A DNA stretch of 64,000 nucleotides from a virus (lineage: Duplodnaviria > Heunggongvirae > Uroviricota > Caudoviricetes), in the IMG/VR virus record IMGVR_UViG_3300028898_000252, positions 29,946-93,945 of that record. One strand, written 5' to 3'. Each line of letters starts with the position of its first letter. Within the stretch, counting starts at the first letter, position 1. The translations under genes and the position numbers were made by a program. Positions 1 to 64,000 of this stretch are shown here, piece after piece. The notes under the pieces are model-generated. The model was given only the letters and a program-made list of their open reading frames with translations. It ran no database searches and was not told the origin of the DNA.

Positions 1-225
1 CTGGACTGTAATCATCTCCATACTTCGGAACTTTCTTATATTGATATACTTGATGTATTTTTATCATTTTAGTTTCCTTTTATAAACTACTGTAATTAAC
101 AACATGATAAGTTTAAAAGATTTTTTGTTTGACAAAGAAGACGAAATCCCAGAAAAATACTTGAGTCTTGAAAAAAAATAAAACTTGGAATCGAAGATTT
201 TTTATCGAAAAACAATCCAAAACAA

Positions 226-732
226 TTGGATCTTTTAATTCCTCAACTTAAAAACATTATCAAAGATAAGTTTGAGGAATTTGATAAAATTTATACTGTA
301 TATCGTGGAATGGCTTTAAGCCGCAAAGAATTTAAAGAAATTTTCTGGTCTGTATTAACTCCAAAACAAAAAACATTGTTTTATAAAATGGAAGATGGAT
401 TACAAGATCCTGTTGATTTTGAAATCATAAAAGATTTTAAACTTAAACCAAAAAAGGCAAGATATATTCAATCTTGGACTTCTCAAAAAGATGTTGCCCT
501 GAGTTTTACAAGTGGAGGAGAAGTTACCGTGTTGTGTGTTGCCAAAACAGAAACTCCTAATTTGTTTTTTGGAGAACCTGGGGAACTTGTTAAGTTTACC
601 AAAGATGGATTCTCAGAGGAGAAAGAAACAATTTCAATTGGAACAGTTAAGTGTTCTGTTTATTTTGGTCCAAGCGTTGCAAACCTTGGTATTCAAAAAG
701 ATCTTAAAAGCAAGATATTTTCTTCCAAATAA
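226..732 (+). CDS. hypothetical protein; weak resemblance to the R-S-E ADP-ribosyltransferase motif order (YRG, SWTS, acidic patch)
   Basis: 168-aa ORF at the window edge. The true start is uncertain and the track starts at TTG. The motif resemblance is speculative. Confidence 0.45.
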   Translation: MDLLIPQLKNIIKDKFEEFDKIYTVYRGMALSRKEFKEIFWSVLTPKQKTLFYKMEDGLQDPVDFEIIKDFKLKPKKARYIQSWTSQKDVALSFTSGGEVTVLCVAKTETPNLFFGEPGELVKFTKDGFSEEKETISIGTVKCSVYFGPSVANLGIQKDLKSKIFSSK

Positions 733-923
733 GAATCAATATTTACAGTGACACCATTTGCAGTAACAAGGAAAAGGCAGGTGAATAACAATTTCAGCAA
801 GTCCAGATTGATAAATTAGTTTATTGCCGCCTTGAAAAAAAGGTTTATCTTTTTCTCTTTGTCTTTTTCTGAACTCATATCTTTTTTCTGCGTATGGACT
901 CATTGAATCTCTTGTCTTTTTAG

Positions 924-997
924 TGCGAATGATAGGAGTTGAACCTACACTAAACAGTTTCTAAGACTGTTGCCTCTGCCAGTTGGGCTACATTCGC
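924..997 (-). tRNA. tRNA with anticodon UAG (decodes CUN/Leu) but a short class-I variable arm
   Basis: Hand-folded cloverleaf. Acceptor GCGAATG/CATTCGC, anticodon stem ACAGT/ACTGT, loop CTTAGAA, T-arm GTAGG-TTCAACT-CCTAT, discriminator A. The long variable arm expected for bacterial tRNA-Leu is absent. Confidence 0.5.
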
Positions 998-1002
998 AAT
1001 TA

Positions 1003-1323
1003 TTAATAAAACCATTCTAAACCATCTGCTAAAACAACAGATTCATAACCATCATATTCTTCAATTCTAAAAGGACCGTCAATAGTTTGAACTTTTAGTT
1101 GAAAAGCTCCACCCATATAAGGCGGACGAGATGTTGGAAACTTTTCTTTCCAATCTTTTAAAAACTGTTCTTCAAGAATATGGTCTATTTCTTTTCCATT
1201 TTCGATAGCATCAATAAAAGGTTGATATTCAAACATAAACTGTTGTTCTTTTTTTGTTCCACTATACCAAGTGGTCCAACCAGCACCATATCCAGGGCTG
1301 TATAAAATCTTTTTTGTTTTCAT
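1003..1323 (-). CDS. hypothetical protein
   Basis: 106-aa ORF between tRNA genes. Confidence 0.45.
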   Translation of the reverse strand: MKTKKILYSPGYGAGWTTWYSGTKKEQQFMFEYQPFIDAIENGKEIDHILEEQFLKDWKEKFPTSRPPYMGGAFQLKVQTIDGPFRIEEYDGYESVVLADGLEWFY

Positions 1324-1348
1324 TGTTTTTTCTTTTGTTGAATTTTAG

Positions 1349-1420
1349 TTCGGGTAGCAGGATTCGCACCCACATAGCTAGAGTCAAAGTCTAGAGTCCT
1401 AACTGTTGGACGATACCCGA
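1349..1420 (-). tRNA. tRNA-Gln (anticodon UUG), non-canonical T-loop TGCGAAT
   Basis: Acceptor TCGGGTA/TACCCGA is perfect. D-stem GTCC/GGAC. Anticodon stem CTAGA/TCTAG, loop CTTTGAC. The T-loop has G at position 55. Confidence 0.55.
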
Positions 1421-1546
1421 ATAATGCCAGTTTGTTTTTACACAAGATCGCTGGCGTCTTATGGAGATGTTACCATCTCAGTTGGTTTGTATGCCGACTT
1501 TCAATGTATTTTTCTTTTTCCTCCTTGGGATTTTAAAACATGTGAC

Positions 1547-1759
1547 TTACATTCTTCCATAATCATCTTGAAATCGTTTAATATCAGATTCGTCACATGT
1601 TCCATATTGAATTTCAATTATTGTAAGGTCTTCGGTTGCAAGAATTTTATGTTTTTGTAATCTAGGAATAGATATTTGTTTTCCTGCATTAACAGATATT
1701 TCGCTTAGCAAATCAATTTCATCTCCTTGTTTAAGGACACCGCAACCATTTACAACCAC
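1547..1759 (-). CDS. hypothetical small protein
   Basis: 70-aa ORF between tRNA genes. Confidence 0.3.
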   Translation of the reverse strand: MVVNGCGVLKQGDEIDLLSEISVNAGKQISIPRLQKHKILATEDLTIIEIQYGTCDESDIKRFQDDYGRM

Positions 1760-1905
1760 CCAATGTTCATCGCGGCAATTATGAGATTGTAGCGAAATAC
1801 TATGATTAGCTTTTATAAAAAGCTTTTTATTTTAAAATTCAAACCTGTTTCGATTGTTTGAAACCATCCCCAAGGTCTCGTTTCTTTATCATCCATTTTA
1901 TTTTG

Positions 1906-1978
1906 TGCGTCCTCCAAGGATCGAACTCGGGACCAACAGATTAAAAGTCTGCTGCTCTACCAGCTGAGCTAAAGACGC
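1906..1978 (-). tRNA. tRNA-Lys (anticodon UUU)
   Basis: Acceptor GCGTCTT/AGGACGC. D-arm GCTC-AGCTGGTA-GAGC. Anticodon loop CTTTTAA. T-loop TTCGATC. Discriminator A. Confidence 0.8.
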
Positions 1979-1985
1979 ATATGTG

Positions 1986-2378
1986 TCACTCTTTCTTTTT
2001 AATATACCCAGATAAGAAACCATTTTTGTTATCTTCTAGTATTTCAAGAACAGAAAAAATGATTTGAGGTTTCTTGTCTGTTCCGTGATCGTATAAAATG
2101 TTTCCAGAATCAACATCAACACATGCATTGCTGTTACGACCTTCATACACCACATAATAAGTTGATTTCTTTTTCATTACTTGAAAAAGTGTTGATTGAG
2201 TTGGTGATCCAACAAGAAGTTTTCTGCCGCGAAAACAAAGTATAGAACTTTCTTTTGTTTCAAGTTCTTTAAGAACTCGTTTAACAGCATCAAAGACTTT
2301 TTGTCTTGATTTATGTTTCTTTCGAGCTGCGAGAAACTCTCCTGGATTCTTTTTCTTTTCTCTTTTTGAATCTGGCAT
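1986..2378 (-). CDS. hypothetical basic protein
   Basis: 130-aa ORF with a K/R-rich N-terminus, inside the tRNA array. Confidence 0.45.
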   Translation of the reverse strand: MPDSKREKKKNPGEFLAARKKHKSRQKVFDAVKRVLKELETKESSILCFRGRKLLVGSPTQSTLFQVMKKKSTYYVVYEGRNSNACVDVDSGNILYDHGTDKKPQIIFSVLEILEDNKNGFLSGYIKKKE

Positions 2379-2403
2379 TTTATTCTCTACTTGTTGAGTA
2401 TTT

Positions 2404-2479
2404 TGGAGCCCTTTATTGGATTTGAACCAATAACATCCAGTTTACAAAACTGGTGCTCTACCAATTGAGCTAAAAGGGC
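2404..2479 (-). tRNA. tRNA-Thr (anticodon UGU), CCA encoded
   Basis: Acceptor GCCCTTT/AAAGGGC. D-arm GCTC-AATTGGTA-GAGC. Anticodon stem CCAGT/ACTGG, loop TTTGTAA. T-arm ATTGG-TTCAAAT-CCAAT. Discriminator T followed by CCA. Confidence 0.8.
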
Positions 2480-2483
2480 GATA

Positions 2484-2555
2484 TAGCGGGAGGTGGATTT
2501 GAACCATCGTCTCAAGGGTATGAACCTTGCAAGAAAACCACTTCTCCATCCCGCG
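2484..2555 (-). tRNA. initiator tRNA-fMet (anticodon CAU)
   Basis: Architecture matches E. coli tRNA-fMet. 5' CGCGGGA with a 1:72 mismatch (C1:U72). Anticodon stem CAAGG/CCTTG, loop TTCATAC. T-loop TTCAAAT. Confidence 0.65.
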
Positions 2556-2653
2556 ATAGTTTTATTATTTATGGCCACATTCAGTTACGCTCTGATACCT
2601 GAAGTTTTTCAGACTTCCGTGCTGGAACTATCCACACCCTATGGCCGTTTATT

Positions 2654-3004
2654 TTATTCTTCTATATATTCATTAAGAAGATGTTCTGTTAACATAAATG
2701 TAAATTTTTGATGCGTTGATATATCTAACTCATTAATAAAATTCTCATAAACTTTAAGACTGTTGTCACAACTCTCTATACTTTTTTCTGTTTCTTCAAG
2801 TTTCTCTAAAAGAGACTCTGCTTTGTTTTTTAGTTTTCCGTGTACACTAACATTTGAATATTCAAAATATTTTTTAATAACAGAAACAACATAGTCTTTT
2901 GCCCTTAAAGAAAGAACTTCTTCAGAATCAAATGTTCCAAGAAACGTTAGTTTTTCTGAATCGTATTTTGCATATCTTTCGCAAAACAAAGAGTAAAGTT
3001 TCAT
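2654..3004 (-). CDS. hypothetical protein
   Basis: 116-aa ORF. Confidence 0.45.
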   Translation of the reverse strand: MKLYSLFCERYAKYDSEKLTFLGTFDSEEVLSLRAKDYVVSVIKKYFEYSNVSVHGKLKNKAESLLEKLEETEKSIESCDNSLKVYENFINELDISTHQKFTFMLTEHLLNEYIEE

Positions 3005-3019
3005 TTTGGTTTATCCTTT

Positions 3020-3388
3020 TCAAGAAACACTGTTAGCAACACAGATACCATAACTCACACCAAACTTCTTGGCAAGAGCTTTAAGTCGTTGCCGCGTTTT
3101 TCTTTCCACTTTTATTTCTGGAATGGTGTCGTGGTCGCCATCGCCAATGGTAAAGATTTTCGAGGCAGAAACCAAATAAACCGAACCCTCCCCTGTAAAA
3201 GCGTTTCCAGAATGGCTATACCTCAGTCCTTTTTCTTTAAGAAATCCTTCAAATAGATATTCTTCAAGTTTTATCAAAAACTTATGTTTGTCTCCGTCTT
3301 CCGTAAACTTTCTAGGATAAGTTTTTAAAATCTGTTCTTTGGTTACAATAAATCCAAAAAATAATTTTGTTGTGTATGATATGCTCAT
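3020..3388 (-). CDS. hypothetical protein
   Basis: 122-aa ORF. Its stop shares a 4-nt overlap with the start of the upstream NTPase gene. Confidence 0.45.
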   Translation of the reverse strand: MSISYTTKLFFGFIVTKEQILKTYPRKFTEDGDKHKFLIKLEEYLFEGFLKEKGLRYSHSGNAFTGEGSVYLVSASKIFTIGDGDHDTIPEIKVERKTRQRLKALAKKFGVSYGICVANSVS

Positions 3389-4950
3389 GATTGGTATATT
3401 GATTTTTCCGACGTAAAATGAGAAGTTGATTCTTTTTTCTCTTCTTTTTTTCCATCGTGGAAAATAGACCCAACAACTATCTCTGTATCGTTCTTATATG
3501 TAAAAACATGACGTTTTGTTGTTGTTGTTGTTTTACCCCCGAGGGCCTCGTTTTCAAAGGGAAACCAGCGTTGCTTAGTTTCATCTTTTTTAAAAGAAAG
3601 TCTCTTATCAACCTCAGATTTTCCTTTATAAGAAAAGTCTTTTTGAGCTATTTGGATCTGTTTGTTCCAAATTTCTCGAATTTTCTTTTCTTGTTCTTCC
3701 AAGGACATTCCTTTGATATTGATTGTTTCTTCTGGCGTGAACCAATGTTCAGGTCCTTGAGCAAGAGCACCCCCCGCATTTGTAACTTGTTTTGAAATTC
3801 TCGCTCCAAGTTTTCCATTATAGTCTTTGTAACTTATTCTTCCCGCAGCTAGTTCAAAAACTTCTTTATTAGCATAAACCCTTATTTTATGTCCTTTTTG
3901 GTGGTAGTGTGCAACTCTTAAATAAGCTTGCGCAAGTGTTCCATAATTGGGTTCTCCAGGTCTATGATCATGTAAAAATGCCAAATATTGATGAAATCCT
4001 AATTCTGTTGATCTTGTACATGTTTGATTTACTACTAATAAAGTTCTGTTTTTAAATTCTTGAAAATCTGAAACCAAATCTTTATATTGGTCCATCCAAT
4101 CGAATCCATTATAAGCATCAACTGCAAGAATCTTAATATTCTGTTGTGATAGCCTCGCTTGAACTTTTGATTTTCTGAAGGCATTATATAGACCTACGTC
4201 TTTTTCTCCACCAGTTAATCTTAATATTCCTATTGGTTTATCTTGTAAAGTTAACCACCAGTTAATAACTTCTTTTCCATGCTCTGTAAGGTCAGAACCA
4301 TCAAAAAATGAATGTGGCTCAAAAACCAAATCGTTTTCCAAAAACCAACTAGCACCTTTGTATAAAGGATTTGGTTTTAATTCAATTATTTTTGCAACTT
4401 TACCAAAGTCTGAATTTTCGGCTTCTTCGTTTGTTGCTGAATAACATACAAGTTTTATTTTTCGTTCTTTACAAATTTCAAAAATTTTTGAGAAAAGATT
4501 TTTAATTCCTGTTCCATAATCTGATTCGTCAAAATGTATAATCGCATTATTTGGGTTTTCTGTTTGTTTTAACTTTTGCAAAAGATTTCTTGAGTCTTTT
4601 GAAGACGCTAATACAATGACCTCTAATTTATACTGTTTCAATTCTTCAATTTGTTCTTTTGTATCTAGTCGATTTAAAGCTGTAATAAAATAATGTCTAT
4701 TTTGTACATCTTTTTGTGCATATGTTAATGCAACAATTTCAGCTATTTGTCTTTTGCCGCTTTTAACTGGTGCTTTAACTAATACGTTAGAATTATAGTC
4801 TAATGCCTTGGTAATTTCGACCGCACAATCAAACTGTTCTTTTCTATCCTTTTCAAACTCTAAAACATTCCAAGGATGTTGTCTTGGATTATTTTTTTCT
4901 CCTAATTCTGGACGATTATCCCTATACATCGTTGATTTCGTGTCAGTCAT
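3385..4950 (-). CDS. P-loop NTPase with Walker A, Walker B and motif III; terminase-large-subunit-like or SF2-like
   Basis: Walker A APVKSGKRQ. Walker B/DExD IIHFDESDYG. Motif III YSATNE. The 521-aa length and the Walker A-to-B spacing fit a phage terminase large subunit, but this is not proven. Confidence 0.6.
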   Translation of the reverse strand: MTDTKSTMYRDNRPELGEKNNPRQHPWNVLEFEKDRKEQFDCAVEITKALDYNSNVLVKAPVKSGKRQIAEIVALTYAQKDVQNRHYFITALNRLDTKEQIEELKQYKLEVIVLASSKDSRNLLQKLKQTENPNNAIIHFDESDYGTGIKNLFSKIFEICKERKIKLVCYSATNEEAENSDFGKVAKIIELKPNPLYKGASWFLENDLVFEPHSFFDGSDLTEHGKEVINWWLTLQDKPIGILRLTGGEKDVGLYNAFRKSKVQARLSQQNIKILAVDAYNGFDWMDQYKDLVSDFQEFKNRTLLVVNQTCTRSTELGFHQYLAFLHDHRPGEPNYGTLAQAYLRVAHYHQKGHKIRVYANKEVFELAAGRISYKDYNGKLGARISKQVTNAGGALAQGPEHWFTPEETINIKGMSLEEQEKKIREIWNKQIQIAQKDFSYKGKSEVDKRLSFKKDETKQRWFPFENEALGGKTTTTTKRHVFTYKNDTEIVVGSIFHDGKKEEKKESTSHFTSEKSIYQS

Positions 4951-4980
4951 TTTATTACCATAAACTTTTAAAGAAATATC

Positions 4981-5037
4981 AAGAAAGCAAAAAGACTAGT
5001 TTCATTCTCCTTGATTTTAGAAGGAAGTCTTTTTATG
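4981..5037. repeat. tRNA-spacer inverted-repeat element, copy 1
   Basis: AAGAAA(A)CTAG ... TAGAAGGAAGTTT(T)CTTAT. A 9-bp stem AAGAAAACT/AGTTTTCTT flanks a loop of about 28 nt. Confidence 0.6.
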
Positions 5038-5046
5038 GCTTGATAT

Positions 5047-5121
5047 TGGAGCGGCCAGCGAGATTCGAACTCGCAACACTCTGTTTGGAAAACAGAAACT
5101 CTACCGTTGAGTTATGGCCGC
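5047..5121 (-). tRNA. tRNA-Gly (anticodon UCC), CCA encoded
   Basis: Acceptor GCGGCCA/TGGCCGC. D-arm ACTC-AACGGTA-GAGT. Anticodon stem TCTGT/ACAGA, loop TTTCCAA. T-arm GCGAG-TTCGAAT-CTCGC. Confidence 0.8.
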
Positions 5122-5134
5122 AGAAAAAAGTAGG

Positions 5135-5190
5135 AGAGCAAAGAAACTAGTTTTTATAATCCTTTATACTTTAGAAGGAAGTTTCTCTAT
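5135..5190. repeat. tRNA-spacer inverted-repeat element, copy 2
   Basis: Same AAGAAACTAG ... TAGAAGGAAGTTTCT consensus as copy 1. Confidence 0.55.
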
Positions 5191-5454
5191 AGCCTACTAT
5201 GGAAACGTCAATGAACAACAAAACATAAGTTACATGCTTTGCGGCGCTGTTTCATGAGCTTGAACCAATGTCTAGCAACAAAAGAGGGTTTATTTCTTTT
5301 ATTCTAGAGAAAACAGCAAGGGGCATACCTCGATGGAACTCGTACGCCAAGAACATCATTCAAACAGTGTCTCTGTCTTCCATGAACTATAACTTACTTG
5401 AAGTTATTGACGTTCCTAAACCTCAACCCATCTGAGGTTGTACTTTGATACAAG

Positions 5455-5700
5455 AGAGCAAAGAAACTAGATTTCTGAAAAAGGAATAGAAGGAAGTTTC
5501 TTTATCTGTTCTCCAAAACTTACTTAAAATCATTTCTGATTTTAATGTTTGGTTCCTGTTTCTCGGACAAACTGGTTTTTAAACGAAAGTTTAAAAACGA
5601 ACTCTCATCTCCGCAGGCTTTTGATTCTACTTCCATAGAATTGGTTTCCGTGGAACCCACGGTACCTTTTAGCGGTTCCCCCGAGACTTGAACTCGGAAC
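5455..5700. repeat. segmental duplication unit A (about 245 bp; paralog of 6983-7225)
   Basis: Spacer IR element, then the shared stretch ttctccaaaacttac..tttctgattttaatgtttggttcctg..ttctc.gacaa, then gaactctcatctcc.caggcttttgattc, then the hairpin ccgtggaacccacgg followed by TACCTTTTAGCGG, ending at the 3' end of a tRNA. The two copies are about 90% identical. Confidence 0.6.
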
Positions 5701-5745
5701 CTTTTGCTTAACGGGCAAACACTCTACCAGTTGAGTTAGAGAACC
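5673..5745 (-). tRNA. tRNA-Asn (anticodon GUU)
   Basis: Acceptor GGTTCTC/GGGAACC. D-arm ACTC-AACTGGTA-GAGT. Anticodon stem TTTGC/GCAAA, loop CCGTTAA with C at position 33. T-arm CCGAG-TTCAAGT-CTCGG. Confidence 0.7.
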
Positions 5746-5759
5746 ATTTTATTTGTTGG

Positions 5760-5828
5760 TGGGAACCGTTGGATTTGCACCAACATCTCAAGCTTGAGTA
5801 GCCTGTGTTTTGCTTAAACTAAATTCCC
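5760..5828 (-). tRNA. tRNA-like element, degenerate; anticodon loop TACTCAA lacks U33; T-loop TGCAAAT
   Basis: Acceptor GGGAATT/GGTTCCC. A 4-nt D-loop. T-arm GTTGG-TGCAAAT-CCAAC. The anticodon region can also fold as the CTCAAGCTTGAG palindrome. Paralog of 7492-7563. Confidence 0.3.
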
Positions 5829-6102
5829 TTGTTTTGTTTCTGTAAAACAATATCTTTTATTCTTTTGGCCTTTTCCCTGGATGCTCCATAAACAAAAAGA
5901 TAAAAAGAGTTGAAAATGGAGGAATCCAGTACCAAATTGATATTACTATGTTTATGCTTGCCGCGATAAATAAAGTCCAATATCTAAACCTTTTATCTTT
6001 CCATCTTTGAAGAGGACTGCTTACATCTATTGTTGTAATTTTTGGATGTTGCCGCGGAATTTCTATTTTATACGGTTTCCGATATGGATTATCCATTTTA
6101 TT

Positions 6103-6178
6103 TGGTGAACCCGACAGGACTTGAACCTGCAACATTTTGGCTGCAAACCAAACACTCTCCCAATTGAGTTACGAGCCC
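6103..6178 (-). tRNA. tRNA-Ala (anticodon UGC), G3:U70 present, CCA encoded
   Basis: Acceptor GGGCTCG/CGGGTTC carries the G3:U70 Ala identity pair. Anticodon stem TTTGG/CCAAA, loop TTTGCAG. T-arm GCAGG-TTCAAGT-CCTGT. Confidence 0.8.
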
Positions 6179-6183
6179 TTATT

Positions 6184-6708
6184 TTATTGGTAATATTCCT
6201 TTGGTAAACTTACATTTACATTTTTCACTTCAATAATTTCTTTTGCCAAGAAACTTGTATGGCGATAATAGTATACTAAATTACCCATTTCTAAGTCAGA
6301 CCTTTTTACCAAAGTTTTTTCATATTCAATTAATTTTTTAATGGTTGAAAAATTGTTTATATTTTCTTTTAATTCCTTTTGCAAAGTTTTAATAAAACCT
6401 AAACCAACATTAGGATTATTTAAAATATTCCATTTAGCTGTTTTAAGGTCAACTTTACCAGAATAACGATTGCGTTCTCTAAGTGTATAAAAGAAATATT
6501 CTCCATCATCTCTCTTTATACAACAATCTCCACGTCTATATTCATCTTCTCCTCCATAATACGGAAATACTTCTGTTTTAAGAGAATCATCATTGACATT
6601 TTCAATCAAAAAATCAAAACGATTTAAATGCCTTATCAATAATTGTTCAACTATGTCTGTTTCATAGTCAAAGCAATAAATCTCTCCTCCATAGTTTAAC
6701 TGGTACAT
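6184..6708 (-). CDS. hypothetical protein
   Basis: 174-aa ORF between tRNA-Ala and the next tRNA. Confidence 0.5.
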   Translation of the reverse strand: MYQLNYGGEIYCFDYETDIVEQLLIRHLNRFDFLIENVNDDSLKTEVFPYYGGEDEYRRGDCCIKRDDGEYFFYTLRERNRYSGKVDLKTAKWNILNNPNVGLGFIKTLQKELKENINNFSTIKKLIEYEKTLVKRSDLEMGNLVYYYRHTSFLAKEIIEVKNVNVSLPKEYYQ

Positions 6709-6733
6709 CTTTATCTTTTCTTGAGGAATTTAG

Positions 6734-6804
6734 GAGTCAGGAATGGAATCGAACCATTGACCTCGCACTTCCACAGCACGGCTCTACCACTGAGCTACAC
6801 GACT
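6734..6804 (-). tRNA. tRNA-Pro-like (anticodon UGG), imperfect
   Basis: Canonical D-arm GCTC-AGTGGTA-GAGC and T-arm AATGG-TTCGATT-CCATT. The acceptor has one mismatch. The anticodon loop TGTGGAA has G at position 33. There is no spacer nucleotide 26. Confidence 0.4.
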
Positions 6805-6818
6805 CATATAAACACCAA

Positions 6819-6876
6819 GAAAGCAAGAAAACTAGTTTTTTCACCCTTTGAATTTTTAGAAGGAAGTTTTCTTATG
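6819..6876. repeat. tRNA-spacer inverted-repeat element, copy 4
   Basis: agcaagaaaactag ... tagaaggaagttttcttat, lying between tRNA-Pro-like and tRNA-Glu. Confidence 0.6.
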
Positions 6877-6886
6877 GCTTGGTGCT

Positions 6887-6963
6887 TGGTGATCCCAATG
6901 AGATTTGAACTCATATTTCTCATTCTGAAAAAATGGTAGCCTAAACCGTTAGCTGATGGGACC
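6887..6963 (-). tRNA. tRNA-Glu (anticodon UUC), CCA encoded
   Basis: Acceptor GGTCCCA/TGGGATC. Anticodon loop TTTTCAG on a 4-bp stem with one C:A mismatch. T-arm ATGAG-TTCAAAT-CTCAT is perfect. Confidence 0.7.
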
Positions 6964-6982
6964 ATAATAAAACATACAAACG

Positions 6983-7225
6983 AGGAAAGCAAGAAAACTA
7001 GTTTCATTCACATATTGATTTTAGAAAGAAGTTTCCTTATATTGTTCTCCAAAACTTACTCAAAACCATTTCTGATTTTAATGTTTGGTTCCTGCTTCTC
7101 AGACAAGCTGATTATTTCCCAAAAAGGAAATAATGAACTCTCATCTCCACAGGCTTTTGATTCGAAAGTTTTCATTCGAATCGGTTTCCGCGGAACCCGC
7201 AGTACCTTTTAGCGGAGTATGCGAG
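6983..7225. repeat. segmental duplication unit B (paralog of 5455-5700)
   Basis: See unit A. It ends at the 3' end of tRNA-Asp. Confidence 0.6.
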
Positions 7226-7284
7226 AATTGAACTCGCGACGCTCGGATGACAACCGAGTGTTATGACCATTTAACTAATACTCC
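7213..7284 (-). tRNA. tRNA-Asp (anticodon GUC)
   Basis: Acceptor GGAGTAT/ATACTCC is perfect. D-arm GTTA-AATGGTCA-TAAC. Anticodon stem CTCGG/CCGAG, loop TTGTCAT. T-arm GCGAG-TTCAATT-CTCGC. Confidence 0.8.
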
Positions 7285-7432
7285 TAGCAGTCGCCGATTG
7301 TTTTGCACAATCATTTTTGCTTGATTAAACCTTGTCTTATTTATTCGAGCTCGTGTTCCCGATAAAACAAACAAAGTTTGGGTTCATGCACTATTTTGCT
7401 GTTTAAACTAGGCGACTAGTATTGGATACAGG

Positions 7433-7486
7433 AGAGCAAGAAAACTAGATTTCTGAAAATGAATAGAAGGAAGTTTTCTTATTGCC
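7433..7486. repeat. tRNA-spacer inverted-repeat element, copy 6
   Basis: gagagcaagaaaactag ... tagaaggaagttttcttat, immediately downstream of the tRNA-like element at 7492-7563. Confidence 0.55.
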
Positions 7487-7491
7487 TGTAT

Positions 7492-7563
7492 TGGTGAGCC
7501 CCCTTGGATTTGCACCAAAATCTTTCGCATGGGCTGCGAATGTTTCGCTTAAACTATGAGCTC
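7492..7563 (-). tRNA. tRNA-like element, degenerate; anticodon loop AGCCCAT lacks U33; CCA encoded
   Basis: Paralog of 5760-5828, with the same short D-arm GTTT-AAGCG-AAAC and T-loop TGCAAAT. Anticodon stem TTCGC/GCGAA is perfect, but the loop is non-canonical. Confidence 0.3.
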
Positions 7564-8072
7564 TTCTGTTCGCTTAAATTGTCAAAGATCAACTCGTGTG
7601 TTACTTGTTTTGTTTTACCGAGTCTCTTCTTTCCTTCATCTTAGTCACCCTTGAGAGAGTGTCAAGTCGTCTTTTTACGTTGTGTTGAAGGTAGAAGTTA
7701 AATAGTAAGGAAAAATATATTTTCTTGAGTTACAAGAAAAAACTTTTTTGTTTATTTATTTGCTCCAAGCTTCGGACTTGAACCGAAGATTTGGGTATGT
7801 TTTGCCGTTAAACCACTTGGAGTTCCTTGGTTTTTTTAAATGGTCAAGGACCATTCTTGATTTTTTCATATCCTAACAGGAGGGAGATTGAGATTTAGGG
7901 GTTGATTGGTTTTATTTGTATGATTTCTTTTTCCAGGATTTAGTATTTGGCGGTGAAGCCTACCCTGTTTTAGATCACCAGATTGGTCAACCAATCAGCT
8001 GTTTATAGGTTTTCCGTGTAAAGGAATGCCGAGTGGCTACGGCGATATGAAAATCAAGAAAAAAGTTTTAGG

Positions 8073-8663
8073 TTATTGGAAAAGAGAGGAATCAATATCA
8101 AGGTTTAATTCTTTTGAGTTTGCCTCGGCAATTCCAGCTCGAAGGGCAGTTAACTGCGCATTTTTATTTGCGGCGGTTTCAACAATGTCTTTTATTAACA
8201 TCGTACGTTTTGGCCACTCATATTGAGCATTTGTGGCTCCATAGTGAAGTCTTTGGCTATCATAAGGATCTTCTTCTTTTGAAGACTCAGCTTTCCAAAG
8301 TCCTTCCATTCTACCAACGCCACCAATCATTTTGACGGCACTCATCAGTGTCATTCTTTGTTCTTCTCCAAACAAGAAATAAGAAACGGTAATTTGTAAA
8401 TTATATTTGGCTTGGGCCTCTTGAAGAGCACAAATAGAGTTTTCGGTTTTGAGAATATCTTTTTCAATTTCCGAAGGCATTCTCCCTGTTTGGGAAGCTT
8501 TTCGGAAAAATGAGTTTCTGAACTCTCTTAAGAGAGGTTCTTTTCTTGCTTCCCAACGTTTGATAGCTTCTTTTAGTTGATATCCGTTAACTTTCATTTT
8601 TGGTTTCTCTTTCCTTGTCTCTTGCCCCTTCATTCTAAGCACCTGGGGAGTGGTGTCAACCAC
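8073..8663 (-). CDS. hypothetical protein
   Basis: 196-aa ORF, last gene of the minus-strand block. Confidence 0.5.
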   Translation of the reverse strand: MVDTTPQVLRMKGQETRKEKPKMKVNGYQLKEAIKRWEARKEPLLREFRNSFFRKASQTGRMPSEIEKDILKTENSICALQEAQAKYNLQITVSYFLFGEEQRMTLMSAVKMIGGVGRMEGLWKAESSKEEDPYDSQRLHYGATNAQYEWPKRTMLIKDIVETAANKNAQLTALRAGIAEANSKELNLDIDSSLFQ

Positions 8664-8726
8664 CTTTTTTCTTCTCGTTTGTTTTTGAATTAAAATGAAA
8701 TAATATTGTTTCTTGGTTGGAGTGAG

Positions 8727-9179
8727 TTACAGGTCTAACTTATATTTCTCTAAAGAAATTGAATTAAAAAGTTTTGATGGCTGTGTTTTGAAGTCTATTT
8801 GTAATCCACACATAAGAGTCAACTCTTTTCCTTGTTTTGCGGTGTCTGTTTGCCAATAGGTTACCATAACAGGAGAAAGGTTTTTGTTCCAGTGTTTTAT
8901 TGCCGCGATCCAAGTATCCACTGTCTCATTTTTCGATAGTGATTTTCCGTACATTGCCTCAAACAAACCATCTTCTATTTCGACAATAACATCAATGTCT
9001 CTTGGATTAAGAGAACTTAGAATACTTCCAACAAGATATATTTCTTGGTTGTAATATCTTGACCTGATAAATGTTAAGACTTGAACAAGTTTCTTGAGAG
9101 GAATAAAAGAAGATAGGTTTTCTTTTATTGTTGCCTCGCTCAAGGGTGCCCCGCGAGAGAAGCGGCGACAGAGACGCAC
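8727..9179 (-). CDS. minimal nucleotidyltransferase-fold protein (GS-x9-DxD motif)
   Basis: YLVGSILSSLNPRDIDVIVEIED matches the Pol-beta/MNT signature hG[GS]x9-13Dh[DE]h. The annotated N-terminus falls inside a GC-rich element, so the start is uncertain. Confidence 0.5.
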   Translation of the reverse strand: MRLCRRFSRGAPLSEATIKENLSSFIPLKKLVQVLTFIRSRYYNQEIYLVGSILSSLNPRDIDVIVEIEDGLFEAMYGKSLSKNETVDTWIAAIKHWNKNLSPVMVTYWQTDTAKQGKELTLMCGLQIDFKTQPSKLFNSISLEKYKLDL

Positions 9180-9270
9180 CGAGACACGCGGGAGGTTCCA
9201 GAATTATTCTCCAATTCGGGAGGCGGCAACGGTCCCGTGGCTCCGCCGTGTGTCTCCGAAGACTCGTAAA
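9140..9270. other. GC-rich structured element containing CCGCGAGAG and a gagacacgcgg/ccgtgtgtctc stem
   Basis: GC-rich sequence in an AT-rich genome. An 11-bp inverted repeat encloses a loop of about 50 nt. Overlapped by the ends of two ORFs in different frames. Confidence 0.5.
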
Positions 9271-9460
9271 CATATTCGGTTCTTACTTCAATAGGTAAAT
9301 TAAGAATCTTGGCCAAACACCTTTTGCAAACATCTTCGCAGTTGATCAATACAGATGGATTGGTTTTATCTCCTGATTTCATATGAAGATTTATATAACC
9401 GTTTTCTTCTGTGATTATACACCTGCATTTATCGCAGCTGTGTTGTTGGATTAGTGCCAT
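9140..9460 (-). CDS. Zn-ribbon protein (CxxC..CxxC) with a low-complexity C-terminal tail encoded by a GC-rich element
   Basis: SCDKCRC ... CEDVCKRC. The C-terminal 40 aa (GGATGPLPPPELENNSG...) are translated from the GC-rich inverted-repeat element at 9140-9270. Confidence 0.45.
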   Translation of the reverse strand: MALIQQHSCDKCRCIITEENGYINLHMKSGDKTNPSVLINCEDVCKRCLAKILNLPIEVRTEYVYESSETHGGATGPLPPPELENNSGTSRVSRCVSVAASLAGHP

Positions 9461-9464
9461 TGTT

Positions 9465-9899
9465 TTACTCCTTTTTGGTAGATACTGTATCTGTTAGATT
9501 CAAATAAGAAATAAAATTTTCAAGATTTGAAAAAGTAACATATAGATAAAAAATTCCGCCTTCACCTAAAAGTTGAAACTCAACAAAATCCGCAATATCT
9601 GAAATTCTATGATTTAAAATAAGATTAGATTCTTTTACCGAGAATCCTATATTCCTTATATGTTTTAAACTAAAAACACTTGTGCAAGATAACCGTATGT
9701 TTGCCTCCGAAACCAATTCCCAATTTTTTAATTCTCTAATATCTTTGTCCCAAGCATGAATCGATCTTTTTTCAACAAAAAGATCGATATTAAAATCTAT
9801 AGATCCTTTTTCTAAAAGGGTTTTAATTATTTCTTCTGGTTGCTTTGCTGACTGTTTTGTTGTCATTTTGGTTAATCTTCTTTTCTGATTAAGTCCCAA
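9465..9899 (-). CDS. hypothetical protein
   Basis: 144-aa ORF. Confidence 0.5.
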   Translation of the reverse strand: MGLNQKRRLTKMTTKQSAKQPEEIIKTLLEKGSIDFNIDLFVEKRSIHAWDKDIRELKNWELVSEANIRLSCTSVFSLKHIRNIGFSVKESNLILNHRISDIADFVEFQLLGEGGIFYLYVTFSNLENFISYLNLTDTVSTKKE

Positions 9900-11356
9900 A
9901 TATGTTTAAATTCATTTTGTGAATAAGATGAAAGCCTATAACTTTTTCTTTCTGGTTCGTAAGAACTAGGGGCAACTGTTTCAGTTGTTGCATCCACATA
10001 AGCAGAATATTTTCCATCTTTAGTTGTCATTGTTTTGTTCCAGCAGTCAGCTCCAATAACTTCTTTAATTTCTTCTTCAAGATTTTTTGCAAATGTTGTA
10101 TCAATGTTTATTCCGCGATATGGAGTTCTAATTCTTTTTAAGTCACTGTAAGCGTAAAGATGGCAAAGAATTTCTAAAACGTCTTTATTAGATGCTTTAA
10201 CCAAAGATTTTGGTCCTCTTCCAGTGTCTTTATGTCCCAAGAAAGTTACTATTGGATTAAAAGGAAACTCATATAGTTGTTTTATCATTTCAGCAAGTTC
10301 TTGTTTTGAACAAGAACCAACAGGATGTTGCAAACATATTTTGTGGTGGATTGGTGAAATCGTTTCTCCGAGAGAGGTTATAAGATTTTGAATCTCAAGA
10401 ATATCTTTCTTGCTATCAACAGAAAAAGCAAAAGCGCCAACATGATCTTTAATCAGATTAGTTATTAATGGATTTTTTAAAATACTATAATTTTTAGTAG
10501 TAAAGTTTACGGTAAGACCAAGAGAATCATAATACTTTATTATGTCAATAAAATTTGGATGAAGTGTTGGCTCGCCCCCTCCAACCGCAACTTCTAAAAC
10601 TCCAGAATTAAACAGAACTTGTCCAATTTTTTTTATCGTTTCAAATGAAGCGTGTTTTCCTTTTTTTGTTGAATCTTGATAACAATAAGAGCAATCAAAA
10701 GGACAGTAATCAGTAATTTTTAAGTCTACCAATTCTGGTTTTGGTGATGAATTTGGAAGCTCTCCGTTGGAGAACTTTATTTTCATTTTAACTCCAGATT
10801 TTTTATCAAAAATAAGAAAATAATCTCCTGTTTCAAAATATTTTCCAATATAGCCTTCTCCCTTTGGATACTTTTCCAGAAAATATTTTTGATTCCAAAG
10901 CCTAGGGAAAGGAATATTAGCGTTAAAACTTTCTAAATCTGGTGGAGGATTAATTTGAGAAGGTTCGTTATCGTTGCCTCCGTAAATTGCTATGTTTGGA
11001 TTTGAAATCCAATCCACCATTTTTTGAAACCAAACTGGGTGTGGTTCTGTGCCTGTTTCATTTGGAACAACAAACAAGCCCCAAACAGATTCATGATCAA
11101 TATTTCTACCACCAAAATCCCCAGAAAGTTCATGCAACCCATTCCAAGATGAAGCAATTTGTGATTTTAAGTAATCTACTTTTGCCTCTTTTGAAACAAG
11201 TTGAAAGTCTTCCCAATTATAATTTCTCCGACAGGGATTTATATCTTTTAAGAAAGATATGTCTTTATCAAATAAAAGAACTGAGTGAGAACTTGAACTG
11301 TTTGTTGCAAAACCTTCTCGATAGAAGAGAATTCTTGGAGTTGGATTGAATGTCAT
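9872..11356 (-). CDS. radical SAM domain protein
   Basis: CPFDCSYC (CxxxCxxC) followed by AVGGGEPTL. A large N-terminal extension of about 200 aa precedes the domain. Confidence 0.75.
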   Translation of the reverse strand: MTFNPTPRILFYREGFATNSSSSHSVLLFDKDISFLKDINPCRRNYNWEDFQLVSKEAKVDYLKSQIASSWNGLHELSGDFGGRNIDHESVWGLFVVPNETGTEPHPVWFQKMVDWISNPNIAIYGGNDNEPSQINPPPDLESFNANIPFPRLWNQKYFLEKYPKGEGYIGKYFETGDYFLIFDKKSGVKMKIKFSNGELPNSSPKPELVDLKITDYCPFDCSYCYQDSTKKGKHASFETIKKIGQVLFNSGVLEVAVGGGEPTLHPNFIDIIKYYDSLGLTVNFTTKNYSILKNPLITNLIKDHVGAFAFSVDSKKDILEIQNLITSLGETISPIHHKICLQHPVGSCSKQELAEMIKQLYEFPFNPIVTFLGHKDTGRGPKSLVKASNKDVLEILCHLYAYSDLKRIRTPYRGINIDTTFAKNLEEEIKEVIGADCWNKTMTTKDGKYSAYVDATTETVAPSSYEPERKSYRLSSYSQNEFKHIWDLIRKED

Positions 11357-11383
11357 TTTTCTTTCTTTCTCTTTTTAGATTTA

Positions 11384-11884
11384 TCAAAAGGAAGTTGCGG
11401 TTTTTGGAGACTTGGTTTTTATAATTTTAAAATTTGTTCTATCAAGATAAACAAGGATTTCGGGATCACTTTCTTTTTGATAAACTTTATTTAAATTTCT
11501 TTTTTTAAAGAAACTCAAGACCCTTGCACGAAAAGAACGTTTTGGTTTTAAAGCTTCGAATTTTAAATAATTTATATATTCATACGAAACATGATAATAG
11601 CCGCTTTTGCCGCGATTATACAATGTAAATAGATTGCCGTCCCCCTCATGCGGTTTTGAATAAACCACATAGAACAAATCTGTTTCTACAACCAAGTCTT
11701 CTCCACATCTTTCGCACATACACAAAATGAAAGGCGTATAATAATCTTCGAATTCTAAAGGCATAACATAAACAAGTTTAGGGTGTTTGATTGCTAGTTT
11801 GCACCCAAACAGTCTACACGCTAAAGGTTTTTTAGGTTGGCTAGAAACCATCACCAAATCTTTTGACTGATTATCTCTATACAT
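11384..11884 (-). CDS. hypothetical Cys-containing protein
   Basis: 166-aa ORF with paired cysteines (CRLFGC, CMCERC). Confidence 0.5.
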   Translation of the reverse strand: MYRDNQSKDLVMVSSQPKKPLACRLFGCKLAIKHPKLVYVMPLEFEDYYTPFILCMCERCGEDLVVETDLFYVVYSKPHEGDGNLFTLYNRGKSGYYHVSYEYINYLKFEALKPKRSFRARVLSFFKKRNLNKVYQKESDPEILVYLDRTNFKIIKTKSPKTATSF

Positions 11885-11974
11885 GGAAAGCCTTCTGTTG
11901 GTACAAACAAAAAAACTTAACCTCTCGAATAAAGAAGTTAAGTCTTAATTTTAAGACCTTTAAGAAGAAATTAT

Positions 11975-12871
11975 TTATTCTTCTTCGTCTTCATCGTAAT
12001 CACATTCATCATCTTCTTCGTCACAATCACAAAGAAGTCTGCCCTCTGATTCGCTATATTCAAAAATACCATCACATTCTGGGCAATACTCTTCTTTGGT
12101 TTCTTTTTCTGGTTCTGGGCCAGAGGCCATAATTCTTTCACCGTCGGCGAGAAGTTTTTCTTGTCTTGGTGCCGTGATTACTTTTACAACCTTGTATCTA
12201 CAGGTTCTCATTTTACCTTGGTTGTAATCAATTGGCACAGCGACAACATCGGCGGGATCTACTTCTACCTCAACCATATGCCCTTCGCCGCCATAAAATG
12301 AACTATTGGCATAATTCCAGTTTGCCACATGCAAACCAGAAGAACAAGTTTGTGTTGGATCTTCGTCAACTCGTTCTCTTGGCATTTCAAGAACTTTTCC
12401 AGGACTGTTATCAAATGTTCCGCTGTGGTAATCTTTAAAGTCTGTTCTTATTTTTTTATAGGCAATAAAATTGCCGTCTTTTGTAATTGGATGTTTGTTG
12501 GCATCCAAGAAACCAAACAGCTGATCAATTGAAGATACAGATGGGTTTTTGCGAAGTTTGCGGCAAAAGTTTATGAGCGGTGTTATTTCAATTTTTGCAT
12601 TAATAAACTCAAGAAACTTTTGTCCAAGAGAACCGTGAATTTCTTTTCCATCAAGGAAAACTTGGCCATCAACCAAATCAAGCATTCCTTCTGATTTGGT
12701 TTTCATGAAATGGGCAATGCTTACAGCATCTCTAATTGCTGCTTCATTTTTATCTTGTAAAGCTTGCGAAAGGACAGGATACATTCCGTCCGTGTTTAAT
12801 ACGATAAATGGATTTCCGTCTATGTTGACGTTAATGGAACTTTTCGACTTGGTATATGTTATGTTATTCAT
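11975..12871 (-). CDS. hypothetical protein with an acidic, Cys-studded C-terminal tail
   Basis: 298 aa. C-terminus CPECDG...CDCDEEDDECDYDEDEEE. Confidence 0.55.
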   Translation of the reverse strand: MNNITYTKSKSSINVNIDGNPFIVLNTDGMYPVLSQALQDKNEAAIRDAVSIAHFMKTKSEGMLDLVDGQVFLDGKEIHGSLGQKFLEFINAKIEITPLINFCRKLRKNPSVSSIDQLFGFLDANKHPITKDGNFIAYKKIRTDFKDYHSGTFDNSPGKVLEMPRERVDEDPTQTCSSGLHVANWNYANSSFYGGEGHMVEVEVDPADVVAVPIDYNQGKMRTCRYKVVKVITAPRQEKLLADGERIMASGPEPEKETKEEYCPECDGIFEYSESEGRLLCDCDEEDDECDYDEDEEE

Positions 12872-12876
12872 TTTGT

Positions 12877-15117
12877 TTACATCCTACTTAGAATTTTGGG
12901 GCGAACAGGATTTAAATAACCACTTAATTTAATAGAGTCAACTAAGTTAATCAACTCTAACAGTTCAGGTATTCCTCTATAACTACTGCTTCCAGTTTTT
13001 AAAAAAGGAACATTGTACCATTCATCAAATTGTTTTTTAAGTCCAATAATTTTAGAAATCCTGTCTTTAAACTGTGGATCGCCGTAATCTGGTTCTCTGT
13101 CATATTTGTATAAAGCAGCCAAGAGTCTTACTTTTCTAGAAGCTTCAATTTCTTTGTCTTTTAATTCATTTAATTGTTTGAAATATTCTTTTACAAAAGG
13201 TGGAGATTTCGAAAGATATAAAGTTTGTATCTCTTCGTCTATAAGACACCCAAGTCCCGATCTGTTTGTCGAATAACTTGACCCAATATAAGATGGTGTT
13301 AAACGGAGAGAAGACATTTCTTCTCCATATGTTCTTTTAGCAGAAGAGGCATACAACAGATATTGTTTCCATTCGTCTGGAGTATGTTTTTCATACTCTC
13401 CCTGAATAAGTTCTTCTACATGGATTGCCCCTTCTTCTGCCATTAACTCTTCAATTTTTTCTCTTGAGACTTGAGAGGTCTTAAATCCATATATATTATA
13501 TCCAGTGGATGCTCTTAAAAATTCTAGGTCTCCTACTCCGTAATTGAATTTATCAGCATCTTTTCTTTCGGGATGTTTTTCATCGTTAAGAAACACATAC
13601 GCTTTCTTGCCTTTATCTTCGTCAAACACCGCAAGAGAGGATCTTGTGAAAGCTTTGTCTGGCATTGAAAACCCAGACCAGTCACAAGTTTCTTCTGTAA
13701 AGTTTGGAAACCAACAAAGTTTGAAAAACAGGGTTTTTGTAAGAGCTTGTTTTCTTTCTTTAGCATCTAGGAATTTGTAATAGTCTTCGAGTTTATGTGC
13801 CCCGATTTCTTTAAGATACAGTTCTTTTTTCTTCTCTGGCGCAACTGCCCTTGTATTAATCAAACAAATCTTGTTATACATACTTGATGTAATCTTAAGT
13901 TTTTCAAGCATTATAAGCATTGCTTTTTCGACAGTTTTGTTAAACTCTCGTTCAGTTTCAACATATAAAACTTTGGATTCGATCCTGTATGCCGTATCAT
14001 TTCCCTTGGTCATCTTTGTAACATATGGAACACTATAGCAACAGCTGTAAGCTCCATAGGTTGATAACTTGACATATTGTTCTATTAATGGTGTTCCTTT
14101 CCAAGAAAAATTAGATTTATCTAAATAAATGCTAAGTTTATTTTTAATTGAATCAAAGTTGATTACCGCATCAGCGTATGATTCTTGCTTGTCGACTTCG
14201 GTTTGAAGTATTTTTTTAACTTCATCTTCGTAGTTTTTAAGAATTGCTAATATTTTCTTTTTGTTCGCATCGCTTTGTTTTAGAGTTTCTCTGTTTGGAG
14301 AGACTTCAAGTTCTCCAGTTTTGAACTCCATATAAAGATTACAGTTTCCAATTTTAACTAAGTTAAAATCAACCATTGTTTCTTGAATTGGATATTCAAT
14401 TTCATCTAATACTGCATACAAACTTTTTCTGTTATGCGGTTCGATAAACCATCTCGTTCCAGACAATAATGGTTTTACTTTTCTTTGATCAACAGAATTA
14501 AATGCGCTAATATTTTTAAAGGTTGGAGGATTTTTCCAGTGTCTTACCACAGAAGTAGATTCTTTGTGAAACTGATCTATGTCTTTGTTCTTAACTGGAA
14601 CAACTATCTCGGTTCCGTTTTTTTCTGTTGTTGGTTGCTCCGACATTAACTGTAAAATGCCACGTTCGGTTTCGTCTATGATTGCGCAGTAACTTCTTTT
14701 GATTCCATCAATAAAAGTATTGATTATGAAAGAATCTGAATAACCAAACGCAGACTTTGCTCCCAAGCCAAAACCACCTGTTTCAGTATTTGATCCACGT
14801 TTTGTGGAATTGCCATACTGAATAAAAACATTTGACATACGTTCAGGTGAAATTCCTGGGCCGTAATCCCTACATTTCCAGTGCAGGTCGTAAGCAGTTG
14901 GTAATGTAACCAACACCTTAGTTTGTGGCGAGTTAACTTCTCTGTGTGCGTCGCGGGCATTACAAATATACTCTTGAGCAATTGTCCGAATAATATTTGA
15001 ATATAGTTGCCCTCTTAAAAGAGTAAGAACGAAACCAACATCCCCAATGTCGAATTTTTCTTCTTTTTTTACTCCAAAGCTTTCTAGGTTATGATCTTTT
15101 GTCTCAGCAATCTTCAT
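12877..15117 (-). CDS. GHKL-family ATPase (Hsp90/MORC/histidine-kinase-like ATP-binding fold)
   Basis: N-box EYICNARDAH. G1 box DYGPGIS. G2 box ETGGFGLGAKSAFGYS, close to Hsp90 GxFGVGFYSAF. 746 aa. Confidence 0.7.
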   Translation of the reverse strand: MKIAETKDHNLESFGVKKEEKFDIGDVGFVLTLLRGQLYSNIIRTIAQEYICNARDAHREVNSPQTKVLVTLPTAYDLHWKCRDYGPGISPERMSNVFIQYGNSTKRGSNTETGGFGLGAKSAFGYSDSFIINTFIDGIKRSYCAIIDETERGILQLMSEQPTTEKNGTEIVVPVKNKDIDQFHKESTSVVRHWKNPPTFKNISAFNSVDQRKVKPLLSGTRWFIEPHNRKSLYAVLDEIEYPIQETMVDFNLVKIGNCNLYMEFKTGELEVSPNRETLKQSDANKKKILAILKNYEDEVKKILQTEVDKQESYADAVINFDSIKNKLSIYLDKSNFSWKGTPLIEQYVKLSTYGAYSCCYSVPYVTKMTKGNDTAYRIESKVLYVETEREFNKTVEKAMLIMLEKLKITSSMYNKICLINTRAVAPEKKKELYLKEIGAHKLEDYYKFLDAKERKQALTKTLFFKLCWFPNFTEETCDWSGFSMPDKAFTRSSLAVFDEDKGKKAYVFLNDEKHPERKDADKFNYGVGDLEFLRASTGYNIYGFKTSQVSREKIEELMAEEGAIHVEELIQGEYEKHTPDEWKQYLLYASSAKRTYGEEMSSLRLTPSYIGSSYSTNRSGLGCLIDEEIQTLYLSKSPPFVKEYFKQLNELKDKEIEASRKVRLLAALYKYDREPDYGDPQFKDRISKIIGLKKQFDEWYNVPFLKTGSSSYRGIPELLELINLVDSIKLSGYLNPVRPKILSRM

Positions 15118-15213
15118 CTACTATAGCCTTTTATTCTCTCGATACAGCTCAACTGTAACGCTGGCCCTTTAAGTCGTAAAGGGCCATTAACAATTGAAAT
15201 GAGATTATATTAA

Positions 15214-16164
15214 TTACATACTTGATAGGTCGCCAGGATCTTTCCAACAATCTATATCAAGATAAGCAGTAAAATAATCCACCAAGTCTCCAGTATGAAG
15301 GTCTTCTTTTCTCATCCAAAGAAGAAAAGGCTCATCGAAAACAAGAGGATTTTCTTTTGGCCGAATTGATGTTGCGCATCTCGTTACAGCAACAGCCGCG
15401 GCACTTTTAGCTCTTGCACCATGTTCATTTAATTTAAACTTGGTTTGTTGCAGAGCTTGCGACAAACACATTTCTTCTTCTTTCTCAGAAGAATTCAGTT
15501 TTGCCATAAATGACATTCCAAGCAAATAAGATAGATCTGATTCATAGTTTAGATCAATTTTTGGAATTGTTACAGAAGAATAGTTTTGGTATTCTTTTCT
15601 TTTTACGTTAAACATTTCTTCCGCAGAGATTTCTCTCAAGGTTTTAATTTGTTCTGCCGTGAATGGACCTTTTGCAAGGTACATGCTATCCACAAATTTA
15701 TCATTTTTTTGTTTAAGATCAATTCGAGCATAAATTATATCATCAACGAGAAACGTATCGAAAGAATTTGAAATTTTAATTGAGGGATAAGAAGTAACTT
15801 TGCCTTCTTTTGCAACGATCATGTTGGTCGATTGTGCTTTTTCAACCCATTCAACTAATATATCCATAATAGCAGCGGCACCAAAATCTGTTGGATTTTC
15901 AAATTTATCCAACTTGATATCAAATCCATTATCTGATAAAAACTTGTTTATTTCTTCGTGAGAAAACGAGGCAACACATCTCATTTCTTTTTCAGAAAAG
16001 AAATTCAAGTAACCATTTGTAATATATGGTTTATAAATTCCATTTAAGAACTTTCTTTGCTCTGGAATGATATGTTTCCAGGGAGATGTTGCTTTTCCTG
16101 TAAACTCAATTGCAGATTTTAATGCCGCGACAACAGGCGGCATCACAGACACAGATGAACTCAT
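15214..16164 (-). CDS. hypothetical protein
   Basis: 316-aa ORF. Its start overlaps the stop of the upstream gene by 4 nt. Confidence 0.55.
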   Translation of the reverse strand: MSSSVSVMPPVVAALKSAIEFTGKATSPWKHIIPEQRKFLNGIYKPYITNGYLNFFSEKEMRCVASFSHEEINKFLSDNGFDIKLDKFENPTDFGAAAIMDILVEWVEKAQSTNMIVAKEGKVTSYPSIKISNSFDTFLVDDIIYARIDLKQKNDKFVDSMYLAKGPFTAEQIKTLREISAEEMFNVKRKEYQNYSSVTIPKIDLNYESDLSYLLGMSFMAKLNSSEKEEEMCLSQALQQTKFKLNEHGARAKSAAAVAVTRCATSIRPKENPLVFDEPFLLWMRKEDLHTGDLVDYFTAYLDIDCWKDPGDLSSM

Positions 16165-16886
16165 TTTCTTTGTTTGCCTTTCTTGCGATTTTTATTGGAT
16201 TTAACTGCTACCATTCCAAATGGTAGCTTCGGAGCTTCTTTTATTTTTTTAAATTTATCAAACTCGGCAATTACAACTTTTTCAAGAGGGTTTAAAAACT
16301 CTGTTGAGTAAAACCAAACATTTAAATCATTTGCAATTTCTTTAGTTTTTGGACCAAGCTTTTCAAGCTCATAGATCGAAAGTGGATCTATTACATGTTT
16401 TAAACGTAAGTTTTTGTAATTTTCTGGTGGTTTAACTCTACGATAACAGCCAACATCCTTTAAAACATATTTCAAAATTATTTCTTTAATTTTTTCTAGT
16501 TGTGTATAATTTGTAAAAAGAATTTCAAATTCATGACAAATATTAACAAAAGCATTTTGCTGGTTATGTTCATTAACATCAAAATCCTCTTCAACAATAT
16601 CAAGACTAACGGATAGTTTATTTACTGCTTTTTCAATTATCTCTACTAGTTCTGTAGGGTATCCAATAATATTGTCAGACAAAGAATAATATTCAATGGA
16701 AATATAAGGGAAATAGGGATCTATCGCCCTTGCTAGAGGCTCAGCCTTTGCCGCCTCTTCTATTTTCTTAAGTTCTTCTTTAATTTTCTTTTCTAAAGAT
16801 TCTTGTGTTTTTGCCGCGATTTCTTTGCCATTTGGCAACATAGCAGTATATGTTTTTACTATCGTTTCTTTTGTGTTTATTTGCAT
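16161..16886 (-). CDS. hypothetical protein with a K/R-rich C-terminus
   Basis: 241 aa. Ends KSNKNRKKGKQRK. Confidence 0.55.
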   Translation of the reverse strand: MQINTKETIVKTYTAMLPNGKEIAAKTQESLEKKIKEELKKIEEAAKAEPLARAIDPYFPYISIEYYSLSDNIIGYPTELVEIIEKAVNKLSVSLDIVEEDFDVNEHNQQNAFVNICHEFEILFTNYTQLEKIKEIILKYVLKDVGCYRRVKPPENYKNLRLKHVIDPLSIYELEKLGPKTKEIANDLNVWFYSTEFLNPLEKVVIAEFDKFKKIKEAPKLPFGMVAVKSNKNRKKGKQRK

Positions 16887-16908
16887 AACAGCTACTCTAT
16901 TATTTTGA

Positions 16909-18978
16909 TTAAGGAATCAATTCTTGAAGATTGTTTTGTCCAACAAGTTTAACATCTTTTAAGTTTTCTGTTTCAATTGAATCGGAATAAACAAACAATT
17001 CTTGTTGTGTCTCTTTGTTTTGTTTTTCTTTATACAATTCAATTATCTCTCCAATTTTAAAGAAATCTTTTTCAACAATTGATTTAACAAGAAGAGAAGC
17101 GTTCTTTGAATTCTTTTCAACCATTCCCATAAAACTAAAAGAATTTAATGAGAGGTGCATCCATTTAGCGACCCATTTATTTCCGCGGCGCATGAAAACA
17201 AGAGGCAACGAAAGTTGTGATTTTCCTTGCAGTTCAGATTTGAACTTAACAGTTTTTGGTTCGAATGCCAATCCTTTTTCGGATTGATTTCTTTCCATGA
17301 ACCCAAAGAAAACCTCTTTCGCTTCGTCAAACTTCTCTCCAGAAAACACATTAATCTGCGGAATGATATATTCCACATCGCTTGGGATTTGATTTAGTCT
17401 TATGTCGATAAATTCTGATGCACCATTAGGTGCCGATGTTATATCTCCGCTGTGTGTCGCATAAGAGTTTCCTAATCTTGTAAACGAGACTTGCGAGGCT
17501 AAGTTAAAATTCTTATCCAAGAAAATTGTTGATAAGTCGTAATCTGTTCTTATTTGGTTTTGATGCCAATAGATGAAAAATCTAAGGGTGTCAACATCTG
17601 ATATTGGTGTCTCTGATCCAATTGGTAGAATACCAATTCCTCTTGGTTTTAATTTATCAGATGTTGGTAGCGCCACAGTCTCAAGTTCTTTTGAAACCGT
17701 AATTTCTTTATAAGATTTAATTCTTGATTTAAGAACTTCTTTCAAATCTTTGATAACCGTTTCGACAGTGGAAGAATCAATTTTCTCAATTGAATTTTTC
17801 ATTTCAAAATAAGATTTGCCTTTTTTGTTTGTATAAATTTTCATTTTGCCGTTTCTGTTTCTCAAGTGTTGAATTAAAGAAATAATAATCTTGCTCGAAA
17901 AGGATTGATAAAACAATTGAAGTTCGGAAGGAGAAATGTCTTTGTTTTCTCTTAAAACTCTATCCAAGTTTCTTCCCAAAAGCGAAGGATATTCCTTAAA
18001 GAAAGAAAAAATATTTTCCTTGTCTTTTGATAATAACACAGCTTCAAGTTTCGAAGCTACAGTTTGAACTGTCTTCGTATCTCCCCTTATTTCATCAAAG
18101 AAAGTTTTTATAGTTTTGAATTTCGATTCGTGTGGGTGAATTTTTTCACCAATTCTTTTCCACTCTTCTCGATAAGAAAGAGCGTCGGCAATCGAGTTGG
18201 AATTTCTTTCCATTAAAGAATTTAATTCCTTAAATATTGTTTTTCTTAGTTTCCTTGGAAACTTCTTAAACTTTGTTTTTTCTGTTAGAGTAACATCCCC
18301 AGAATTCATCGCTACGACAAACCTTAACAAGTCTGTCGATGTTGAAAACATCATATCAAGACTTCTATCGTGTTTTATTTTGTTTAAAAGTGCTAAATTT
18401 TCTTTAATTGTTGGAGTAAATCCATTTATACTTTCATTAGGAATAAATTCTTCGTGACTTGAAATAAATTCAAGATCATTTGCAGACAAAGGAATAGATG
18501 ACTCTACGAGTTGTTTTGTTCTTAATAAAACTTCTTCTTTAAATGTTAAACCAAGATTTAGCATCTTGAAATATCGAGAATGGTTTTCAATAAACTCTTC
18601 TTTGTTTTTTTGATATTCCTCAAATGTATGAGTTACATTTTTTCCATAAAAACAAAACAGATTAAATAGTTCCATATCGGAAGGATGAAATCCTCCCTTT
18701 TCAAAATTTTGGAAGAATGGATTATAGTTTTTTGTAAGTCCAAGTTTTTCTAAAAGTTTGCTTAGTATAACGTCAAGTTGTTGAATTTCTTCTTTTGAAA
18801 GTTTCTCTGCCCAAAATGTTAACTCTGGAGAAAACGTCCACCCAAATGTCATAAACTTAGTTTGAAGTTGTGAACTTGTTTCTACACTAGAAACATTTCG
18901 TGGCTTAGCTAAGCCAAGCACATCTACAGGAAGTCTTTTTGTTTCTGCAACTAGATTTATAACTGTTTCGATTTTCAT
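16909..18978 (-). CDS. hypothetical large protein
   Basis: 689-aa ORF with no recognisable motif. Confidence 0.6.
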   Translation of the reverse strand: MKIETVINLVAETKRLPVDVLGLAKPRNVSSVETSSQLQTKFMTFGWTFSPELTFWAEKLSKEEIQQLDVILSKLLEKLGLTKNYNPFFQNFEKGGFHPSDMELFNLFCFYGKNVTHTFEEYQKNKEEFIENHSRYFKMLNLGLTFKEEVLLRTKQLVESSIPLSANDLEFISSHEEFIPNESINGFTPTIKENLALLNKIKHDRSLDMMFSTSTDLLRFVVAMNSGDVTLTEKTKFKKFPRKLRKTIFKELNSLMERNSNSIADALSYREEWKRIGEKIHPHESKFKTIKTFFDEIRGDTKTVQTVASKLEAVLLSKDKENIFSFFKEYPSLLGRNLDRVLRENKDISPSELQLFYQSFSSKIIISLIQHLRNRNGKMKIYTNKKGKSYFEMKNSIEKIDSSTVETVIKDLKEVLKSRIKSYKEITVSKELETVALPTSDKLKPRGIGILPIGSETPISDVDTLRFFIYWHQNQIRTDYDLSTIFLDKNFNLASQVSFTRLGNSYATHSGDITSAPNGASEFIDIRLNQIPSDVEYIIPQINVFSGEKFDEAKEVFFGFMERNQSEKGLAFEPKTVKFKSELQGKSQLSLPLVFMRRGNKWVAKWMHLSLNSFSFMGMVEKNSKNASLLVKSIVEKDFFKIGEIIELYKEKQNKETQQELFVYSDSIETENLKDVKLVGQNNLQELIP

Positions 18979-19187
18979 TTTATTTCTTTCCTTTTATTTC
19001 ACTTGTTTTGCTTTATACAAATTTTGATGCAACAACCAAGAGTATCAACAATATCAACGCGCAAAAAATTGACAACAAATATTCTTTATTCAAGGATATA
19101 AACTCCTTTATCTTAAACAAGAGGCTTTTTAGCTTTTGCATGGTGCGGAAGTTTAGCCGCGGTGCGTAGAGTTGTCAAGCACCAAGT

Positions 19188-21551
19188 TTAGTTAATAAAC
19201 TGTGGTACTTTTTCAGATTTTAAATCTATCACTTCTTCATATGCAGAAGATAATTCTTTTTTGGAATTGTCCACACCTTCTAGTTGAATTCTAACACGGT
19301 CTTCAAGATTTGATAATTTTGAAAGCAAGTCAATGTTTTTAACAACATCTTGAACTAGATCAATAACCTCAAGAGTTAGGTCTGTTTCAGATTGAATTCT
19401 AAACTCAGATGCAATTTCACTTAGTAGGTTTTGATACTTCTCGTCAAATTTAGTTTTAAGGAGGTCTATAACAACACCAGAAGCAAACTTAACAATGATT
19501 TTTCCTTTTGAAGAAGCTATGAATTCTTTTAGTTTTTCAATATTTTTAGAGTTGCTCGTTTTTAATGCGTCGAAAAGGAGTTGCTGAGAAACTTGTGATA
19601 TTTTTTCTGTCGCCATTCTTTTTGCAACTTCTTTGGCGTCATTTTTTGCAACCGTTAAAACTTTTGCGGCAACAGCGGTTGTTCCAGAAGAAGGTGTTTT
19701 GAACTTTTCCAGAACTTTGCTGAAATAGTCATTGGCATGTTCTACATGTGAACCATATTCATAGCAATAAGAATCTACAGATTGACCAAGCCCGCCATCA
19801 ACAGCATATAAACGAGAGCGTGTTGTAAAATCGTAGTAGTATGGTCCCTTTTTACAAGATGCCATATCATTTTCAAACTTTGAAACACTCTGTAATTTTT
19901 TACCGATATAAATAAGATTTAAAACAGTTTTTCCGTTTTCTATAAATGTAACTGTCTGAACATTGTTCAAATCTGTATGAGCAATTCCTGTTCCGCCACT
20001 TTCTAATACCTCCATAGCATGAGGAAATGTTTTTAAACCTTTAATCTTTTCGAGAACTTTTTCGTAAGAGAATTCATCTTCATATTCTTCTAAAATAATT
20101 TCTCTCTCTTTTTTAACAAAAGTTTCCCAAGCTTCTTTTGAAGAAAAGAAAATGCCATCAACAGCATATATATTCCCGTTTATCGAATGTTCAATTGCGG
20201 GTCCTAATCTTGAAGATGGAAGTCCTTCCTTGTTATATTTTGAAATGGCATGGAGCACTTTTTCTTTTGAAAATTCTTTTGTTTTAAAATTATACTTCCT
20301 TGGCTCAAAGGTATATGTTTCATTTTTAACATCCAGGTGAAGAACTTCACCTTGTCCGCCAAGTGTGGAAACTTTTTCAATTACTTCTTTAGTGTCTTTA
20401 TAGTTAGTTTTTATAAACTCTTCCGTTATTACCTTACGATATTTTTCAAAACTCTTGTAGTTTTCAAATTCATTTTTTGTAAGCCTCACTCCATTATAAG
20501 CATAATTTAAAGGATTAATTGAATTAATTGCGGGACCATCTTCTCGATGAAGTTCACCATTTTTGAAATGGCATTCAACTCCTTGAATATTACAGATTCC
20601 CGTAAACCCATCGGGGATTTCTTCAAAAGAATTGTAATATTCAAGATTGGAAACTTTTACTTTAACCTCTACTGGTTGAGATTTTTTTGTGTCCAAGGGT
20701 TTTTTTTCTTTAAAGTCTTTTAGCCTTTTTCTTGCAGCAAGAACTTTTTCTTCGGTTTTTTTATATTTTGGTAGAGCTTTCTTAAGCGCAGCCAAAGATT
20801 CATATTCTTGGTTTTCTAAAAAAAACTTTTGAGTTCCATCCGTAAATTCTACAGCTGGTCCATCTTCTCGGTGATAAGAACCATTATTTTTATAATAAGC
20901 ATATTTTAAATAACTATTTGTTTCTGGCAGATAAGTAACCTTGCCGCAAAAATCAGACTCAGCTCTTTTATCAATAATTTTGTCGTAGTTTTTTTCGGTT
21001 GCTGTTAACTCAACAAAAGGTTTTCGCTCTTTCGAAAAAAAGATTTTATCATAAAAGTGTTCAATTTCGTGAATATATGTTTCCTCCACATTTAAATTAT
21101 AACTTGCATCAAAACATGATTTTACTTTGTCATTTTTATCAAATGATATTTCGGATACGTTGATGTTAAAGTCTAGACAGTTTTCTTTATTTTCAACAAG
21201 ATCATCCCAGTTCTCGTAATCCAAAAATTCGACAACAGCTTTTTTGTTTTTCAATGCCTTACCTTGTTCGATAAGACTCAAAATATTTTTTTTGAATTTT
21301 TTATTAAATGAAACTGGCGAATTTTCAGTGTTGCCTAATTTGAAATAAACATACGAAACTTGATCCTTTTCTGGAACCTTTATCTTTTTCCAGCCTGTTG
21401 CTTTAACAAGTAATTCAGGATTCTCAAACATGTCAATTGCTTCCCCTTCATTTGAAGGGTCGATGTTTGCCGCGTCCAGGAACGCAGCTTTTATGGAATC
21501 AATTTTATTTTTTCCAGCTTCACTTGGCATTTTTCTGTTCTCACTTTTCAA
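19188..21551 (-). CDS. large protein of unknown function with embedded MORN-like repeats
   Basis: 787 aa. Contains YYKNNGSYHREDGPAVEF and FKNGELHREDGPAINS, which resemble the paralog-family repeat. Confidence 0.6.
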   Translation of the reverse strand: MKSENRKMPSEAGKNKIDSIKAAFLDAANIDPSNEGEAIDMFENPELLVKATGWKKIKVPEKDQVSYVYFKLGNTENSPVSFNKKFKKNILSLIEQGKALKNKKAVVEFLDYENWDDLVENKENCLDFNINVSEISFDKNDKVKSCFDASYNLNVEETYIHEIEHFYDKIFFSKERKPFVELTATEKNYDKIIDKRAESDFCGKVTYLPETNSYLKYAYYKNNGSYHREDGPAVEFTDGTQKFFLENQEYESLAALKKALPKYKKTEEKVLAARKRLKDFKEKKPLDTKKSQPVEVKVKVSNLEYYNSFEEIPDGFTGICNIQGVECHFKNGELHREDGPAINSINPLNYAYNGVRLTKNEFENYKSFEKYRKVITEEFIKTNYKDTKEVIEKVSTLGGQGEVLHLDVKNETYTFEPRKYNFKTKEFSKEKVLHAISKYNKEGLPSSRLGPAIEHSINGNIYAVDGIFFSSKEAWETFVKKEREIILEEYEDEFSYEKVLEKIKGLKTFPHAMEVLESGGTGIAHTDLNNVQTVTFIENGKTVLNLIYIGKKLQSVSKFENDMASCKKGPYYYDFTTRSRLYAVDGGLGQSVDSYCYEYGSHVEHANDYFSKVLEKFKTPSSGTTAVAAKVLTVAKNDAKEVAKRMATEKISQVSQQLLFDALKTSNSKNIEKLKEFIASSKGKIIVKFASGVVIDLLKTKFDEKYQNLLSEIASEFRIQSETDLTLEVIDLVQDVVKNIDLLSKLSNLEDRVRIQLEGVDNSKKELSSAYEEVIDLKSEKVPQFIN

Positions 21552-21565
21552 CTGTTGCTGTCGAC

Positions 21566-21940
21566 TTAATTTAGATCTGTTGACTTAAATTGTTTTTGGT
21601 CCATAACAGACATACTGTACAACATATAACCTTCGTATTCTTCAAGAAGGTTGTCATAGATTTGTTTTAAAGAATTTTCACACATCATGACAAGTAATTT
21701 ATCTCGAATAAATAAAACCCATTGAGTGTCTACATCCATAAACAACTCTACTGAGTTTGCATACTCCCCATATATTTCTTTGACCAAAAATAAACAAAGT
21801 TCTTTTATTTCCTTGTCTGATTGAAATTCAATTGGAAGTTCTGCCTTTTTGATTATTGTATCTTCCATTTTGATTTTCCTAGTCCTGATTTTTTGCGTCT
21901 TCAAATGCCTAATGTATATGCACGCAACATGGGAAGTCAA
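21566..21940 (-). CDS. hypothetical protein
   Basis: 124-aa ORF. Confidence 0.5.
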   Translation of the reverse strand: MTSHVACIYIRHLKTQKIRTRKIKMEDTIIKKAELPIEFQSDKEIKELCLFLVKEIYGEYANSVELFMDVDTQWVLFIRDKLLVMMCENSLKQIYDNLLEEYEGYMLYSMSVMDQKQFKSTDLN

Positions 21941-21964
21941 GGTGCATAATAAAACTATTATGTC

Positions 21965-22840
21965 TTAAATTTCGATGATTGAAATACTTTTTTCTGGGCA
22001 ACCATACTCAGATGGGCCAGTATAACAACAAAGATTTTCAAGCGGCTGATATTCGGCCTTGTCGTGAGAATGACCACAAAACAGTTGAAACTTTATTTCT
22101 TTGTTTTTTGCCGCCGTTTCCAAAAGCATGTCTCCAAAAAACTTTGAACTAAAACATGGCAACCATTCCTCGTTTGATATAACTCCTTTATGAGTTGAAA
22201 GTTCTCTAAATGGAGGAACGTGAGTTAGCACAATTATTTTTTCTGGAGAGTACGCCGCGACTCCAAAATCAATATCATCTTTTACTTGTCTTGCCGCAAC
22301 TTTAGACAATCTCTTGCATTCTTCTCGCAAAGCAGGAATAGATTTCATTCTAAGTGAATTCAATTCTTCAATAATGTAATAATCGTTCATGTTAACCGTA
22401 GAAGATAAAAATGGAGAATATTCTCCATCATACCAACCATCAGATCCAACAAACAAAGTTTTTGTTGAAGAATCGTAATAAGATTTATTTGTCAGATAGT
22501 GCAAAGTGTTTTTAAATTTCTTTTGTGAAGTTAAAGTTTTAATCTCGTTGTTCACTTTAGAGAAAGATGAATGATAATAATCGTGGTTGCCCAAAATGAA
22601 AAATAATTTCTTTTGATGTTTTTGAAACACATTTCCCATATACTCAATATGAGATTGGATAAATCTTCCAGATGAAATATCTCCAGTTAACAAAACATGT
22701 TTGGCTTCTGTAACAAGAATTTTCTTAAGGAAACTATCAACTTTTGCAAAATGATCCTTTATCATTGCTTCTTCGGTATCGAAAAAAGCAGGAGAGAAAA
22801 GAAAATCTAGGTGAGTATCTGTTATGTGGAGATATTTCAT
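21965..22840 (-). CDS. calcineurin-like metallophosphoesterase
   Basis: All five motifs are present: ITDTHLD (DxH), LLTGDIS (GD), ILGNHDY (GNHD), LTHVPP (H), FCGHSHD (GHxH). Confidence 0.8.
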   Translation of the reverse strand: MKYLHITDTHLDFLFSPAFFDTEEAMIKDHFAKVDSFLKKILVTEAKHVLLTGDISSGRFIQSHIEYMGNVFQKHQKKLFFILGNHDYYHSSFSKVNNEIKTLTSQKKFKNTLHYLTNKSYYDSSTKTLFVGSDGWYDGEYSPFLSSTVNMNDYYIIEELNSLRMKSIPALREECKRLSKVAARQVKDDIDFGVAAYSPEKIIVLTHVPPFRELSTHKGVISNEEWLPCFSSKFFGDMLLETAAKNKEIKFQLFCGHSHDKAEYQPLENLCCYTGPSEYGCPEKSISIIEI

Positions 22841-22854
22841 CTGAGGTCCTGTTT

Positions 22855-23304
22855 CTAGTTTTCTTTTATTTCTTCTTTATTGTTTAACAAAAGTTTCCAG
22901 TCTGCTGATCTTTCTACTGTTTTAATTTGGTTAATGATTTCTTTCGAAGATTTTTCTGCTGTTATCCAAACGGGTAGCTCTTGCTTTTTCGGTTCTCTTT
23001 TAACCGAAAGGAAAACTTCTTTGTTTGTTTCGATTTGAGCTATTGAGAAAATTTTATTAACTCCTTCACTTGGAGAAGTTGGGCCAATTCCTTTTACTGT
23101 TGACTGCATGTCTTTAACAAAATAATTTTTTCCATCTGAACCTTCGAATATAATATCTGTGCCGCCGAATCTGCCGCGGCCAACTAAAGATATCTTTTTG
23201 GTTAACTTGATTTCTTTTGGCTCTCCAGCGAATTTAACAGAAAAACTAGATTTAGACTTTAGTAACTTTAAAACTTCTTTTGCTGTTCTTATCGTTATAC
23301 TCAT
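22855..23304 (-). CDS. hypothetical protein
   Basis: 149-aa ORF. It ends in TAG; readthrough would add only 5 codons before a TGA. Confidence 0.5.
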   Translation of the reverse strand: MSITIRTAKEVLKLLKSKSSFSVKFAGEPKEIKLTKKISLVGRGRFGGTDIIFEGSDGKNYFVKDMQSTVKGIGPTSPSEGVNKIFSIAQIETNKEVFLSVKREPKKQELPVWITAEKSSKEIINQIKTVERSADWKLLLNNKEEIKEN

Positions 23305-23331
23305 GTTTTCTTTCTATTCCACCTTTTCTTT

Positions 23332-23787
23332 TTAGTTTGACTTTTCATTAAGTCTTGAATTTATTTCCTTCAAGGCTTGTCTCATTGTTCCGTGTTTAGC
23401 AATAAACAAATTAAGTACCACTTCTGGTGTTAGATTTGTTATTTCTGTTTCTCCAAAAAGATAATCAACAACTATTTTTGGAGAAGATAGTGTGTGTTCA
23501 GAACACAGTTTCAGAAAATCATATTTCCCATCTTTTTGTCTTTCGACAATTAAAATAAAACCATTTGACCTCATATCGATTCTTGTAAATTTTCCTGCAT
23601 TTAATTTTTTATCTATTGTGTTATTGAATTTAATATGCTCTTTTGTTTTTTTTGCGGTTTCTTTTTCCGTTCCAGTGGATGTTAAGTCAAGCATAAAACT
23701 AGTTTTTGTATCTTGCATGTATATTTTCCTTGTTGATGTTGCTAGAGGCAGTTTGACTTTCGAGCGTTTCGACGTGTTTGATTGCAA
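23332..23787 (-). CDS. hypothetical protein
   Basis: 151-aa ORF. Confidence 0.5.
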   Translation of the reverse strand: MQSNTSKRSKVKLPLATSTRKIYMQDTKTSFMLDLTSTGTEKETAKKTKEHIKFNNTIDKKLNAGKFTRIDMRSNGFILIVERQKDGKYDFLKLCSEHTLSSPKIVVDYLFGETEITNLTPEVVLNLFIAKHGTMRQALKEINSRLNEKSN

Positions 23788-23938
23788 TATAAGCTAAAAT
23801 AGAAAATCCAGCGATTCCAAATAAAATCAAACTCCATATTCCAATCACGAAATATCTTAGCCAAATTTTGAATCTTTCGATTATGTTGTCTGTTAAACCT
23901 TCTGTTTCCATTGCTTCATCCTTTTTTAGTGAAGGCAA
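23699..23938 (-). CDS. small membrane protein
   Basis: 79 aa with two predicted TM helices (IGIWSLILFGIAGFSILAYIAI). Confidence 0.4.
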   Translation of the reverse strand: MPSLKKDEAMETEGLTDNIIERFKIWLRYFVIGIWSLILFGIAGFSILAYIAIKHVETLESQTASSNINKENIHARYKN

Positions 23939-24123
23939 TAAAACTTCAAGTAGAGAAACATAACGTAAATTGTTGTTATGCTCATTGCTAAACCAATAAT
24001 CACACCAATAAAATGAAACAAATAGTGGATACCGATTTGTTTCAACGCTGTGATTATTGCAGTTTTTATCAAAGGTTGCGCCTCTCTGGTCCTAAGTCTA
24101 GGGGCTCGGAAAAGCGGTGTCAA
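23926..24123 (-). CDS. small membrane protein
   Basis: 65 aa, hydrophobic (HYLFHFIGVIIGLAMSITTIYVMFLYL). Confidence 0.4.
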   Translation of the reverse strand: MTPLFRAPRLRTREAQPLIKTAIITALKQIGIHYLFHFIGVIIGLAMSITTIYVMFLYLKFYCLH

Positions 24124-24400
24124 TCCGCGATGTTAGCTCAGTGCATTCGAAAGGAATAATCGCCCCCTTGACACCTAGAGCATCTTATTTACGCTAAACC
24201 TCCCTCGCAACAGCCGTTTTATCCCCTCTCGCGCGCGCGGGCAATTGAAGGCACAAAACGCGACAGTGCGGTTGACAACTAGGTTTTGAGTGGTTCAGCT
24301 AGACCCGTGCAACAAATAATCTCCGCAACTTATTTCTTAAGTGTTTTAACAGTTGTGTTGCTGTTGCATTTGGCAGTAACAATAAAAACAAGAAACAAGA
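24124..24400. promoter_or_regulatory. GC-rich divergent intergenic region with TGTCAA/TTGACA inverted repeat and a CGCGCGCGAGAGGG-type motif
   Basis: GGTGTCAA..(45 nt)..TTGACACC is an 8-bp inverted repeat. ccctctcgcgcgcgcggg is the reverse complement of the CGCGCGAGGG motif family. Second TTGACA at 24274. Confidence 0.45.
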
Positions 24401-24406
24401 TCAAAG

Positions 24407-24646
24407 ATGATAAACATCCTAATACTCATAATTGCTAATCTGTTTTTCATATTAACAATTGGTTCAATGTTGGTAGAAATAAACAATTTAAGTAAAAAGA
24501 AAGAGTTATTAAGAAAAGAAAAAAACCTAGAAGAAGAACAAAATATTGAAGGATTAAGAAACTCAATGATTGTTTATGTTGTTATGGGAACTATAACTTA
24601 TGCTTCGTTTATTAAACTTATCGTAGAAATGTATACAAATAAATAA
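24407..24646 (+). CDS. small membrane protein
   Basis: 79 aa. N-terminal TM helix ILILIIANLFFILTIGSMLV, then a charged coiled region. Confidence 0.45.
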   Translation: MINILILIIANLFFILTIGSMLVEINNLSKKKELLRKEKNLEEEQNIEGLRNSMIVYVVMGTITYASFIKLIVEMYTNK

Positions 24647-24666
24647 GAACGGAAACACAAACAAGA

Positions 24667-25239
24667 ATGAAAAAATACTTTTGCTTTGATACAGAAACAG
24701 GTGGTCTTTCAGAAAGAACAAGTTTGTTAACCCTATACGGGATTATAACAGATGAAAATCTAGAACCCGTAGATTCTATTAGTTTAAAACTAAAACCTTC
24801 AGACGGGGTATTTCTTGTAGAAGGACAGGCATTAGAAATAAACAAAATTAATTTAGATAAACACTCCAGGGTTGCTGACACTTATGAAGTTGGGGCAAAA
24901 AAACTAAAAGATTTTTTGTCAAGACATGTAGAAAACCATACGAGAAAACTTGATATTATTGGCCAGAACGTTATAGAGTTTGATATTCCAAGAGTTAAAA
25001 ACTTTCTCTTGTCTGACGAAGAATTCTCTTTTTATTTTTCGAGAGAAACCAAAGACACAAAGGTGCAAGGAATATTTCTAAAAACACTTGGAATAATTCC
25101 TGGAGATGTTAACTCGTCATTGATAACCCAGCTTAAATTCTTTTTTCCAGATTTAAACCTTGATGGGCACCACGATGCAAAATGGGACACCGAGCACACA
25201 TTAAAACTCTATAAGAAACACGTTTCTATTCTAGAATAG
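24667..25239 (+). CDS. DEDDh 3'-5' exonuclease (DnaQ-like); possible TAG readthrough extension to 25572
   Basis: Exo I CFDTETGGL. Exo II IIGQNVIEFD. Exo III HHDAKWD. The stop is TAG at 25237-25239. The downstream ORF 25273..25572 lies in the same frame with only 11 sense codons between. Confidence 0.75.
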   Translation: MKKYFCFDTETGGLSERTSLLTLYGIITDENLEPVDSISLKLKPSDGVFLVEGQALEINKINLDKHSRVADTYEVGAKKLKDFLSRHVENHTRKLDIIGQNVIEFDIPRVKNFLLSDEEFSFYFSRETKDTKVQGIFLKTLGIIPGDVNSSLITQLKFFFPDLNLDGHHDAKWDTEHTLKLYKKHVSILE

Positions 25240-25547
25240 AGAACAGGTGGTTATTGCCTCTTTACGGAGAAATTGGCGAGCTGTAAGGTGCGGAGTATGT
25301 CAAGCCTAGAACTCCACGATCTAGAATTTGTTTTGGTTCCGCAATCAAACTCCAAAACCAATAATGGCATTGAACAATTTAATGTACTTTTGGAAAATAA
25401 ATTAATTTGTTCGACAATTGAATTGGATGGTAAATGGATCTTGGTTGATACCTTAACGGGGAGAAGTGAAAAGTTTGACTTGCAAGAAAGTCTAGAGAAT
25501 CGAATTCTCGAACTCGCAAACTCCTCAAAGAAAGGAAATCAAAAAAA

Positions 25548-25898
25548 ATGCTTGACACATCTTCTCTCATAAAGGTTGATCCAAGGGGACTAAACACAGA
25601 AAGTTATGATTTAGACTTAATCACAAGTAAAACGTTTTCAAGTGTCCTTTCTGGTCATGCCGCCTCGCTCAAACTTCAAATTGATATTGACCATAAACAA
25701 AATCATGTTGCTTTTGTGGTTGAAGGAAAACCAATTTTGGGTGAACATATGTTAGGTAAAGAAGTTGTTGCCGCGACTTTTATTCCAACAGCAAATGCTT
25801 TGGAGCATTGGAAACTAATCGTTGAAAGACTTATCCACGCTTGGGATTTGATAGCGGCTCCAATTCAAACAAAAGAAGTTCTCAAAGAGAAACTCTGA
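25548..25898 (+). CDS. hypothetical protein
   Basis: 116-aa ORF. Confidence 0.45.
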   Translation: MLDTSSLIKVDPRGLNTESYDLDLITSKTFSSVLSGHAASLKLQIDIDHKQNHVAFVVEGKPILGEHMLGKEVVAATFIPTANALEHWKLIVERLIHAWDLIAAPIQTKEVLKEKL

Positions 25899-25916
25899 AA
25901 AAGAAAGAACAAACAC

Positions 25917-26294
25917 ATGGAAACAAAGCTGTCAAAAACTCTGATCGCTTTTCTGAATAAATTCCAGAAAGAAATCGAAAAAGGTCTCCATGTGTACGGA
26001 TACAAAGCAATACACTTATCAACAAAAGACCTGAAGAATTTCCACGATATTCTTGAAGAGATTAAAAACTTTTTTTCGGAGAAAGAAATAAGGTGTGAGT
26101 TTACACCTTCTGATAATTTCATTTCATTTTGCTGGGTAGTGCCTGCGAATATTGCTCGTAAAGATGCCTTTGAAAACACACAAGGAACTAATGTTACCGA
26201 AAAACTTTCATATTTTAAAAAATATGAGACGCACGAACGACCAAACAAACAAATTCCTCGGGATGTGTGCCTTGTGCGTTTTGGAATAGGATGA
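25917..26294 (+). CDS. hypothetical protein
   Basis: 125-aa ORF. Confidence 0.5.
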   Translation: METKLSKTLIAFLNKFQKEIEKGLHVYGYKAIHLSTKDLKNFHDILEEIKNFFSEKEIRCEFTPSDNFISFCWVVPANIARKDAFENTQGTNVTEKLSYFKKYETHERPNKQIPRDVCLVRFGIG

Positions 26295-26303
26295 ACTAAA
26301 AAA

Positions 26304-26726
26304 ATGGCGAAAGTAGAAATCGTAAAACAAGACTTATTTGATGCTTCAAACCTTGTAATAGGTCACGGAGCAAACACAAAAGGTGTTATGGGTGCAGGTA
26401 TAGCTAGAGTTTTTAGAAAGCTATACAAAAACAATTACATTGCTTATCTTGAATCTTGTGTCGCAGGGACATTTTGTCCAGGTGGAATTCTTATTGTAAA
26501 AGAAAAAGAAAGACTGATTGTAAACATTGCATCACAGGATTTCCCTGGTCCTTGTGCAAAACTTGAATGGATTGAACAAGGATTAGCTAAGTGCGCGGCA
26601 AATGAAATTAAATCAATTGCTCTTCCCTGGATTGGGTGTGGAATTGGTGGACTTAAAAGGGAAGACGTTCAAAAAGTTTTAGAAGATTCTCCTCTCGATT
26701 ATATTAAAGTTTGCGAAGTTGACTAA
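26304..26726 (+). CDS. macrodomain protein, DarG/TARG1-like (ADP-ribose hydrolase family)
   Basis: GHGANTKGVMGAGIARVF matches the NTxGVMGKGIA motif. IALPWIGCGIGGL matches the IAxPxIGCGLGG motif of the TARG1/DarG macrodomain clade. 140 aa. Confidence 0.75.
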   Translation: MAKVEIVKQDLFDASNLVIGHGANTKGVMGAGIARVFRKLYKNNYIAYLESCVAGTFCPGGILIVKEKERLIVNIASQDFPGPCAKLEWIEQGLAKCAANEIKSIALPWIGCGIGGLKREDVQKVLEDSPLDYIKVCEVD

Positions 26727-26757
26727 CTGACCAACTCTCTAAAAAGGAAGAAATGAA

Positions 26758-27672
26758 ATGAACCTAAAATCTCAAAAAGAGCTACACGTTGAATTTCTTC
26801 CTTTTCAAAAACTTATAGACTATATTAAAATCGGCGATGCTCTTGGAATGGGATTTGAGTATACTTCAGATAAATTTATAAAAGAAAATCTTTGGAAAGA
26901 AAATACTTTGCCAAAATTTATTCAACATCCATATTGGGCAACCCTTACCCCAGGAATGTATACAGACGATTCTCAAATGAGTATTGCACTTATTAAGTTA
27001 ATGTTAGAAGAAGAAACAACTGAATGGTTTGATGATCGAGTTGTCGGAAGATACTTTCTTTCTGAATTTAAATCAAGCCCTAGACAGGGATATTCGACTG
27101 GTTTGTATAAAGTTTTGTCTACTTCAAAAACAACAAATGAATTTTTGGAACAGATTGCCGCGTTTGGAAAGTCTTCAAAAAATGGCGGCTGTATGAGAGC
27201 TGTCCCAATTGGTTTATTACCTGATTTGGAAATGGTAAAAAAATTTGTAAGATTCCAAGCGGAAACAACCCATTCAGGAACAGGCGTCGATGCAGCAGAA
27301 ATGATTGCTGTTGCGGCATTTGGATTGAAATATAAACTAACAGAAAAAGATAACAAAGTTGATGTTTATGGTTGGGTGAAAAATAACACTTCTTATTTTC
27401 CAGAAATTATCAAAGAACTTAAAAGAGTTGAAGGCTCAAATAATCTCGGTTTATTAACTTCAATTTCAGTGCTAAAATTATTTAGTGAATTTGATTTGAG
27501 GTTAGGATTACATGAACTGATAAGAAGGTGTATTCTTTTAGGTGGAGACACAGATACGGTTGCCGCGATTGCGGCGGGGTTATATGGATGTTGGATACTT
27601 TCAAAAAGTAAAAAACAAAGAAGGGTTTCTTATATAAAAGAAATTAAACCATTGATAAGGTTTGTAAAATGA
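26758..27672 (+). CDS. ADP-ribosylglycohydrolase (ARH/DraG family)
   Basis: GDALGMGFE. YTDDSQMSIAL. GGCMR. GGDTDTVAAIAAGLYG, the classic ARH metal-binding motifs. Confidence 0.85.
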   Translation: MNLKSQKELHVEFLPFQKLIDYIKIGDALGMGFEYTSDKFIKENLWKENTLPKFIQHPYWATLTPGMYTDDSQMSIALIKLMLEEETTEWFDDRVVGRYFLSEFKSSPRQGYSTGLYKVLSTSKTTNEFLEQIAAFGKSSKNGGCMRAVPIGLLPDLEMVKKFVRFQAETTHSGTGVDAAEMIAVAAFGLKYKLTEKDNKVDVYGWVKNNTSYFPEIIKELKRVEGSNNLGLLTSISVLKLFSEFDLRLGLHELIRRCILLGGDTDTVAAIAAGLYGCWILSKSKKQRRVSYIKEIKPLIRFVK

Positions 27673-27756
27673 TTACAACTATCGACATACTTTTATGCGG
27701 AATGTTTTCGACACTTGGTTCGCTGTTAATTTTGACACATAAAACACTCAAATAAC

Positions 27757-28338
27757 ATGACTACAACTACACACCAAACAAACGAAGAAAACCTATTGCA
27801 AGAATTTGCCGAATTTAGAAAAGAAGAAGCAATTGAGCTGTTGAAAAATTTATTTAAAGCTTATTTTGCCGCAAATAAAAACTATACTTTTGTTGTTGTT
27901 GAGCATAATAGCCCAAAAGATAAAATAAAATTAAAATTCTTTTCTGTTGATCTGGAATCGGAAATGGAAAAAAATTACTATTATATTTCAGATAAAATTG
28001 GGGATAGGCATTTCGCTGCCGATACCTCGGATGAGGTAATTCAACTTCTTCATCCATTCAAACCTGAATCAGTTGAGATTTCTATTCCGCATTATTTGCT
28101 CGCGGAGCCAACAAAGTTTAAATCTAGAACTTGGATAAATTTCCTAAGATATGGGAGGACTTTTTTCCAAAAAGGAAAAGTTATATCTCCGTATAGAAGA
28201 CTTTCTCATAAAGGTGATGGATTAGATATTTTTGTAGATCATAACAGCCTGCTAACTGCTTTTACAGATAATGGATCAATTTTTGATAATAAAGGAAAAT
28301 ACTATAGAGGAATAGATTATGTCAAACTCTCTACCTGA
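27757..28338 (+). CDS. hypothetical protein
   Basis: 193-aa ORF. Confidence 0.5.
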   Translation: MTTTTHQTNEENLLQEFAEFRKEEAIELLKNLFKAYFAANKNYTFVVVEHNSPKDKIKLKFFSVDLESEMEKNYYYISDKIGDRHFAADTSDEVIQLLHPFKPESVEISIPHYLLAEPTKFKSRTWINFLRYGRTFFQKGKVISPYRRLSHKGDGLDIFVDHNSLLTAFTDNGSIFDNKGKYYRGIDYVKLST

Positions 28339-28891
28339 AACAAAACTAAGTTTGGAAGAAATAGAAACTGTTAAAGAAATTAAAAAAATAAAAGAAATGG
28401 CAGATGATCTTATTAAAAACACAGTTAGAATGGTTTTTGATAAAAAACCAAAATTAACATATCTTTCCCTTTCTCATTCTCAAAAATATTATTCTTTAAG
28501 TGTGTTAGAATCAGAACTTTCTATGGATCAAATTATAGATCTCGCAATTGAAGATTTGGGTACATATCCATGTAGGAAATACAAAATTGCCGATCCTAAA
28601 ACCACTAGAACTGATGAGATGAAAATTCAAGACTATAAACTATTATGTAATCGTAGAACCGATCCACCTACCACTTATATTGATATAGAAAATTATTTTA
28701 AATGGACTCAAATTAATCCAAACAATAGATCTCTTTCCGAAAAGAACTTTCCAAAAAAAGATGGGTATGACTTATTTAAGTTGTTTAATACCGAACTAGC
28801 AGTCTTTTCTAGGATTTCAGAATTAGACCACTTGGTTTTTGATAGAAACCTAAATACAATAGATTTAAAACTTGTGGTGGAAAAACTATGA
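28319..28891 (+). CDS. hypothetical protein
   Basis: 190-aa ORF. Overlaps the upstream gene by 20 nt. Confidence 0.5.
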   Translation: MSNSLPETKLSLEEIETVKEIKKIKEMADDLIKNTVRMVFDKKPKLTYLSLSHSQKYYSLSVLESELSMDQIIDLAIEDLGTYPCRKYKIADPKTTRTDEMKIQDYKLLCNRRTDPPTTYIDIENYFKWTQINPNNRSLSEKNFPKKDGYDLFKLFNTELAVFSRISELDHLVFDRNLNTIDLKLVVEKL

Positions 28892-29508
28892 TCGACCAAG
28901 AAAACACATTTTCAACAGACATTGAACAACAGTTGAACCTGTCTATTTTAGACATAAAAAATTTTGCTAATACAGCAGTTTCTAAATATCTAGATGGAAT
29001 CTTCGAACTGAATCCAGATATTCAATTTATCTATTTTTTATTAGATGGCGATTACGACGAAGAAACAATATCAGTCTATTTGATAGAATCTGAGTTTGAA
29101 ACAATAGTAGATGAATGTTTTACTGAGTTTAAAAGAAGTTTTGGTTCTAGAAGAACAAGCAAAGATTTTATTACAATAAACTGCCAACACCCTCTTTCAA
29201 AAGAAATTCATAAGTTTTGGTATCCAGTTGCCCTTCATGAGTTATATGATGGAATTTTACCAATTCCAGTTGAAAATATAATTTCACGTTTAAAATACGA
29301 ACTTCGTACTCCTAGTAAAAGAGAAACTCATCACGATGATGGTTTAGATATTTTAAAACAAAGGGCAATAGAAATAAAAAAAATACTTGATTTTACAAAT
29401 ACTGGATATGAAACTTTTTACCATAGATCTGGAAAACAATACTCTGGATTTTCTTACGAGATTGGCCCAACCGTTAAAGTTAAAAACTTTGGAGTTAAAA
29501 AACTGTAA
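28888..29508 (+). CDS. hypothetical protein
   Basis: 206-aa ORF. 4-nt overlap with the upstream gene. Confidence 0.5.
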   Translation: MIDQENTFSTDIEQQLNLSILDIKNFANTAVSKYLDGIFELNPDIQFIYFLLDGDYDEETISVYLIESEFETIVDECFTEFKRSFGSRRTSKDFITINCQHPLSKEIHKFWYPVALHELYDGILPIPVENIISRLKYELRTPSKRETHHDDGLDILKQRAIEIKKILDFTNTGYETFYHRSGKQYSGFSYEIGPTVKVKNFGVKKL

Positions 29509-29540
29509 ATCCATTCAAACAAAACGAAAGGAATTCTAAA

Positions 29541-29678
29541 ATGGAATATGAACATAACAAGGAGTCTCCAAAAACAATCTCCGAGGTTGTTATTGGACTA
29601 ATGACAGGAACTATTGCGATTGGAATTCTTTGTGTATTATATATTCTTGTAAAACTTGCGAAAGCTGTATTCCTATGA
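29541..29678 (+). CDS. small membrane protein, 45 aa, not in the ORF track
   Basis: MEYEHNKESPKTISEVVIGLMTGTIAIGILCVLYILVKLAKAVFL. Its TGA stop overlaps the ATG of the next gene. Confidence 0.3.
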   Translation: MEYEHNKESPKTISEVVIGLMTGTIAIGILCVLYILVKLAKAVFL

Positions 29679-30124
29679 AAGAAACTTTTTCTGTTTCTGT
29701 AACAGGTCACCGCGATTTGTTTCACGATGAAAAAGAAATAGAAAAAAAGTTTTTGAATTTTATTGATATTCAAAAAGGGTTAAATCCCGACAAAGAAATT
29801 GTTGTAAACACAGGAATGGCAGTAGGATTTGATCTTCTTGTTGCCGAGATTTGTCTAAAACAAGGAATAAAATATAACGCCATATTGCCTTTTGAAGATC
29901 ATCTTAAAACCAATGAAATCTTTTGCTTGTTAAAAGAAGCGGCAAACAAAGTTGTGGTGGTCTCAGAAGGACCATATGCGAAATACAAATATTTTATAAG
30001 AGATGTTTGGTTGGTTGATAATGCAAATGTCTTATTTGCATACTTGATTAAACCAGGAAAAAGTGGAACACGATTAACAGTTGAAGAAGCAATAAAAAAG
30101 AAAAAAGAGGTTATTTACTTCTGA
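29675..30124 (+). CDS. SLOG/YpsA-like (DUF1273-like) protein
   Basis: N-terminal MKETFSVSVTGHRDLF and TGMAVGFD resemble the YpsA/DUF1273 SLOG family. The track start 29630 is probably too early. Confidence 0.5.
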   Translation: MKETFSVSVTGHRDLFHDEKEIEKKFLNFIDIQKGLNPDKEIVVNTGMAVGFDLLVAEICLKQGIKYNAILPFEDHLKTNEIFCLLKEAANKVVVVSEGPYAKYKYFIRDVWLVDNANVLFAYLIKPGKSGTRLTVEEAIKKKKEVIYF

Positions 30125-30309
30125 TGAAAACAATTTTTAAATTTATAATAATTTTTTGTTTGGCAACGCTTTTCAATTTATTACTTGCCCTTTTTGGACA
30201 CGTTTATTTTAGATTTGATGTTATTAATTCCTTTATCGCTTTGATATTATTGGAAATGGTTTTTTTGTTTTATCAAAAAGAAATGGAAACTGTATATCAT
30301 GGAAAATAA
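30124..30309 (+). CDS. small membrane protein
   Basis: 61 aa with two hydrophobic helices. Confidence 0.35.
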   Translation: MKTIFKFIIIFCLATLFNLLLALFGHVYFRFDVINSFIALILLEMVFLFYQKEMETVYHGK

Positions 30310-30511
30310 TTCAAAAGTAAAAGGATTATATCGGGTTATTTTTACAGAAAAGTCTACAAAGAAAAAAAACATTATTGATGTTTTTGCTGTTGATAAAACA
30401 ATGGCAATAGACATTGCAAAAAACGAACTCTTTGACGGAACAGTTTTTATTGCAAAAGGTTCTAATCTTTCTGTTTCTGTTAAAGAATTAACAATCGACA
30501 AAGCTGATTAG
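30299..30511 (+). CDS. hypothetical small protein ending in a TAG-TAA tandem
   Basis: 70 aa. TAG at 30509-30511 is immediately followed by TAA at 30512-30514. Confidence 0.4.
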   Translation: MENNSKVKGLYRVIFTEKSTKKKNIIDVFAVDKTMAIDIAKNELFDGTVFIAKGSNLSVSVKELTIDKAD

Positions 30512-30537
30512 TAAAATAAACAAAGGAACAAAACACA

Positions 30538-30927
30538 ATGACTCACTAGGTAAAAAATAAACTATATGTCGTAACAAGAGAAGACCTTGGACTTCAATAT
30601 CAAATTCCACAAGTGGCACACGCTGTGGCAGAATTCGCACTAAGAAATAAAATAAAGTTTGAGGAATGGAATTCTGGTGGTTTGGGATCTTTGGTAGTTG
30701 TTGCCGCGAAAAACGAAGAACAACTATTTCAATTTAAAGCAAAACTAGAAAAAGAAAATCAAATTTATTATGGATTCTATGAACCAGATATTGGTTATAG
30801 TTTGACTGCTTTAGCAATAGAACCATCGGATAAAGTAAAGAAACTTTGTTCGGGAATGCCTTTAGCGGGCAAACTTTCAAAAGAAACACTAAACCTAAAA
30901 TTAATTTTGACATAGTTGATAAAATGA
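30538..30927 (+). CDS. Pth2-like peptidyl-tRNA hydrolase with in-frame TAG at codon 4 (and TAG at 30913)
   Basis: ATG(30538) ACT CAC TAG(30547) GTA AAA AAT AAA CTA TAT GTC GTA ... gives MTH*VKNKLYVVTREDLGLQYQIPQVAHAVAEF, matching the Pth2 N-terminal strand and SHA motif. No alternative start codon lies between the TAG and the conserved strand. If TAG at 30913 is read through, the gene ends TGA at 30925-30927 in an ATGA overlap with the HD gene. Confidence 0.55.
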
Positions 30928-31316
30928 TGGAAACAGAACAAGCAAAAGATGTTTCTATCCTTCAGCATGGATTACAAGTTTGTGATAAACTTTTTAATTT
31001 AATAATTCCTGCACTTAACTCTGATGTTACTGAAATCAAATTTCCTAATTGGTTTATCGAAAATAAAAGATTTATTCTTGAAAATCTTCCTTCTGAATAT
31101 ATTTTAAGAAAATATGCCATTTTTCATGATGTTGGAAAACCTTATTGTTTAGAGCACGACGAAGAAGGAAAAAGACATTTTCCAAATCATGCTGAATACT
31201 CTTTCCAAAAATATTTGGAGTTGTTTCCAAATGAAAAAGAGATAGCTGAGTTAATAAGAAACGATATGGTCGTTCATATTTTAAAAGATCATGGAGTTGA
31301 AAATTTTTCAAAATAA
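30924..31316 (+). CDS. HD-domain phosphohydrolase
   Basis: AIFHDVGKP and HFPNHAE are HD-domain His/Asp motifs. The start was reassigned to the ATG at 30924. Confidence 0.65.
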   Translation: MMETEQAKDVSILQHGLQVCDKLFNLIIPALNSDVTEIKFPNWFIENKRFILENLPSEYILRKYAIFHDVGKPYCLEHDEEGKRHFPNHAEYSFQKYLELFPNEKEIAELIRNDMVVHILKDHGVENFSK

Positions 31317-31474
31317 AAACTGTATAACTCATTTGGTTGTTGGTCTAGCTGAGATTTACGCTAATGCTGAAATGTTTGGTGGGGTCGAGTCGGAATCTTT
31401 TAAGATCAAGTATAAGCAGCTCGAACGAAGAGGTGGTGCAATTATCTCTGTGCTAAAGCAGAAGAGATAACGCG

Positions 31475-31503
31475 TTGACAGCTTCGCGGAGGTTGCTTAC
31501 ACT
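31475..31503 (+). promoter_or_regulatory. sigma70-type promoter for the suppressor tRNA
   Basis: -35 TTGACA (31475-31480), 17-nt spacer, -10 TACACT (31498-31503). The tRNA 5' end at 31510 sits at the predicted start site. Confidence 0.6.
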
Positions 31504-31509
31504 TCTCGC

Positions 31510-31581
31510 GTTTCGCTAGTTCAGCGGTAGAACGGCGGGCTCTAAACCTGCAAGTCATAGGTTCGATTCCTATGCGGAGCA
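31510..31581 (+). tRNA. amber suppressor tRNA (anticodon CUA, reads UAG)
   Basis: Acceptor GTTTCGC/GCGGAGC with two G:U pairs. D-arm GTTC-AGCGGTA-GAAC. Anticodon stem GCGGG/CCTGC, loop CTCTAAA with U33 and A37. T-arm ATAGG-TTCGATT-CCTAT. Discriminator A. No CCA encoded. Confidence 0.8.
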
Positions 31582-31610
31582 CAAACAAAAACATAAAAAG
31601 GAAAACAAGA

Positions 31611-32525
31611 ATGCAAACAAGACTCTTCTGTGGTTTGGCGATTGCTGTGTTGGCTGCCGCGTGTGAAACAGTATCTCCTGGGGAAGTTGCCGTTTTAGTT
31701 GATACTGGAACAGTTAAAGGCGTATATCCTCCAGGACTTTATTACGATGGCCCAATGATGGAATTTCACAAACTTTCAACGAGAGCTCAATCATTTGATA
31801 TGATTGGTGCCCCAACTCAAAATCAAAACCATGAACGTTCTGGTGAAGGTACTGTTACTGTTTTAACTCGGGACCAATTAAGTGTTGGTCTCGATTGCAC
31901 GGTTCAATTTCACTTAAACAGCGACCACGCCTTACCTGTGTTTATTAAGTTTGGCGAAAACTATGCACAAACAGTTGTTCACACTCCTGTCAGAGCTGCG
32001 GTAAGGGATAGCGCAGGTAGGTTTAACGCTCTCGATCTTTCAAACCGAAGAGAAGAGTTACAACAAACCCTCGAATTAGAAATTCGAAATAAGATTCATA
32101 CACTGTTGTCTCAGCAAAGAGTTTCAACAAATGCGATCATCTTGGATTCTGTTTTGATTCGAAATATTGATCTACCAAATTCTCTCGATGAAAGTATTGT
32201 GGCATTGCAGCGAGAAAGAATGCAAACGCAACAGAGACAACAAGCTGCCTTAACCGCGCAGCAAGATGCTGTGCGGCAAATGGCAGACATTCGAGGACAA
32301 TCAGAACGAAATATTTTAGCAGCGGAAACTGCCGCTAGAACAAGACGAATCGAATCAGAATCTATTGCCGCGGCAAACAGAACAATTGCCGCTTCACTTA
32401 CTCCAGAACTTTTGCGTCTTCGAGCAATCGAGGCACAAAAAGAAGTCTTGGGAAGTAATCAGACTCGAACGGTATTTATGCCTCCAAATATGTCACTTTT
32501 CAACCTTGGAAATATCCAACAATAA
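31611..32525 (+). CDS. SPFH/band-7 (HflC/K-like) lipoprotein, GC-rich gene
   Basis: Lipobox LAAAC after a signal peptide. The motif run GEVAVLVDTG..V.G.Y.PGL.Y..P, ...TRDQL.V.LD..V.FHL and ...VRAAVRDSAG fits an SPFH domain. GC content is much higher than the neighbouring genes. The track start 31572 overlaps the tRNA and was moved to 31611. Confidence 0.7.
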   Translation: MQTRLFCGLAIAVLAAACETVSPGEVAVLVDTGTVKGVYPPGLYYDGPMMEFHKLSTRAQSFDMIGAPTQNQNHERSGEGTVTVLTRDQLSVGLDCTVQFHLNSDHALPVFIKFGENYAQTVVHTPVRAAVRDSAGRFNALDLSNRREELQQTLELEIRNKIHTLLSQQRVSTNAIILDSVLIRNIDLPNSLDESIVALQRERMQTQQRQQAALTAQQDAVRQMADIRGQSERNILAAETAARTRRIESESIAAANRTIAASLTPELLRLRAIEAQKEVLGSNQTRTVFMPPNMSLFNLGNIQQ

Positions 32526-32544
32526 CAAGAAAGAAGGAAAGAAA

Positions 32545-32943
32545 ATGGAAAACAACGAAACCCAAACAGTCGAACAAACTCCAGCGCAAACAACCGAAGC
32601 GGTTCGCCGCTTTTATATGCGCAGCGGAAAGCGCACCGTAACCGTCTCCTACAGAAGAACCGAAGGAAACAAATACGAATATGCTTTTTCGGCAAACCGC
32701 GTTACAACGGGATCAAATACCGCTGTTGACCTTTACAACAAGAAACTTGGCAAGGAAATTGCCGAAGGTCGCCTTTCCAGCGGGCGACATTGTTTTCAAA
32801 TCGAAGTCAAAGACATGAAAATGATCCATGTCGAAATTGCCCAACAAATGGCTGAAAACACAACCAAAGAAGGAACCAAGGAATTGGTTCCAAAACCAAT
32901 CAAAACTGTTGCGCGAGACTATCTTGCTTCGCACAAAAAGTAA
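32545..32943 (+). CDS. hypothetical protein, GC-rich
   Basis: 133 aa starting MENNETQ. The track start 32365 is an artefactual extension overlapping the SPFH gene. Confidence 0.5.
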   Translation: MENNETQTVEQTPAQTTEAVRRFYMRSGKRTVTVSYRRTEGNKYEYAFSANRVTTGSNTAVDLYNKKLGKEIAEGRLSSGRHCFQIEVKDMKMIHVEIAQQMAENTTKEGTKELVPKPIKTVARDYLASHKK

Positions 32944-32987
32944 TCGAAAATTACTCGCGGAGCAAACCAAAAAGGCTGACTGACAAT

Positions 32988-33530
32988 GTGTTGGTCGGCC
33001 TTTTTGACTTTAAGGAGCAGAAAATGAAAACCCCATACCGAAAAAATGAATTGCTTATGGTTCCAAAGTCAAAAGAATCGCACAACTATTTTTGTAAATG
33101 GTTTGGTTGTAGAATAAGTAAACAAACAATTCCAACAGGAATTTATTTGCTTCAACTTAAAGAAAAACAATTTGTTTTTTCTTTCCAAACTTGTGCAATA
33201 TGTGGAAGAGAATATGCAAAACCATTTCATTCAAATGAGTTTATTCAACTTTTTCATTATAAAAATTCTTCAAATTGGAAATTTGTAAAATTTGATTACA
33301 AAGCCGATGATATTGTATTGCTAACGAAAAATAACAATTATGATGAATATGAAGCTGAAGTGAGACATATTTCTCATGTTTCAGAGATAAAAAATCTAGA
33401 ATTTAATCATTTTTGGTTTAATATTCTTTGCGCAAACATTGGATGCAACTATCAAAATTTTGTTAATGAATATGAAATTGTTTTAATGAAAAAATGTAAA
33501 CGGTGCGAAAAATTTATTCAAGAAAAATAA
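32988..33530 (+). CDS. hypothetical Cys-rich protein
   Basis: 180 aa with several CxxC pairs (CKWFGC, CAICGRE, CKRCEKF). Confidence 0.5.
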   Translation: MLVGLFDFKEQKMKTPYRKNELLMVPKSKESHNYFCKWFGCRISKQTIPTGIYLLQLKEKQFVFSFQTCAICGREYAKPFHSNEFIQLFHYKNSSNWKFVKFDYKADDIVLLTKNNNYDEYEAEVRHISHVSEIKNLEFNHFWFNILCANIGCNYQNFVNEYEIVLMKKCKRCEKFIQEK

Positions 33531-33546
33531 AAATAGAAGTTTTAAA

Positions 33547-34182
33547 ATGAAAACCATAAAACTGAAAAACAATGAATTGATTCCTGAATACTATACAGGA
33601 ATTGTTGAATGGGAACCTGGAACAAAATGTTGGTTCAAAGAAGGAAAAAGACATAGAATAGATGGACCAGCAAACGAATACTTTGACGGATCAAAAGAAT
33701 GGTGGATTGAAGGAAAACTTCACAGAATAGATAGCCCCGCTGTTGAATATGCAGATGGAACAAAATGTTGGTTCAAAGAAGGAAAATATCATCGAACAGA
33801 TGGTCCTGCTGTTGAATATGCAGATGGAACAAAACAATGGTGGGTTGAAGGGAAACTTCATAGATTTGATGGTCCTGCTATTGAATGGGCAAATGGATCA
33901 AAATATTGGTATAAAGATGGATTACTTCACAGATTCGATGGTCCTGCTTGCGAATATAAAGATGGATTAAAAGAATGGTATGTTGATAATAAACTCTATT
34001 CCACTTTTGAATTGGAAATCTATGTCGAAAAACTTATTTTCCTCGGGAAAGAAAAAGGCAACCATAACCTGTGTTGGTTAAAGTTTTTAACAGAAAATCA
34101 AGGAATCAAAGAGTTCCCTATTATTTCAGGAATGGAAAAAAATTTAATATTTAAAGAAATTTTCGTTTACTTGGAAATATAA
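33547..34182 (+). CDS. MORN-like repeat paralog family protein (5 repeats)
   Basis: Tandem 23-aa repeats WFKEGK.HR.DGPA.EY.DGTK plus the C-terminal module IFLGKEKGNHNLCWLKFLTENQGIKEFPIISGME. Confidence 0.7.
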   Translation: MKTIKLKNNELIPEYYTGIVEWEPGTKCWFKEGKRHRIDGPANEYFDGSKEWWIEGKLHRIDSPAVEYADGTKCWFKEGKYHRTDGPAVEYADGTKQWWVEGKLHRFDGPAIEWANGSKYWYKDGLLHRFDGPACEYKDGLKEWYVDNKLYSTFELEIYVEKLIFLGKEKGNHNLCWLKFLTENQGIKEFPIISGMEKNLIFKEIFVYLEI

Positions 34183-34377
34183 AAAATGAAAACTTTCTTC
34201 GTTATAGTTGATGATAAACCAGATTCTCAAATACAAACAAAGAATGTGTTTGAAGGATATAAAGAAGTTTTAAAAAAAGAAACAAAAGGTAAAATTCAAC
34301 TTATTGAAAAATCTTATTTTTTGGTGTGGTCTAAACAAAAAATAAAATAACAAAAGGATATAAACAAAAAAACAAAA

Positions 34378-35046
34378 ATGACAAATGCGATGTTGGTGTT
34401 AAAAACAAATAATTCAAAACTTGGTGGTGTTGCCGCGACTTATAGTTCAATTGATTCTTCTTGCCCGACTAGTTGCGCTTTAAAAGATAATGGATGTTAT
34501 GCTCAACTTGGTTTTGTTGGAATTCATACATCAAAACTAAATAAAAAGAAATCAACTCCAAGAGAAGTTGCAAGAGAAGAAGCAAAACAAATTAAACAAG
34601 CTATTAAAGAAGAAAAGAATACAAAACCATTGCGGTTGCACGTTGCAGGAGATTGCCGCACAAACGAAGCAGCAGCCATATTAGCCGAGGCAACAAAAGA
34701 ATGGGGCTATCCAGTATGGACTTATACACACGCCTGGAAAGATGTTTCTCGTTCTAGTTGGGGCAATAAGGTTTCTGTTCTTGCCTCGGTTGACAACATA
34801 AAAGAAATAAAATCGGCAAGAAGAAAAGGTTATGCTCCTGCTATCATTGTTGATAAATTTTTATCAAAAAAAGCATATGAGTTTAATGGATTTAAATTAA
34901 TTCCTTGTCCAAATCAAACTCATGAAAATATAACTTGTGAAAAGTGTAAACTTTGTTGGAACGATAAAAAACTTAAAACTCTAAATGCTGTTATTGGATT
35001 CGAAGCTCATGGTGCAAAAAGAAAATCTCTGCCAGTGATAAAATGA
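34378..35046 (+). CDS. hypothetical protein with the N-terminal Cys motif SCPTSC...GCYA
   Basis: 222 aa embedded in the MORN array. Not a MORN paralog. Confidence 0.5.
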   Translation: MTNAMLVLKTNNSKLGGVAATYSSIDSSCPTSCALKDNGCYAQLGFVGIHTSKLNKKKSTPREVAREEAKQIKQAIKEEKNTKPLRLHVAGDCRTNEAAAILAEATKEWGYPVWTYTHAWKDVSRSSWGNKVSVLASVDNIKEIKSARRKGYAPAIIVDKFLSKKAYEFNGFKLIPCPNQTHENITCEKCKLCWNDKKLKTLNAVIGFEAHGAKRKSLPVIK

Positions 35047-35453
35047 AAACAAAAGAAGACACAATAAAGATTATAGAATCTTCGGATGGAACAAAACAAT
35101 GGTATAAAGAAGGAAAATGTCATCGAGAGGATGGACCCGCGATTGAATGGGCAGGAGGGGCGAAAGAATGGTATATTGGAGGAAAACGCCACAGAATAGA
35201 TGGACCAGCTTTTGAAAATCCAGACGGAACAAAAGAATGGTGGGTTGGTGGAAAAGAATACTCGGACACAATTTATGTAAGAAACAAAATTTTTCTTGGA
35301 AAAGAAAAAGGAAAGTTTGGGATTGAGTGGTTAAAGTTTTTAACAGAAACAGGAATTGAAGAATATCCTCTTATTCCTGGTATGAATTATGAATTTGTTC
35401 AAAGATATGACCTCCAATCATTTTTAACTACGCAGGAGAATGTTTTAAAATGA
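35043..35453 (+). CDS. MORN-like repeat paralog family protein
   Basis: Repeats WYKEGKCHREDGPAIEW and WYIGGKRHRIDGPAFEN plus the LKFLTETGIEEYPLIPGM module. ATGA overlap with the upstream gene. Confidence 0.7.
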   Translation: MKTKEDTIKIIESSDGTKQWYKEGKCHREDGPAIEWAGGAKEWYIGGKRHRIDGPAFENPDGTKEWWVGGKEYSDTIYVRNKIFLGKEKGKFGIEWLKFLTETGIEEYPLIPGMNYEFVQRYDLQSFLTTQENVLK

Positions 35454-35884
35454 AACATCTTAAACTAAAAGATAATGAAAAAATTCCCAAACATTTTACA
35501 GGAATTGTTGAATGGGCAAGTGGATTGAAAGAATGGTTTAAAAAAGGAAAACATCATCGACTTGATGGACCTGCAATTGAATGGGTAAATGGAGATAAAC
35601 AATGGCTTAAAGAAGGAAAAACTCATAGAGTAGACGGACCAGCTATTGAACTTTCAGGTGGATATAAAGAATGGTGGATTGATAATAAATCAATAAAAAA
35701 AGAAATCGATATTTCAAATAAAATTTTTCTTGGAAAAGAAAACGGAAAGTATAAGATTGAGTGGTTAAAGTTTCTAACAGAAACAGGAATTGAAGAATAT
35801 CCTCTTGTTCCTGGTATGCCTCCTTATCAATTTAGAATTTTTAAAGACATATCTCTCGACGAACTCTTAAAAGTAGGTGTTTGA
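35450..35884 (+). CDS. MORN-like repeat paralog family protein
   Basis: Same repeat and C-terminal module. ATGA overlap. Confidence 0.7.
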   Translation: MKHLKLKDNEKIPKHFTGIVEWASGLKEWFKKGKHHRLDGPAIEWVNGDKQWLKEGKTHRVDGPAIELSGGYKEWWIDNKSIKKEIDISNKIFLGKENGKYKIEWLKFLTETGIEEYPLVPGMPPYQFRIFKDISLDELLKVGV

Positions 35885-36495
35885 TGGAAACAATTGATCT
35901 ATGGACAAAAACCACACAATTTCCTAAAAACTTTACAGGAATTGTTAAACGTGAAAACTTTCTTGAGATTTATTATAAAAATGGAAGTATTCATCGTAAA
36001 GATGGCCCCGCTTATATATCAAAATATATGTACAATAATCTAAAAAATTTTACTTATATTTGGTATAAAAAAGGAAAAAAACATAGAATTGGTGGTCCAG
36101 CGGTTGAAATTTGGGATGGTTCAAAAGAATGGTGGGTTAATAATAAAAAACATAGAATAGCTGCTCCTGCGGTTGTTGGAGTAGATGGATATAGAGAATG
36201 GTGCATTAATGGAAAATGGCACAGAACAGATGGGCCAGCTATTGAATTTGAAAACGGAGATAAATATTGGTATTTAAATAATAAACTCTGTTTTGAAAAA
36301 ACGGACATACCTATTCTTTTAAAAAAGAATATGTTTCTCAATATGGAAAGAGGAAAATATGATTTGTTTTGGTTAAGGTTCTTAACAGAAGACCAAGGAA
36401 TAAAAGAATTTCCAATGATTCCTGGAATACGTGAATTCATGTTGTCTATGGACTCTGAATTAAAAGATTATTTTGATGAGTGTGGATGGGTATAA
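35881..36495 (+). CDS. MORN-like repeat paralog family protein
   Basis: Four repeats plus the LRFLTEDQGIKEFPMIPGI module. ATGA overlap. Confidence 0.7.
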   Translation: MMETIDLWTKTTQFPKNFTGIVKRENFLEIYYKNGSIHRKDGPAYISKYMYNNLKNFTYIWYKKGKKHRIGGPAVEIWDGSKEWWVNNKKHRIAAPAVVGVDGYREWCINGKWHRTDGPAIEFENGDKYWYLNNKLCFEKTDIPILLKKNMFLNMERGKYDLFWLRFLTEDQGIKEFPMIPGIREFMLSMDSELKDYFDECGWV

Positions 36496-37034
36496 ACATG
36501 GAAACAATAAAGATTTTATCAGGGACTCAACTTCCTAAAAACTTTACAGGGATTGTGGAGTATCCGTGTAATGTTAAGATTTATTATAAAAATGGAAGTA
36601 TTCATCGTAAAGATGGCCCTGCTTATACTCGAAATGAAATCGACCCATTTGGATACGATAGATATGTGAAATGTTGGTATAAAAACGGAAAACTTCATAG
36701 AATAGATGGTCCAGCTGTTGAACAATCCTACTTCAATTTAAAAGAATGGTATATTAATGGAAAACATCCAATAGACAGACCAGCCCAATCAAGATACGGA
36801 AGTTTTTATTGGTTTTATGAAAAAAGATATTGGCATATAAATGACTTAATTCATTTGTTTGATAAAGGAATTTTTCTTGGAGGAGAAAAAAGAAAATATG
36901 GAATTACCTGCTTTTTGTTTCTAACAGAACATAATGGAATTCGAGAATTTCCCATAATGGGCGGAATGAAACAAGAACTTCTTAATCTTTGGAAATTTGA
37001 TCTGGTTTTAAAACTAGAGGAGTATAAACTATAA
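36480..37034 (+). CDS. MORN-like repeat paralog family protein (divergent)
   Basis: Repeats YYKNGSIHRKDGPAY and WYKNGKLHRIDGPAVE plus the C-terminal EFPIMGGM module. Confidence 0.65.
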   Translation: MWMGINMETIKILSGTQLPKNFTGIVEYPCNVKIYYKNGSIHRKDGPAYTRNEIDPFGYDRYVKCWYKNGKLHRIDGPAVEQSYFNLKEWYINGKHPIDRPAQSRYGSFYWFYEKRYWHINDLIHLFDKGIFLGGEKRKYGITCFLFLTEHNGIREFPIMGGMKQELLNLWKFDLVLKLEEYKL

Positions 37035-37038
37035 CATC

Positions 37039-37509
37039 ATGACAAACCTAAATGTAGTAGTAAGAAAACGTGGTAGACCACCTGGAAGTAAAAACAAGAA
37101 AACCGCGGGCGATGTGAAACCTAGTCCCGCGGTTATTGCCTCGGCGGTCGACTCAGGAATAATTCCAAAAAAGCGAGGGAGACCACCGAAGAATCCCCAA
37201 GCAGCCGCGGCACCAAAACCAGAATTTATCCCACAAGAGATTCCAGTTTTAGAATCTAAATTGGTTTCGATTATAAATAAACCAAAAGAAGAGACCAAGG
37301 TTCAAGAACCGAAAAGTTATAAACAGTTTGAAGTTGGAGATAGAGTTAAAAAAATAACAACAGGAGATGTTGGATATGTTAAAGTACACAAGCCAGGTAC
37401 CAGGTATGTTTACGTTAATTGGGGTGGGGATTATATGGATTTTGTTGCGGCTGACTTACTAGAACTAGTAAACATACCAGCTTCAAAAAGGCAAAAAAAG
37501 AATGAGTGA
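37039..37509 (+). CDS. AT-hook DNA-binding protein
   Basis: Two AT-hooks, KRGRPPGSKNKK and KRGRPPKNPQ, then a C-terminal SH3/KOW-like segment. Confidence 0.65.
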   Translation: MTNLNVVVRKRGRPPGSKNKKTAGDVKPSPAVIASAVDSGIIPKKRGRPPKNPQAAAAPKPEFIPQEIPVLESKLVSIINKPKEETKVQEPKSYKQFEVGDRVKKITTGDVGYVKVHKPGTRYVYVNWGGDYMDFVAADLLELVNIPASKRQKKNE

Positions 37510-37515
37510 TTGTGA

Positions 37516-37953
37516 ATGGAAACTTTAAAACTAAAACTTAACGAATATATTCCTGACAACTTTACAGGAATTGTTGAAGCTGAAAATGGAGCCATAGTAT
37601 GGCTTAAAAATGGAAAAAAACATCGAGAAAACGGGCCAGCAGCTGAGTGGGCAAATGGAAACAAATATTGGTATATTGAAGGAAAACGCCACAGAATAGA
37701 TGGTCCAGCAGTTGAACATCCAGATGGATATAAAGAATGGTGACTCGACGGAATTCGCTATACAAACAATAACTTTTCCACCGAAGGAAAGATTTTTTTA
37801 GGAACTGAGATCGGGAAATATGGACTTGAATGGTTAAAGTTCATGACAGAAAATAAAATCGAAGAATTTCCTATTATTCCAGGTCGGGAATTAAAAATAG
37901 TTCATTCTTTTACGGTTGAAGAATATAAAACGTTTATAGAAAGCAACAAATGA
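37516..37953 (+). pseudogene. MORN-like paralog interrupted by in-frame TGA at a conserved Trp (37741-37743)
   Basis: ...GYKEW-TGA-LDGIRY... Intact paralogs read KEWW at this position, so a TGG to TGA change is likely. The frame continues to the C-terminal module and a TGA at 37951-37953 that overlaps the next start. Confidence 0.6.
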
Positions 37954-38294
37954 AAACTTTAAAACTAAACTTTGGAGATGTATTTCCCGACAATTATACG
38001 GGAATTGTTGAAGTTTTTAGCGGAACAAAAGAATGGTGGGTTGAAGGTAAACTTCATAGAACGGACGGACCAGCAATTGAATGGGGCGAAAACATAACAT
38101 CTTGTTATATAGATGAATTTGTGTACACAGAGGAAATCTTAGATTCTTTAATTAAAGAATCGATATTTCTTGGAATTGAAAAAGGCAAGCACGGTCTTGA
38201 GTGGATTAAGCTTTTAACAGAAAATGGAGGAATTTGTGAAATCCCTAATTTTAAAAAACTGAAAGAATCTGATATAAAGAAAGGTATAATATAA
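37950..38294 (+). CDS. MORN-like repeat paralog family protein (single repeat)
   Basis: WWVEGKLHRTDGPAIEW plus the LEWIKLLTENGGICEIP module. Confidence 0.6.
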   Translation: MKTLKLNFGDVFPDNYTGIVEVFSGTKEWWVEGKLHRTDGPAIEWGENITSCYIDEFVYTEEILDSLIKESIFLGIEKGKHGLEWIKLLTENGGICEIPNFKKLKESDIKKGII

Positions 38295-38295
38295 A

Positions 38296-38877
38296 ATGAT
38301 AAAAAAAACAATGTCTTTGTTTCTTATTGCCGCGATTGGATGCTCCTCTATTCAGCGGCCTCAAACAAGCTCTCTTGAATATCCAGTGGCTACGATTCCA
38401 GCAACACATGAATCAGAATTTAATTCTGTTTTGGATGCCTCGGTTGTTCCGATATCCGATGCCTCAACTTTGTTCTCTTTACCAGAAGGAAGCAGAATTA
38501 TTGCGGTGAGAGAAGGTGGCACCGCGCCGTATAGCGGCGTTCTGTTTAATAACGTTGCCGCCGCGGGTCTTGAAGTTGAAATAAGAGCTCAGCAAAGAAC
38601 ATGTCAAGTTAATTCTCTTTATGAAAGACAACAACTTGCAGCGACTGCAATAAGAGATATTGAATCCTTAAGAAACACAATTTCGACACAGCAGCGTACA
38701 TATTCACTTTTAATTGAAAACAGAAACAGAACTATCTTTCAATATGAAACTTATTCGAATTCTCTTAGAAGACAAACAGAGGGAGAAGTTGGAAGAATTG
38801 TTGGGTTTACTATTGGTGGGATAGTTTTGGGGGCAATCGTGACAGGTTTAATTGTTGGTTTCTTTCCAAGGAACTAA
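38296..38877 (+). CDS. lipoprotein with a C-terminal TM anchor
   Basis: Signal and lipobox LIAAIGCSS. C-terminal IVGFTIGGIVLGAIVTGLIVGFF. Confidence 0.55.
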   Translation: MIKKTMSLFLIAAIGCSSIQRPQTSSLEYPVATIPATHESEFNSVLDASVVPISDASTLFSLPEGSRIIAVREGGTAPYSGVLFNNVAAAGLEVEIRAQQRTCQVNSLYERQQLAATAIRDIESLRNTISTQQRTYSLLIENRNRTIFQYETYSNSLRRQTEGEVGRIVGFTIGGIVLGAIVTGLIVGFFPRN

Positions 38878-38919
38878 AATTTGCAATCTAATTATTTTTG
38901 AATTTAAAAGAGGTATTAT

Positions 38920-39201
38920 ATGGATATTAAAGTTCCTTTATTAAAACAAAGTGATGGAAGACCATCTGCCAGTTTTACAATGGTTTTTTTGGCGTTTAAT
39001 GTTTGTCTATTATGGTTGTTTCTTTCTATAATAGAAGGACTTGGACCAATAAAAGTCAGAGCTTTCGATTCAGGTCAAGCAATGGCGTTTTTAGCACCTT
39101 TGCTTGGATTATATTTTGGAAGGCGCTATACCGATCCAAAAACAGCTTTATCAAATGAAGTTGCGGATCAAAAAGATCCTGAACCAGCGAAGTCTGAATG
39201 A
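38920..39201 (+). CDS. small membrane protein
   Basis: 93 aa with a TM segment FTMVFLAFNVCLLWLFLSII. Confidence 0.45.
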   Translation: MDIKVPLLKQSDGRPSASFTMVFLAFNVCLLWLFLSIIEGLGPIKVRAFDSGQAMAFLAPLLGLYFGRRYTDPKTALSNEVADQKDPEPAKSE

Positions 39202-39250
39202 TAAGTTACTACATATTAAGAGAGAGATAGATTTATAACGGAAATAAAAA

Positions 39251-40927
39251 ATGGCTAAAATAAAATTAAACACAAAAGAAGAATTCTTTGCTTATGCCAA
39301 AAAAGTTCTCAAAGAAGAAATTCTTCGATTACAAGAAGCAAAAGCAGAAGAAAAAATAAAAGCAAAACAACTTCCTGTGGATGATACAACTCCAGAGCAA
39401 GAAATGAAACGCCTCGATAAAAAACAAAAACAAGCTGACGTTCGTAACGAACTTGAATCTTCTGATGCGGTTTGGACAAATGCTGGATTCGAAAAAAGAC
39501 AACCAACTCCTCCAACCTCAAAACTAAAAGATCCAAAAACTCCTGAGTTCGCCGATGTTTATCCAAAAGGTGGAAAAGCAAGAGATCTTTCTGTTCATAT
39601 GAAAGATCTTCCTGTTAAAGATGATGAAGAGGATCCAAAACTCGGAGTTGAAAAGCGCGGTAAAGGCATCGAAGGATTCGACCGAACAGCGGCTCAACGT
39701 AAAGCCGAACCTTTAAGAGTTGATGTTGCTGATGCCCCTGAATACACCGAAGAGCGCGGCTATAGAAACCTAAGAGACTATAAAAATTATCTCGGCAGAA
39801 TGCTCTTAACTCCATCTGTTGGATTTGATAAGAAAAACCACAGAATGCTTGTTTCTGCAACAAATACAGAAACGGGTGAAGTAGAAGATTCAATGCTCGA
39901 AGACTTAAGTGCAGAGGCACTTATAAATTTAGCAATGCAAAACCCATCTCTTCTTAATCCAAAGACAGGATCTTTTGAAGCGTTCTTAAAAGATGTTCGC
40001 GGAGATACCCCAGTTGCAGATATGTACGATCCAGAAATGGACCGAGACAAATTTACATTTGAACTTGGAGATATTGTTCCAGGAGCTTCAACCAAAAAAG
40101 AAAAAGATGGTTACTACGGAAAAGAAAAAGATCGTCTTGATCTAACACAAGAAGAAACTGCCGATGCTCTCGGTATATCGCAAGCCGAAGTTTCAAACGC
40201 AGAAATTAGTGCGCTTAGAAAACAAGCAAATATGTACAACAACTCTTATATGAGAGCTGCCGAACTTCAATCAGCAAAACTAGCTGATATAGTAGCCGAT
40301 TTTATGCTTGAATATAGAGATCAGTTAACTATTGACAATGTTGAACAATTCAAGTTTGCTTTTGGAGAATTTTTAAGACTTTTAATTACCAAAGGTATGG
40401 TTGGTCAATATATTAAATCTCAAGTTTCTAGTGGAAAAATTGGCGGAATTAAATTTGATGCAGATTTACTCACCAATCTCTACGCGAATATTGAAGAATT
40501 CGATGCAAGAATAAAAGAAATTCAAGGAAATCCAAAACTTGTAAATCCTAAATCTAAATTCGATAAGACTCTTCTTCTGTTTGCAAAGCAACCAGCTGTT
40601 GTAGAACTTATGATTGAAGAATATAATGGTTTAGTTGATTTATTTGAACACGCTGCTGAGTTGTTTTTAACTTACGGTTTAGATGAAGATGGTAACTTTG
40701 ACTATGCTGGGTTTGATGACGAAATTTTCCGCGAACGCCTCACAAACTATATTGCGGCGGATGCAGAAGGTTTATATGGTCATAAAGAAAAAGTTGCGAG
40801 TAAAGCCGAACCAAAAATACACACAACGCCAGAACTTGAACGCGATATTCGCAGTAGGTTAAGAGCCAGAAATAGAGAACAAGATGCTCTCAGGGCTCAA
40901 AGAGAAAAAGCAAAAAAAAATAAGTAA
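39251..40927 (+). CDS. hypothetical protein with a charged coiled N-terminus
   Basis: 558 aa, no recognisable motif. Possibly structural or scaffold. Confidence 0.6.
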   Translation: MAKIKLNTKEEFFAYAKKVLKEEILRLQEAKAEEKIKAKQLPVDDTTPEQEMKRLDKKQKQADVRNELESSDAVWTNAGFEKRQPTPPTSKLKDPKTPEFADVYPKGGKARDLSVHMKDLPVKDDEEDPKLGVEKRGKGIEGFDRTAAQRKAEPLRVDVADAPEYTEERGYRNLRDYKNYLGRMLLTPSVGFDKKNHRMLVSATNTETGEVEDSMLEDLSAEALINLAMQNPSLLNPKTGSFEAFLKDVRGDTPVADMYDPEMDRDKFTFELGDIVPGASTKKEKDGYYGKEKDRLDLTQEETADALGISQAEVSNAEISALRKQANMYNNSYMRAAELQSAKLADIVADFMLEYRDQLTIDNVEQFKFAFGEFLRLLITKGMVGQYIKSQVSSGKIGGIKFDADLLTNLYANIEEFDARIKEIQGNPKLVNPKSKFDKTLLLFAKQPAVVELMIEEYNGLVDLFEHAAELFLTYGLDEDGNFDYAGFDDEIFRERLTNYIAADAEGLYGHKEKVASKAEPKIHTTPELERDIRSRLRARNREQDALRAQREKAKKNK

Positions 40928-41171
40928 AAAAATACTTGAAATTGTAAAATGTATACAAGATCCAACACGGAACTAAAATTTAACTCTAAAGCAGATAAAG
41001 AAAGTTTCGTTGTTGGATTTTTGTCATTGTATCACGACAAATCTTGTTGTCTTGAACTTGTCAATAAATCCAACACGACTTTAGAAATTTGTTTTTTTGG
41101 TTCCTTAGATAAAAATTTATTACAAGAGATAGAAGAATTATATGGCAGTGTACTAGTATTTAATACAGACA

Positions 41172-41987
41172 ATGCCAATAAACATCTCTAATCTTCAGAA
41201 ACTATTTGAACTTGCTGCGGAAGAGGCTGCTCAACAACAACCTCCTGCAAATAGTTCTCCTGCGCCTGTTGCCGCGACTGAAGCTACGCCACAGGCAACT
41301 CAACCAGCACAAGTTAATCCACAAAGTCAAACAGGTGGACAAGCTATTTCAGTTGAAAAAATTATTGATCATCTTAATGGAATCAGAAGCGGCAAAAGCT
41401 TTAATGATCCATTAATTTTTACAGCAATAACAAATATATTTAATGGACTTTCTTCTTCCGAGAAAGCTGTTCTGGATAAAGCTTTGTCTCAACTCGATAA
41501 ATCAATTGAACAAATTACAAAACAACAATCCCCACCAAATCCAAACAACCAAGAAATAAAAACTCCAGCAGTTCAACCACAGTTTGGAAATCAAACAATG
41601 TCTTCCGCGGCAACTCCATTACAAGGTCCTCAACAAGCACAGCAAATGGCTTCAAATTCTCCAGTTGTTGGAATGATGGGTGGATTACTTGCAGAAGAAT
41701 CTATATCTCTCAAAAACCTTCATGAATCGGTTAATCGACCAAATAAAACAACAGTTGTTATAAATGGAGAAGAAGTACCTTTCGGATCAGAAACTCATAA
41801 AGGACAACTTGTTATTGTTCTTCAAGGATTGGAAGATCTTAAAAACTGCTATCGAAAAGGTTCAAGTACCCGCTACACACTCGCTGGGGCCTGTCAGAAA
41901 GTCAGAAAAATTCTGAAAGACACTTCCGTTCGTGGTGCCGTCGATGGTGCCGAGCACAGCGATCCCAATTCAGAAATTGTTTCTTGA
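41172..41987 (+). CDS. hypothetical Q/P-rich protein
   Basis: 271 aa. Low-complexity N-terminal half. GC-rich 3' end. Confidence 0.5.
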   Translation: MPINISNLQKLFELAAEEAAQQQPPANSSPAPVAATEATPQATQPAQVNPQSQTGGQAISVEKIIDHLNGIRSGKSFNDPLIFTAITNIFNGLSSSEKAVLDKALSQLDKSIEQITKQQSPPNPNNQEIKTPAVQPQFGNQTMSSAATPLQGPQQAQQMASNSPVVGMMGGLLAEESISLKNLHESVNRPNKTTVVINGEEVPFGSETHKGQLVIVLQGLEDLKNCYRKGSSTRYTLAGACQKVRKILKDTSVRGAVDGAEHSDPNSEIVS

Positions 41988-42024
41988 GCCATACAGAGCT
42001 GTTTAGGTGCTCTGTCAACACCCC

Positions 42025-42053
42025 TTGACTAAGGTTCGTTGTGGCGATATACT
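42025..42053 (+). promoter_or_regulatory. sigma70-type promoter upstream of the gene at 42094
   Basis: -35 TTGACT (42025-42030), 17-nt spacer, -10 TATACT (42048-42053). A GTCAAcaccccTTGAC inverted repeat overlaps the -35. Confidence 0.55.
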
Positions 42054-42093
42054 AACCCCGTTCACGAAAGTTAATCAGGTAGTATAAAACAAA

Positions 42094-42711
42094 ATGGATA
42101 AATCGCAAATGAGAGAGGCTTTAAAAGCCGCAAAAGATTCTTTACCTAAAAACATTACAGTCATAATCAAAAACGAAAAAGATTCTTCCCCTAGAACGGT
42201 TGTTTCTATAATAAAAGAAATTACTGTAGGAAAAGGATATAAAGGATCTTACACAGCTAAGTTAGAATCTGGAGACATTATCAGTTCAATGGCCAGTGAT
42301 AGTGTCATTTCAATGACAATTGATGGAAATGTCTTCGACAAGGAACAAGAAAAGAAAGTCTATAACCAAAAACCTCTTATTGATGAGACCGTTGCCAAAA
42401 ATTTACTGACTGTTTTTTCGAGCCTTAAAAAAGATGATATCATAAAAATAACATCAACAGAAAATAGATTTAATCAAGAATTTAAAGTTCTTAATACTGA
42501 ACTTGTTCACGCTCCATTTAAACAGTGCAAAATTTCAGTTCAGAAACCAGACGGTAACGGACCAATAGCAACATTCCTATCTAGAAGAGATTCGGGAATA
42601 ATTCAAAATTGTGTTGTTGTGCCGCCAGTGATACAAATCACAGAAGAAATAAATGAACAAGAATCGGACGAAGAAGACGAAGAATTTGATGCAAGTCTTA
42701 TTGCCGATTAA
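42094..42711 (+). CDS. hypothetical protein with an acidic C-terminus
   Basis: 205 aa. Ends EQESDEEDEEFDASLIAD. Confidence 0.55.
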   Translation: MDKSQMREALKAAKDSLPKNITVIIKNEKDSSPRTVVSIIKEITVGKGYKGSYTAKLESGDIISSMASDSVISMTIDGNVFDKEQEKKVYNQKPLIDETVAKNLLTVFSSLKKDDIIKITSTENRFNQEFKVLNTELVHAPFKQCKISVQKPDGNGPIATFLSRRDSGIIQNCVVVPPVIQITEEINEQESDEEDEEFDASLIAD

Positions 42712-42720
42712 GAGTGATTT

Positions 42721-43806
42721 TTAACCTTTAAAAATTCTTGATCCAGGAGGAGGAAGATTTGGTCTTCCCGAAGAATGTTGTTGCATTGGTCTAACTTGGT
42801 CATTCATAAAACCACGTTGTTGAACTTGATTCATTTGTTGTTTTTCGACAACGAATGTTTGACCTCTTGAATCGGCAACTTCAAATACCTCTTTTATAAA
42901 TTGAGGATTGTTGTTTATTACTCCAATGTCTATTCTTGCTTGTTCATTTTGAATAATAAAGGTCTTAAATGACCGTCCAGTAGGAGTTAGCATTCCGTGG
43001 CTAACAGCGTTGTATTGGATTATAGGGCGTGCCAAATGACACGGTAGTGGCATTCCAGCTGTATCCAATATCTTATAAACAAAAGCACCTTCTCTAACAG
43101 CGGTTGTTTGTGGTTGTGGGTTGTTAAATTGTTGAAGTGGTGTAGCTTCTGTTAAAAGTTGCCTTTTTTGTTCTACATTTTCTCCATGAAGAAATTTAGT
43201 TTTTCCAGAGGCTAGTCCGTTAACGATTGTTGAAGCAACTTGTTGTTGTTGATGATTTAAATTTCTCATAAGGGCATCGGCAGAGTCGGGTTGTCCCCAT
43301 TTTCTTGTTATGTGTTCGCCAATCTGTCTGGTCTGTTCTTTAAATGAATTTCCAGCATCGTCTCCAAGATCAACCATTGAAGCATACTTTTTAACTTCTC
43401 TTGATGGTGCCCATTCGTTTATTCCATACATTTGCAAGTGAGCAGGAACTCCTTGTTTATAGTGTTGTAAAACAGCTTTATGATAATTCCTCGCAGCAGA
43501 AATTGCTTCAGGTGTGTTTTCCATTCCAAGTTTTGCTGCAAGTTGAGCATTTTTAAAACTCTCCATCTCTTCAACAGATTTTCCATTTATTGTTAATGGA
43601 TTACCGTGATGATCGAAAGTCATTTTGGTGTCGAGTTCTGGATTGAATCTTTTCCCATTATTGTTTTGTTGGGGCGGTGCATTATAGTATTGAGGTTGAG
43701 GTCTCGATTGCTCATAAAGCATTTCTCGTTTCCTTTTTTCAATTAACTGTCTATATGCTAAGTCAGCATTAAACTGCATCTGTTGTTCATCATTATTATT
43801 TGACAT
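42721..43806 (-). CDS. hypothetical Q/N-rich protein
   Basis: 361-aa ORF. Confidence 0.55.
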   Translation of the reverse strand: MSNNNDEQQMQFNADLAYRQLIEKRKREMLYEQSRPQPQYYNAPPQQNNNGKRFNPELDTKMTFDHHGNPLTINGKSVEEMESFKNAQLAAKLGMENTPEAISAARNYHKAVLQHYKQGVPAHLQMYGINEWAPSREVKKYASMVDLGDDAGNSFKEQTRQIGEHITRKWGQPDSADALMRNLNHQQQQVASTIVNGLASGKTKFLHGENVEQKRQLLTEATPLQQFNNPQPQTTAVREGAFVYKILDTAGMPLPCHLARPIIQYNAVSHGMLTPTGRSFKTFIIQNEQARIDIGVINNNPQFIKEVFEVADSRGQTFVVEKQQMNQVQQRGFMNDQVRPMQQHSSGRPNLPPPGSRIFKG

Positions 43807-43858
43807 ATTATTTATACGTTTAATAATAACTATAGTTTTAATTTAATAAAATGTTAGG

Positions 43859-44791
43859 TTATGAATTCGCAAGCAAGTGTTTTACTCTTGTAAGTTCGGT
43901 TGCAGCACGTTCTTTTGCGTGTCTCCATACACCTTTCTTATAAGTTGTTCCAACCTTAACAGGAAATACTTTTTCCAGGTCTTCATCCGACAAAGAAGAT
44001 AATTCATTTTCGATTTTTTTAAGTTCGTTTATTAGCTCTTCAATAGTTTGAAGTCTTCGTTTTTGAACTGAAATTTTTCTTTCTTCAATTTCTTTAAGAG
44101 AAGATTCTAATCCATCGGCAATATCTTGAATTGTTCTTAAGAAGGATGCCCGTTTTTTTTGTATCGACCCTCGGTATTCCTCGACCTCGCCTGTTTCTGG
44201 GTTTATTCTCGCTTTGCCGCCGTCGGAGGCAACCACCACCCTACCTGGGTAGTGGCGACGTTTGTGCCTATAATCGTCAATTCCTAGGGCTCTCTCGGCA
44301 GCGTCGACACCAGCGTCATACTTCGCTTTGAAGGCAGGCAAAACTTGTTTATAATAATTCAGCTTTTCCTTCGCCCCTGGGAGGATGTGCGGGGCGAGGT
44401 TGTTAATATCGCTGGAGTACAACATGTCAAAAGTCTTCATCTCTCGATATTTCATTACATCGTCTTTTGACATTACCCTATTGTTTACCATCCACTCTTC
44501 TTGAATCGTAAGAGGTTCTTTCATGGCTTTAAGAAACACTTTTGATTTTGGATCAATGTTTGGGTCAACAAAAGATGAAAGGTCTCCATAGGTTTCTCCA
44601 GAAAGACCTTTCCAAAAAGCTCTAAAATAATCTCCAATTCCTTCATCGATAGATTCATCAAAAATCATTGCCGCAAGTTTTGGTGCGTTATCGGTTTTCT
44701 CTCCAGGTTTGTCTAAATAAGTGTTTTTAACACGCTTAGAATTAGAAGGCTTGTGTGGACCTTTTTTTAGATCTTCTTTATCGTTTGACAT
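43859..44791 (-). CDS. hypothetical protein containing an internal GC-rich segment
   Basis: 310 aa. Nucleotides 44150-44410 are conspicuously GC-rich compared with the rest of the gene. Confidence 0.55.
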   Translation of the reverse strand: MSNDKEDLKKGPHKPSNSKRVKNTYLDKPGEKTDNAPKLAAMIFDESIDEGIGDYFRAFWKGLSGETYGDLSSFVDPNIDPKSKVFLKAMKEPLTIQEEWMVNNRVMSKDDVMKYREMKTFDMLYSSDINNLAPHILPGAKEKLNYYKQVLPAFKAKYDAGVDAAERALGIDDYRHKRRHYPGRVVVASDGGKARINPETGEVEEYRGSIQKKRASFLRTIQDIADGLESSLKEIEERKISVQKRRLQTIEELINELKKIENELSSLSDEDLEKVFPVKVGTTYKKGVWRHAKERAATELTRVKHLLANS

Positions 44792-44820
44792 AACTTTCGC
44801 TTATTAACTAGAATTAAAAT

Positions 44821-45210
44821 ATGTCAATTAAAATAAAAAAGAATACAGTTTTAAAACCGAAAAGAAAACCTTACACATTCACCATTGACTGCTTTGAAGC
44901 GATAGAAGAGTTTACGACGCAAGAATATAATAAAGAGGAAGATGCTGACGATGAAAATCCTTTTTATGGATTTTATGCCTCGACTTATTATACGGAAAAC
45001 AAAAAGGAATTACAAAAAATAAAAAAAGAAGGCAAACCTTTTAGTTTGGCCTTCTTTGTTGATGAAGAAGTTGAATTACTATTAATTGAAGAAGATAGAA
45101 AATATGAATCTTGGAGAGTGTTGGTTACAAAAATAAAAAACTCAAAACCTCTTGCGAGTTTTGAGTGTTATATAAAATCACTTGTTTTATCAAACCTATT
45201 CGATGATTAA
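44821..45210 (+). CDS. hypothetical protein
   Basis: 129-aa ORF. Confidence 0.45.
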   Translation: MSIKIKKNTVLKPKRKPYTFTIDCFEAIEEFTTQEYNKEEDADDENPFYGFYASTYYTENKKELQKIKKEGKPFSLAFFVDEEVELLLIEEDRKYESWRVLVTKIKNSKPLASFECYIKSLVLSNLFDD

Positions 45211-46616
45211 CAATCATCATCATCGAGTGTAATGTTTGCGGAGCGCATGATTTTCTTTCTTTGAGATATTGCCCCGAGAACTTTGTCAATATCCTTTTCT
45301 TCGATTAAGTAGAATTCAACCCATTCCTTAATGTAAGCTTGAGTCATTCCTTTGACAGCTTTTACGAGCTTCTCAAGATGTTCTTGATTTGGGTTTGGTT
45401 CTCCAAGTTTTTCGACCAAAAGTCTTTTGATAAAATCAAGACGTTGTACTTCATCAGGTTCTTTGAATTGAATAATCTCGTCAACTCTACCTGGACGAAG
45501 CATTGCTGCATTTAATTTCTTGATATCGTTAACAGTCATCATAACTGTTGTTTTGTGTTCCATTGTTTTTAATGACTCTAAGATATAGAGAAATGTTTGA
45601 TTTTGATCTAAACCTGTAATAAAGTGATCTACGTCATCTAGTACAATTAAGTCTGCCCCAATTTTTAAACAAAACTGCTTCAACATTTTATTTTCATTAA
45701 ACTGCTTAATAAAGCTGCTGTCTATTTTTAACACTCTTCCAGAAGTTCTGTTTGCAAGTGTTAACACAAACAAACTTTTTCCTGTTCCTGGAGGACCCCA
45801 CAACATAATAGTTCTTTGCATGTTTTTGTTCTTAAATCTTTTGATTCTTGATTCAAGATCAGCAATAAAAGGTTCATCAACCAAATAATGTTTTTGGTCA
45901 TGTCCTTGAGAAACTGGGGATATTTGTAGGTTGCCGTTATTATCTGCGAACAAGTGAAGTTTGTTGCTTACCTTGTCAAACAAAACGTTGATAATGCTGA
46001 AGTAGTCGTCGCCTTTTTTGAAGGCGAAAACATCCTCGAACGCGCCTCTCGAAAGAGATGATTTACCACTAGATGATTTTGAGTTCGCGAGCGTTTCTTG
46101 ATTTGAAATCGCAATAATTGGAATTAACTTTCCCTTAACATTAAAAATATATTCAATAACATATTCGTTTTTATTCAAGGTGCCCAAAACTTTAACACTA
46201 TCCGCAAAGTTTGCCACGGTTGGCAAATAAGCAGAAGTGAATTCATCATCAACCAAAACATCGAAATCAGGTTTCTTGTCTTCAATTAAAGACTTAAAGT
46301 CCCAATGTGGATCTTCAATGTCATTATGACGAGAATTCAAAATTTGGTTAAACAACCCGTTTGCTTTTGTCGCAATTTGAATTGGAGTGTCTAGTGCGTT
46401 TGGAGTAAACTCTGAATACTCTTCCACTTTCTCGATGGCTTGTTTAAATTTATATCTCTGCATTCTAAATCTTTTCGGAAGAAACCTTGTGGAAAGAAAA
46501 TACATCCCAGCTATTATTCCAAAGATTGCAAGTTGCGCGAGTATCTTTACCCACACAGTTTTGAAATAAGTGATTATTTCACTCAGAACCCACTTTATTA
46601 GTCGCATAGCGCACAT
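45207..46616 (-). CDS. AAA+ ATPase with an N-terminal TM segment
   Basis: Walker A LWGPPGTGKS. Walker B DLIVLDDVDH. N-terminal helix ILAQLAIFGIIAGMYFL. Confidence 0.75.
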   Translation of the reverse strand: MCAMRLIKWVLSEIITYFKTVWVKILAQLAIFGIIAGMYFLSTRFLPKRFRMQRYKFKQAIEKVEEYSEFTPNALDTPIQIATKANGLFNQILNSRHNDIEDPHWDFKSLIEDKKPDFDVLVDDEFTSAYLPTVANFADSVKVLGTLNKNEYVIEYIFNVKGKLIPIIAISNQETLANSKSSSGKSSLSRGAFEDVFAFKKGDDYFSIINVLFDKVSNKLHLFADNNGNLQISPVSQGHDQKHYLVDEPFIADLESRIKRFKNKNMQRTIMLWGPPGTGKSLFVLTLANRTSGRVLKIDSSFIKQFNENKMLKQFCLKIGADLIVLDDVDHFITGLDQNQTFLYILESLKTMEHKTTVMMTVNDIKKLNAAMLRPGRVDEIIQFKEPDEVQRLDFIKRLLVEKLGEPNPNQEHLEKLVKAVKGMTQAYIKEWVEFYLIEEKDIDKVLGAISQRKKIMRSANITLDDDDC

Positions 46617-46644
46617 TGATAGCCGCGCGAGGGCGCGGTGTCAA
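46616..46644 (-). promoter_or_regulatory. candidate sigma70-type promoter abutting the AAA+ gene start, overlapping a CCGCGCGAGGGCGCGG hairpin
   Basis: Minus strand: -35 TTGACA (46644-46639), 17-nt GC-rich spacer containing the palindrome CCGCGC-GAGG-GCGCGG, -10 TATCAA (46621-46616). The -10 overlaps the first ATG, so translation would be leaderless or start at Met4. Confidence 0.4.
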
Positions 46645-46696
46645 GGCTATGCAAGAATCCAAATAAAAAAGTTATATTAAAAAGAAAAAATATTTT

Positions 46697-46987
46697 ATGA
46701 ATTATATATACAGATTATACATGTTATTTCAGTTATTTGAAAGATCTGCAGAATTTATAGAAAAAAAATTAGAAAAAAACCAACAGTTAGAATTGAAAAA
46801 ATATATTTTGGTTTATTCTGATGATATTAATGAATTTCAATCATCTGTTAAAAGAATAAAAAAAGCAGACCCAGGTTTAAAAGAAATTACAAAAGTAACT
46901 CTGTCCAAACCAAATGTTGTTAGATCTTCCGAGATCGAATTTTTACCTTGCACAGATAAAGACAAAATAAATTTAATGAAATCTTAA
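46697..46987 (+). CDS. hypothetical protein
   Basis: 96-aa ORF. Confidence 0.4.
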   Translation: MNYIYRLYMLFQLFERSAEFIEKKLEKNQQLELKKYILVYSDDINEFQSSVKRIKKADPGLKEITKVTLSKPNVVRSSEIEFLPCTDKDKINLMKS

Positions 46988-47011
46988 ATTCTAGTTGACA
47001 TTTTTAAAACT

Positions 47012-47311
47012 ATGAATAACTTTTCATCAATGGAAAACAAGCAAAACAAAATCGAACCGCCTTCTTTCTTAAAGGCTTCTTCTATCAAAAAAGAAGAAAC
47101 AGTTCTTAAAAAGAAAACCAAACAACCAAAAACAATATTTTTTGAAAAATACGCAGAACTTTTTAATGGGACATTAGTCAAAATAACTCACGAATACGAT
47201 AATGATATGTTTATCGGAGATGTTCTTTCCGAGTACAGCGAAAAGTGTATTGGAACAATGTATTTCCCAAAAAGCTACGTCAAATCTTTTGAAGAAATAA
47301 GTGTAAAATAA
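47012..47311 (+). CDS. hypothetical protein
   Basis: 99-aa ORF. Confidence 0.4.
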   Translation: MNNFSSMENKQNKIEPPSFLKASSIKKEETVLKKKTKQPKTIFFEKYAELFNGTLVKITHEYDNDMFIGDVLSEYSEKCIGTMYFPKSYVKSFEEISVK

Positions 47312-47314
47312 CTC

Positions 47315-48226
47315 ATGAAACCAGCTATAACAGAAAACGGCAAATTCAAAAAGAAACAGAAAGCAATAAATCAATCTTATGGTGGAGAAGAAGATGAAAA
47401 GCTTTTTATGGAATACCACGCAAGTAAAGTATACGACCAAAAAGGCAACCTAGAAAAAAGCAATGAAAAACTTAGAAACCAATTAACCCTCAGAAATCAA
47501 AAACTTGTTAATACTTTTATTTCCCTTATTGGAAATAAAAACAAAGTAGTGGTGAGAAAATATAAAGAAGATCTATTTCAAGAAGGTTTAATTGGATTAT
47601 CAAAGGCAATAGAACATTTTGATCCAACAAGAGGAATAAGGTTTTCGACATATGCAGGACACTGGGTTCTCCAGGCAATTACTTCTTATATCGCAAAACA
47701 ACAATTCGTTGTTGCCATCCCTACCCAGCTTAGATTAGCGTCGAATAAAATTCTTTCTTTTATGAAAGAGAATAAAAAAGAAACAACAGAAGAAATTTCT
47801 TTTGAAGAAAAAGAAGAACTTAAAAAACAATATAAAATACCAGAAAAAATATATCTTGATGCTGTAAAAGAAATAAAATCGGGATTTAATTCTTCAAACG
47901 TTTACAACACAATGGATAAAAGAATTGTTTATTTTGAACAGCCTTTGACGACTATTGCCTCGTCTTCTGCTCAGACAGATTCTTCATTTACTTATGAGCG
48001 GTTTTTAAAAGATAATGACGTTAATGTTTCTTATAACGAACCAATTTCATTATTAAACGAAACCCAAAGTTTAATTTCAACAAGTGAAGATGTGGTTTCT
48101 GCTGTCCATAAAACACTGCTAGAACTTGATCCACTTAAAAGATTAATTTTAATATTGAGGTTCATGGGAATAAAAAATATAGAAAACGAAAAGGAAATAG
48201 AATCAATTGGAACTCAAACAATATGA
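47315..48226 (+). CDS. sigma-70 family RNA polymerase sigma factor (regions 2 to 4.1 recognisable)
   Basis: GLIGLSKAIEHFDPTRGIRFSTYAGHWVLQAITSYI matches sigma70 region 2.1-2.4. The C-terminus LKRLILILRFMGI..EIESIGTQ resembles region 4.1. The ORF stops before a region 4.2 recognition helix. Confidence 0.8.
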   Translation: MKPAITENGKFKKKQKAINQSYGGEEDEKLFMEYHASKVYDQKGNLEKSNEKLRNQLTLRNQKLVNTFISLIGNKNKVVVRKYKEDLFQEGLIGLSKAIEHFDPTRGIRFSTYAGHWVLQAITSYIAKQQFVVAIPTQLRLASNKILSFMKENKKETTEEISFEEKEELKKQYKIPEKIYLDAVKEIKSGFNSSNVYNTMDKRIVYFEQPLTTIASSSAQTDSSFTYERFLKDNDVNVSYNEPISLLNETQSLISTSEDVVSAVHKTLLELDPLKRLILILRFMGIKNIENEKEIESIGTQTI

Positions 48227-48521
48227 AAAATACGTTACTGTAACGGAAGGAATGGATTACAGAACAATTTCAAAAGAACTTTTAAAACTTGGAGTGAACT
48301 TAAAACACGCAACAGTTAGGAACATAACCGAAAAAACAATGCCCGTGTTTTTAGATGCCTTCATCGAAAATGCAGGATTTGATCAAGAAAAAATAAACAA
48401 AGAAACCGTTTTAAAAACAGTTCAATTCTATGATAATCTAATTGAAATCATTGGTAAAGTAATTGCAAAAAATCCAGATCTCGTAAAAACAACAATAAAG
48501 GAAATAAAAGACTCAAAATGA
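48207..48521 (+). CDS. small HTH-like protein resembling sigma region 4.2 (true start probably the ATG at about 48252)
   Basis: TISKELLKLGVNLKHATVRNITEK resembles TLEEIGKxLGVSRERVRQIExKA. Overlaps the sigma gene in a different frame. Confidence 0.45.
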   Translation: MELKQYEKYVTVTEGMDYRTISKELLKLGVNLKHATVRNITEKTMPVFLDAFIENAGFDQEKINKETVLKTVQFYDNLIEIIGKVIAKNPDLVKTTIKEIKDSK

Positions 48522-48850
48522 AAAATGTATCATTTGGAAGAAAATATGACAAGAGAGATACAAAAGAAGGTATGCCTCTAGAAAGATTTCTTGAAAGACG
48601 AAAACTTGAATTATCTGAATGGTTAAGTGATAATAAAATAAAATCTGTAACAGATGCCGAAGAAAAGGTTAAAACTTTAGGTATTTGCATTACCTCTAAG
48701 AGCTTGAAAGACATAATTGACTATTTTGAAAAACCGATTTCCTTCGATACTCCGAATCCCCAACCTCTGTTAGAAACGAATTTGGAATTGCCCCTAGAAA
48801 AACCAAAAAAGAAAAAAGCACCTTCCGACGCTTCACCTGAAACCCTATAA
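48518..48850 (+). CDS. hypothetical protein
   Basis: 110-aa ORF. Confidence 0.45.
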   Translation: MKNVSFGRKYDKRDTKEGMPLERFLERRKLELSEWLSDNKIKSVTDAEEKVKTLGICITSKSLKDIIDYFEKPISFDTPNPQPLLETNLELPLEKPKKKKAPSDASPETL

Positions 48851-49156
48851 CCTACTCCCATCACCAACCAATACTTTCTGTCAAGTGGCTATTATTTTTT
48901 GTCTGTCGCTTTCTTTGTGGTCACTACACTAAGAGGGTCTGGGAGGGAAGGATTATTTCTTATTATCTTCTATAGACTGATTAGTACTAATCTCGGTGGA
49001 GTTATTAGGATTAGTAAGACCTATTACTAATGAACTAATCAGGTCATCTACGTCTTTGGCCTCTTGAGGAAAATTCTCTTTAAGTTCTTTTATCAAAGGG
49101 AGTTCTTTAATTTCTAAGAGGAGGTTCTCTGGTTTTAAATTCATTATGAGTTGATA

Positions 49157-50731
49157 TTAATATATATTCGACTCTTCTGTATAGCTTCCTGGAAATTTCA
49201 TTTTAGCTACTAGGTCTTGAGGTCTAATGTTGTCAGGTTCTTTTCCTGAAGGTGTTATGAGCCATAACACTTTTGCTTGTAGTGGTTCAAGTTCTGGAGC
49301 ATATCCATCTGTTAAAATTACAACCCATCTCCAGTTTCTTTTTTGCTGTGTTGGATCTTCTATAAACTTTTTTATGGCATTGAAGTCTGTGCCGCCTGAT
49401 CTTGTTCTTTTCCAAGAATATGCTAAGTTGTTTTTCCAAACAACATGAGAAGAAACATCTACTTCTGTATCAAAGTTATAAACATCTACCTCAATGATTT
49501 TTGCACAATTTGCCGCTTGAGCAAATGCAAGTTGTACTTCATCATTTGACATGGACCCAGATTGATCGATAAAAAACGCAATTGGCTGAGATGTTCTTTT
49601 CTTTTCTCCAGGTAACATCATTGGAAGTTTTTTAGAAATTTTACGATATGTACTTTCATGGTCTTGAATTCTGCACTGACCAATTGCATTTTCAAGAAGC
49701 ATTCTCCAATCAACAGGAGATTCTGCCGCAATTTTTCCCATCACTTCTTTAATTGCAGCACTCATAGAGCCCCAGCTGTTTTGTTTAGAGGCTGCATTAA
49801 GAGCTTCTTTAATATGATTTCTCATATTGGACTTGACCTCTTCTCTAATTTCTTTAGGAAGATCTTCCCAATTATGAGAATCAAATCCTGTAAGACCATT
49901 TAGTTTATCTCCACAGCCATTTAAAAAGATTTTTACTTTTCTTCCATTTCCTTCCCCTTCTTTTTTATTTTTAGATTCTTGATTTTTTAGAAAGTCTTTT
50001 ATTTTATTGAAATAAAACACAGTGGTTTGCAGTTGCGGTAACGTAGCAACAAACTCCGCAAATTCTTCGTTTTCTATGTTTGGTTTTCGGCCTGGGTAAA
50101 ATCCTACTTCTAAAGGAAACAGCGCAATATCAGGATTCATATTTTCTGTTGCCGCTAAAATCATCGAGTTAATCGCCAAGTCCATCGCAATATTTGCGAT
50201 GTGCATTTCATAAACATCTTGAGATAATATCGTTCTATCAGTTAAGTGACCTAACAAGGTGTGCAACACTTCGTGAATAAACAAGAAAGCAATTTCTTTA
50301 TAAGGTTTATTAGTTGATGAAGTGATAATTTGTCCCGTTATTTTATCTTTATATTTGCCACAAAGTTCAGCATCAATAAATTCGGGGTTATACCCAAGGA
50401 TATAAGTTATCCTTCCAGTTTCTTTATAAAACTCATAATCGAATTTAACATATGCAGTCTGCTCTTTCCAGTCTTCTTTGATTATAAATCTATTAATAAT
50501 TCTTCCATAAAAAGGTTCTTGCACAAAGAATACATTGAGTAACCATTTGATATAGCTGTAATCCTTGTTTGGATCTCTTTTGTATTCTTTTTTCGAGAGG
50601 CTTTCCCCGTGTTGATTTTCTGTAAGTTCTTTGTCCATCGTTTTCTGCCTTTTTAAAGTTGCTAGTTTCGTCCATAGCCTACACACGCGCGTGCAAATTG
50701 TCAAGGTCCGCGCGAGGGAGTGTGTTGACAC
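49157..50731 (-). CDS. metallopeptidase-like (HExxH) plus VWA-domain protein, DUF2201/CoxE-like partner of the MoxR ATPase
   Basis: HEVLHTLLGH (HExxH). IAFFIDQSGSMSNDE (VWA MIDAS motif). The track starts at GTG 50731. The likely ATG is near 50640 (MDKELTENQ). Confidence 0.7.
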   Translation of the reverse strand: MSTHSLARTLTICTRVCRLWTKLATLKRQKTMDKELTENQHGESLSKKEYKRDPNKDYSYIKWLLNVFFVQEPFYGRIINRFIIKEDWKEQTAYVKFDYEFYKETGRITYILGYNPEFIDAELCGKYKDKITGQIITSSTNKPYKEIAFLFIHEVLHTLLGHLTDRTILSQDVYEMHIANIAMDLAINSMILAATENMNPDIALFPLEVGFYPGRKPNIENEEFAEFVATLPQLQTTVFYFNKIKDFLKNQESKNKKEGEGNGRKVKIFLNGCGDKLNGLTGFDSHNWEDLPKEIREEVKSNMRNHIKEALNAASKQNSWGSMSAAIKEVMGKIAAESPVDWRMLLENAIGQCRIQDHESTYRKISKKLPMMLPGEKKRTSQPIAFFIDQSGSMSNDEVQLAFAQAANCAKIIEVDVYNFDTEVDVSSHVVWKNNLAYSWKRTRSGGTDFNAIKKFIEDPTQQKRNWRWVVILTDGYAPELEPLQAKVLWLITPSGKEPDNIRPQDLVAKMKFPGSYTEESNIY

Positions 50732-50773
50732 GCGCGCCAGAGTGGTTAACCTGTGCCGAGGTAAATCGACAAA
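50680..50773. promoter_or_regulatory. GC-rich divergent control region between the VWA gene and the MoxR gene, carrying CCGCGCGAGGG
   Basis: cacacgcgcgtg palindrome. TTGTCAAGG tccgcgcgaggg agtgtg TTGACA cgcgcgcc. -35-like hexamers on both strands. Confidence 0.5.
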
Positions 50774-52057
50774 ATGACATATGTAACATGCGACATAGAA
50801 ACAGCAAAGCAGATTGCTTTGTTACAAGATCCGAATCAAGCTGTTTTATTTCTCGGGCCACACGGAGTTGGCAAATCGCAGATTGTTTATCAAATAGCTG
50901 CCGCGTTAAGAGAAGATATTTATAAAGATCCCATTGTTTGTACTACAATTGGAGCCCTTCTAAAAGAAGAAGGTAAAATGGGTGATCTGATTGCACAAAA
51001 CAATGGTGTTTGGGGCTACGAATTAGGCATCCCCGTAATTGAACGAAGACTCTCACAAGTTGGAGAAGGTGAATTAACTGGAGTGCCTCGTATTGCAGAA
51101 AATGATTTGCTTAAGAGAGAAACAACGAAGTTTACTCAAATGGATTTTATGGGCGTCACATATGAATTCCCAGTAATTTTATTTTTCGATGAATTGAACC
51201 GAGCTTTTCCAAGCTTAAGACAAGCAACATTTCAAATTGCAGATTCGAAAATCTTTTTGGGAAACAGACTTCATAAAAAAACTCGCGTGTTTGTTGCCGC
51301 GAACGTTGGGCCGATGTATCAAGCAGATAATTTCGACATTGCAGAATTTTCTCGATATGCTGTTATTGGAGCTCAATATGATTCCGAGGCATGGTTAAAA
51401 TGGGCAGGAAAACCCGAGAACAAAATTCACTCACTTGTAGTAGAGTTTATTACCAAAGAACCCACTGCTCTTTATACAGACGATAAGAAGTTTTCAACAA
51501 ACACAAAATCCACAGATCCTAGAGCTTGGGCAAAAATTGGAAATTTGATGACCAGAATGGAAGAAGAAAAAACTCTGGGCGATATGGTTACAAACATCTC
51601 TAGATTTAAAATGCTTGTTTCGTCAATCATTGGCCCGATTGAAGGTGCGAAGTTTGCGGAATACTGCAAAGAAAATATCTTCTTCTTTGGAGTCAGGGAC
51701 ATATTTACGCACTGGCCTGTTGTCAAAGAACAAATTGAAAGATCAACAAAAAACGCAGACAGAAAAACAAAAATAATTTATGAACTTTGCCATAAACTTA
51801 GCGACTCGCTAGAGTCCAGTCACGAATACTGGTTTAGCGAACAAGAAATGTTCTATAAAAACATTTCTTTGTTTCTTGACGAAGTTCCAAACGAGCTCTT
51901 ATCCCAGCTTAGCCAAAAAGTTCTGAGACTCAGAAATGACCAATCGACCAAAGAAAAGGCAACAGAGAAATCTGTCTTAATTAAAATCTTTGATAACGTT
52001 ATCAAACCTAGAGCCAGAAAATTTTTATCAAACGATAAAAATGGAATACCCTCGTAA
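50774..52057 (+). CDS. MoxR-like AAA+ ATPase
   Basis: Walker A FLGPHGVGKSQ. Walker B VILFFDELNRAFPSLRQATFQIAD, a MoxR/AAA_5-like signature. Confidence 0.8.
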   Translation: MTYVTCDIETAKQIALLQDPNQAVLFLGPHGVGKSQIVYQIAAALREDIYKDPIVCTTIGALLKEEGKMGDLIAQNNGVWGYELGIPVIERRLSQVGEGELTGVPRIAENDLLKRETTKFTQMDFMGVTYEFPVILFFDELNRAFPSLRQATFQIADSKIFLGNRLHKKTRVFVAANVGPMYQADNFDIAEFSRYAVIGAQYDSEAWLKWAGKPENKIHSLVVEFITKEPTALYTDDKKFSTNTKSTDPRAWAKIGNLMTRMEEEKTLGDMVTNISRFKMLVSSIIGPIEGAKFAEYCKENIFFFGVRDIFTHWPVVKEQIERSTKNADRKTKIIYELCHKLSDSLESSHEYWFSEQEMFYKNISLFLDEVPNELLSQLSQKVLRLRNDQSTKEKATEKSVLIKIFDNVIKPRARKFLSNDKNGIPS

Positions 52058-52063
52058 GAGATT

Positions 52064-52102
52064 TTTATTTAACCTCAATATTTATTTTTGAGGTTAAATA
52101 AA
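52064..52102 (+). terminator. perfect hairpin downstream of the MoxR gene
   Basis: TTAACCTCAA-tatttattt-TTGAGGTTAA, extendable to about 15 bp. The flanks are A/T-rich rather than a clean U-run. Confidence 0.35.
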
Positions 52103-52108
52103 CTATAA

Positions 52109-52375
52109 ATGCCTACTCCATATTTACCACTAAACTTTAACGTTACATCGTCTGTAAGCGTTCAAAACGTTGCTGATGAAAACGGAACAGTTTCTACATA
52201 TGTCTGGTTGCGCGCTACAACTGTTGCTCAAAAAGGAATGCAATTCCGTATGGGCAGCACAGAAAATCCAGACGTTGTTTTGAAACTTACAAGCACAGCA
52301 ATTATTCCTGCTCTAACAAGTGCTCTTTCTAGCGCACTTCAAAACAGCGGTGTTGCTGGTTCTTGGCCACTGTAA
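52109..52375 (+). CDS. hypothetical small protein
   Basis: 88-aa ORF with a good ATG. Confidence 0.4.
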   Translation: MPTPYLPLNFNVTSSVSVQNVADENGTVSTYVWLRATTVAQKGMQFRMGSTENPDVVLKLTSTAIIPALTSALSSALQNSGVAGSWPL

Positions 52376-52478
52376 TCAAAGTAATCATTATTTTCAAGCA
52401 TTGCTTAAAATAACAAGAGGGACTAACTTAGAGATAAGTGGTCCCTCTTCTCTTTTGCGGACTCTTGAGGTAAAAAAC

Positions 52479-53081
52479 ATGGAAGAAAATCAAAATATAA
52501 AAGCGGAAATAATGACAGCTAGTGGAATTTTAGTTGATGTTTTAAATATCAAAGTAGAAGATATAAACATATACGACATAGCAACATCTTTAGCTCACAC
52601 TTGTTTTGCAGGCGGACATGTTAAAAAACTTTATACAAATGCTCAACATTCAATTTATGTTTCTCACTACGCAGGACTAGACTCTAGTATTGATAAATCA
52701 GATAGGAAAACAATATGGATCGAGCAAATGCGGGGATTGTTACATGATGCCGCGGAAGCTTATACAGTTGATATAAGAACACCTCTTAAACGACTTGAAA
52801 CATTTAAAGGATTAGTCGAATTAGAAAATAAAATTTCTGATAAAATAGCAGAAAGATTTGGTTTGGATTCTTTACATTCTGCCGCCGTTAAACGCGCTGA
52901 TACATACGTTAGGGCTCAAGAAATGAGAGACTTTATGGCAAAACCAAAATATGAACTTCCTCCAACAGATATTCGGGTAACTCAAAAACCATTTGACTAC
53001 AATATAAAAGCAATGGACCCAAAAAGAGCAAAAGAAGAGTTCATAAAACGTTTTGTCTACTTGCAAAATAATAAACCATGA
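52479..53081 (+). CDS. HD-domain hydrolase (YfbR-like)
   Basis: SLAHTCFAGGH ... LLHDAAEAYTVDI is an H...HD..E pattern. The start was moved from track 52320 to the ATG at 52479 (MEENQNIK). Confidence 0.5.
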   Translation: MEENQNIKAEIMTASGILVDVLNIKVEDINIYDIATSLAHTCFAGGHVKKLYTNAQHSIYVSHYAGLDSSIDKSDRKTIWIEQMRGLLHDAAEAYTVDIRTPLKRLETFKGLVELENKISDKIAERFGLDSLHSAAVKRADTYVRAQEMRDFMAKPKYELPPTDIRVTQKPFDYNIKAMDPKRAKEEFIKRFVYLQNNKP

Positions 53082-53102
53082 GTTACTCATTGTCTTCAAA
53101 CA

Positions 53103-54056
53103 ATGAATCTTGAAGACTTCCTGAAAAACTTAAATGTTAATAATGACTTCTATCGAAGTATAGATTTTCTCTCAAAACCAAAATATGAAGAACTAAAACT
53201 TTCGTTAGCAAGTAATAAAAGTTTTTCTGATTATTCAAGAGAATTTAATTGGTTTACAATATATTCTTCTATCAACATAGAGAAATATAAATCCGAAACA
53301 AAAACATTTGTTCCTGCAAGAAAATATGGAAATAGACTCTATACCTGGAGACTAAACCAAATGGACTATTACAGGGGCGATAAATATTCAGAGCCGATAA
53401 AAATTGGTTCTGAATTTTTTTTGTTTTATAATGAATACGGAAAGCCAACAAGAGCTCTACTCGAAAATAAACTTATTGAAAATGTAGGTTATAACTCTTT
53501 TAAACTTACAGACGAAAATCAATATTCTCAAACATTAACAGAACAAGATATTGAAAATGCAAAAAATGGATACTTTCAATATTTAGAAATTTTTGATTCA
53601 AAACCTTTTAAAGCAAAAGAACTTGAAAATTTTAATTTTATCTTTTATGGAAATTCTCCAATAATAGAAAAAAACGAGATTATTTTTTGGGCAGAAAGAA
53701 ATGGATTTGTAAATCATTCAAAGAAACCAAAACAGAACAAAAAGAATGTTCTTGTTTGTTTATCAGAATTTCCTTATTCAAGAAAAGCCTTGTTGAAAAC
53801 AAAAATTCCGCAAGGTTTAAAACATAACACGGCGAGAATTTCTTATAAAGATTTCATTAACATTGCTTATAACATTGCTTATAAACAAGATTTTGTTTTC
53901 TCCTGGAATTCTTTAAAACGAGAAAGAGTTAAACTTTTAACCGAGTATAAATCTTTTTTTGAGGATGAAAAGAATTTTAATAAAAATCAAAGGCGGCTAA
54001 CAAAACAAATTGTTGAAGAACTTGAAATTCAAATTGAAGAATTAAACTTGTTTTAA
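53103..54056 (+). CDS. hypothetical protein
   Basis: 317-aa ORF. Overlaps the first minus-strand MORN gene by 15 nt. Confidence 0.5.
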   Translation: MNLEDFLKNLNVNNDFYRSIDFLSKPKYEELKLSLASNKSFSDYSREFNWFTIYSSINIEKYKSETKTFVPARKYGNRLYTWRLNQMDYYRGDKYSEPIKIGSEFFLFYNEYGKPTRALLENKLIENVGYNSFKLTDENQYSQTLTEQDIENAKNGYFQYLEIFDSKPFKAKELENFNFIFYGNSPIIEKNEIIFWAERNGFVNHSKKPKQNKKNVLVCLSEFPYSRKALLKTKIPQGLKHNTARISYKDFINIAYNIAYKQDFVFSWNSLKRERVKLLTEYKSFFEDEKNFNKNQRRLTKQIVEELEIQIEELNLF

Positions 54057-54470
54057 AAAAGTAAACAGTATTTCAAAGTTTTTATATTGTTCCATTCCAG
54101 AAATAATAGGAAACTCTTGGATTCCTCTTTCTGTTAAGAACCTTATCCAATCAAGATCATATTTGCCTTTTTCTTTGCCAAGAAAAATACCAGTATTTAA
54201 CCAGTGTTCCAAATCTTTATAACTTAGATATACACTGTCTATATACCAAAGTTTGGTACCACCAGGCATTTCAATCGCTGGACCATCTATTCGGTGCCGT
54301 TTGTCTTCAATCCACCATTCTTTATCTCCATCTGAATGTTCAACAGCTGGTCCATCTTCTCGATGAATTTTACCCTCTTTATACCAAGCTTTAGTTCCAT
54401 TATAAAATTCAATAACACCAGTATAGTTTTTAGGAATCTCGGCAGATGAATTTAGTTTCAAAACTTCCAT
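54042..54470 (-). CDS. MORN-like repeat paralog family protein
   Basis: Repeats WYKEGKIHREDGPAVEH and WWIEDKRHRIDGPAIEM plus LDWIRFLTERGIQEFPIISGME. Confidence 0.7.
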   Translation of the reverse strand: MEVLKLNSSAEIPKNYTGVIEFYNGTKAWYKEGKIHREDGPAVEHSDGDKEWWIEDKRHRIDGPAIEMPGGTKLWYIDSVYLSYKDLEHWLNTGIFLGKEKGKYDLDWIRFLTERGIQEFPIISGMEQYKNFEILFTFLKQV

Positions 54471-54480
54471 TTATAGCTTT

Positions 54481-54837
54481 TTAAGCTCCAAGTTTTTCGA
54501 AAATAACTTTAAATTCTTCGTCCTCTCTCATTCCAGGAATAATAGGAAACTCTTGGATTCCTCTTTCTGTTAAGAACTTTAACCAATCAAGGTTATGGAT
54601 GCCTTTTTCTATCTTTAAAAAAAGAGTATTTTCTATTAATTGATTTAATGTAAATGGATGATACATGAAATCATCTATATACCAATACTTGTCTCTATTT
54701 CGATATTCACAAGCAGGGCCATCTATTCGGTGAAAATTTCCATCTTTATACCAATACTTAATTCCTGATTCATATTCTGCAATCCCTGTATAGTTCCTAG
54801 GGATACATTCATTACCTTTTAATTTAATCGTTTCCAT
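54481..54837 (-). CDS. MORN-like repeat paralog family protein
   Basis: Same repeat and C-terminal module. Confidence 0.7.
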   Translation of the reverse strand: METIKLKGNECIPRNYTGIAEYESGIKYWYKDGNFHRIDGPACEYRNRDKYWYIDDFMYHPFTLNQLIENTLFLKIEKGIHNLDWLKFLTERGIQEFPIIPGMREDEEFKVIFEKLGA

Positions 54838-54840
54838 CTT

Positions 54841-55003
54841 TATTTTTCCTTTTTCTTCTTATTTTATATCAAAAACCCTGCAATTTCCAAACACATGAAT
54901 TCAAAAAAGGCAATTTGCGGAATTTCCCTAGATATTTTATACTTTCTCCTAGATGGAAAGTCAAAAATTTTTTCAACATTTCCCATCTTTTTTGGAGAAG
55001 AAT
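54841..55003. repeat. conserved upstream intergenic cassette, copy A
   Basis: ttttatatcaaaaaccctgcaatt...gaatttccctagatattttatactttctcctagatggaaagtc...aagaattcaagtt. Near-identical to 57808-58009. Shares its first half with 56196-56384. Confidence 0.55.
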
Positions 55004-55381
55004 TCAAGTTTTGAATAAATCTATTAAAAACAGTTTTAATTCTTGAGAAGCATCTCTAGATTCTTCCATTCCTTTAATATAAGGAAACTCTATAATCCCT
55101 TCATTTTCTGTTAAAAACTTTAGCCAATCAAGGTTATGGATGCCTTTTTCTTTTCCAAGAAATATATATTTTTTATAATATCTTTCTAAAGTTGTAACAT
55201 TGTATGGCATACTGCTAATCCACCATTCTTTATTTCCGTTATCTATTTCAACAGCTGGACCATCTTCTCGATGCCATTTTCTTTCTTTGTACCAAAATTT
55301 AGCTTTCATTGCTTTATGTTCAATAATTCCTGTAAAGTTTTCAGGAACTTCTGTAAACGAATTCACTTCTATTATGTTCAT
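55004..55381 (-). CDS. MORN-like repeat paralog family protein
   Basis: Same repeat and C-terminal module. Confidence 0.7.
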   Translation of the reverse strand: MNIIEVNSFTEVPENFTGIIEHKAMKAKFWYKERKWHREDGPAVEIDNGNKEWWISSMPYNVTTLERYYKKYIFLGKEKGIHNLDWLKFLTENEGIIEFPYIKGMEESRDASQELKLFLIDLFKT

Positions 55382-55731
55382 GGTGAAATGATCTCATCCA
55401 TTCTTGTTTTCAGTAAAGGACTCACATCCTCCATCCCAGGAATAACAGGAAACTCTTTTATTCCTTGGTCTTTTGTCAAAAACTTTAACCAATATAGGTT
55501 ATATTTGCCCTTTTTGGTTTCAAGAAAAAGGGCAGAAATAAACATTTCTTCCAAATCATATATTTCATATCTAACTCCATCAATAAACCATTCTTTTGAA
55601 CCAACTCTCCATTCAATCGCAGGTCCATCTTCTCGATGCCTTTTTCCATTTTTAAACCATTCTTTGTCTCCATAATTGGTTGGAATCATTCCTGTAAAGT
55701 TTTGTCCAACTGTTAACCCTATTATGCTCAT
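55378..55731 (-). CDS. MORN-like repeat paralog family protein
   Basis: Same repeat and C-terminal module. 4-nt overlaps with neighbours. Confidence 0.7.
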   Translation of the reverse strand: MSIIGLTVGQNFTGMIPTNYGDKEWFKNGKRHREDGPAIEWRVGSKEWFIDGVRYEIYDLEEMFISALFLETKKGKYNLYWLKFLTKDQGIKEFPVIPGMEDVSPLLKTRMDEIISP

Positions 55732-56195
55732 AACCCAATTTCCTTCATCTCTTTTTCTGTTAAAAATTCTTTAAGCAAAGAAAAGAACAGTCTCTCTGTT
55801 TCCATTCCTTTAATATAAGGAAACTCTTGAATTCCTTGATTTACTGTCAAAAACTTTAGCCAATATAAATCATATTTTCCTTTTTCTTTTCCAAGAAAGA
55901 TCGAATCTTTAAAAAGCATTTTTAAAATCATGGAGTGATAGAAAGATCCTTCGAGATGCCATTCTTTTGTTCCGTTTGCGTATTCACAAGCGGGACCATC
56001 TAATCTATGACATTTTCCATCAATCCACCATTCTTTATCTCCATTAGCCTGTTCAATGGCTGGCCCATCTACTCTATGGGGAAACCCATCCTGAAACCAT
56101 ATTTTTGTTCCTAGTGGATATTCAACAATCCCTGTAAAGTTTTCAGGGCACAACTCATCAACTTTTAATTTAAGCGTTTCTGTTTTCGTTTTCAT
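55728..56195 (-). CDS. MORN-like repeat paralog family protein
   Basis: Three repeats plus YWLKFLTVNQGIQEFPYIKGME. Confidence 0.7.
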   Translation of the reverse strand: MKTKTETLKLKVDELCPENFTGIVEYPLGTKIWFQDGFPHRVDGPAIEQANGDKEWWIDGKCHRLDGPACEYANGTKEWHLEGSFYHSMILKMLFKDSIFLGKEKGKYDLYWLKFLTVNQGIQEFPYIKGMETERLFFSLLKEFLTEKEMKEIGL

Positions 56196-56384
56196 TACCT
56201 TTCTTTCTTTCCTTATTTTATATCAAAAACCCTGTAATTCTCAAACACACGAATTCAAGTTTTTGAATTCTTCGGTTTTCCAGGGTTTTTGATTTATACC
56301 CCTGGGATTTTGGATAAAACTCATGTTCATTTTCTCGCATGTTTTGTGTTCAAGAATTCAAGTTTAAGAGAAATGAGGTTTTCT
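56196..56384. repeat. conserved upstream intergenic cassette, copy B (variant)
   Basis: ATATCAAAAACCCTG ... CAGGGTTTTTGATTTAT 15-bp inverted repeat. GAATTCAAGTTTTTGAATTC palindrome. Confidence 0.5.
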
Positions 56385-56768
56385 CTAGATCTCAAGTGAA
56401 AGTTTACGAAAAGCTTTCTTAAAAAGAGGATCGGTTTCCATTCCTGGAATAATAGGATACTCTTCAACTCCATCTTCTGTTAGAAACTTTATCCATCTAA
56501 GGTCATACTTTCCTTTTTCGATCCCAAGAAAAATTGATGAATTGATTGTGCTACATAATATATTACCAAAATAGTAAACTCCATCAACCCACCAATATCT
56601 TTCTCCATTTCCATATTCTACAGCTGGACATTCTACAGCTGGTCCATCTATTCTGTGAGCCCTTCCTTCTTTATACCAATACTTTGACCGTGTACTGGTA
56701 TAATACACAATTCCCGTATAGTTTTTAGGAATCATTTCACCTGGATTATTCATGTTTATAATTTCCAT
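56385..56768 (-). CDS. MORN-like repeat paralog family protein
   Basis: Repeat with the internal micro-duplication GPAVECPAVEYG, plus the C-terminal module. Confidence 0.65.
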   Translation of the reverse strand: MEIINMNNPGEMIPKNYTGIVYYTSTRSKYWYKEGRAHRIDGPAVECPAVEYGNGERYWWVDGVYYFGNILCSTINSSIFLGIEKGKYDLRWIKFLTEDGVEEYPIIPGMETDPLFKKAFRKLSLEI

Positions 56769-56885
56769 TTAAAACCCTTATAACGCCTTTCTTTTCCCAA
56801 CGAGGGAATGTTCGTTTTTTTGATTTTAATGCCCTGCTGAGCCGTATAAATAAAGTGAATAAATGTCTGGGAATTTCCTTGATGA

Positions 56886-57452
56886 TCATAAATCAGTCGC
56901 GGCAACATCTAAAAAAACTTCTTCTCCAACCAAAGAATTCAATTCTTGAATTGATCTTAAAATATTATTATCCTCTCTCATTCCTGGAATGAGAGGATAT
57001 TCTTTAATTCCTCCTTCTGTTAAAAACTTTAACCAATATAGATCATATCTGCCTTTCTCTTTCCCAATATACAAAGAATTGAATACAAGAAAATTTAGTA
57101 CACTATAACCAACTAAGTCGCCATTAACAAACCATTCTTTATATCCATTTATCCCAACAATAGCAGGTCCATCCGTTCTATGAAGTTTTCCTTTAATATA
57201 CCAATATTTGTCTCCATTTATTCTTTCGATAGCTGGACCGTCTTCTCGGTGAAGTTTATCTTCTTTATACCAGTTTTTACTTCCATTTTCCCATTCAATT
57301 ATTCCTGTATAGTTGTCGGGAATATATCCACTAAGTTTCAGTTTCAAAACTTCCATGACTGTTTTCATTTCTCTTTCATGTAGAACAAATCTTCTTAATC
57401 CAATCCCAAAGCTCTTTATCAGTTTCCATTCCAGGAATAATAGGAAACTCAA
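56886..57452 (-). CDS. MORN-like repeat paralog family protein (true start probably near 57368, MKTVMEV)
   Basis: Three repeats plus YWLKFLTEGGIKEYPLIPGM. The N-terminal 28 aa in the track are probably extension. Confidence 0.65.
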   Translation of the reverse strand: MSFLLFLEWKLIKSFGIGLRRFVLHEREMKTVMEVLKLKLSGYIPDNYTGIIEWENGSKNWYKEDKLHREDGPAIERINGDKYWYIKGKLHRTDGPAIVGINGYKEWFVNGDLVGYSVLNFLVFNSLYIGKEKGRYDLYWLKFLTEGGIKEYPLIPGMREDNNILRSIQELNSLVGEEVFLDVAATDL

Positions 57453-57807
57453 TTATCCCACCCACGCCTAAAACATAAATCCATTCTAAACCATACTTGC
57501 CTATCTCTTTCTTAAGAAAGAGATTTCCATCCAGCATCTCTTTATCGTATTCTTTTCCATCAACACCCCAAATAACAAACCCAGTTTTCCATTCAACGGC
57601 AGGTCCATCTATTCGGTGTAATAATCCATCAACCCACCATTCTTTAGCCCACCATTCTTTTTCTCTATCTTCATATTCCACAGCTGGGTTGTTAATTCTA
57701 TGTCTTTTTCCATCTTTAAACCAATATTTATATCCCGAGTTAAATATAACAATTCCTGTATAATCACTAGGAACTTGGCCCATGTTTTCCAGCTTTATTA
57801 TTTCCAT
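57376..57807 (-). CDS. MORN-like repeat paralog family protein
   Basis: Same repeat and C-terminal module. Confidence 0.7.
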   Translation of the reverse strand: MEIIKLENMGQVPSDYTGIVIFNSGYKYWFKDGKRHRINNPAVEYEDREKEWWAKEWWVDGLLHRIDGPAVEWKTGFVIWGVDGKEYDKEMLDGNLFLKKEIGKYGLEWIYVLGVGGIIEFPIIPGMETDKELWDWIKKICST

Positions 57808-58009
57808 TTGTTTCTCTTTCCATTGATTGGTTTTATATCAAAAACCCTGCAATTCCGAAACACATGAATTCAAAAACATCGTTTTATGGAATTTCCCTAG
57901 ATATTTTATACTTTCTCCTAGATGGAAAGTCAAAATTTTTTTCAATATTTCCCATCTTTTTTGGAAAAGAATTCAAGTTGAAGTTTAATCGCGGCAACAC
58001 CCACAAAAC
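57808..58009. repeat. conserved upstream intergenic cassette, copy C
   Basis: Near-identical to 54841-55003. Confidence 0.55.
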
Positions 58010-58438
58010 TCATAACAAAGAAATCAATCTCTTAATCTCTTCATAATCTTTCATCCCTAAAACAATAGGAAACTCTTCTATTCCTTCTTCTGTTAAAAAC
58101 TTAACCCATTCAATACCATATTTGCCTTTCTCTAATCCCATATAAGCTGCATACTTTGTATAAAAATCAAAATCGATTAAATCAAAACATCGAATATCCT
58201 CAACCCACCACTCTTTTGTTCCATTTGTTCGTTCAATTGCTGGGCCATCTATCCTATGACATTTTCCATCGGCCCACCATTCTTTTGTTCCATCCCAAAC
58301 CTCAATAGCTGGTCCATCTTCTCGATGGAGTTTACCCTCTTTATACCAAATTTTAGTCCCAATTTCATACTCAATTATTCCTGTATAATTCCCCGAAACA
58401 GCAACCCCAGCTTTTAACTTTAAAACCTCCATAGACAT
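58010..58438 (-). CDS. MORN-like repeat paralog family protein
   Basis: Three repeats plus IEWVKFLTEEGIEEFPIVLGM. Confidence 0.7.
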   Translation of the reverse strand: MSMEVLKLKAGVAVSGNYTGIIEYEIGTKIWYKEGKLHREDGPAIEVWDGTKEWWADGKCHRIDGPAIERTNGTKEWWVEDIRCFDLIDFDFYTKYAAYMGLEKGKYGIEWVKFLTEEGIEEFPIVLGMKDYEEIKRLISLL

Positions 58439-58454
58439 TTATCCTTCCACAACC

Positions 58455-58985
58455 TCAATCCATAACCCCTAATTCTTCCAATATCCCTTTGCAAATTTCT
58501 TTCTCTTCCATTCCTTTAATATAAGGAAACTCTTCAATCCCATTCTTATCCGTTAAAAACTTCATCCACTTAATACCATACTTTCCTATCTCATACCCAA
58601 AGTATAAAGAAGTGTCAAAAAGCATTCTTAAGCTAATTGCAGAAACCTCCTTGCTCTCAAGATAAAATGCTGTATATCCCGAGTTCACTTCAATAGCATA
58701 TCCATAAGGATTATGCAACTTTCCTTCTTTATACCATCTCTTTTCTCTATAGGTTATATCAAAAGTTTCAAATGCTGGGCCGCCTTCTCGATGAAGTAAT
58801 CCTTTCTTATACCAATATTTTCCCGCAACACCACCACCCATTTTCTCCGAAATAATCATTCCCGTGAAACCCATCCTCACACCACTTATATTGGGTTTTA
58901 ACCTTATAACCCTGTGTTTTGGCATCTTTTTTATTTGTCCTTTCTTAACAAATAAACCCACTCCACCAATACTCACCTTAGCCAC
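58455..58985 (-). CDS. MORN-like repeat paralog family protein (start probably near 58925)
   Basis: Repeats plus IKWMKFLTDKNGIEEFPYIKGME. The N-terminal 20 aa are likely extension. Confidence 0.65.
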   Translation of the reverse strand: MAKVSIGGVGLFVKKGQIKKMPKHRVIRLKPNISGVRMGFTGMIISEKMGGGVAGKYWYKKGLLHREGGPAFETFDITYREKRWYKEGKLHNPYGYAIEVNSGYTAFYLESKEVSAISLRMLFDTSLYFGYEIGKYGIKWMKFLTDKNGIEEFPYIKGMEEKEICKGILEELGVMD

Positions 58986-58989
58986 TCTA

Positions 58990-59110
58990 TCCGCACCGTC
59001 AACCCCTCCCTCTCTCTTTCCTACTTTAATTCCACTTTATTCCTCCTTCCACCTTCCCCCACTCCACAACCCCGCTACCCTCCACTTGCTGAATTAATTT
59101 CACATTGACC
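58990..59110 (+). repeat. polypyrimidine (C/T-rich) tract of about 120 nt
   Basis: ccccaccaatactcacc ... ccctccctctctctttcctactttaattccactttattcctccttccaccttccccc. A strong strand-composition anomaly inside the largest intergenic gap of the MORN array. Confidence 0.6.
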
Positions 59111-59277
59111 TTGCTCTAACTTATCGAAACTCTTGAACTATTCGTTGCGGTAGTTGACGCCCAACTGTTGCCCGTGTGTGTTGGTTCCCAAGACCAAAAA
59201 TTGAAACTAAAAGAAATTAAATGAAATGTTTGAGAAAGTAAAATTTTGAAGAAAAAGTTGAAAGAGTGAAATGTATC

Positions 59278-59477
59278 AAACCATGTGAAGAATTTAACAA
59301 GAATTTAATAGAAAATTAATCAAATTAATGAAGGTTTAACCATATGAGTTTTAATAGAAAATTAATCAAATTAATGAAGGTTTAACCAAATAGAAACCAT
59401 GTGAAGAATTTAACAAGAATTTAATAGAAAATTAATCAAATTAATGAAGGTTTAACCAAATAGAAACCAAATAGAAA
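59278..59477. repeat. tandem direct repeats (about 36-70 nt units, 3 copies)
   Basis: aatagaaaattaatcaaattaatgaaggtttaacca occurs three times. The longer unit aaaccatgtgaagaatttaacaagaattt...ccaaatagaaa occurs twice. ccaaatagaaa is reiterated. Confidence 0.75.
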
Positions 59478-59515
59478 GAAGTTTCAACCATGATATATCT
59501 TAACCAAGAAGAGAG

Positions 59516-60013
59516 TCAAGAGTTATAGGAATGGATTAACAACTTCTTAAAGTTTTTGTCTTGGTTCATACCTGGAATAAGAGGAAATTCTTCTATTCCT
59601 TCTTCTGTTAAGAACCTTAACCAAGGTAGGTTATGGTTGCCTTTTTCTGTTCCGAGATAAACAGCAAATTGAATTAAGTAAGAAAGTATTGCAGGAGCAT
59701 AATACATTCCTTCGATCCACCATTCTTTTTCTCCGTTTGGTAATTCAATAGCAGGACCATCAACTCTATGTCGTTTTCCCTCTTTATACCAATGTTTTTC
59801 TCCATTTGGGTATTCAATAGCTGGACCATCCTCTCGATGAGGTTTTCCTTCCTTGTACCAATATTTTGTTCCATCTGCGAATTCAACTGCTGGAGCATTC
59901 AATCTATGAAACGATCCTTCTTTATACCATTGTTTTGTTCCGTGTTCCCATTCAACAATTCCAGTAAACTTATTGGGAATATTTTCTTCATCTTTAAGTT
60001 TTATGGTATTCAT
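59516..60013 (-). CDS. MORN-like repeat paralog family protein (4 repeats)
   Basis: Same repeat and C-terminal module. Confidence 0.7.
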   Translation of the reverse strand: MNTIKLKDEENIPNKFTGIVEWEHGTKQWYKEGSFHRLNAPAVEFADGTKYWYKEGKPHREDGPAIEYPNGEKHWYKEGKRHRVDGPAIELPNGEKEWWIEGMYYAPAILSYLIQFAVYLGTEKGNHNLPWLRFLTEEGIEEFPLIPGMNQDKNFKKLLIHSYNS

Positions 60014-60405
60014 GGTATTGTTGCCCCGACTATTTGATTACGAAGACTTTTAAACAACTCCTGAAATGTTTTTAATTCCTCCATTCCAGGAACTATAGGA
60101 AACTCTTGGATTCCTTCTTCTTCTGTTAAGAACCTTAACCAATCAAGATCATATTTTCCTTTTTCGGTTCCAAGAAAGATTGAGAATTCAATAAGATTTT
60201 TTAATAGTCTATGGCCATAAAGAATTCCTTCGATCCACCATATTTTTGATCCATCAAAGTATTCGTTTGCTGGACCATCTATTCTATGTCTTTTTCCTTC
60301 TTTGAACCAACATTTAGATCCATTGCTACGGATAGCAATTCCTGTATACTTATCTGGAACTTCCGTAAATGAGATTACTTTTATTATGGTTTGTTGTTGA
60401 TTCAT
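60010..60405 (-). CDS. MORN-like repeat paralog family protein
   Basis: Same repeat and C-terminal module. ATGA overlap. Confidence 0.7.
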   Translation of the reverse strand: MNQQQTIIKVISFTEVPDKYTGIAIRSNGSKCWFKEGKRHRIDGPANEYFDGSKIWWIEGILYGHRLLKNLIEFSIFLGTEKGKYDLDWLRFLTEEEGIQEFPIVPGMEELKTFQELFKSLRNQIVGATIP

Positions 60406-60803
60406 GGTGATGTTGCCTCGATTATTTTGGCTTGTTTAAGCATCTCGACCGAGGCTTTAAACCACGGATCTGTTTCCATTCCAGGTATAATAGGAAACTT
60501 TTCGAATCCTTCTTCTGTCAAAAATGTTAGCCAATATAGGTTATAGTCGTCTTTTTCAGTTTTAATATAAATCCCGTCCTTTATCATCGTAAAAACACAC
60601 AACCAGGTATATTCTTCTCCATCAATCCACCATTCTTTATGACCAGTTGCCCATTCTCTTGCAGGTCCATCTTCTCGGTGGAGTAATCCATCTCTGTAAT
60701 AAAATTTAGATTGATTTTCGTTAATCGCAATACCAGTAAAGTTTTCTGGTATTTTTTCTCCAACTTTTAGTTGGAAAATGTTTCGCTGTTTTATTTGACT
60801 CAT
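60402..60803 (-). CDS. MORN-like repeat paralog family protein
   Basis: Same repeat and C-terminal module. ATGA overlap. Confidence 0.7.
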   Translation of the reverse strand: MSQIKQRNIFQLKVGEKIPENFTGIAINENQSKFYYRDGLLHREDGPAREWATGHKEWWIDGEEYTWLCVFTMIKDGIYIKTEKDDYNLYWLTFLTEEGFEKFPIIPGMETDPWFKASVEMLKQAKIIEATSP

Positions 60804-61246
60804 ATTGAGGTTGCCCCCGCCAATTGATCAATTTTAAAAAATAATTCATTATATTCTTGATCGATTTCCATTCCTGGAATAACCGCGAATTCTTCAATTC
60901 CTGTTTCTGTTAAGAATTTAAACCAATATAAATCATATTTTCCTTTTTCTTTCCTAAGATATATTGCGGTTTCAAAAAGATATTCTAGGTAATAAACATT
61001 ATAAACACTTTTATTAATCCACCATTCTTTATGTCCACTGGAATATTCAATTGCTGGTCCATCTACTCTATGAAGTTTATCTTCAATCCACCATTCTTTT
61101 GTTCCGCCTAGATATTCCACAGCTGGTCCATCTATTCTGTGAAGTTTGTCATTTTTGTACCAATACTTATTTCCATTTTCCGATTCAATAATTCCTGTAA
61201 AATTGCTTGGGGCAATTTCATGTTTTTTCAGTTTTATTGTTTTCAT
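60800..61246 (-). CDS. MORN-like repeat paralog family protein
   Basis: Same repeat and C-terminal module. Confidence 0.7.
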   Translation of the reverse strand: MKTIKLKKHEIAPSNFTGIIESENGNKYWYKNDKLHRIDGPAVEYLGGTKEWWIEDKLHRVDGPAIEYSSGHKEWWINKSVYNVYYLEYLFETAIYLRKEKGKYDLYWFKFLTETGIEEFAVIPGMEIDQEYNELFFKIDQLAGATSI

Positions 61247-61248
61247 TT

Positions 61249-61680
61249 TTATATTCCTAAAGTTTCGAATAGTTGTTTGAAACTTTCATCTTTATCCATC
61301 CCTGGAATGATCGGAAACTCCTTAATTCCTTGGGTTTCTGATAAAAACTTTAACCAATAAAGGTTATATTTTCCTTTTTCTTTCCCGAGAAAAATAGATG
61401 TTTTAATCAAGTGAGAAAGCATTTCAGGAGCATAACATTCATCTTGAATGTACCATTCGTTAACTCCATTTGCATATTCAATTGCTGGACCATCTAATCT
61501 ATGAATTAACCCTTCTACATACCAACAATTAGTTTTATTGTCATTATATTCAGCAGCTGGGCCATTTTCTCTATGAAGCAATCCTTCTTTATACCAAAAC
61601 TTGGTTCCATCTACATGTTCTACAATTCCTGTATAATTTGATGGGGGCTCTTGATTTTCTTTTAGTTTTAAGGTATTCAT
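61249..61680 (-). CDS. MORN-like repeat paralog family protein
   Basis: Same repeat and C-terminal module. Confidence 0.7.
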   Translation of the reverse strand: MNTLKLKENQEPPSNYTGIVEHVDGTKFWYKEGLLHRENGPAAEYNDNKTNCWYVEGLIHRLDGPAIEYANGVNEWYIQDECYAPEMLSHLIKTSIFLGKEKGKYNLYWLKFLSETQGIKEFPIIPGMDKDESFKQLFETLGI

Positions 61681-62126
61681 GGTATTGGTGCCGTTTTTGT
61701 TTCTTTATCAAGACTTTCAAACGAGATTTTAAGCTCTTCATATTGCCACATACCAGGAATAATTGGGAATTCATAAATTTCATCTTCTGTTAAGAATCTT
61801 AGCCATTCAAGATTGAACTTACTTTTTTCTTTTCCAAGATAAACAGATGTTTGAATGAGCTCGTCTAGCAACGTACAGTTAAAAATATTATCATCGATCC
61901 ACCATTCTTTTGATCCATCACTCCACTCAATCGCTGGGCCGTCTATTCGGTGCCGTTTATCTTCTATATACCAAAGTTTTGTGCCGTTTAACCATTCAAT
62001 AGCAGGACCATCAGTTCGATGATATTTTCCTTCTTTAAGAAATACTTTGTTTCCGTCTTCGTATTCCACAATACCTGTAAAGTTTTTTGGAATTTGTCTT
62101 CTGGAAGTTATTTTTAGCATATTCAT
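61677..62126 (-). CDS. MORN-like repeat paralog family protein
   Basis: Same repeat and C-terminal module. ATGA overlap. Confidence 0.7.
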   Translation of the reverse strand: MNMLKITSRRQIPKNFTGIVEYEDGNKVFLKEGKYHRTDGPAIEWLNGTKLWYIEDKRHRIDGPAIEWSDGSKEWWIDDNIFNCTLLDELIQTSVYLGKEKSKFNLEWLRFLTEDEIYEFPIIPGMWQYEELKISFESLDKETKTAPIP

Positions 62127-62148
62127 GCTGTTGCTGCCCCGAATGTTT

Positions 62149-62616
62149 TTATTGAGCTGAAGACCTTATAATGGACTGAATGGAATCAGGGAGAGAGGAA
62201 ACAAACTTATTGATATACCTTAAAGAATATGGATAACCTGGGAGGATAGGGTGTTCAGTAATTCCTTGTTCTGTTAGAAACAAAAGCCAGGGAATGTTAT
62301 ATTTTCCGTTTGGCTCGGCAGAAAGAAAGATAGAATTGGATAACAAGATTTCAATAGTTTTGGAGCCATGATAGTGGTTATCGTCTATATACCAAAATTT
62401 GGCTCCATGTTGATATTCAATTGCTGGGCCATCGATTCTATGAAGTAAGCCTTCTTTATACCAAAACTTATCTCCATTATCCCATTCACAAGCAGGACCA
62501 TCTATTCGATGTTGTTTTCCTTCTTTATACCAATATTTGGTTCCATTTTCCCATTCAATAATTCCTGTATAGTATTCTGGAATAGGTTCTTCATTTTTCA
62601 GTTTTATCGTATTCAT
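62149..62616 (-). CDS. MORN-like repeat paralog family protein
   Basis: Same repeat and C-terminal module. Confidence 0.7.
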   Translation of the reverse strand: MNTIKLKNEEPIPEYYTGIIEWENGTKYWYKEGKQHRIDGPACEWDNGDKFWYKEGLLHRIDGPAIEYQHGAKFWYIDDNHYHGSKTIEILLSNSIFLSAEPNGKYNIPWLLFLTEQGITEHPILPGYPYSLRYINKFVSSLPDSIQSIIRSSAQ

Positions 62617-63116
62617 GTTATTGGTGTCGTTTTGATTTCATCAAGATTTTGAAATAGTTCCCTAAACCATAAGGCGTTGTGCATTCCAGGAATAATTGGA
62701 AATTCTTCAATTCTTTGTTCTGTTAGGAACTTTAACCAACATAAGTTATATTTGCCGTTTTCTTTTCCAAGAAAAAGGAAATAGTTGATAAATTTTTCTA
62801 GATCCGACTGGTTATAGAATTTTCCTTCAATCCACCATTCTTTTATCCCATCATTCCATTCGACTGCTGAACCATCTATTCTATGAAGTTTTCCTTTTTC
62901 ATACCAGAGTTTTGATCCATTTGCGTATTCAATAGCTGGACCATCTATTCTGTGAAGTTTTCCTTCTTTATACCAGAATTTTGCTCCGTCTGCCCATTCA
63001 ACAGCTGGTCCATCTTCTCTGTGGAGTAATCCATCTTTATACCAATATTTGGTTCCATTTTCCCATTCAACAATTCCTGTATATTTTTCACTATTTTTTG
63101 GTTTCAAAATTTTCAT
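62613..63116 (-). CDS. MORN-like repeat paralog family protein (4-5 repeats)
   Basis: Same repeat and C-terminal module. ATGA overlap. Confidence 0.7.
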   Translation of the reverse strand: MKILKPKNSEKYTGIVEWENGTKYWYKDGLLHREDGPAVEWADGAKFWYKEGKLHRIDGPAIEYANGSKLWYEKGKLHRIDGSAVEWNDGIKEWWIEGKFYNQSDLEKFINYFLFLGKENGKYNLCWLKFLTEQRIEEFPIIPGMHNALWFRELFQNLDEIKTTPIT

Positions 63117-63119
63117 GCT

Positions 63120-63563
63120 TTATGTCCCTAAAGTTTTTAGGAGGAGTGGTTTAAAATTTTCATCTTTTTCCATTCCTGGTATGATTGGAAACTCTTCGAC
63201 CCCATTTTCTGATAAAAATTTTAACCAATATAAGTTATATTTGCCCTTTTCGGTTCCTAAATAAATCATATTATCTATATGATGTTTTAGAATTTTAGCA
63301 CTCATGATATTTCCATCAATATGCCATCGATTTTTATACTTGTTTTGATATTCAACTGCTGGGCCATCGAGTCGATGCCACAATCCATTTTTGTACCAAC
63401 ATTTGGTTCCATCTGAATATTCAACCGCAGGACCATCTTCTCGGTGAATCATTCCTTTTTTTCTCCATTCCTTGGTTCCATTTTCCCGTTCAACAATTCC
63501 TGTATAGTATTCTGGAATAGGTTCTTCGTTTTTCAGTTTTAATGTTGTTTGTTGTTGGTTCAT
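63120..63563 (-). CDS. MORN-like repeat paralog family protein
   Basis: Same repeat and C-terminal module. Confidence 0.7.
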   Translation of the reverse strand: MNQQQTTLKLKNEEPIPEYYTGIVERENGTKEWRKKGMIHREDGPAVEYSDGTKCWYKNGLWHRLDGPAVEYQNKYKNRWHIDGNIMSAKILKHHIDNMIYLGTEKGKYNLYWLKFLSENGVEEFPIIPGMEKDENFKPLLLKTLGT

Positions 63564-63943
63564 GTTATTGATGCCGCGATCGTTTTTTGGTTAAGGGATT
63601 CAAACAAAGTTTTAAATTCTTTGCATTCTTCCATTCCTGGAACAATGGGAAACTCTTGGATTCCTTGATTTTCTGTTAGGAACCTTAAACAACACAGGTT
63701 ATGGTTGCCTTTTTCGGCTCCAAGATAAATCGCTTTTTGAATTAGTTCAAAAAGTTTTTTGACATTATTTTCTTTTCCTTCAATCCACCATTGTTTATAT
63801 CCATCTGAAAATTCACAAGCAGGACCATCTAATCTATGAAGTTTTCCTTCTTTATACCAATATTTTGGTCCATTTTCCCATTCGATAATTCCTGTATAGT
63901 GTTCAGGAACATGTTCTTTTAGTTTTAGTTTTATTGTTTTCAT
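63560..63943 (-). CDS. MORN-like repeat paralog family protein
   Basis: Same repeat and C-terminal module. ATGA overlap. The array probably continues beyond the window end. Confidence 0.7.
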   Translation of the reverse strand: MKTIKLKLKEHVPEHYTGIIEWENGPKYWYKEGKLHRLDGPACEFSDGYKQWWIEGKENNVKKLFELIQKAIYLGAEKGNHNLCCLRFLTENQGIQEFPIVPGMEECKEFKTLFESLNQKTIAASIT

Positions 63944-64000
63944 TTTTATTTATTTGTTTTTTTGTGTGCTACATTTGTAGTTTTAAATGGTCATAATAAG

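Follow-up and report, generated by a model that had tools for sequence, protein, structure and literature searches.

Phage suppressor tRNAs are currently explained as tools of a genome-wide code switch. Together with release factors and synthetases they are counted as code-change genes (Borges et al., 10.1101/2021.08.26.457843, and the theta-ribozyme paper), and it has been proposed that the code switch gates expression, with scattered TAGs in late genes and the code-change genes themselves kept in the standard code (Borges et al., 10.1101/2021.08.26.457843). Peptidyl-tRNA hydrolase (Pth) is absent from both papers. PTH2 has been noted in jumbo phages as a tRNA repair or ribosome rescue factor (Iyer et al. 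2021, PMC7824862). This is the same protein family as the one treated here, also in large phages, and the paper makes no mention of a leader stop, of a link to a suppressor tRNA or of a fusion to an HD domain. By means of a full-text literature search, we found no paper that links a stop in the Pth2 leader with a suppressor tRNA.

The prfB gene, which encodes release factor 2, has an early in-frame UGA that is passed by a +1 frameshift, and the gene senses its own product in this way. The lambda bar minigenes (AUG AUA UAA) are linked to Pth function. In canonical Pth2, the active-site residues are the Lys of a G-K motif and the Asp of a D-A-G-x-T motif.

Here we analyze a Pth2-type gene in a 64,000-nucleotide stretch of phage DNA, the whole of which is called the window below. 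The gene would be the first part of a module at 30538-31582, all on one strand, that is predicted to consist of a divergent Pth2-type hydrolase, an HD phosphohydrolase and a tRNA with the anticodon CUA. We consider it likely, on the comparative evidence given below, that Pth2 in this three-part Pth2/HD/tRNA(CUA) module is amber-gated, i.e. that a UAG in its leader is read by the neighboring tRNA and acts as a gate or sensor. Synthesis of the Pth2 enzyme would then probably require a working suppressor tRNA. As in the crAss-like and Lak phages that use code 15, a phage tRNA(CUA) would be needed to translate a phage gene with an in-frame TAG. In contrast to those phages, a single gene is concerned here, its stop is fixed in the first codons, and TAG terminates other genes. 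That a phage gene depends on a suppressor for its expression is thus of a known kind, and what would be new is the Pth2 leader-stop variant, which ties the tRNA to one translation-related gene.

The features of the Pth2 gene and its start region are the following.

30488-30517, + strand: promoter-like site TTAACA-18 nt-TAAAAT, ending 21 nt 5' of ATG 30538 (weak evidence)
30523-30527, + strand: Shine-Dalgarno-like AAGGA, 10 nt 5' of ATG 30538 (direct reading)
30538-30549, + strand: leader ATG ACT CAC TAG (M T H, with UAG as codon 4; direct reading)
30538-30915, + strand: Pth2-like ORF, from ATG 30538 through UAG 30547 to TAG 30913
30559-30612, + strand: N-terminal strand and helix motif, KLYVVTREDLGLQYQIPQ then VAHA, wholly upstream of GTG 30613
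30775-30795, + strand: FYEPDIG motif, with E, P and T invariant in the family, in place of the canonical Pth2 D-A-G-x-T segment

The frame runs ATG (30538-30540), ACT, CAC, TAG (30547-30549), GTA AAA AAT AAA CTA TAT GTC GTA ACA AGA GAA GAC CTT, giving the translation M T H stop V K N K L Y V V T R E D L. In the mechanical ORF list the gene begins at GTG 30613. Both direct reading and this list confirm what an earlier note on this DNA had claimed, namely a TAG at codon 4 and no canonical start before the conserved strand: between TAG 30547 and GTG 30613 there is no ATG, GTG or TTG in frame. The leader ATG ACT CAC TAG recurs unchanged in L030 and L065 (see below), two assemblies that are independent and nearly identical to the window, and the codon-4 TAG is therefore not a sequencing error. 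If the second TAG (30913) is also read through, the ORF reaches TGA 30925-30927.

We now turn to the encoded protein. With the TAG filled in, the window protein matches the Pfam PTH2 family (PF01981) with 29.8 bits, which is above the gathering cut-off of 23, and the L030 protein does so with 31.1 bits. The match covers residues 8-101 of the window protein, corresponding to profile positions 2-106 of 115, and its extent makes the stretch 5' of GTG 30613 part of the PTH2 domain. The earlier note, which had proposed this alignment, was thus right to place a conserved strand upstream of that GTG. In a single-sequence search, the best solved relative is Pth2 of P. horikoshii (1wn2), where KYKQVIVARADLKLSKGKLAAQVAHG is aligned to KNKLYVVTREDLGLQY--QIPQVAHA of the window; this places the first strand of the fold and its first helix motif in the stretch before GTG 30613. 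A profile of 44 homologues, across which the N-terminal motif is kept, matches 2zv3 at E = 6.7e-10 (positions 1-102 versus residues 2-115), and its second-best structure match has E = 1.8e-9. In an exhaustive profile-free search, most of the 830 homologues found match from query residue 3-4 onwards, which means that most of them keep the N-terminal strand. A family that routinely lacks this strand, which the earlier note had named as the observation that would speak against it, is therefore not what is found.

These data bear directly on the possibility that the protein starts at GTG 30613 and is functional without its first strand. No canonical start lies between the stop and this GTG, and for several homologues, among them P0016, P0047, P0065 and P0113, the database callers choose the Val/Met of QVAHA, the same short start as in the ORF track of the window. 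However, such a start would cost the Pfam domain about 20 of its positions, the first strand and the conserved Q..Q..HA motif among them, and the removed stretch is conserved as protein, with synonymous changes in the DNA. Direct reading also finds no Shine-Dalgarno-like motif before GTG 30613 comparable to the one before ATG 30538. We consequently regard a start at this GTG as very improbable.

Compared to archaeal and eukaryotic Pth2 (PF01981; 2zv3, 1wn2, 1rzw, 1q7s), the phage protein shows a full-length match that includes the first strand and the Q..HA helix. It differs in that the Lys of G-K is absent, the position being Gln or Tyr, and in that E-P-D-I-G stands where the known enzymes have D-A-G-x-T. 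The canonical Asp aligns one position off an invariant E-P-D in the phage family, and judging from this alignment the acid of the active site may be retained in the phage proteins, but the Lys is not. The phage protein is, in addition, often fused to an HD domain and adjoins a tRNA(CUA). We infer that the predicted enzyme hydrolyzes peptidyl- or acyl-tRNA, and since the G-K Lys is replaced by Gln or Tyr, its substrate may differ from that of known Pth2.

To follow the leader stop through the family, loci were collected from IMG/VR, from JGI and ENA metagenomes and from the INPHARED phage collection. A locus was assigned to the leader type if it has an ATG, 0-9 codons, an in-frame stop, 3-29 codons without ATG, GTG or TTG, and then the strand. 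In the first set, 24 of the 45 unique loci have a leader stop, which is TAG in 21 cases, TGA in two and TAA in one. The first upstream stop of the ordinary-start loci is TAG in only 5 of 21, versus the 21 of 24 for the leader loci (Fisher p = 1.8e-5). As the 44-sequence alignment was too diverse for a scan of the collections, two sub-alignments were used in its place. In the resulting expanded set a leader stop is present in 68 of 109 unique loci (TAG 65, TGA 2, TAA 1), a count that leans towards the leader-TAG clades, which are the source of two of the three query alignments; the first 45 loci are free of that bias. At the level of clusters (60% identity), about 32 of 56 have a leader stop. 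The commonest leader is ATG NNN TAG, whose TAG precedes the Leu of the strand by 4-7 codons (60% clusters).

The position of the TAG is kept across lineages down to about 30% protein identity. In a neighbor-joining tree the leader stop occurs in several deep clades, and the leaders with TGA or TAA (L013, L033 and L038) fall among those with TAG. Two relatives that are 60% identical, L031 and L032, share ATG ATG TAG GTA, and the changes along the strand that follows are synonymous. In L052 and L057 the leader contains TAG twice, separated by a conserved peptide (IEKEEYG and IEKQEHG), and L011 and L045 carry a TAG at one shared position within the domain. Double-TAG leaders with a conserved peptide, and a TAG within the domain, indicate that TAG is translated in this family. 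In 26 leader-TAG genes, a single in-frame TAG (in L046) is found among some 3,700 body codons, counted from the strand to the end, and all 26 end at TAA or TGA. These comparisons argue that the leader stop is conserved and under selection, and that it is limited to the first few codons of the Pth2 gene. They also support the view of the earlier note that the complete enzyme would need decoding of UAG: the homologues keep the strand, and many of them have a leader of ATG, a few codons and TAG.

The codon that follows the leader stop has a purine in first position in nearly all clusters, and is mostly ATT, GTA or GTT. In E. coli, a purine after UAG favors amber suppression. Some loci have a canonical start at or just after the TAG, namely GTG in the mycobacteriophages Bxz1 and Myrna, TTG in L001 and L005, and ATG in L040 and L051, so that suppression is not strictly needed in these.

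Another option considered was that ATG ACT CAC TAG is a true mini-ORF, with Pth2 being made by re-initiation or from a non-canonical start, or else a minigene of the bar type. The form does agree, with a Shine-Dalgarno-like site, an ATG, 1-3 codons and a stop, and the GTG directly after the TAG in Bxz1 and Myrna would suit re-initiation. The link of bar to Pth function also counts for this option, as both cases combine a very short ORF ending in a stop with peptidyl-tRNA hydrolase biology. The bar minigenes are, however, not followed in frame by coding sequence, whereas the phage leader frame enters the conserved domain in all leader loci, the frame from ATG through TAG to the domain being kept in every one of them. 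The predominance of ATT, GTA and GTT after the TAG likewise speaks against re-initiation, as do L036 and L037, which have 21-29 codons after the TAG without a canonical start. The conserved peptide between the TAGs of the double-TAG leaders is not expected for a mini-ORF, and the change of stop type within the tree, to TGA or TAA, is consistent with suppressors of the matching kind decoding the leader. We attach a low probability to the mini-ORF.

If UAG is decoded at codon 4, the question is whether the phage simply uses genetic code 15, in which case this TAG would be an ordinary sense codon with no special role. The suppressor tRNA is present, and only 3-4 of about 95 genes in the window end in TAG, three of them other than the Pth2 gene. 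Moreover, the window contains rIIA, radical SAM, HNH and ATPase genes and an array of 12 tRNAs; recognizable structural genes are absent from its 64 kb, so that recoding tests there cover no late genes, and recoded late genes could lie outside. Against code 15 stands the finding that no other real gene within the 64-kb window has an in-frame TAG. Among the homologues, the confinement of TAG to the first codons, its virtual absence from the body codons and its fixed site down to about 30% identity point in the same direction. TAG terminates 75 of 545 neighboring genes (about 14%) at leader-stop loci, versus 39 of 256 at loci without a leader stop, and the records of the cultured carriers use the standard code. 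We therefore consider genome-wide code 15, the code under which the earlier note had proposed to translate the gene, to be improbable; only the Pth2 gene of the window has an in-frame TAG, and the TAG ends of neighbors are ordinary. As far as can be judged from these genes, this would be gene-specific read-through and not genome-wide recoding, in an arrangement shared by many large phages in which TAG serves as a stop for the other genes.

The coverage by ORFs under code 11 versus code 15 at these loci is uninformative, because the removal of any stop lengthens ORFs. Two other places in the window were considered and rejected. Read-through of the TAG that ends the gene at 24667-25239 into the ORF at 25273-25572 is unsupported, the sole homologue being a near-identical ORF of 91 aa, and the four TAGs spaced 24 nt apart (41082-41154) do not constitute a repeat according to Tandem Repeats Finder and direct reading. 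A megablast search of window positions 26000-36000 against the phage collection gave no match.

Returning to gene-specific read-through, the candidate decoder lies at the end of the module.

31475-31503, + strand: promoter-like site TTGACA-17 nt-TACACT, ending 7 nt 5' of the tRNA, with both hexamers kept in L030
31510-31582, + strand: amber-suppressor-type tRNA, anticodon CTA at 31542-31544 (ARAGORN; Rfam tRNA, 60.1 bits)

This tRNA has the anticodon loop C-U-CUA-A-A, the discriminator A (A73), a G1-C72 pair and a short variable loop, and CCA is not encoded. At position 2 the window has U2-G71 and L030 has C2-G71, i.e. the pair is kept. Across the loci, the suppressor tRNAs all have the loop U-CUA-A-A, yet they belong to more than one sequence family. 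In 72 of the 109 unique loci a tRNA(CTA) is found within 3 kb of the gene, on the same strand in 72 of 72, and in 37 of these it is the sole tRNA of the stretch. CTA is also the commonest anticodon, with 75 of the 334 tRNAs found at the loci, the next anticodon reaching 30. The tRNA(CTA) is often directly 3' of the gene (within 150 nt in 16 loci). In five of the 24 leader-TAG clusters a tRNA(CTA) is missing from the 3 kb around the gene; no suppressor tRNA was seen within this distance in Serratia phage BF and the L014 group. One clade combines ordinary starts with an adjacent tRNA(CTA). That the pairing with a nearby suppressor tRNA is meaningful, as the earlier note suspected, is thus supported by the commonest neighbor being a tRNA(CTA) that always lies on the same strand. 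The tRNA(CUA) of the window would accordingly be the one that decodes the leader UAG. The arrangement may also explain some of the lone "tRNA-OTHER" or CTA tRNAs of standard-code phages.

The central part of the module is best described by comparison with the two close relatives. L030, obtained by a metagenome scan, is a contig from activated sludge with 98.4% identity to window positions 29925-33006; L065, found via a protein search, is a Logan assembly from another run that is 99.4% identical to positions 28106-33807. Relative to the window, L030 has 49 substitutions and L065 has 33. In L030 the gene is one Pth2-HD ORF, consisting of ATG ACT CAC TAG and 307 codons, and many of the Pth2 homologues are likewise Pth2-HD fusions, of 280-330 aa. 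In the window this gene is split into three ORFs (Pth2 30538-30915, HD-N 30924-31316, HD-C 31291-31470) at the following features.

30905-30908, + strand: T4 run, one T fewer than the T5 of L030 (deletion after 30904); frameshift that separates Pth2 from HD
30913-30927, + strand: TAG TTG ATA AAA TGA in the shifted frame; TGA 30925-30927 overlaps ATG 30924-30926 as ATGA
30924-31316, + strand: HD-N ORF, 130 aa, with the metal-ligand positions H, HD, H, H, D, H
31291-31470, + strand: HD-C ORF, 59 aa, in the Pth2 frame; C-terminal helices of the HD protein (LAEIYANAEMFGG...FKIKYK)
31310-31313, + strand: A4 run, two A fewer than the A6 of L030 (deletion after 31309); second frameshift, which cuts the HD protein in two

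The two deletions are the only indels in 3 kb between the window and L030, and both are inside the Pth2-HD gene. L065 carries both and has no indels relative to the window, which shows that the deletions are real and not assembly errors. At the position of the first one, L030 reads GAC ACA GTT GAT AAA ATG ATG in one continuous frame. The TAG 30913 and TGA 30925 are thus brought into frame by the first frameshift, and there is no conserved recoded stop. The earlier note had taken the terminal TAG, followed by a TGA in an ATGA overlap, as a sign that the TGA is the real stop; the arrangement itself is seen, but with L030 being a fusion the TGA does not hold as a conserved stop. In the sublineage of the window, read-through to the ATGA overlap is possible as a derived state.

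These frameshifts raise the possibility that the gene is decaying to a pseudogene in this phage, and that its stops and frameshifts are without function. The clustering of the only indels in this gene agrees with decay, and so do the substitutions, which are denser in the HD part than in the neighboring sequence when the window is compared with its relatives. However, L030, whose fused gene is intact, has the leader TAG as well, and so do genes across the family, so that this TAG cannot be a product of decay. Over the 375 nt of the Pth2 part, the window differs by only 5 substitutions from L030 and by none from L065, all three pieces keep an open frame and an ATG, and about half of the HD changes are in third positions or conservative. 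The Pth2-HD gene may have undergone some decay in this particular phage, but a pseudogene as the explanation of the leader stop has little probability in our view.

For the HD part, the Pfam HD family (PF01966, cut-off 22) gives 21.7 bits for the HD-N of the window, 23.5 bits for the L030 fusion and 16.3 bits for L032. For HD-N there are 73 homologues, most of which stand alone and are about 185 aa long, and in an alignment of 42 homologues H18, H73-D74, H90, H94, D118 and H122 are invariant, as are E148 and N152. HD-C aligns to the C-termini of fused homologues, including P0003 and P0047. The best profile match is the HD region of the A. aeolicus A-adding enzyme (3wfo-3wfs, residues 262-377, E = 5.5e-4), and the AlphaFold model of the HD protein (pLDDT 96.9) has the same enzyme as its best predicted fold match (Foldseek probability 0.99, TM 0.47). 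Generic HD phosphohydrolases rank after it in the profile and fold searches. As in the HD region of class II tRNA nucleotidyltransferases, an HD(I/C)GKP...G(K)..F..H motif can be aligned; unlike these enzymes, the phage HD protein of about 185 aa is stand-alone or fused to Pth2 and has no nucleotidyltransferase head, and the match is weak. The HD part thus appears to be related to this region, and with its fusion to Pth2 in close relatives, both halves would point to the 3' end of tRNA as the substrate. A role of the HD domain in removing a ribozyme-made cyclic phosphate was considered and is unsupported, as an Rfam search of 29500-33000 gave nothing but the tRNA, and no HDV-like or theta ribozyme.

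On the basis of these results, the amber-gated reading can be put as follows. Translation would start at ATG 30538 and meet UAG at codon 4, and only when the neighboring tRNA(CUA) reads it would the complete Pth2 domain be made. The amount of Pth2(-HD) would then scale with the capacity for amber suppression, i.e. with charged suppressor tRNA versus release factor 1. With the stop at the very start, a failed attempt would cost a peptide of only a few residues. That the leader UAG is a gate or sensor is suggested by its conservation and its confinement to the first codons, in phages that use TAG as a stop elsewhere, and from the same evidence we infer that it has a regulatory purpose. There are promoter-like sites before both the gene and the tRNA, from which the gate may sense the function of the tRNA and not the timing of transcription, although with 13 such sites, versus 9.3 in shuffled sequence, the region does not exceed chance. 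The 14% TAG ends of the neighbors count against the gate, since an efficient suppressor would extend those genes.

The output of the gate could act in either of two directions. Pth2 could clean up peptidyl-tRNA that is formed as a by-product of read-through, or it could, by analogy with prfB, exert negative feedback on the suppressor itself. Like prfB, the phage gene has a conserved early in-frame stop in a translation-factor gene, and its output would depend on how the stop is decoded; the difference is that read-through by a tRNA is proposed here, and that the product may or may not act back on the tRNA. One can go further and envisage a closed loop, in which the UAG measures suppressor activity and Pth2-HD deacylates the suppressor or works on its 3' end, resulting in a read-through homeostat. 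We regard this loop as speculative and rather unlikely. If true, it would hold amber read-through at a fixed low level in standard-code phages, with a logic comparable to that of prfB.

The same leader is found in cultured phages, namely Acinetobacter phage ME3, Serratia phage BF, Tenacibaculum phage pT24 and the mycobacteriophages Bxz1 and Myrna, and a CTA tRNA lies near the gene in ME3, Bxz1 and Myrna. The module would be a naturally evolved amber-gated switch, and as cultured phages carry it, the idea is directly testable. The comparison also corrects mis-annotated or missing genes in the public records of BF, pT24 and ME3. Serratia phage BF has the M-T-H-TAG leader of the window, in a record without a CDS over the gene. 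For Tenacibaculum phage pT24 gp293 the annotated start is internal, 27 codons 3' of the onset of Pth2 homology, and for Acinetobacter phage ME3 gp266 an internal start is annotated as well. In Bxz1, gp154 is annotated from the GTG directly after ATG TAG, and the CTA tRNA is labeled "tRNA-OTHER".

Whether the gene for the peptidyl-tRNA hydrolase (Pth2) and HD phosphohydrolase is intact differs even among near-identical relatives. In L030, an independent assembly with 98.4% identity to the window region, a single ORF covers both domains. Comparison of this ORF with positions 30905-31316 of the window shows that in the window, and also in the second such relative, L065 (99.4% identity), a 1-nt and a 2-nt deletion within homopolymer runs have divided the gene into three ORFs:

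30538-30915 (+), Pth2
30924-31316, N-terminal part of the HD protein (HD-N)
31291-31470, C-terminal part of the HD protein (HD-C)

Because the two deletions total 3 nt, the HD-C piece is back in the Pth2 frame. Substitutions among the three relatives are concentrated in the HD gene and in the spacer that precedes the suppressor-type tRNA(CTA), with 25 of the 33 differences between the window and L065 lying within 30942-31511, while nearly no variation is seen in the Pth2 part or in the downstream Band 7 gene. This distribution suggests either recombination or relaxed constraint.

The end of the Pth2 ORF has a second instance of its arrangement in the window, at 22837-22857. There, the ORF at 22855-23304 (-) terminates in TAG, and five codons further on a TGA (22839-22837, minus strand) overlaps ATG 22840 as ATGA, this ATG being the start of a metallophosphoesterase gene.

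We now turn to the variants found at homologous Pth2 loci. The in-frame leader stop, TAG at codon 4 in the window, is TGA in L013 and L033 (L033/L034) and TAA in L038. Two leader TAGs, eight codons apart and both in frame, are present in L052/L053 and in L057, and the peptide between them is conserved (IEKEEYG and IEKQEHG, respectively). At other loci, tRNAs have the anticodon TTA (L008/L141, with two such tRNAs in L008) or TCA (L056). Ochre-type suppressor tRNAs would be unusual among phages.

Because of the leader TAG, the Pth2 gene is absent or shortened in the public records of cultured phages. It has no CDS at all in the record of Serratia phage BF, and is annotated from internal codons in Tenacibaculum phage pT24 (gp293) and Acinetobacter phage ME3 (gp266). 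In the record of mycobacteriophage Bxz1, the CTA tRNA is named "tRNA-OTHER".

The surroundings of tRNA(CTA) in the window, and the other tRNA genes, are as follows:

within 31475-31582, upstream of the tRNA: near-consensus promoter-like site (TTGACA, 17 nt, TACACT), conserved in L030
31510-31582 (+), tRNA(CTA), CCA not encoded
31611-32943, directly 3' of the tRNA: Band 7/SPFH gene (Pfam E = 5.5e-26), then the next ORF
923-7284 (-), array of 12 tRNA genes (Leu, Gln, Lys, Thr, Met, Gly, Asn, two Glu, Ala, Pro, Asp)

The promoter-like site ends 7 nt upstream of the first base of tRNA(CTA), and the transcript may have little or no 5' leader. The array lies 24 kb from the lone tRNA(CTA), on the opposite strand.

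For the Band 7/SPFH gene, the mechanical ORF start at 31572 overlaps the tRNA; ATG 31611, which is also called in L065, is the likelier start. Together with the next ORF, this gene forms the G+C peak of the window, at 39-43% (31-33 kb bins) compared to about 33% elsewhere. Two genes 5' of Pth2, the ORF at 29630-30124 weakly resembles the DprA/DNA_processg_A family, scoring 19.5 bits where the cut-off is 29.6.

Follow-up and report, generated by a model that had tools for sequence, protein, structure and literature searches.

Canonical tRNAs with a CUA anticodon are carried by several phages with large standard-code genomes, among them Xanthomonas phage XacN1, Ralstonia phage RsoM2USA, Cronobacter phage GAP32 (where the gene is listed as 'tRNA-OTHER/Sup-tRNA') and Acinetobacter phage ME3 ('anticodon CTA'), and the papers on the XacN1, RsoM2USA and Summit genomes state that a target of the suppressor tRNA could not be found. 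In crAss-like and Lak phages, suppressor tRNAs are found together with the reassignment of TAG to Gln (code 15) (Borges et al., bioRxiv 10.1101/2021.08.26.457843; Peters et al., PMC9523058). Jumbo phages also encode peptidyl-tRNA hydrolase 2 (PTH2) proteins (PF01981, the archaeo-eukaryotic Pth2 type), for which a role in ribosome rescue or tRNA repair has been proposed (PMC7824862, Iyer et al. 2021; RaK2 ORF188, PMC3622015). Here we analyzed a 64,000-nucleotide stretch of phage DNA (hereafter the window) in which a tRNA(CUA) and a PTH2 gene lie side by side. Comparison of this locus with those of other phages makes it probable, in our judgment, that tRNA(CUA) and the adjacent UAG-gated PTH2(-HD) gene form a conserved module in which PTH2 output is gated by the suppressor.

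The initial annotation of the window had proposed a phage-encoded amber suppressor tRNA with its own sigma70 promoter. The elements of this region and the gene that follows it are:

31475-31480, + strand: -35 hexamer TTGACA (the window, L003, L212 and L213 all share CGTTGAC)
31498-31503, + strand: -10 hexamer TACACT (TATAGT or TATACT in relatives)
31510-31581, + strand: amber suppressor tRNA(CUA), 72 nt (ARAGORN, Rfam and MFE cloverleaf)
31542-31544, + strand: anticodon of tRNA(CUA)
31581, + strand: discriminator A73 of tRNA(CUA)
31611-32525, + strand: SPFH/Band-7 lipoprotein gene (Pfam PF01145, 92 bits)

Three approaches agree on the amber suppressor: ARAGORN predicts a tRNA with anticodon cta on the + strand at 31510-31582, the Rfam covariance model RF00005 matches 31510-31581 with 60.1 bits against a gathering score of 29, and the MFE fold is a clean cloverleaf with stems of 7/4/5/5 bp. 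The other 12 tRNAs of the window span 39-75 bits with RF00005, a range that includes this score, and orthologues of the gene score 57.9 and 64.0 bits. ARAGORN thus returns the CUA anticodon, and the fold has U33, A37 and an anticodon stem of 5 bp (GCGGG/CCUGC) closing a 7-nt loop at 31540-31546 (C32 U33 C34 U35 A36 A37 A38). Canonical residues are present at U8, A14, G18G19, G26, G46, C48, G53, T54 T55 C56 and A58; the acceptor stem opens with G1-C72, and the gene does not encode CCA. As had also been noted, the gene stands apart on the + strand; the 12 tRNAs of the minus-strand array are a long way off, at 923-7284. Neither an exact 40-mer from tRNA(CUA) searched in IMG/VR nor a megablast of 29000-34000 against GenBank phages gave a match. 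The same syntenic site holds a tRNA(CUA) in relatives whose SPFH proteins are 93% and 66% identical, with tRNA bodies only 64-85% identical among them, and the CUA anticodon is constant across all strain variants and syntenic orthologues. Among orthologues and family members, compensatory changes were found in 16 of the 21 stem pairs while the anticodon loop is unchanged, and the sole change at strain level (U2->C2) converts a U.G pair to C-G. By these sequence criteria tRNA(CUA) is a canonical elongator-type tRNA under selection and not a pseudogene.

The label tRNA-Pyl, which ARAGORN gives to any CUA anticodon, was considered and ruled out. In tRNA-Pyl the anticodon stem has 6 bp and the variable loop 3 nt, the D-loop is shortened and lacks G18G19, and there is no canonical T-loop. 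The window tRNA shares the CUA anticodon with it and differs in its 5-bp stem, its 5-nt variable loop AAGUC, its 7-nt D-loop AGCGGUA with GG and the TTCGA in its T-loop, and no Pyl genes were found among its annotated neighbours. Among natural tRNAs the window tRNA comes closest to Lys(CUU) (70-73% identity; A73 and G1-C72), and within the phage to tRNA-Lys(UUU) (68-74%), each of which gives a weak hint as to charging. Because the module tRNAs vary in discriminator and first base pair, one charging identity shared by all of them was rejected; elsewhere the discriminator is A73 in eight module tRNAs and G73 in three.

The predicted promoter consists of TTGACA, a 17-nt spacer, TACACT and a further 6 nt before G1 of the tRNA, with a GC-rich discriminator, TCTCGC, directly after the -10 hexamer. 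The bare pattern occurs at chance level (49 sites against 42.7 expected; in another count, also not above chance, 8 against about 9), whereas the GC-rich-spacer class to which the tRNA(CUA) promoter belongs has 6 sites against 0.85 expected, a number reached in 0 of 200 simulations. In strain variants and in the relatives at 93% and 66% identity, covering four lineages, the hexamers are invariant or conserved while the spacer has diverged, so the proposal of an own sigma70-type promoter is upheld. The initial annotation had also put the start site at the tRNA 5' end. This stands for the window strain and the 93% relative, in which the predicted start, G31510 in the window, lies 7 nt after the -10 hexamer and is tRNA nucleotide +1. 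It fails in the 66% relative, where, owing to an 11-nt insertion, the tRNA is preceded by a leader of about 10 nt; in L213 and L220 the tRNA begins 17 nt past the -10 hexamer. A leaderless transcript is therefore not a conserved feature. Since no terminator was found between 31582 and 31611, tRNA(CUA) and the SPFH gene probably share a transcript. The SPFH gene is syntenic in close relatives only and is missing beside the module in L223-L226 and in the GenBank phages; we accordingly place it outside the conserved module. A search of IMG/VR for relatives of the SPFH protein found none.

Directly upstream of the tRNA lies the PTH2 gene, with the following parts:

30523-30528, + strand: Shine-Dalgarno-like AAGGAA before the PTH2 leader ATG (upstream 18 nt: ACAAAGGAACAAAAC)
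30538-30549, + strand: PTH2 leader ATG ACT CAC TAG (M-T-H-UAG)
30547-30549, + strand: in-frame amber codon of the PTH2 gene, codon 4
30550-30912, + strand: ORF of the PTH2 (peptidyl-tRNA hydrolase 2) domain (Pfam PF01981)
30924-31316, + strand: HD-domain ORF (130-aa gene call in L001)
31291-31470, + strand: C-terminal HD-protein fragment with the conserved motif ...MFGG.ES.SFKIKYK...

The PTH2 domain starts three codons past the leader TAG, and no canonical start codon is present between this TAG and the first beta-strand (KLYVVTRED). PF01981 matches the window protein with 30.1 bits (cut-off 23) over profile positions 2-106, from residue 4; overall the scores are 30.1-33.7 bits and the matches span profile positions 2-106/112 of 115. 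Adding the residues that follow the TAG lifts the Pfam score from 21-24 to 31-34 bits, the match then starting at profile position 2, and the alignment to the archaeal Pth2 PDB structures 2zv3 (E=3e-5) and 1wn2 begins at query residue 3-4. Judged by these profile and structure matches, the gene upstream of tRNA(CUA) is a member of the PTH2 family (PF01981) and encodes a predicted peptidyl-tRNA hydrolase. All strain loci (L001-L006) and the activated-sludge contig L219 carry this leader unchanged, and L212 has ATG ACC CAC TAG, in which the ACT/ACC change is synonymous. The window, L003 and L219 read MTH#VKNKLYVVTRED, L212 reads MTH#VQNKLYIVTRED and L213 and L220 read MM#NSINQNKLYVV. In L003, L212 and L213 the HD domain is fused to PTH2. 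In the window strain a 1-nt difference in a T-run near 30905 separates HD from PTH2, the PTH2 ORF ending at TAG 30913 / TGA 30925, and a 2-nt difference in an A-run near 31310 splits off the HD C-terminal fragment; because of these two homopolymer length differences the HD part may be impaired in this strain. The idea that the upstream gene is a pseudogene with in-frame TAGs was rejected, TAG 30913 being the first out-of-frame stop after the 1-nt homopolymer difference. The initial annotation had placed the tRNA beside genes containing in-frame TAG codons, which holds for the PTH2 gene and not for the downstream SPFH gene, where there is none.

A leader of 1-10 codons that ends in an in-frame stop was found in 14/14 of the PTH2 lineages first examined, which do not represent 14 independent events because the lineages share ancestry. 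They include the cultured phages pT24, GAP32, fHe-Yen9-04, RsoM2USA, ME3 and Arash, a 64%-GC contig and contigs of 364 and 464 kb. GC content ranges from 29% to 64% and protein identity goes down to about 31-38%; across this spread the stop junction is kept while the flanking codons have diverged. Leader changes between L223 and L224 are synonymous (CAA/CAG, TTA/TTG), and in most lineages an SD-like motif stands ahead of the leader ATG. The leader stop is TAG in 13 of the 14, usually with a tRNA(CUA) within 3 kb. A suppressor tRNA lies at most 3 kb away in 10/14 lineages: in the TAG-gated lineages with a nearby tRNA the anticodon is CUA in 9/9, and the only TGA-gated lineage, L225, has an adjoining tRNA(UCA). 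The type of stop codon thus co-varies with the suppressor anticodon across lineages. Near the PTH2 genes of L226, pT24 and fHe-Yen9-04, no suppressor tRNA was found in the local stretches read, which were flanks of 2.5-3 kb. In 12/14 lineages the interval from the stop to beta-strand 1 is free of canonical start codons; an ATG or GTG between stop and domain in L225, ME3 and XacN1 is a possible independent start. The stop is followed by a purine at +4 in 13/14 lineages. As a reciprocal test, of seven loci found via the tRNA(CUA) sequence alone, four have PTH2 within about 0.5 kb. Gating is however not universal, because in the tRNA-first loci L023, L025 and L026 the PTH2 gene beside tRNA(CUA) starts at an ordinary ATG.

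These junctions bear on two other readings of the leader. According to the first, it would be an ordinary regulatory mini-ORF that happens to end in UAG, comparable to the lambda bar minigenes, with PTH2 made by non-canonical re-initiation and the tRNA unrelated. Very short ORFs promote peptidyl-tRNA drop-off, the product of which is a substrate of Pth (the lambda bar/pth system), and in some lineages the post-stop codon is often near-cognate for initiation (ATA, ATC, CTG), both of which suit such a mini-ORF. We nevertheless find it very unlikely, given that the codon directly after the stop is a non-initiator GTA, GTT or AAC in 8/14 lineages, that the stop is so consistently TAG and not the genome-typical TAA, that the single TGA case is paired with tRNA(UCA), and that suppressors are this often close by though rare among phage tRNAs. 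The second would see in the tRNA a neutral or pre-adaptive gain, an evolutionary stage leading towards recoding, following the model of Borges et al., and the PTH2 TAG as a tolerated nonsense mutation; the fragmented PTH2-HD gene of the window strain could then indicate decay. This is highly improbable in view of the stop kept at the same leader/domain junction in 14 lineages of 29-64% GC, the intact and conserved PTH2 domain downstream and the co-varying stems of the tRNA.

We then have to consider the coding of the genome as a whole, for which 132 kb of this T4-like phage of at least 233 kb (GC 34%) were assembled and analyzed, including the major head, portal, sheath and tube genes. The initial annotation had suggested stop-codon reassignment, or at least programmed readthrough. 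With the standard code 93.6% of the 132 kb is coding; recoding TAG gives 94.1%, and the control that recodes TGA gives 93.8%. TAG yields fewer merged ORF pairs (4) than the TGA (8) and TAA (15) controls. The major head protein (PHROG 138, 1.9e-69), a T4-like portal (2e-58), the sheath (8.5e-36), the tail tube and a chaperonin are intact in the standard code, and no release-factor or aminoacyl-tRNA synthetase gene was seen in the sequence read. Genome-wide stop-codon reassignment is thus not supported over the 132 kb. Code-15-like reassignment of TAG, of the kind known from crAss-like and Lak phages, might still be located in late or lysis genes beyond this portion: the genome extends at least 100 kb further, and 34% GC, few TAG stops and a suppressor tRNA are the pre-conditions described by Borges et al. 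Against the standard-code structural genes, the flat coverage, the low number of TAG merges and the lack of release-factor and synthetase genes in what was read, we consider this extremely unlikely. Coding-density comparison on the short tRNA-rich IMG/VR loci was too noisy for use.

The suggestion of programmed readthrough survives in a narrower form, as one candidate gene (PTH2) in 132 kb, in an arrangement that is conserved and whose stop co-varies with the anticodon. Start-proximal in-frame stops in the 132 kb amount to one TAG, that of the PTH2 gene, no TAA and one TGA, and the lone TGA case has a normal ATG. No other TAG-bounded candidates were found in excess. The TAG-ended ORF 24667-25239 and the in-frame 25273-25572 were rejected as a readthrough fusion, the linker being junk and the downstream gene having its own RBS and ATG. 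C-terminal readthrough extensions of TAG-terminated genes (5, 6, 20, 21, 6 and 110 codons) are patternless and no different from those of the TAA/TGA controls. Separately, repeated 14-mers in a 172-kb contig were found to be a paralogous gene family.

TAG terminates only 6 of 167 ORFs (3.6%) against a compositional expectation of 19-25% (binomial p about 2e-8, with a null that is generous because TAG is generally the rarest bacterial stop). With its TAG stops nearly purged, the phage would be largely immune to its own suppressor, and the suppressor could then act mainly in trans on UAG stops of the host or of competitors, perturbing host termination during takeover, with the gated PTH2 as a secondary compensating device. 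The promoter, of early, host-sigma70 type, would fit such action, and so would the ungated PTH2 genes of L023, L025 and L026, which adjoin tRNA(CUA) all the same and suggest a functional link beyond regulation. On the other side, the general rarity of TAG as a bacterial stop offers another reading of the depletion, and back-up stops are no closer behind TAG-terminated genes (median 13 codons) than behind those ending in TAA/TGA (10 codons). Laboratory strains of E. coli cope well with amber suppressors, so the expected damage to the host would be mild. Action in trans, which overlaps with the module proposed here, is possible but on the whole unlikely as the main function.

In the gene-specific suppression that we favour, host RNA polymerase would start from TTGACA-17-TACACT, at or 1-2 nt from G1 of the tRNA, and would read on through the tRNA into the SPFH gene. 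The tRNA, whose body is most Lys(CUU)-like, would be released, given CCA and charged by a host synthetase. Translation starting from the ATG at 30538, behind its RBS, would bring ribosomes to the UAG at codon 4. With RF1 alone the tripeptide would be released and PTH2 not made, whereas charged tRNA(CUA) would insert an amino acid and let translation enter the PTH2 domain three codons later, making PTH2 output proportional to suppressor activity. Such a suppressor would be cheap for the phage, because elsewhere its genes follow the standard code and TAG stops have been nearly eliminated. As to the purpose, we favour the conjecture that PTH2-HD keeps pace with the level of suppression in recycling peptidyl-tRNA or rescuing ribosomes.

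A further-reaching version of the module would make tRNA(CUA) and the UAG-gated PTH2-HD gene a translational sensor circuit for anti-defence or repair. The suppressor, here with a Lys-like body and a non-Lys anticodon, would deliberately be a poor substrate of the host synthetase and would rival RF1 at the UAG, the gate opening only when the state of host translation changes. This might be triggered by tRNA-cleaving defence nucleases that deplete the normal substrates of the synthetase, or by impaired termination, and the output, PTH2 with an HD phosphohydrolase, would be a ribosome-rescue/tRNA-repair enzyme switched on when needed. As a whole this reading is quite unlikely; if true, the orphan suppressor tRNAs in jumbo phages with the standard code would serve as regulatory RNAs of an anti-defence/repair pathway and not as agents of code change.

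If the gated module itself is real, it would explain a class of orphan suppressor tRNAs in large standard-code phages and would mean that phage recoding can be limited to a single regulatory codon, possibly a minimal precursor of a full code change. GenBank entries of phage PTH2/HD genes are truncated, fragmented or unannotated, and the PTH2/HD annotation would be corrected in the GAP32, fHe-Yen9-04, RsoM2USA and Arash records. Several carriers of the module are cultured on tractable hosts (Cronobacter, Salmonella, Acinetobacter, Yersinia and Ralstonia), which makes the model directly testable.

The proposed switch has a partial analogue in bacteria. The prfB gene, which encodes RF2, is autoregulated through an early in-frame UGA stop and a +1 frameshift, by which it senses its own product. 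The likeness is one of analogy only, a 5' in-frame stop making a translation-related gene depend on release factor versus alternative decoding. In the PTH2 gene, unlike prfB, the frame would be unchanged, a dedicated suppressor tRNA would do the decoding and the product is a predicted peptidyl-tRNA hydrolase. Alternatively coded phages resemble the window phage in their tRNA(CUA), low GC and depleted TAG stops, and there too, as proposed here, the suppressor controls the expression of particular genes. They differ in that many late and lysis genes contain several in-frame TAGs and code 15 raises the coding density, whereas in the window phage one gene in 132 kb is concerned, at codon 4, and structural genes use the standard code. 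The papers on jumbo-phage PTH2 (PMC7824862, PMC3622015) deal with the same family and mention neither the leader stop nor the link to a suppressor, and no earlier description of a suppressor tRNA with a stop-gated PTH2 gene was found in the searchable literature. Among the closest systems are XacN1, RsoM2USA, GAP32 and ME3, which likewise carry stop-gated PTH2/HD genes; the GAP32 tRNA shares the D-arm and anticodon loop with the window tRNA and is about 82% identical to it over 55 nt. Compared with their Sup tRNAs, the window tRNA stands apart from the tRNA array and is preceded by a conserved promoter of its own. What our comparison adds to the jumbo-phage suppressor tRNAs, whose targets had previously not been found, is a specific and conserved candidate target gene.

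ARAGORN detected 13 tRNAs in the window, 12 of them on the minus strand and one, with the anticodon CUA, on the plus strand. The features around the latter are the following:

923-7284, minus strand, tRNA array (Leu-UAG, Gln-UUG, Lys-UUU, Thr, Met, Gly, Asn, Glu-CUC, Ala, Pro, Glu-UUC, Asp)
30538-30549, leader of the PTH2 gene, ending in TAG at 30547-30549
31475-31480, plus strand, -35 element TTGACA, 17-nt spacer to the -10
31498-31503, plus strand, -10 element TACACT, 6 nt before tRNA G1
31510-31582, plus strand, tRNA with anticodon cta (ARAGORN)
31611-32525, SPFH/Band-7 lipoprotein gene, directly after the tRNA

The initial annotation had placed a tRNA(CUA) here, apart from the minus-strand array, and both programs recovered it, the Rfam tRNA covariance model scoring 60.1 bits on 31510-31581 against a gathering score of 29 and within the 39-75 bits of the other twelve tRNAs of the window. 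The 'Pyl' label given by ARAGORN stems solely from the anticodon. The minimum-free-energy fold is a clean cloverleaf whose 5-bp anticodon stem carries the loop CUCUAAA (U33, CUA and A37, read directly from the sequence), as the hand folding had proposed. The sequence retains every residue normally engaged in tertiary interactions, with G1-C72 as its first pair and A73 as discriminator; it lacks an encoded CCA, which five of the 13 window tRNAs have. Among seven aligned strain variants the sole change in the tRNA is U2 to C2, which turns a U.G pair into C-G. All four stems have diverged widely among orthologues at the syntenic site and other related tRNA(CUA)s of phages, with pairing preserved, and 16 of the 21 stem pairs show double compensatory changes. 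Elsewhere, the phage tRNA-Gln has A73, compared with G73 in the E. coli and B. subtilis tRNA-Gln, and a tRNA Ser-AGA lies left of the array (locus L016, 17728-17815).

Stop-codon reassignment had been suggested from the presence of this tRNA. We analyzed the code on a 132-kb composite (the window plus 9 kb to its left and 59 kb to its right) of a genome that must be at least about 233 kb, since a 172,135-bp JGI/IMG-VR contig begins inside the window near 60.7 kb and overlaps it. ORFs cover 93.6% of the composite with the standard code, 94.1% when TAG is read through and 93.8% in the TGA-readthrough control, and pairs of ORFs merge across a single stop less often at TAG (4) than at TGA (8) or TAA (15). 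The sheath, tube, major head, portal and chaperonin genes are all uninterrupted under the standard code. Only 6 of 167 ORFs end in TAG, compared with 19% expected from out-of-frame trinucleotide frequencies (binomial p about 2e-8), a lenient null since TAG is generally the rarest stop codon. TAG-terminated genes were not followed by closer back-up stops than genes ending in other stops. As far as 132 kb can show, TAG is not reassigned in this phage. The genes concerned are:

172,135-bp contig, tail sheath (PHROG 23, 8.5e-36)
172,135-bp contig, second sheath-like protein and tail tube
172,135-bp contig, major head protein (PHROG 138, 1.9e-69)
172,135-bp contig, T4-type portal (2e-58)
Locus L217, 439-3093, minus strand (IMGVR_UViG_3300028826_000180 at 49.7-52.4 kb), GroEL/Cpn60-like chaperonin of 884 aa with a LAGLIDADG homing-endonuclease (intein-like) insert

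The phage has a GC content of 34% and recurs across many metagenomes, including an activated-sludge sample with a 99%-identical fragment; no close relative was found in GenBank. It encodes rIIA and rIIB, about 29% identical to those of T4-like phages. A protein of 610 aa that has a GIY-YIG/HNH endonuclease region is encoded beside the major head gene (L216, 5511-7343). One strain locus carries a TnpB/IS605 OrfB (Cas12f-like TNB) gene (L003, 1779-2900) near a divergent region at about 24.2 kb of the window; missing from the window and the other strains, it is a strain-specific mobile-element insertion. Two tandem arrays (window 33547-38000 and 54000-64000; loci L013/L028, 1-3200) contain small paralogous genes whose products of about 125-210 aa match DUF6745 weakly and which share conserved 14-mers such as AAAGAATGGTGGAT. 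A host-manipulation gene set (window 26304-27672, 15214-16164 and 47315-48226; L016, 11474-11983) comprises a macro domain beside an ADP-ribosylglycohydrolase, a serpin, an ART-PolyVal ADP-ribosyltransferase and a phage sigma factor (Sigma70_r2, 2.8e-12).

The gene directly upstream of the tRNA appears as three broken-looking ORFs in the window and as a single 286-aa ORF in two relatives, in which an HD domain and a weak PTH2 (peptidyl-tRNA hydrolase 2) match, incomplete at its N-terminus, were detected. Upstream of the GTG start assumed earlier, the window reads AAAGGAA-(10 nt)-ATG ACT CAC TAG GTA AAA AAT AAA CTA TAT GTC GTA ACA AGA GAA GAC, that is M-T-H-UAG-V-K-N-K-L-Y-V-V-T-R-E-D. The corresponding starts are M-T-H-UAG-V-Q-N-K-L-Y-I-V-T-R-E-D in the relative with a 93% identical SPFH protein (the 93% relative) and M-M-UAG-N-S-I-N-Q-N-K-L-Y-V-V-T-R-K-D in the one with a 66% identical SPFH protein (the 66% relative). 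Extending the query to the residues that follow the TAG lifts the Pfam PTH2 score from 21-24 to 31-34 bits, with a match from profile position 2 of 115, and experimentally determined structures of archaeal Pth2 can be aligned from residue 3-4, indicating that the domain begins three to six codons past the stop. The stretch separating the TAG from the domain contains no ATG, GTG or TTG in any of these three sequences, and the sole start codon preceded by a ribosome binding site is upstream of the TAG. As the sequence reads, a complete PTH2 domain requires decoding of the UAG. A scan of the 132 kb for an RBS-ATG followed within 15 codons by a stop and then at least 100 stop-free codons returned one TAG (PTH2), no TAA and one TGA, the latter with a normal ATG ten codons on, and a broader scan gave no excess of TAG-bounded genes. 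The in-frame TAG codons proposed for neighbouring genes are thus confirmed for PTH2, at codon 4, the only start-proximal TAG of this kind in the 132 kb, and the programmed readthrough that had been suggested would apply to this one gene.

PTH2-HD is one ORF in L003, L212 and L213 (compare L003:9000-9860 and L212:2992-3852) and forms three ORFs in the window strain, as in four to five further assemblies, owing to length differences of 1 nt in a T run (window 30905) and 2 nt in an A run (31310), net -3; the middle segment continues to code for the conserved protein, in a different frame. For the window strain this may reflect fission of the gene, its decay or programmed frameshifting. GAP32, ME3, Arash and RsoM2USA likewise have PTH2 and HD as separate ORFs.

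For the PTH2-HD family, 604 database matches were obtained, mainly on very large contigs, and every lineage reached through the protein has a short leader and an in-frame stop right before the PTH2 domain:

L222, 64%-GC contig, MTAHT-stop, PTH2 38% identical; tRNA(CUA) at 1.1 kb
L223, 364-kb contig, MSQSELKEA-stop; two tRNA(CUA)
L224, MSQNELKEA-stop; tRNA(CUA) 9 nt past the gene
L225, MSIDQNIHEA-TGA; adjacent tRNA with anticodon UCA
L226, 464-kb contig, MKTNHLDHT-stop; no suppressor tRNA within 3 kb
Tenacibaculum phage pT24, MK-stop; no suppressor tRNA in the locus read
Cronobacter phage GAP32, MAQ-stop; annotated Sup-tRNA at 2.3 kb
Yersinia phage fHe-Yen9-04, MSH-stop; no suppressor tRNA in the locus read
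Ralstonia phage RsoM2USA, PTH2 ML-stop, HD gene MKS-stop; no suppressor in the locus read; the genome is reported to carry one CUA tRNA
Acinetobacter phage ME3, MT-stop; tRNA 'anticodon CTA' 450 nt upstream
Salmonella phage Arash, ML-stop; tRNA(CUA), labelled Phe in GenBank

Out of 14 lineages, which share ancestry and are not independent events, the stop is TAG in 13 (L225 being the sole one with TGA), a purine follows it in 13 and no canonical start separates it from the first beta-strand in 12; three have a possible alternative start. Synonymous substitutions occur in leader codons between close pairs. In L226, pT24 and fHe-Yen9-04 no suppressor tRNA was found within 2.5-3 kb on either side. 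Reciprocally, 4 of 7 IMG/VR loci found solely via the tRNA(CUA) sequence have PTH2 within about 0.5 kb, one gated by a stop (MK-stop) and three ungated with an ordinary ATG (MQKLYVLVRTD...; L023, L025 and L026, contigs of 41-45% GC). The association of PTH2 with the suppressor therefore exists without a stop-codon gate, which argues for a functional link beyond regulation.

A second, positionally conserved in-frame TAG, LISELD(T/S)G-stop-GD, is present in the separate HD ORF of GAP32 (L228, NC_019401.1, about 290.1-291.0 kb) and fHe-Yen9-04 (L229), a region annotated in GenBank as several tiny hypothetical CDSs. ARAGORN reads anticodon CTA in the Arash 'tRNA-Phe' (L233 2807-2881, OQ632216.1), and the RsoM2USA PTH2 ORF (L231 about 548-880, MG752970.1) falls between RsoM2USA_93 and _92, where GenBank annotates nothing; both are probable annotation errors.

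Among natural bacterial tRNAs, those sharing the body plan of the window copy and having an amber-accessible anticodon were Lys(CUU) (11, A73), Trp (9, G73) and Gln (2, G73). Lys(CUU) is closest overall to the window tRNA(CUA) (70-73% identity), its loop CUCUUAA being one substitution from CUCUAAA, and tRNA-Lys(UUU) is the nearest tRNA inside the phage. In E. coli amber suppressors, CUA tRNAs with A73 tend toward charging by LysRS and those with G73 toward GlnRS. Given this behaviour, the Lys(CUU)-like body and A73, we lean with low confidence toward lysine. The tRNAs of the module have A73 in eight cases and G73 in three, with a variable first base pair; such mixed discriminators fit a UAG sitting at a junction that is not conserved and that would accept one amino acid as well as another.

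The sigma70-type promoter described before the tRNA is present, but its bare consensus match is not above chance: 49 promoter-like sites were found in 12 kb for 42.7 expected, and a stricter pattern gave 8 in 122 kb for about 9 expected. Conservation speaks for it, the hexamers being invariant in the seven strain variants, which have three substitutions in the 17-nt spacer, and CGTTGAC and TAYAST being retained around a rewritten spacer in the relatives with SPFH proteins 93% and 66% identical. Six of the eight stricter-pattern sites, several of them in intergenic gaps, have a GC-rich spacer, which is uncommon at a genomic GC of 34% (0.85 expected; a count of six was reached in none of 200 simulations):

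Window 8659 (minus), 19178 (minus), 21940 (minus), 24123 (minus), 31475 (plus) and 42025 (plus), sites of the GC-rich-spacer class, from the pattern scan

The class, TTGAC(A/T), a 16-18-nt GC-rich spacer and TAnAnT with a GC-rich upstream flank, probably represents the early, host-sigma70 promoters of the phage. A predicted start at the tRNA 5' end holds for the window and the 93% relative; in the 66% relative 11 nucleotides are added at this point, and leaderless transcription is therefore not conserved. Since no terminator was found between the tRNA and the SPFH gene, the two are probably co-transcribed.

Taken as a whole, we consider it probable that tRNA(CUA) mediates a gene-specific, programmed suppression of PTH2. 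Expressed from its own early-type promoter, it would compete with RF1 for the UAG at codon 4 of PTH2, and PTH2 output would be proportional to suppressor activity. As to the purpose of the coupling, the simplest idea we infer is a feed-forward compensation. As the phage avoids TAG, suppression outside PTH2 would act mostly on host mRNAs, yielding readthrough, stalled ribosomes and dropped peptidyl-tRNA, all of which PTH2-HD would clear. That the gate instead senses the state of the host translation apparatus is more speculative and appears unlikely.

Genome papers (XacN1, RsoM2USA, Summit) document CUA suppressors of standard-code jumbo phages without targets, and jumbo-phage PTH2 is noted (Iyer et al. 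2021 PMC7824862; RaK2 PMC3622015) without mention of suppressors or in-frame stops. Our literature search, which covered subscription literature in part, found no description of the pairing. The tRNA itself is of a known kind; what appears to be new is the module, in which stop-codon recoding by a phage suppressor tRNA would be reduced to one conserved position. Code-15 phages (Borges et al. 10.1101/2021.08.26.457843; Peters et al. PMC9523058) employ CUA suppressor tRNAs for many late genes, whereas the module described here would serve a single conserved regulatory codon.
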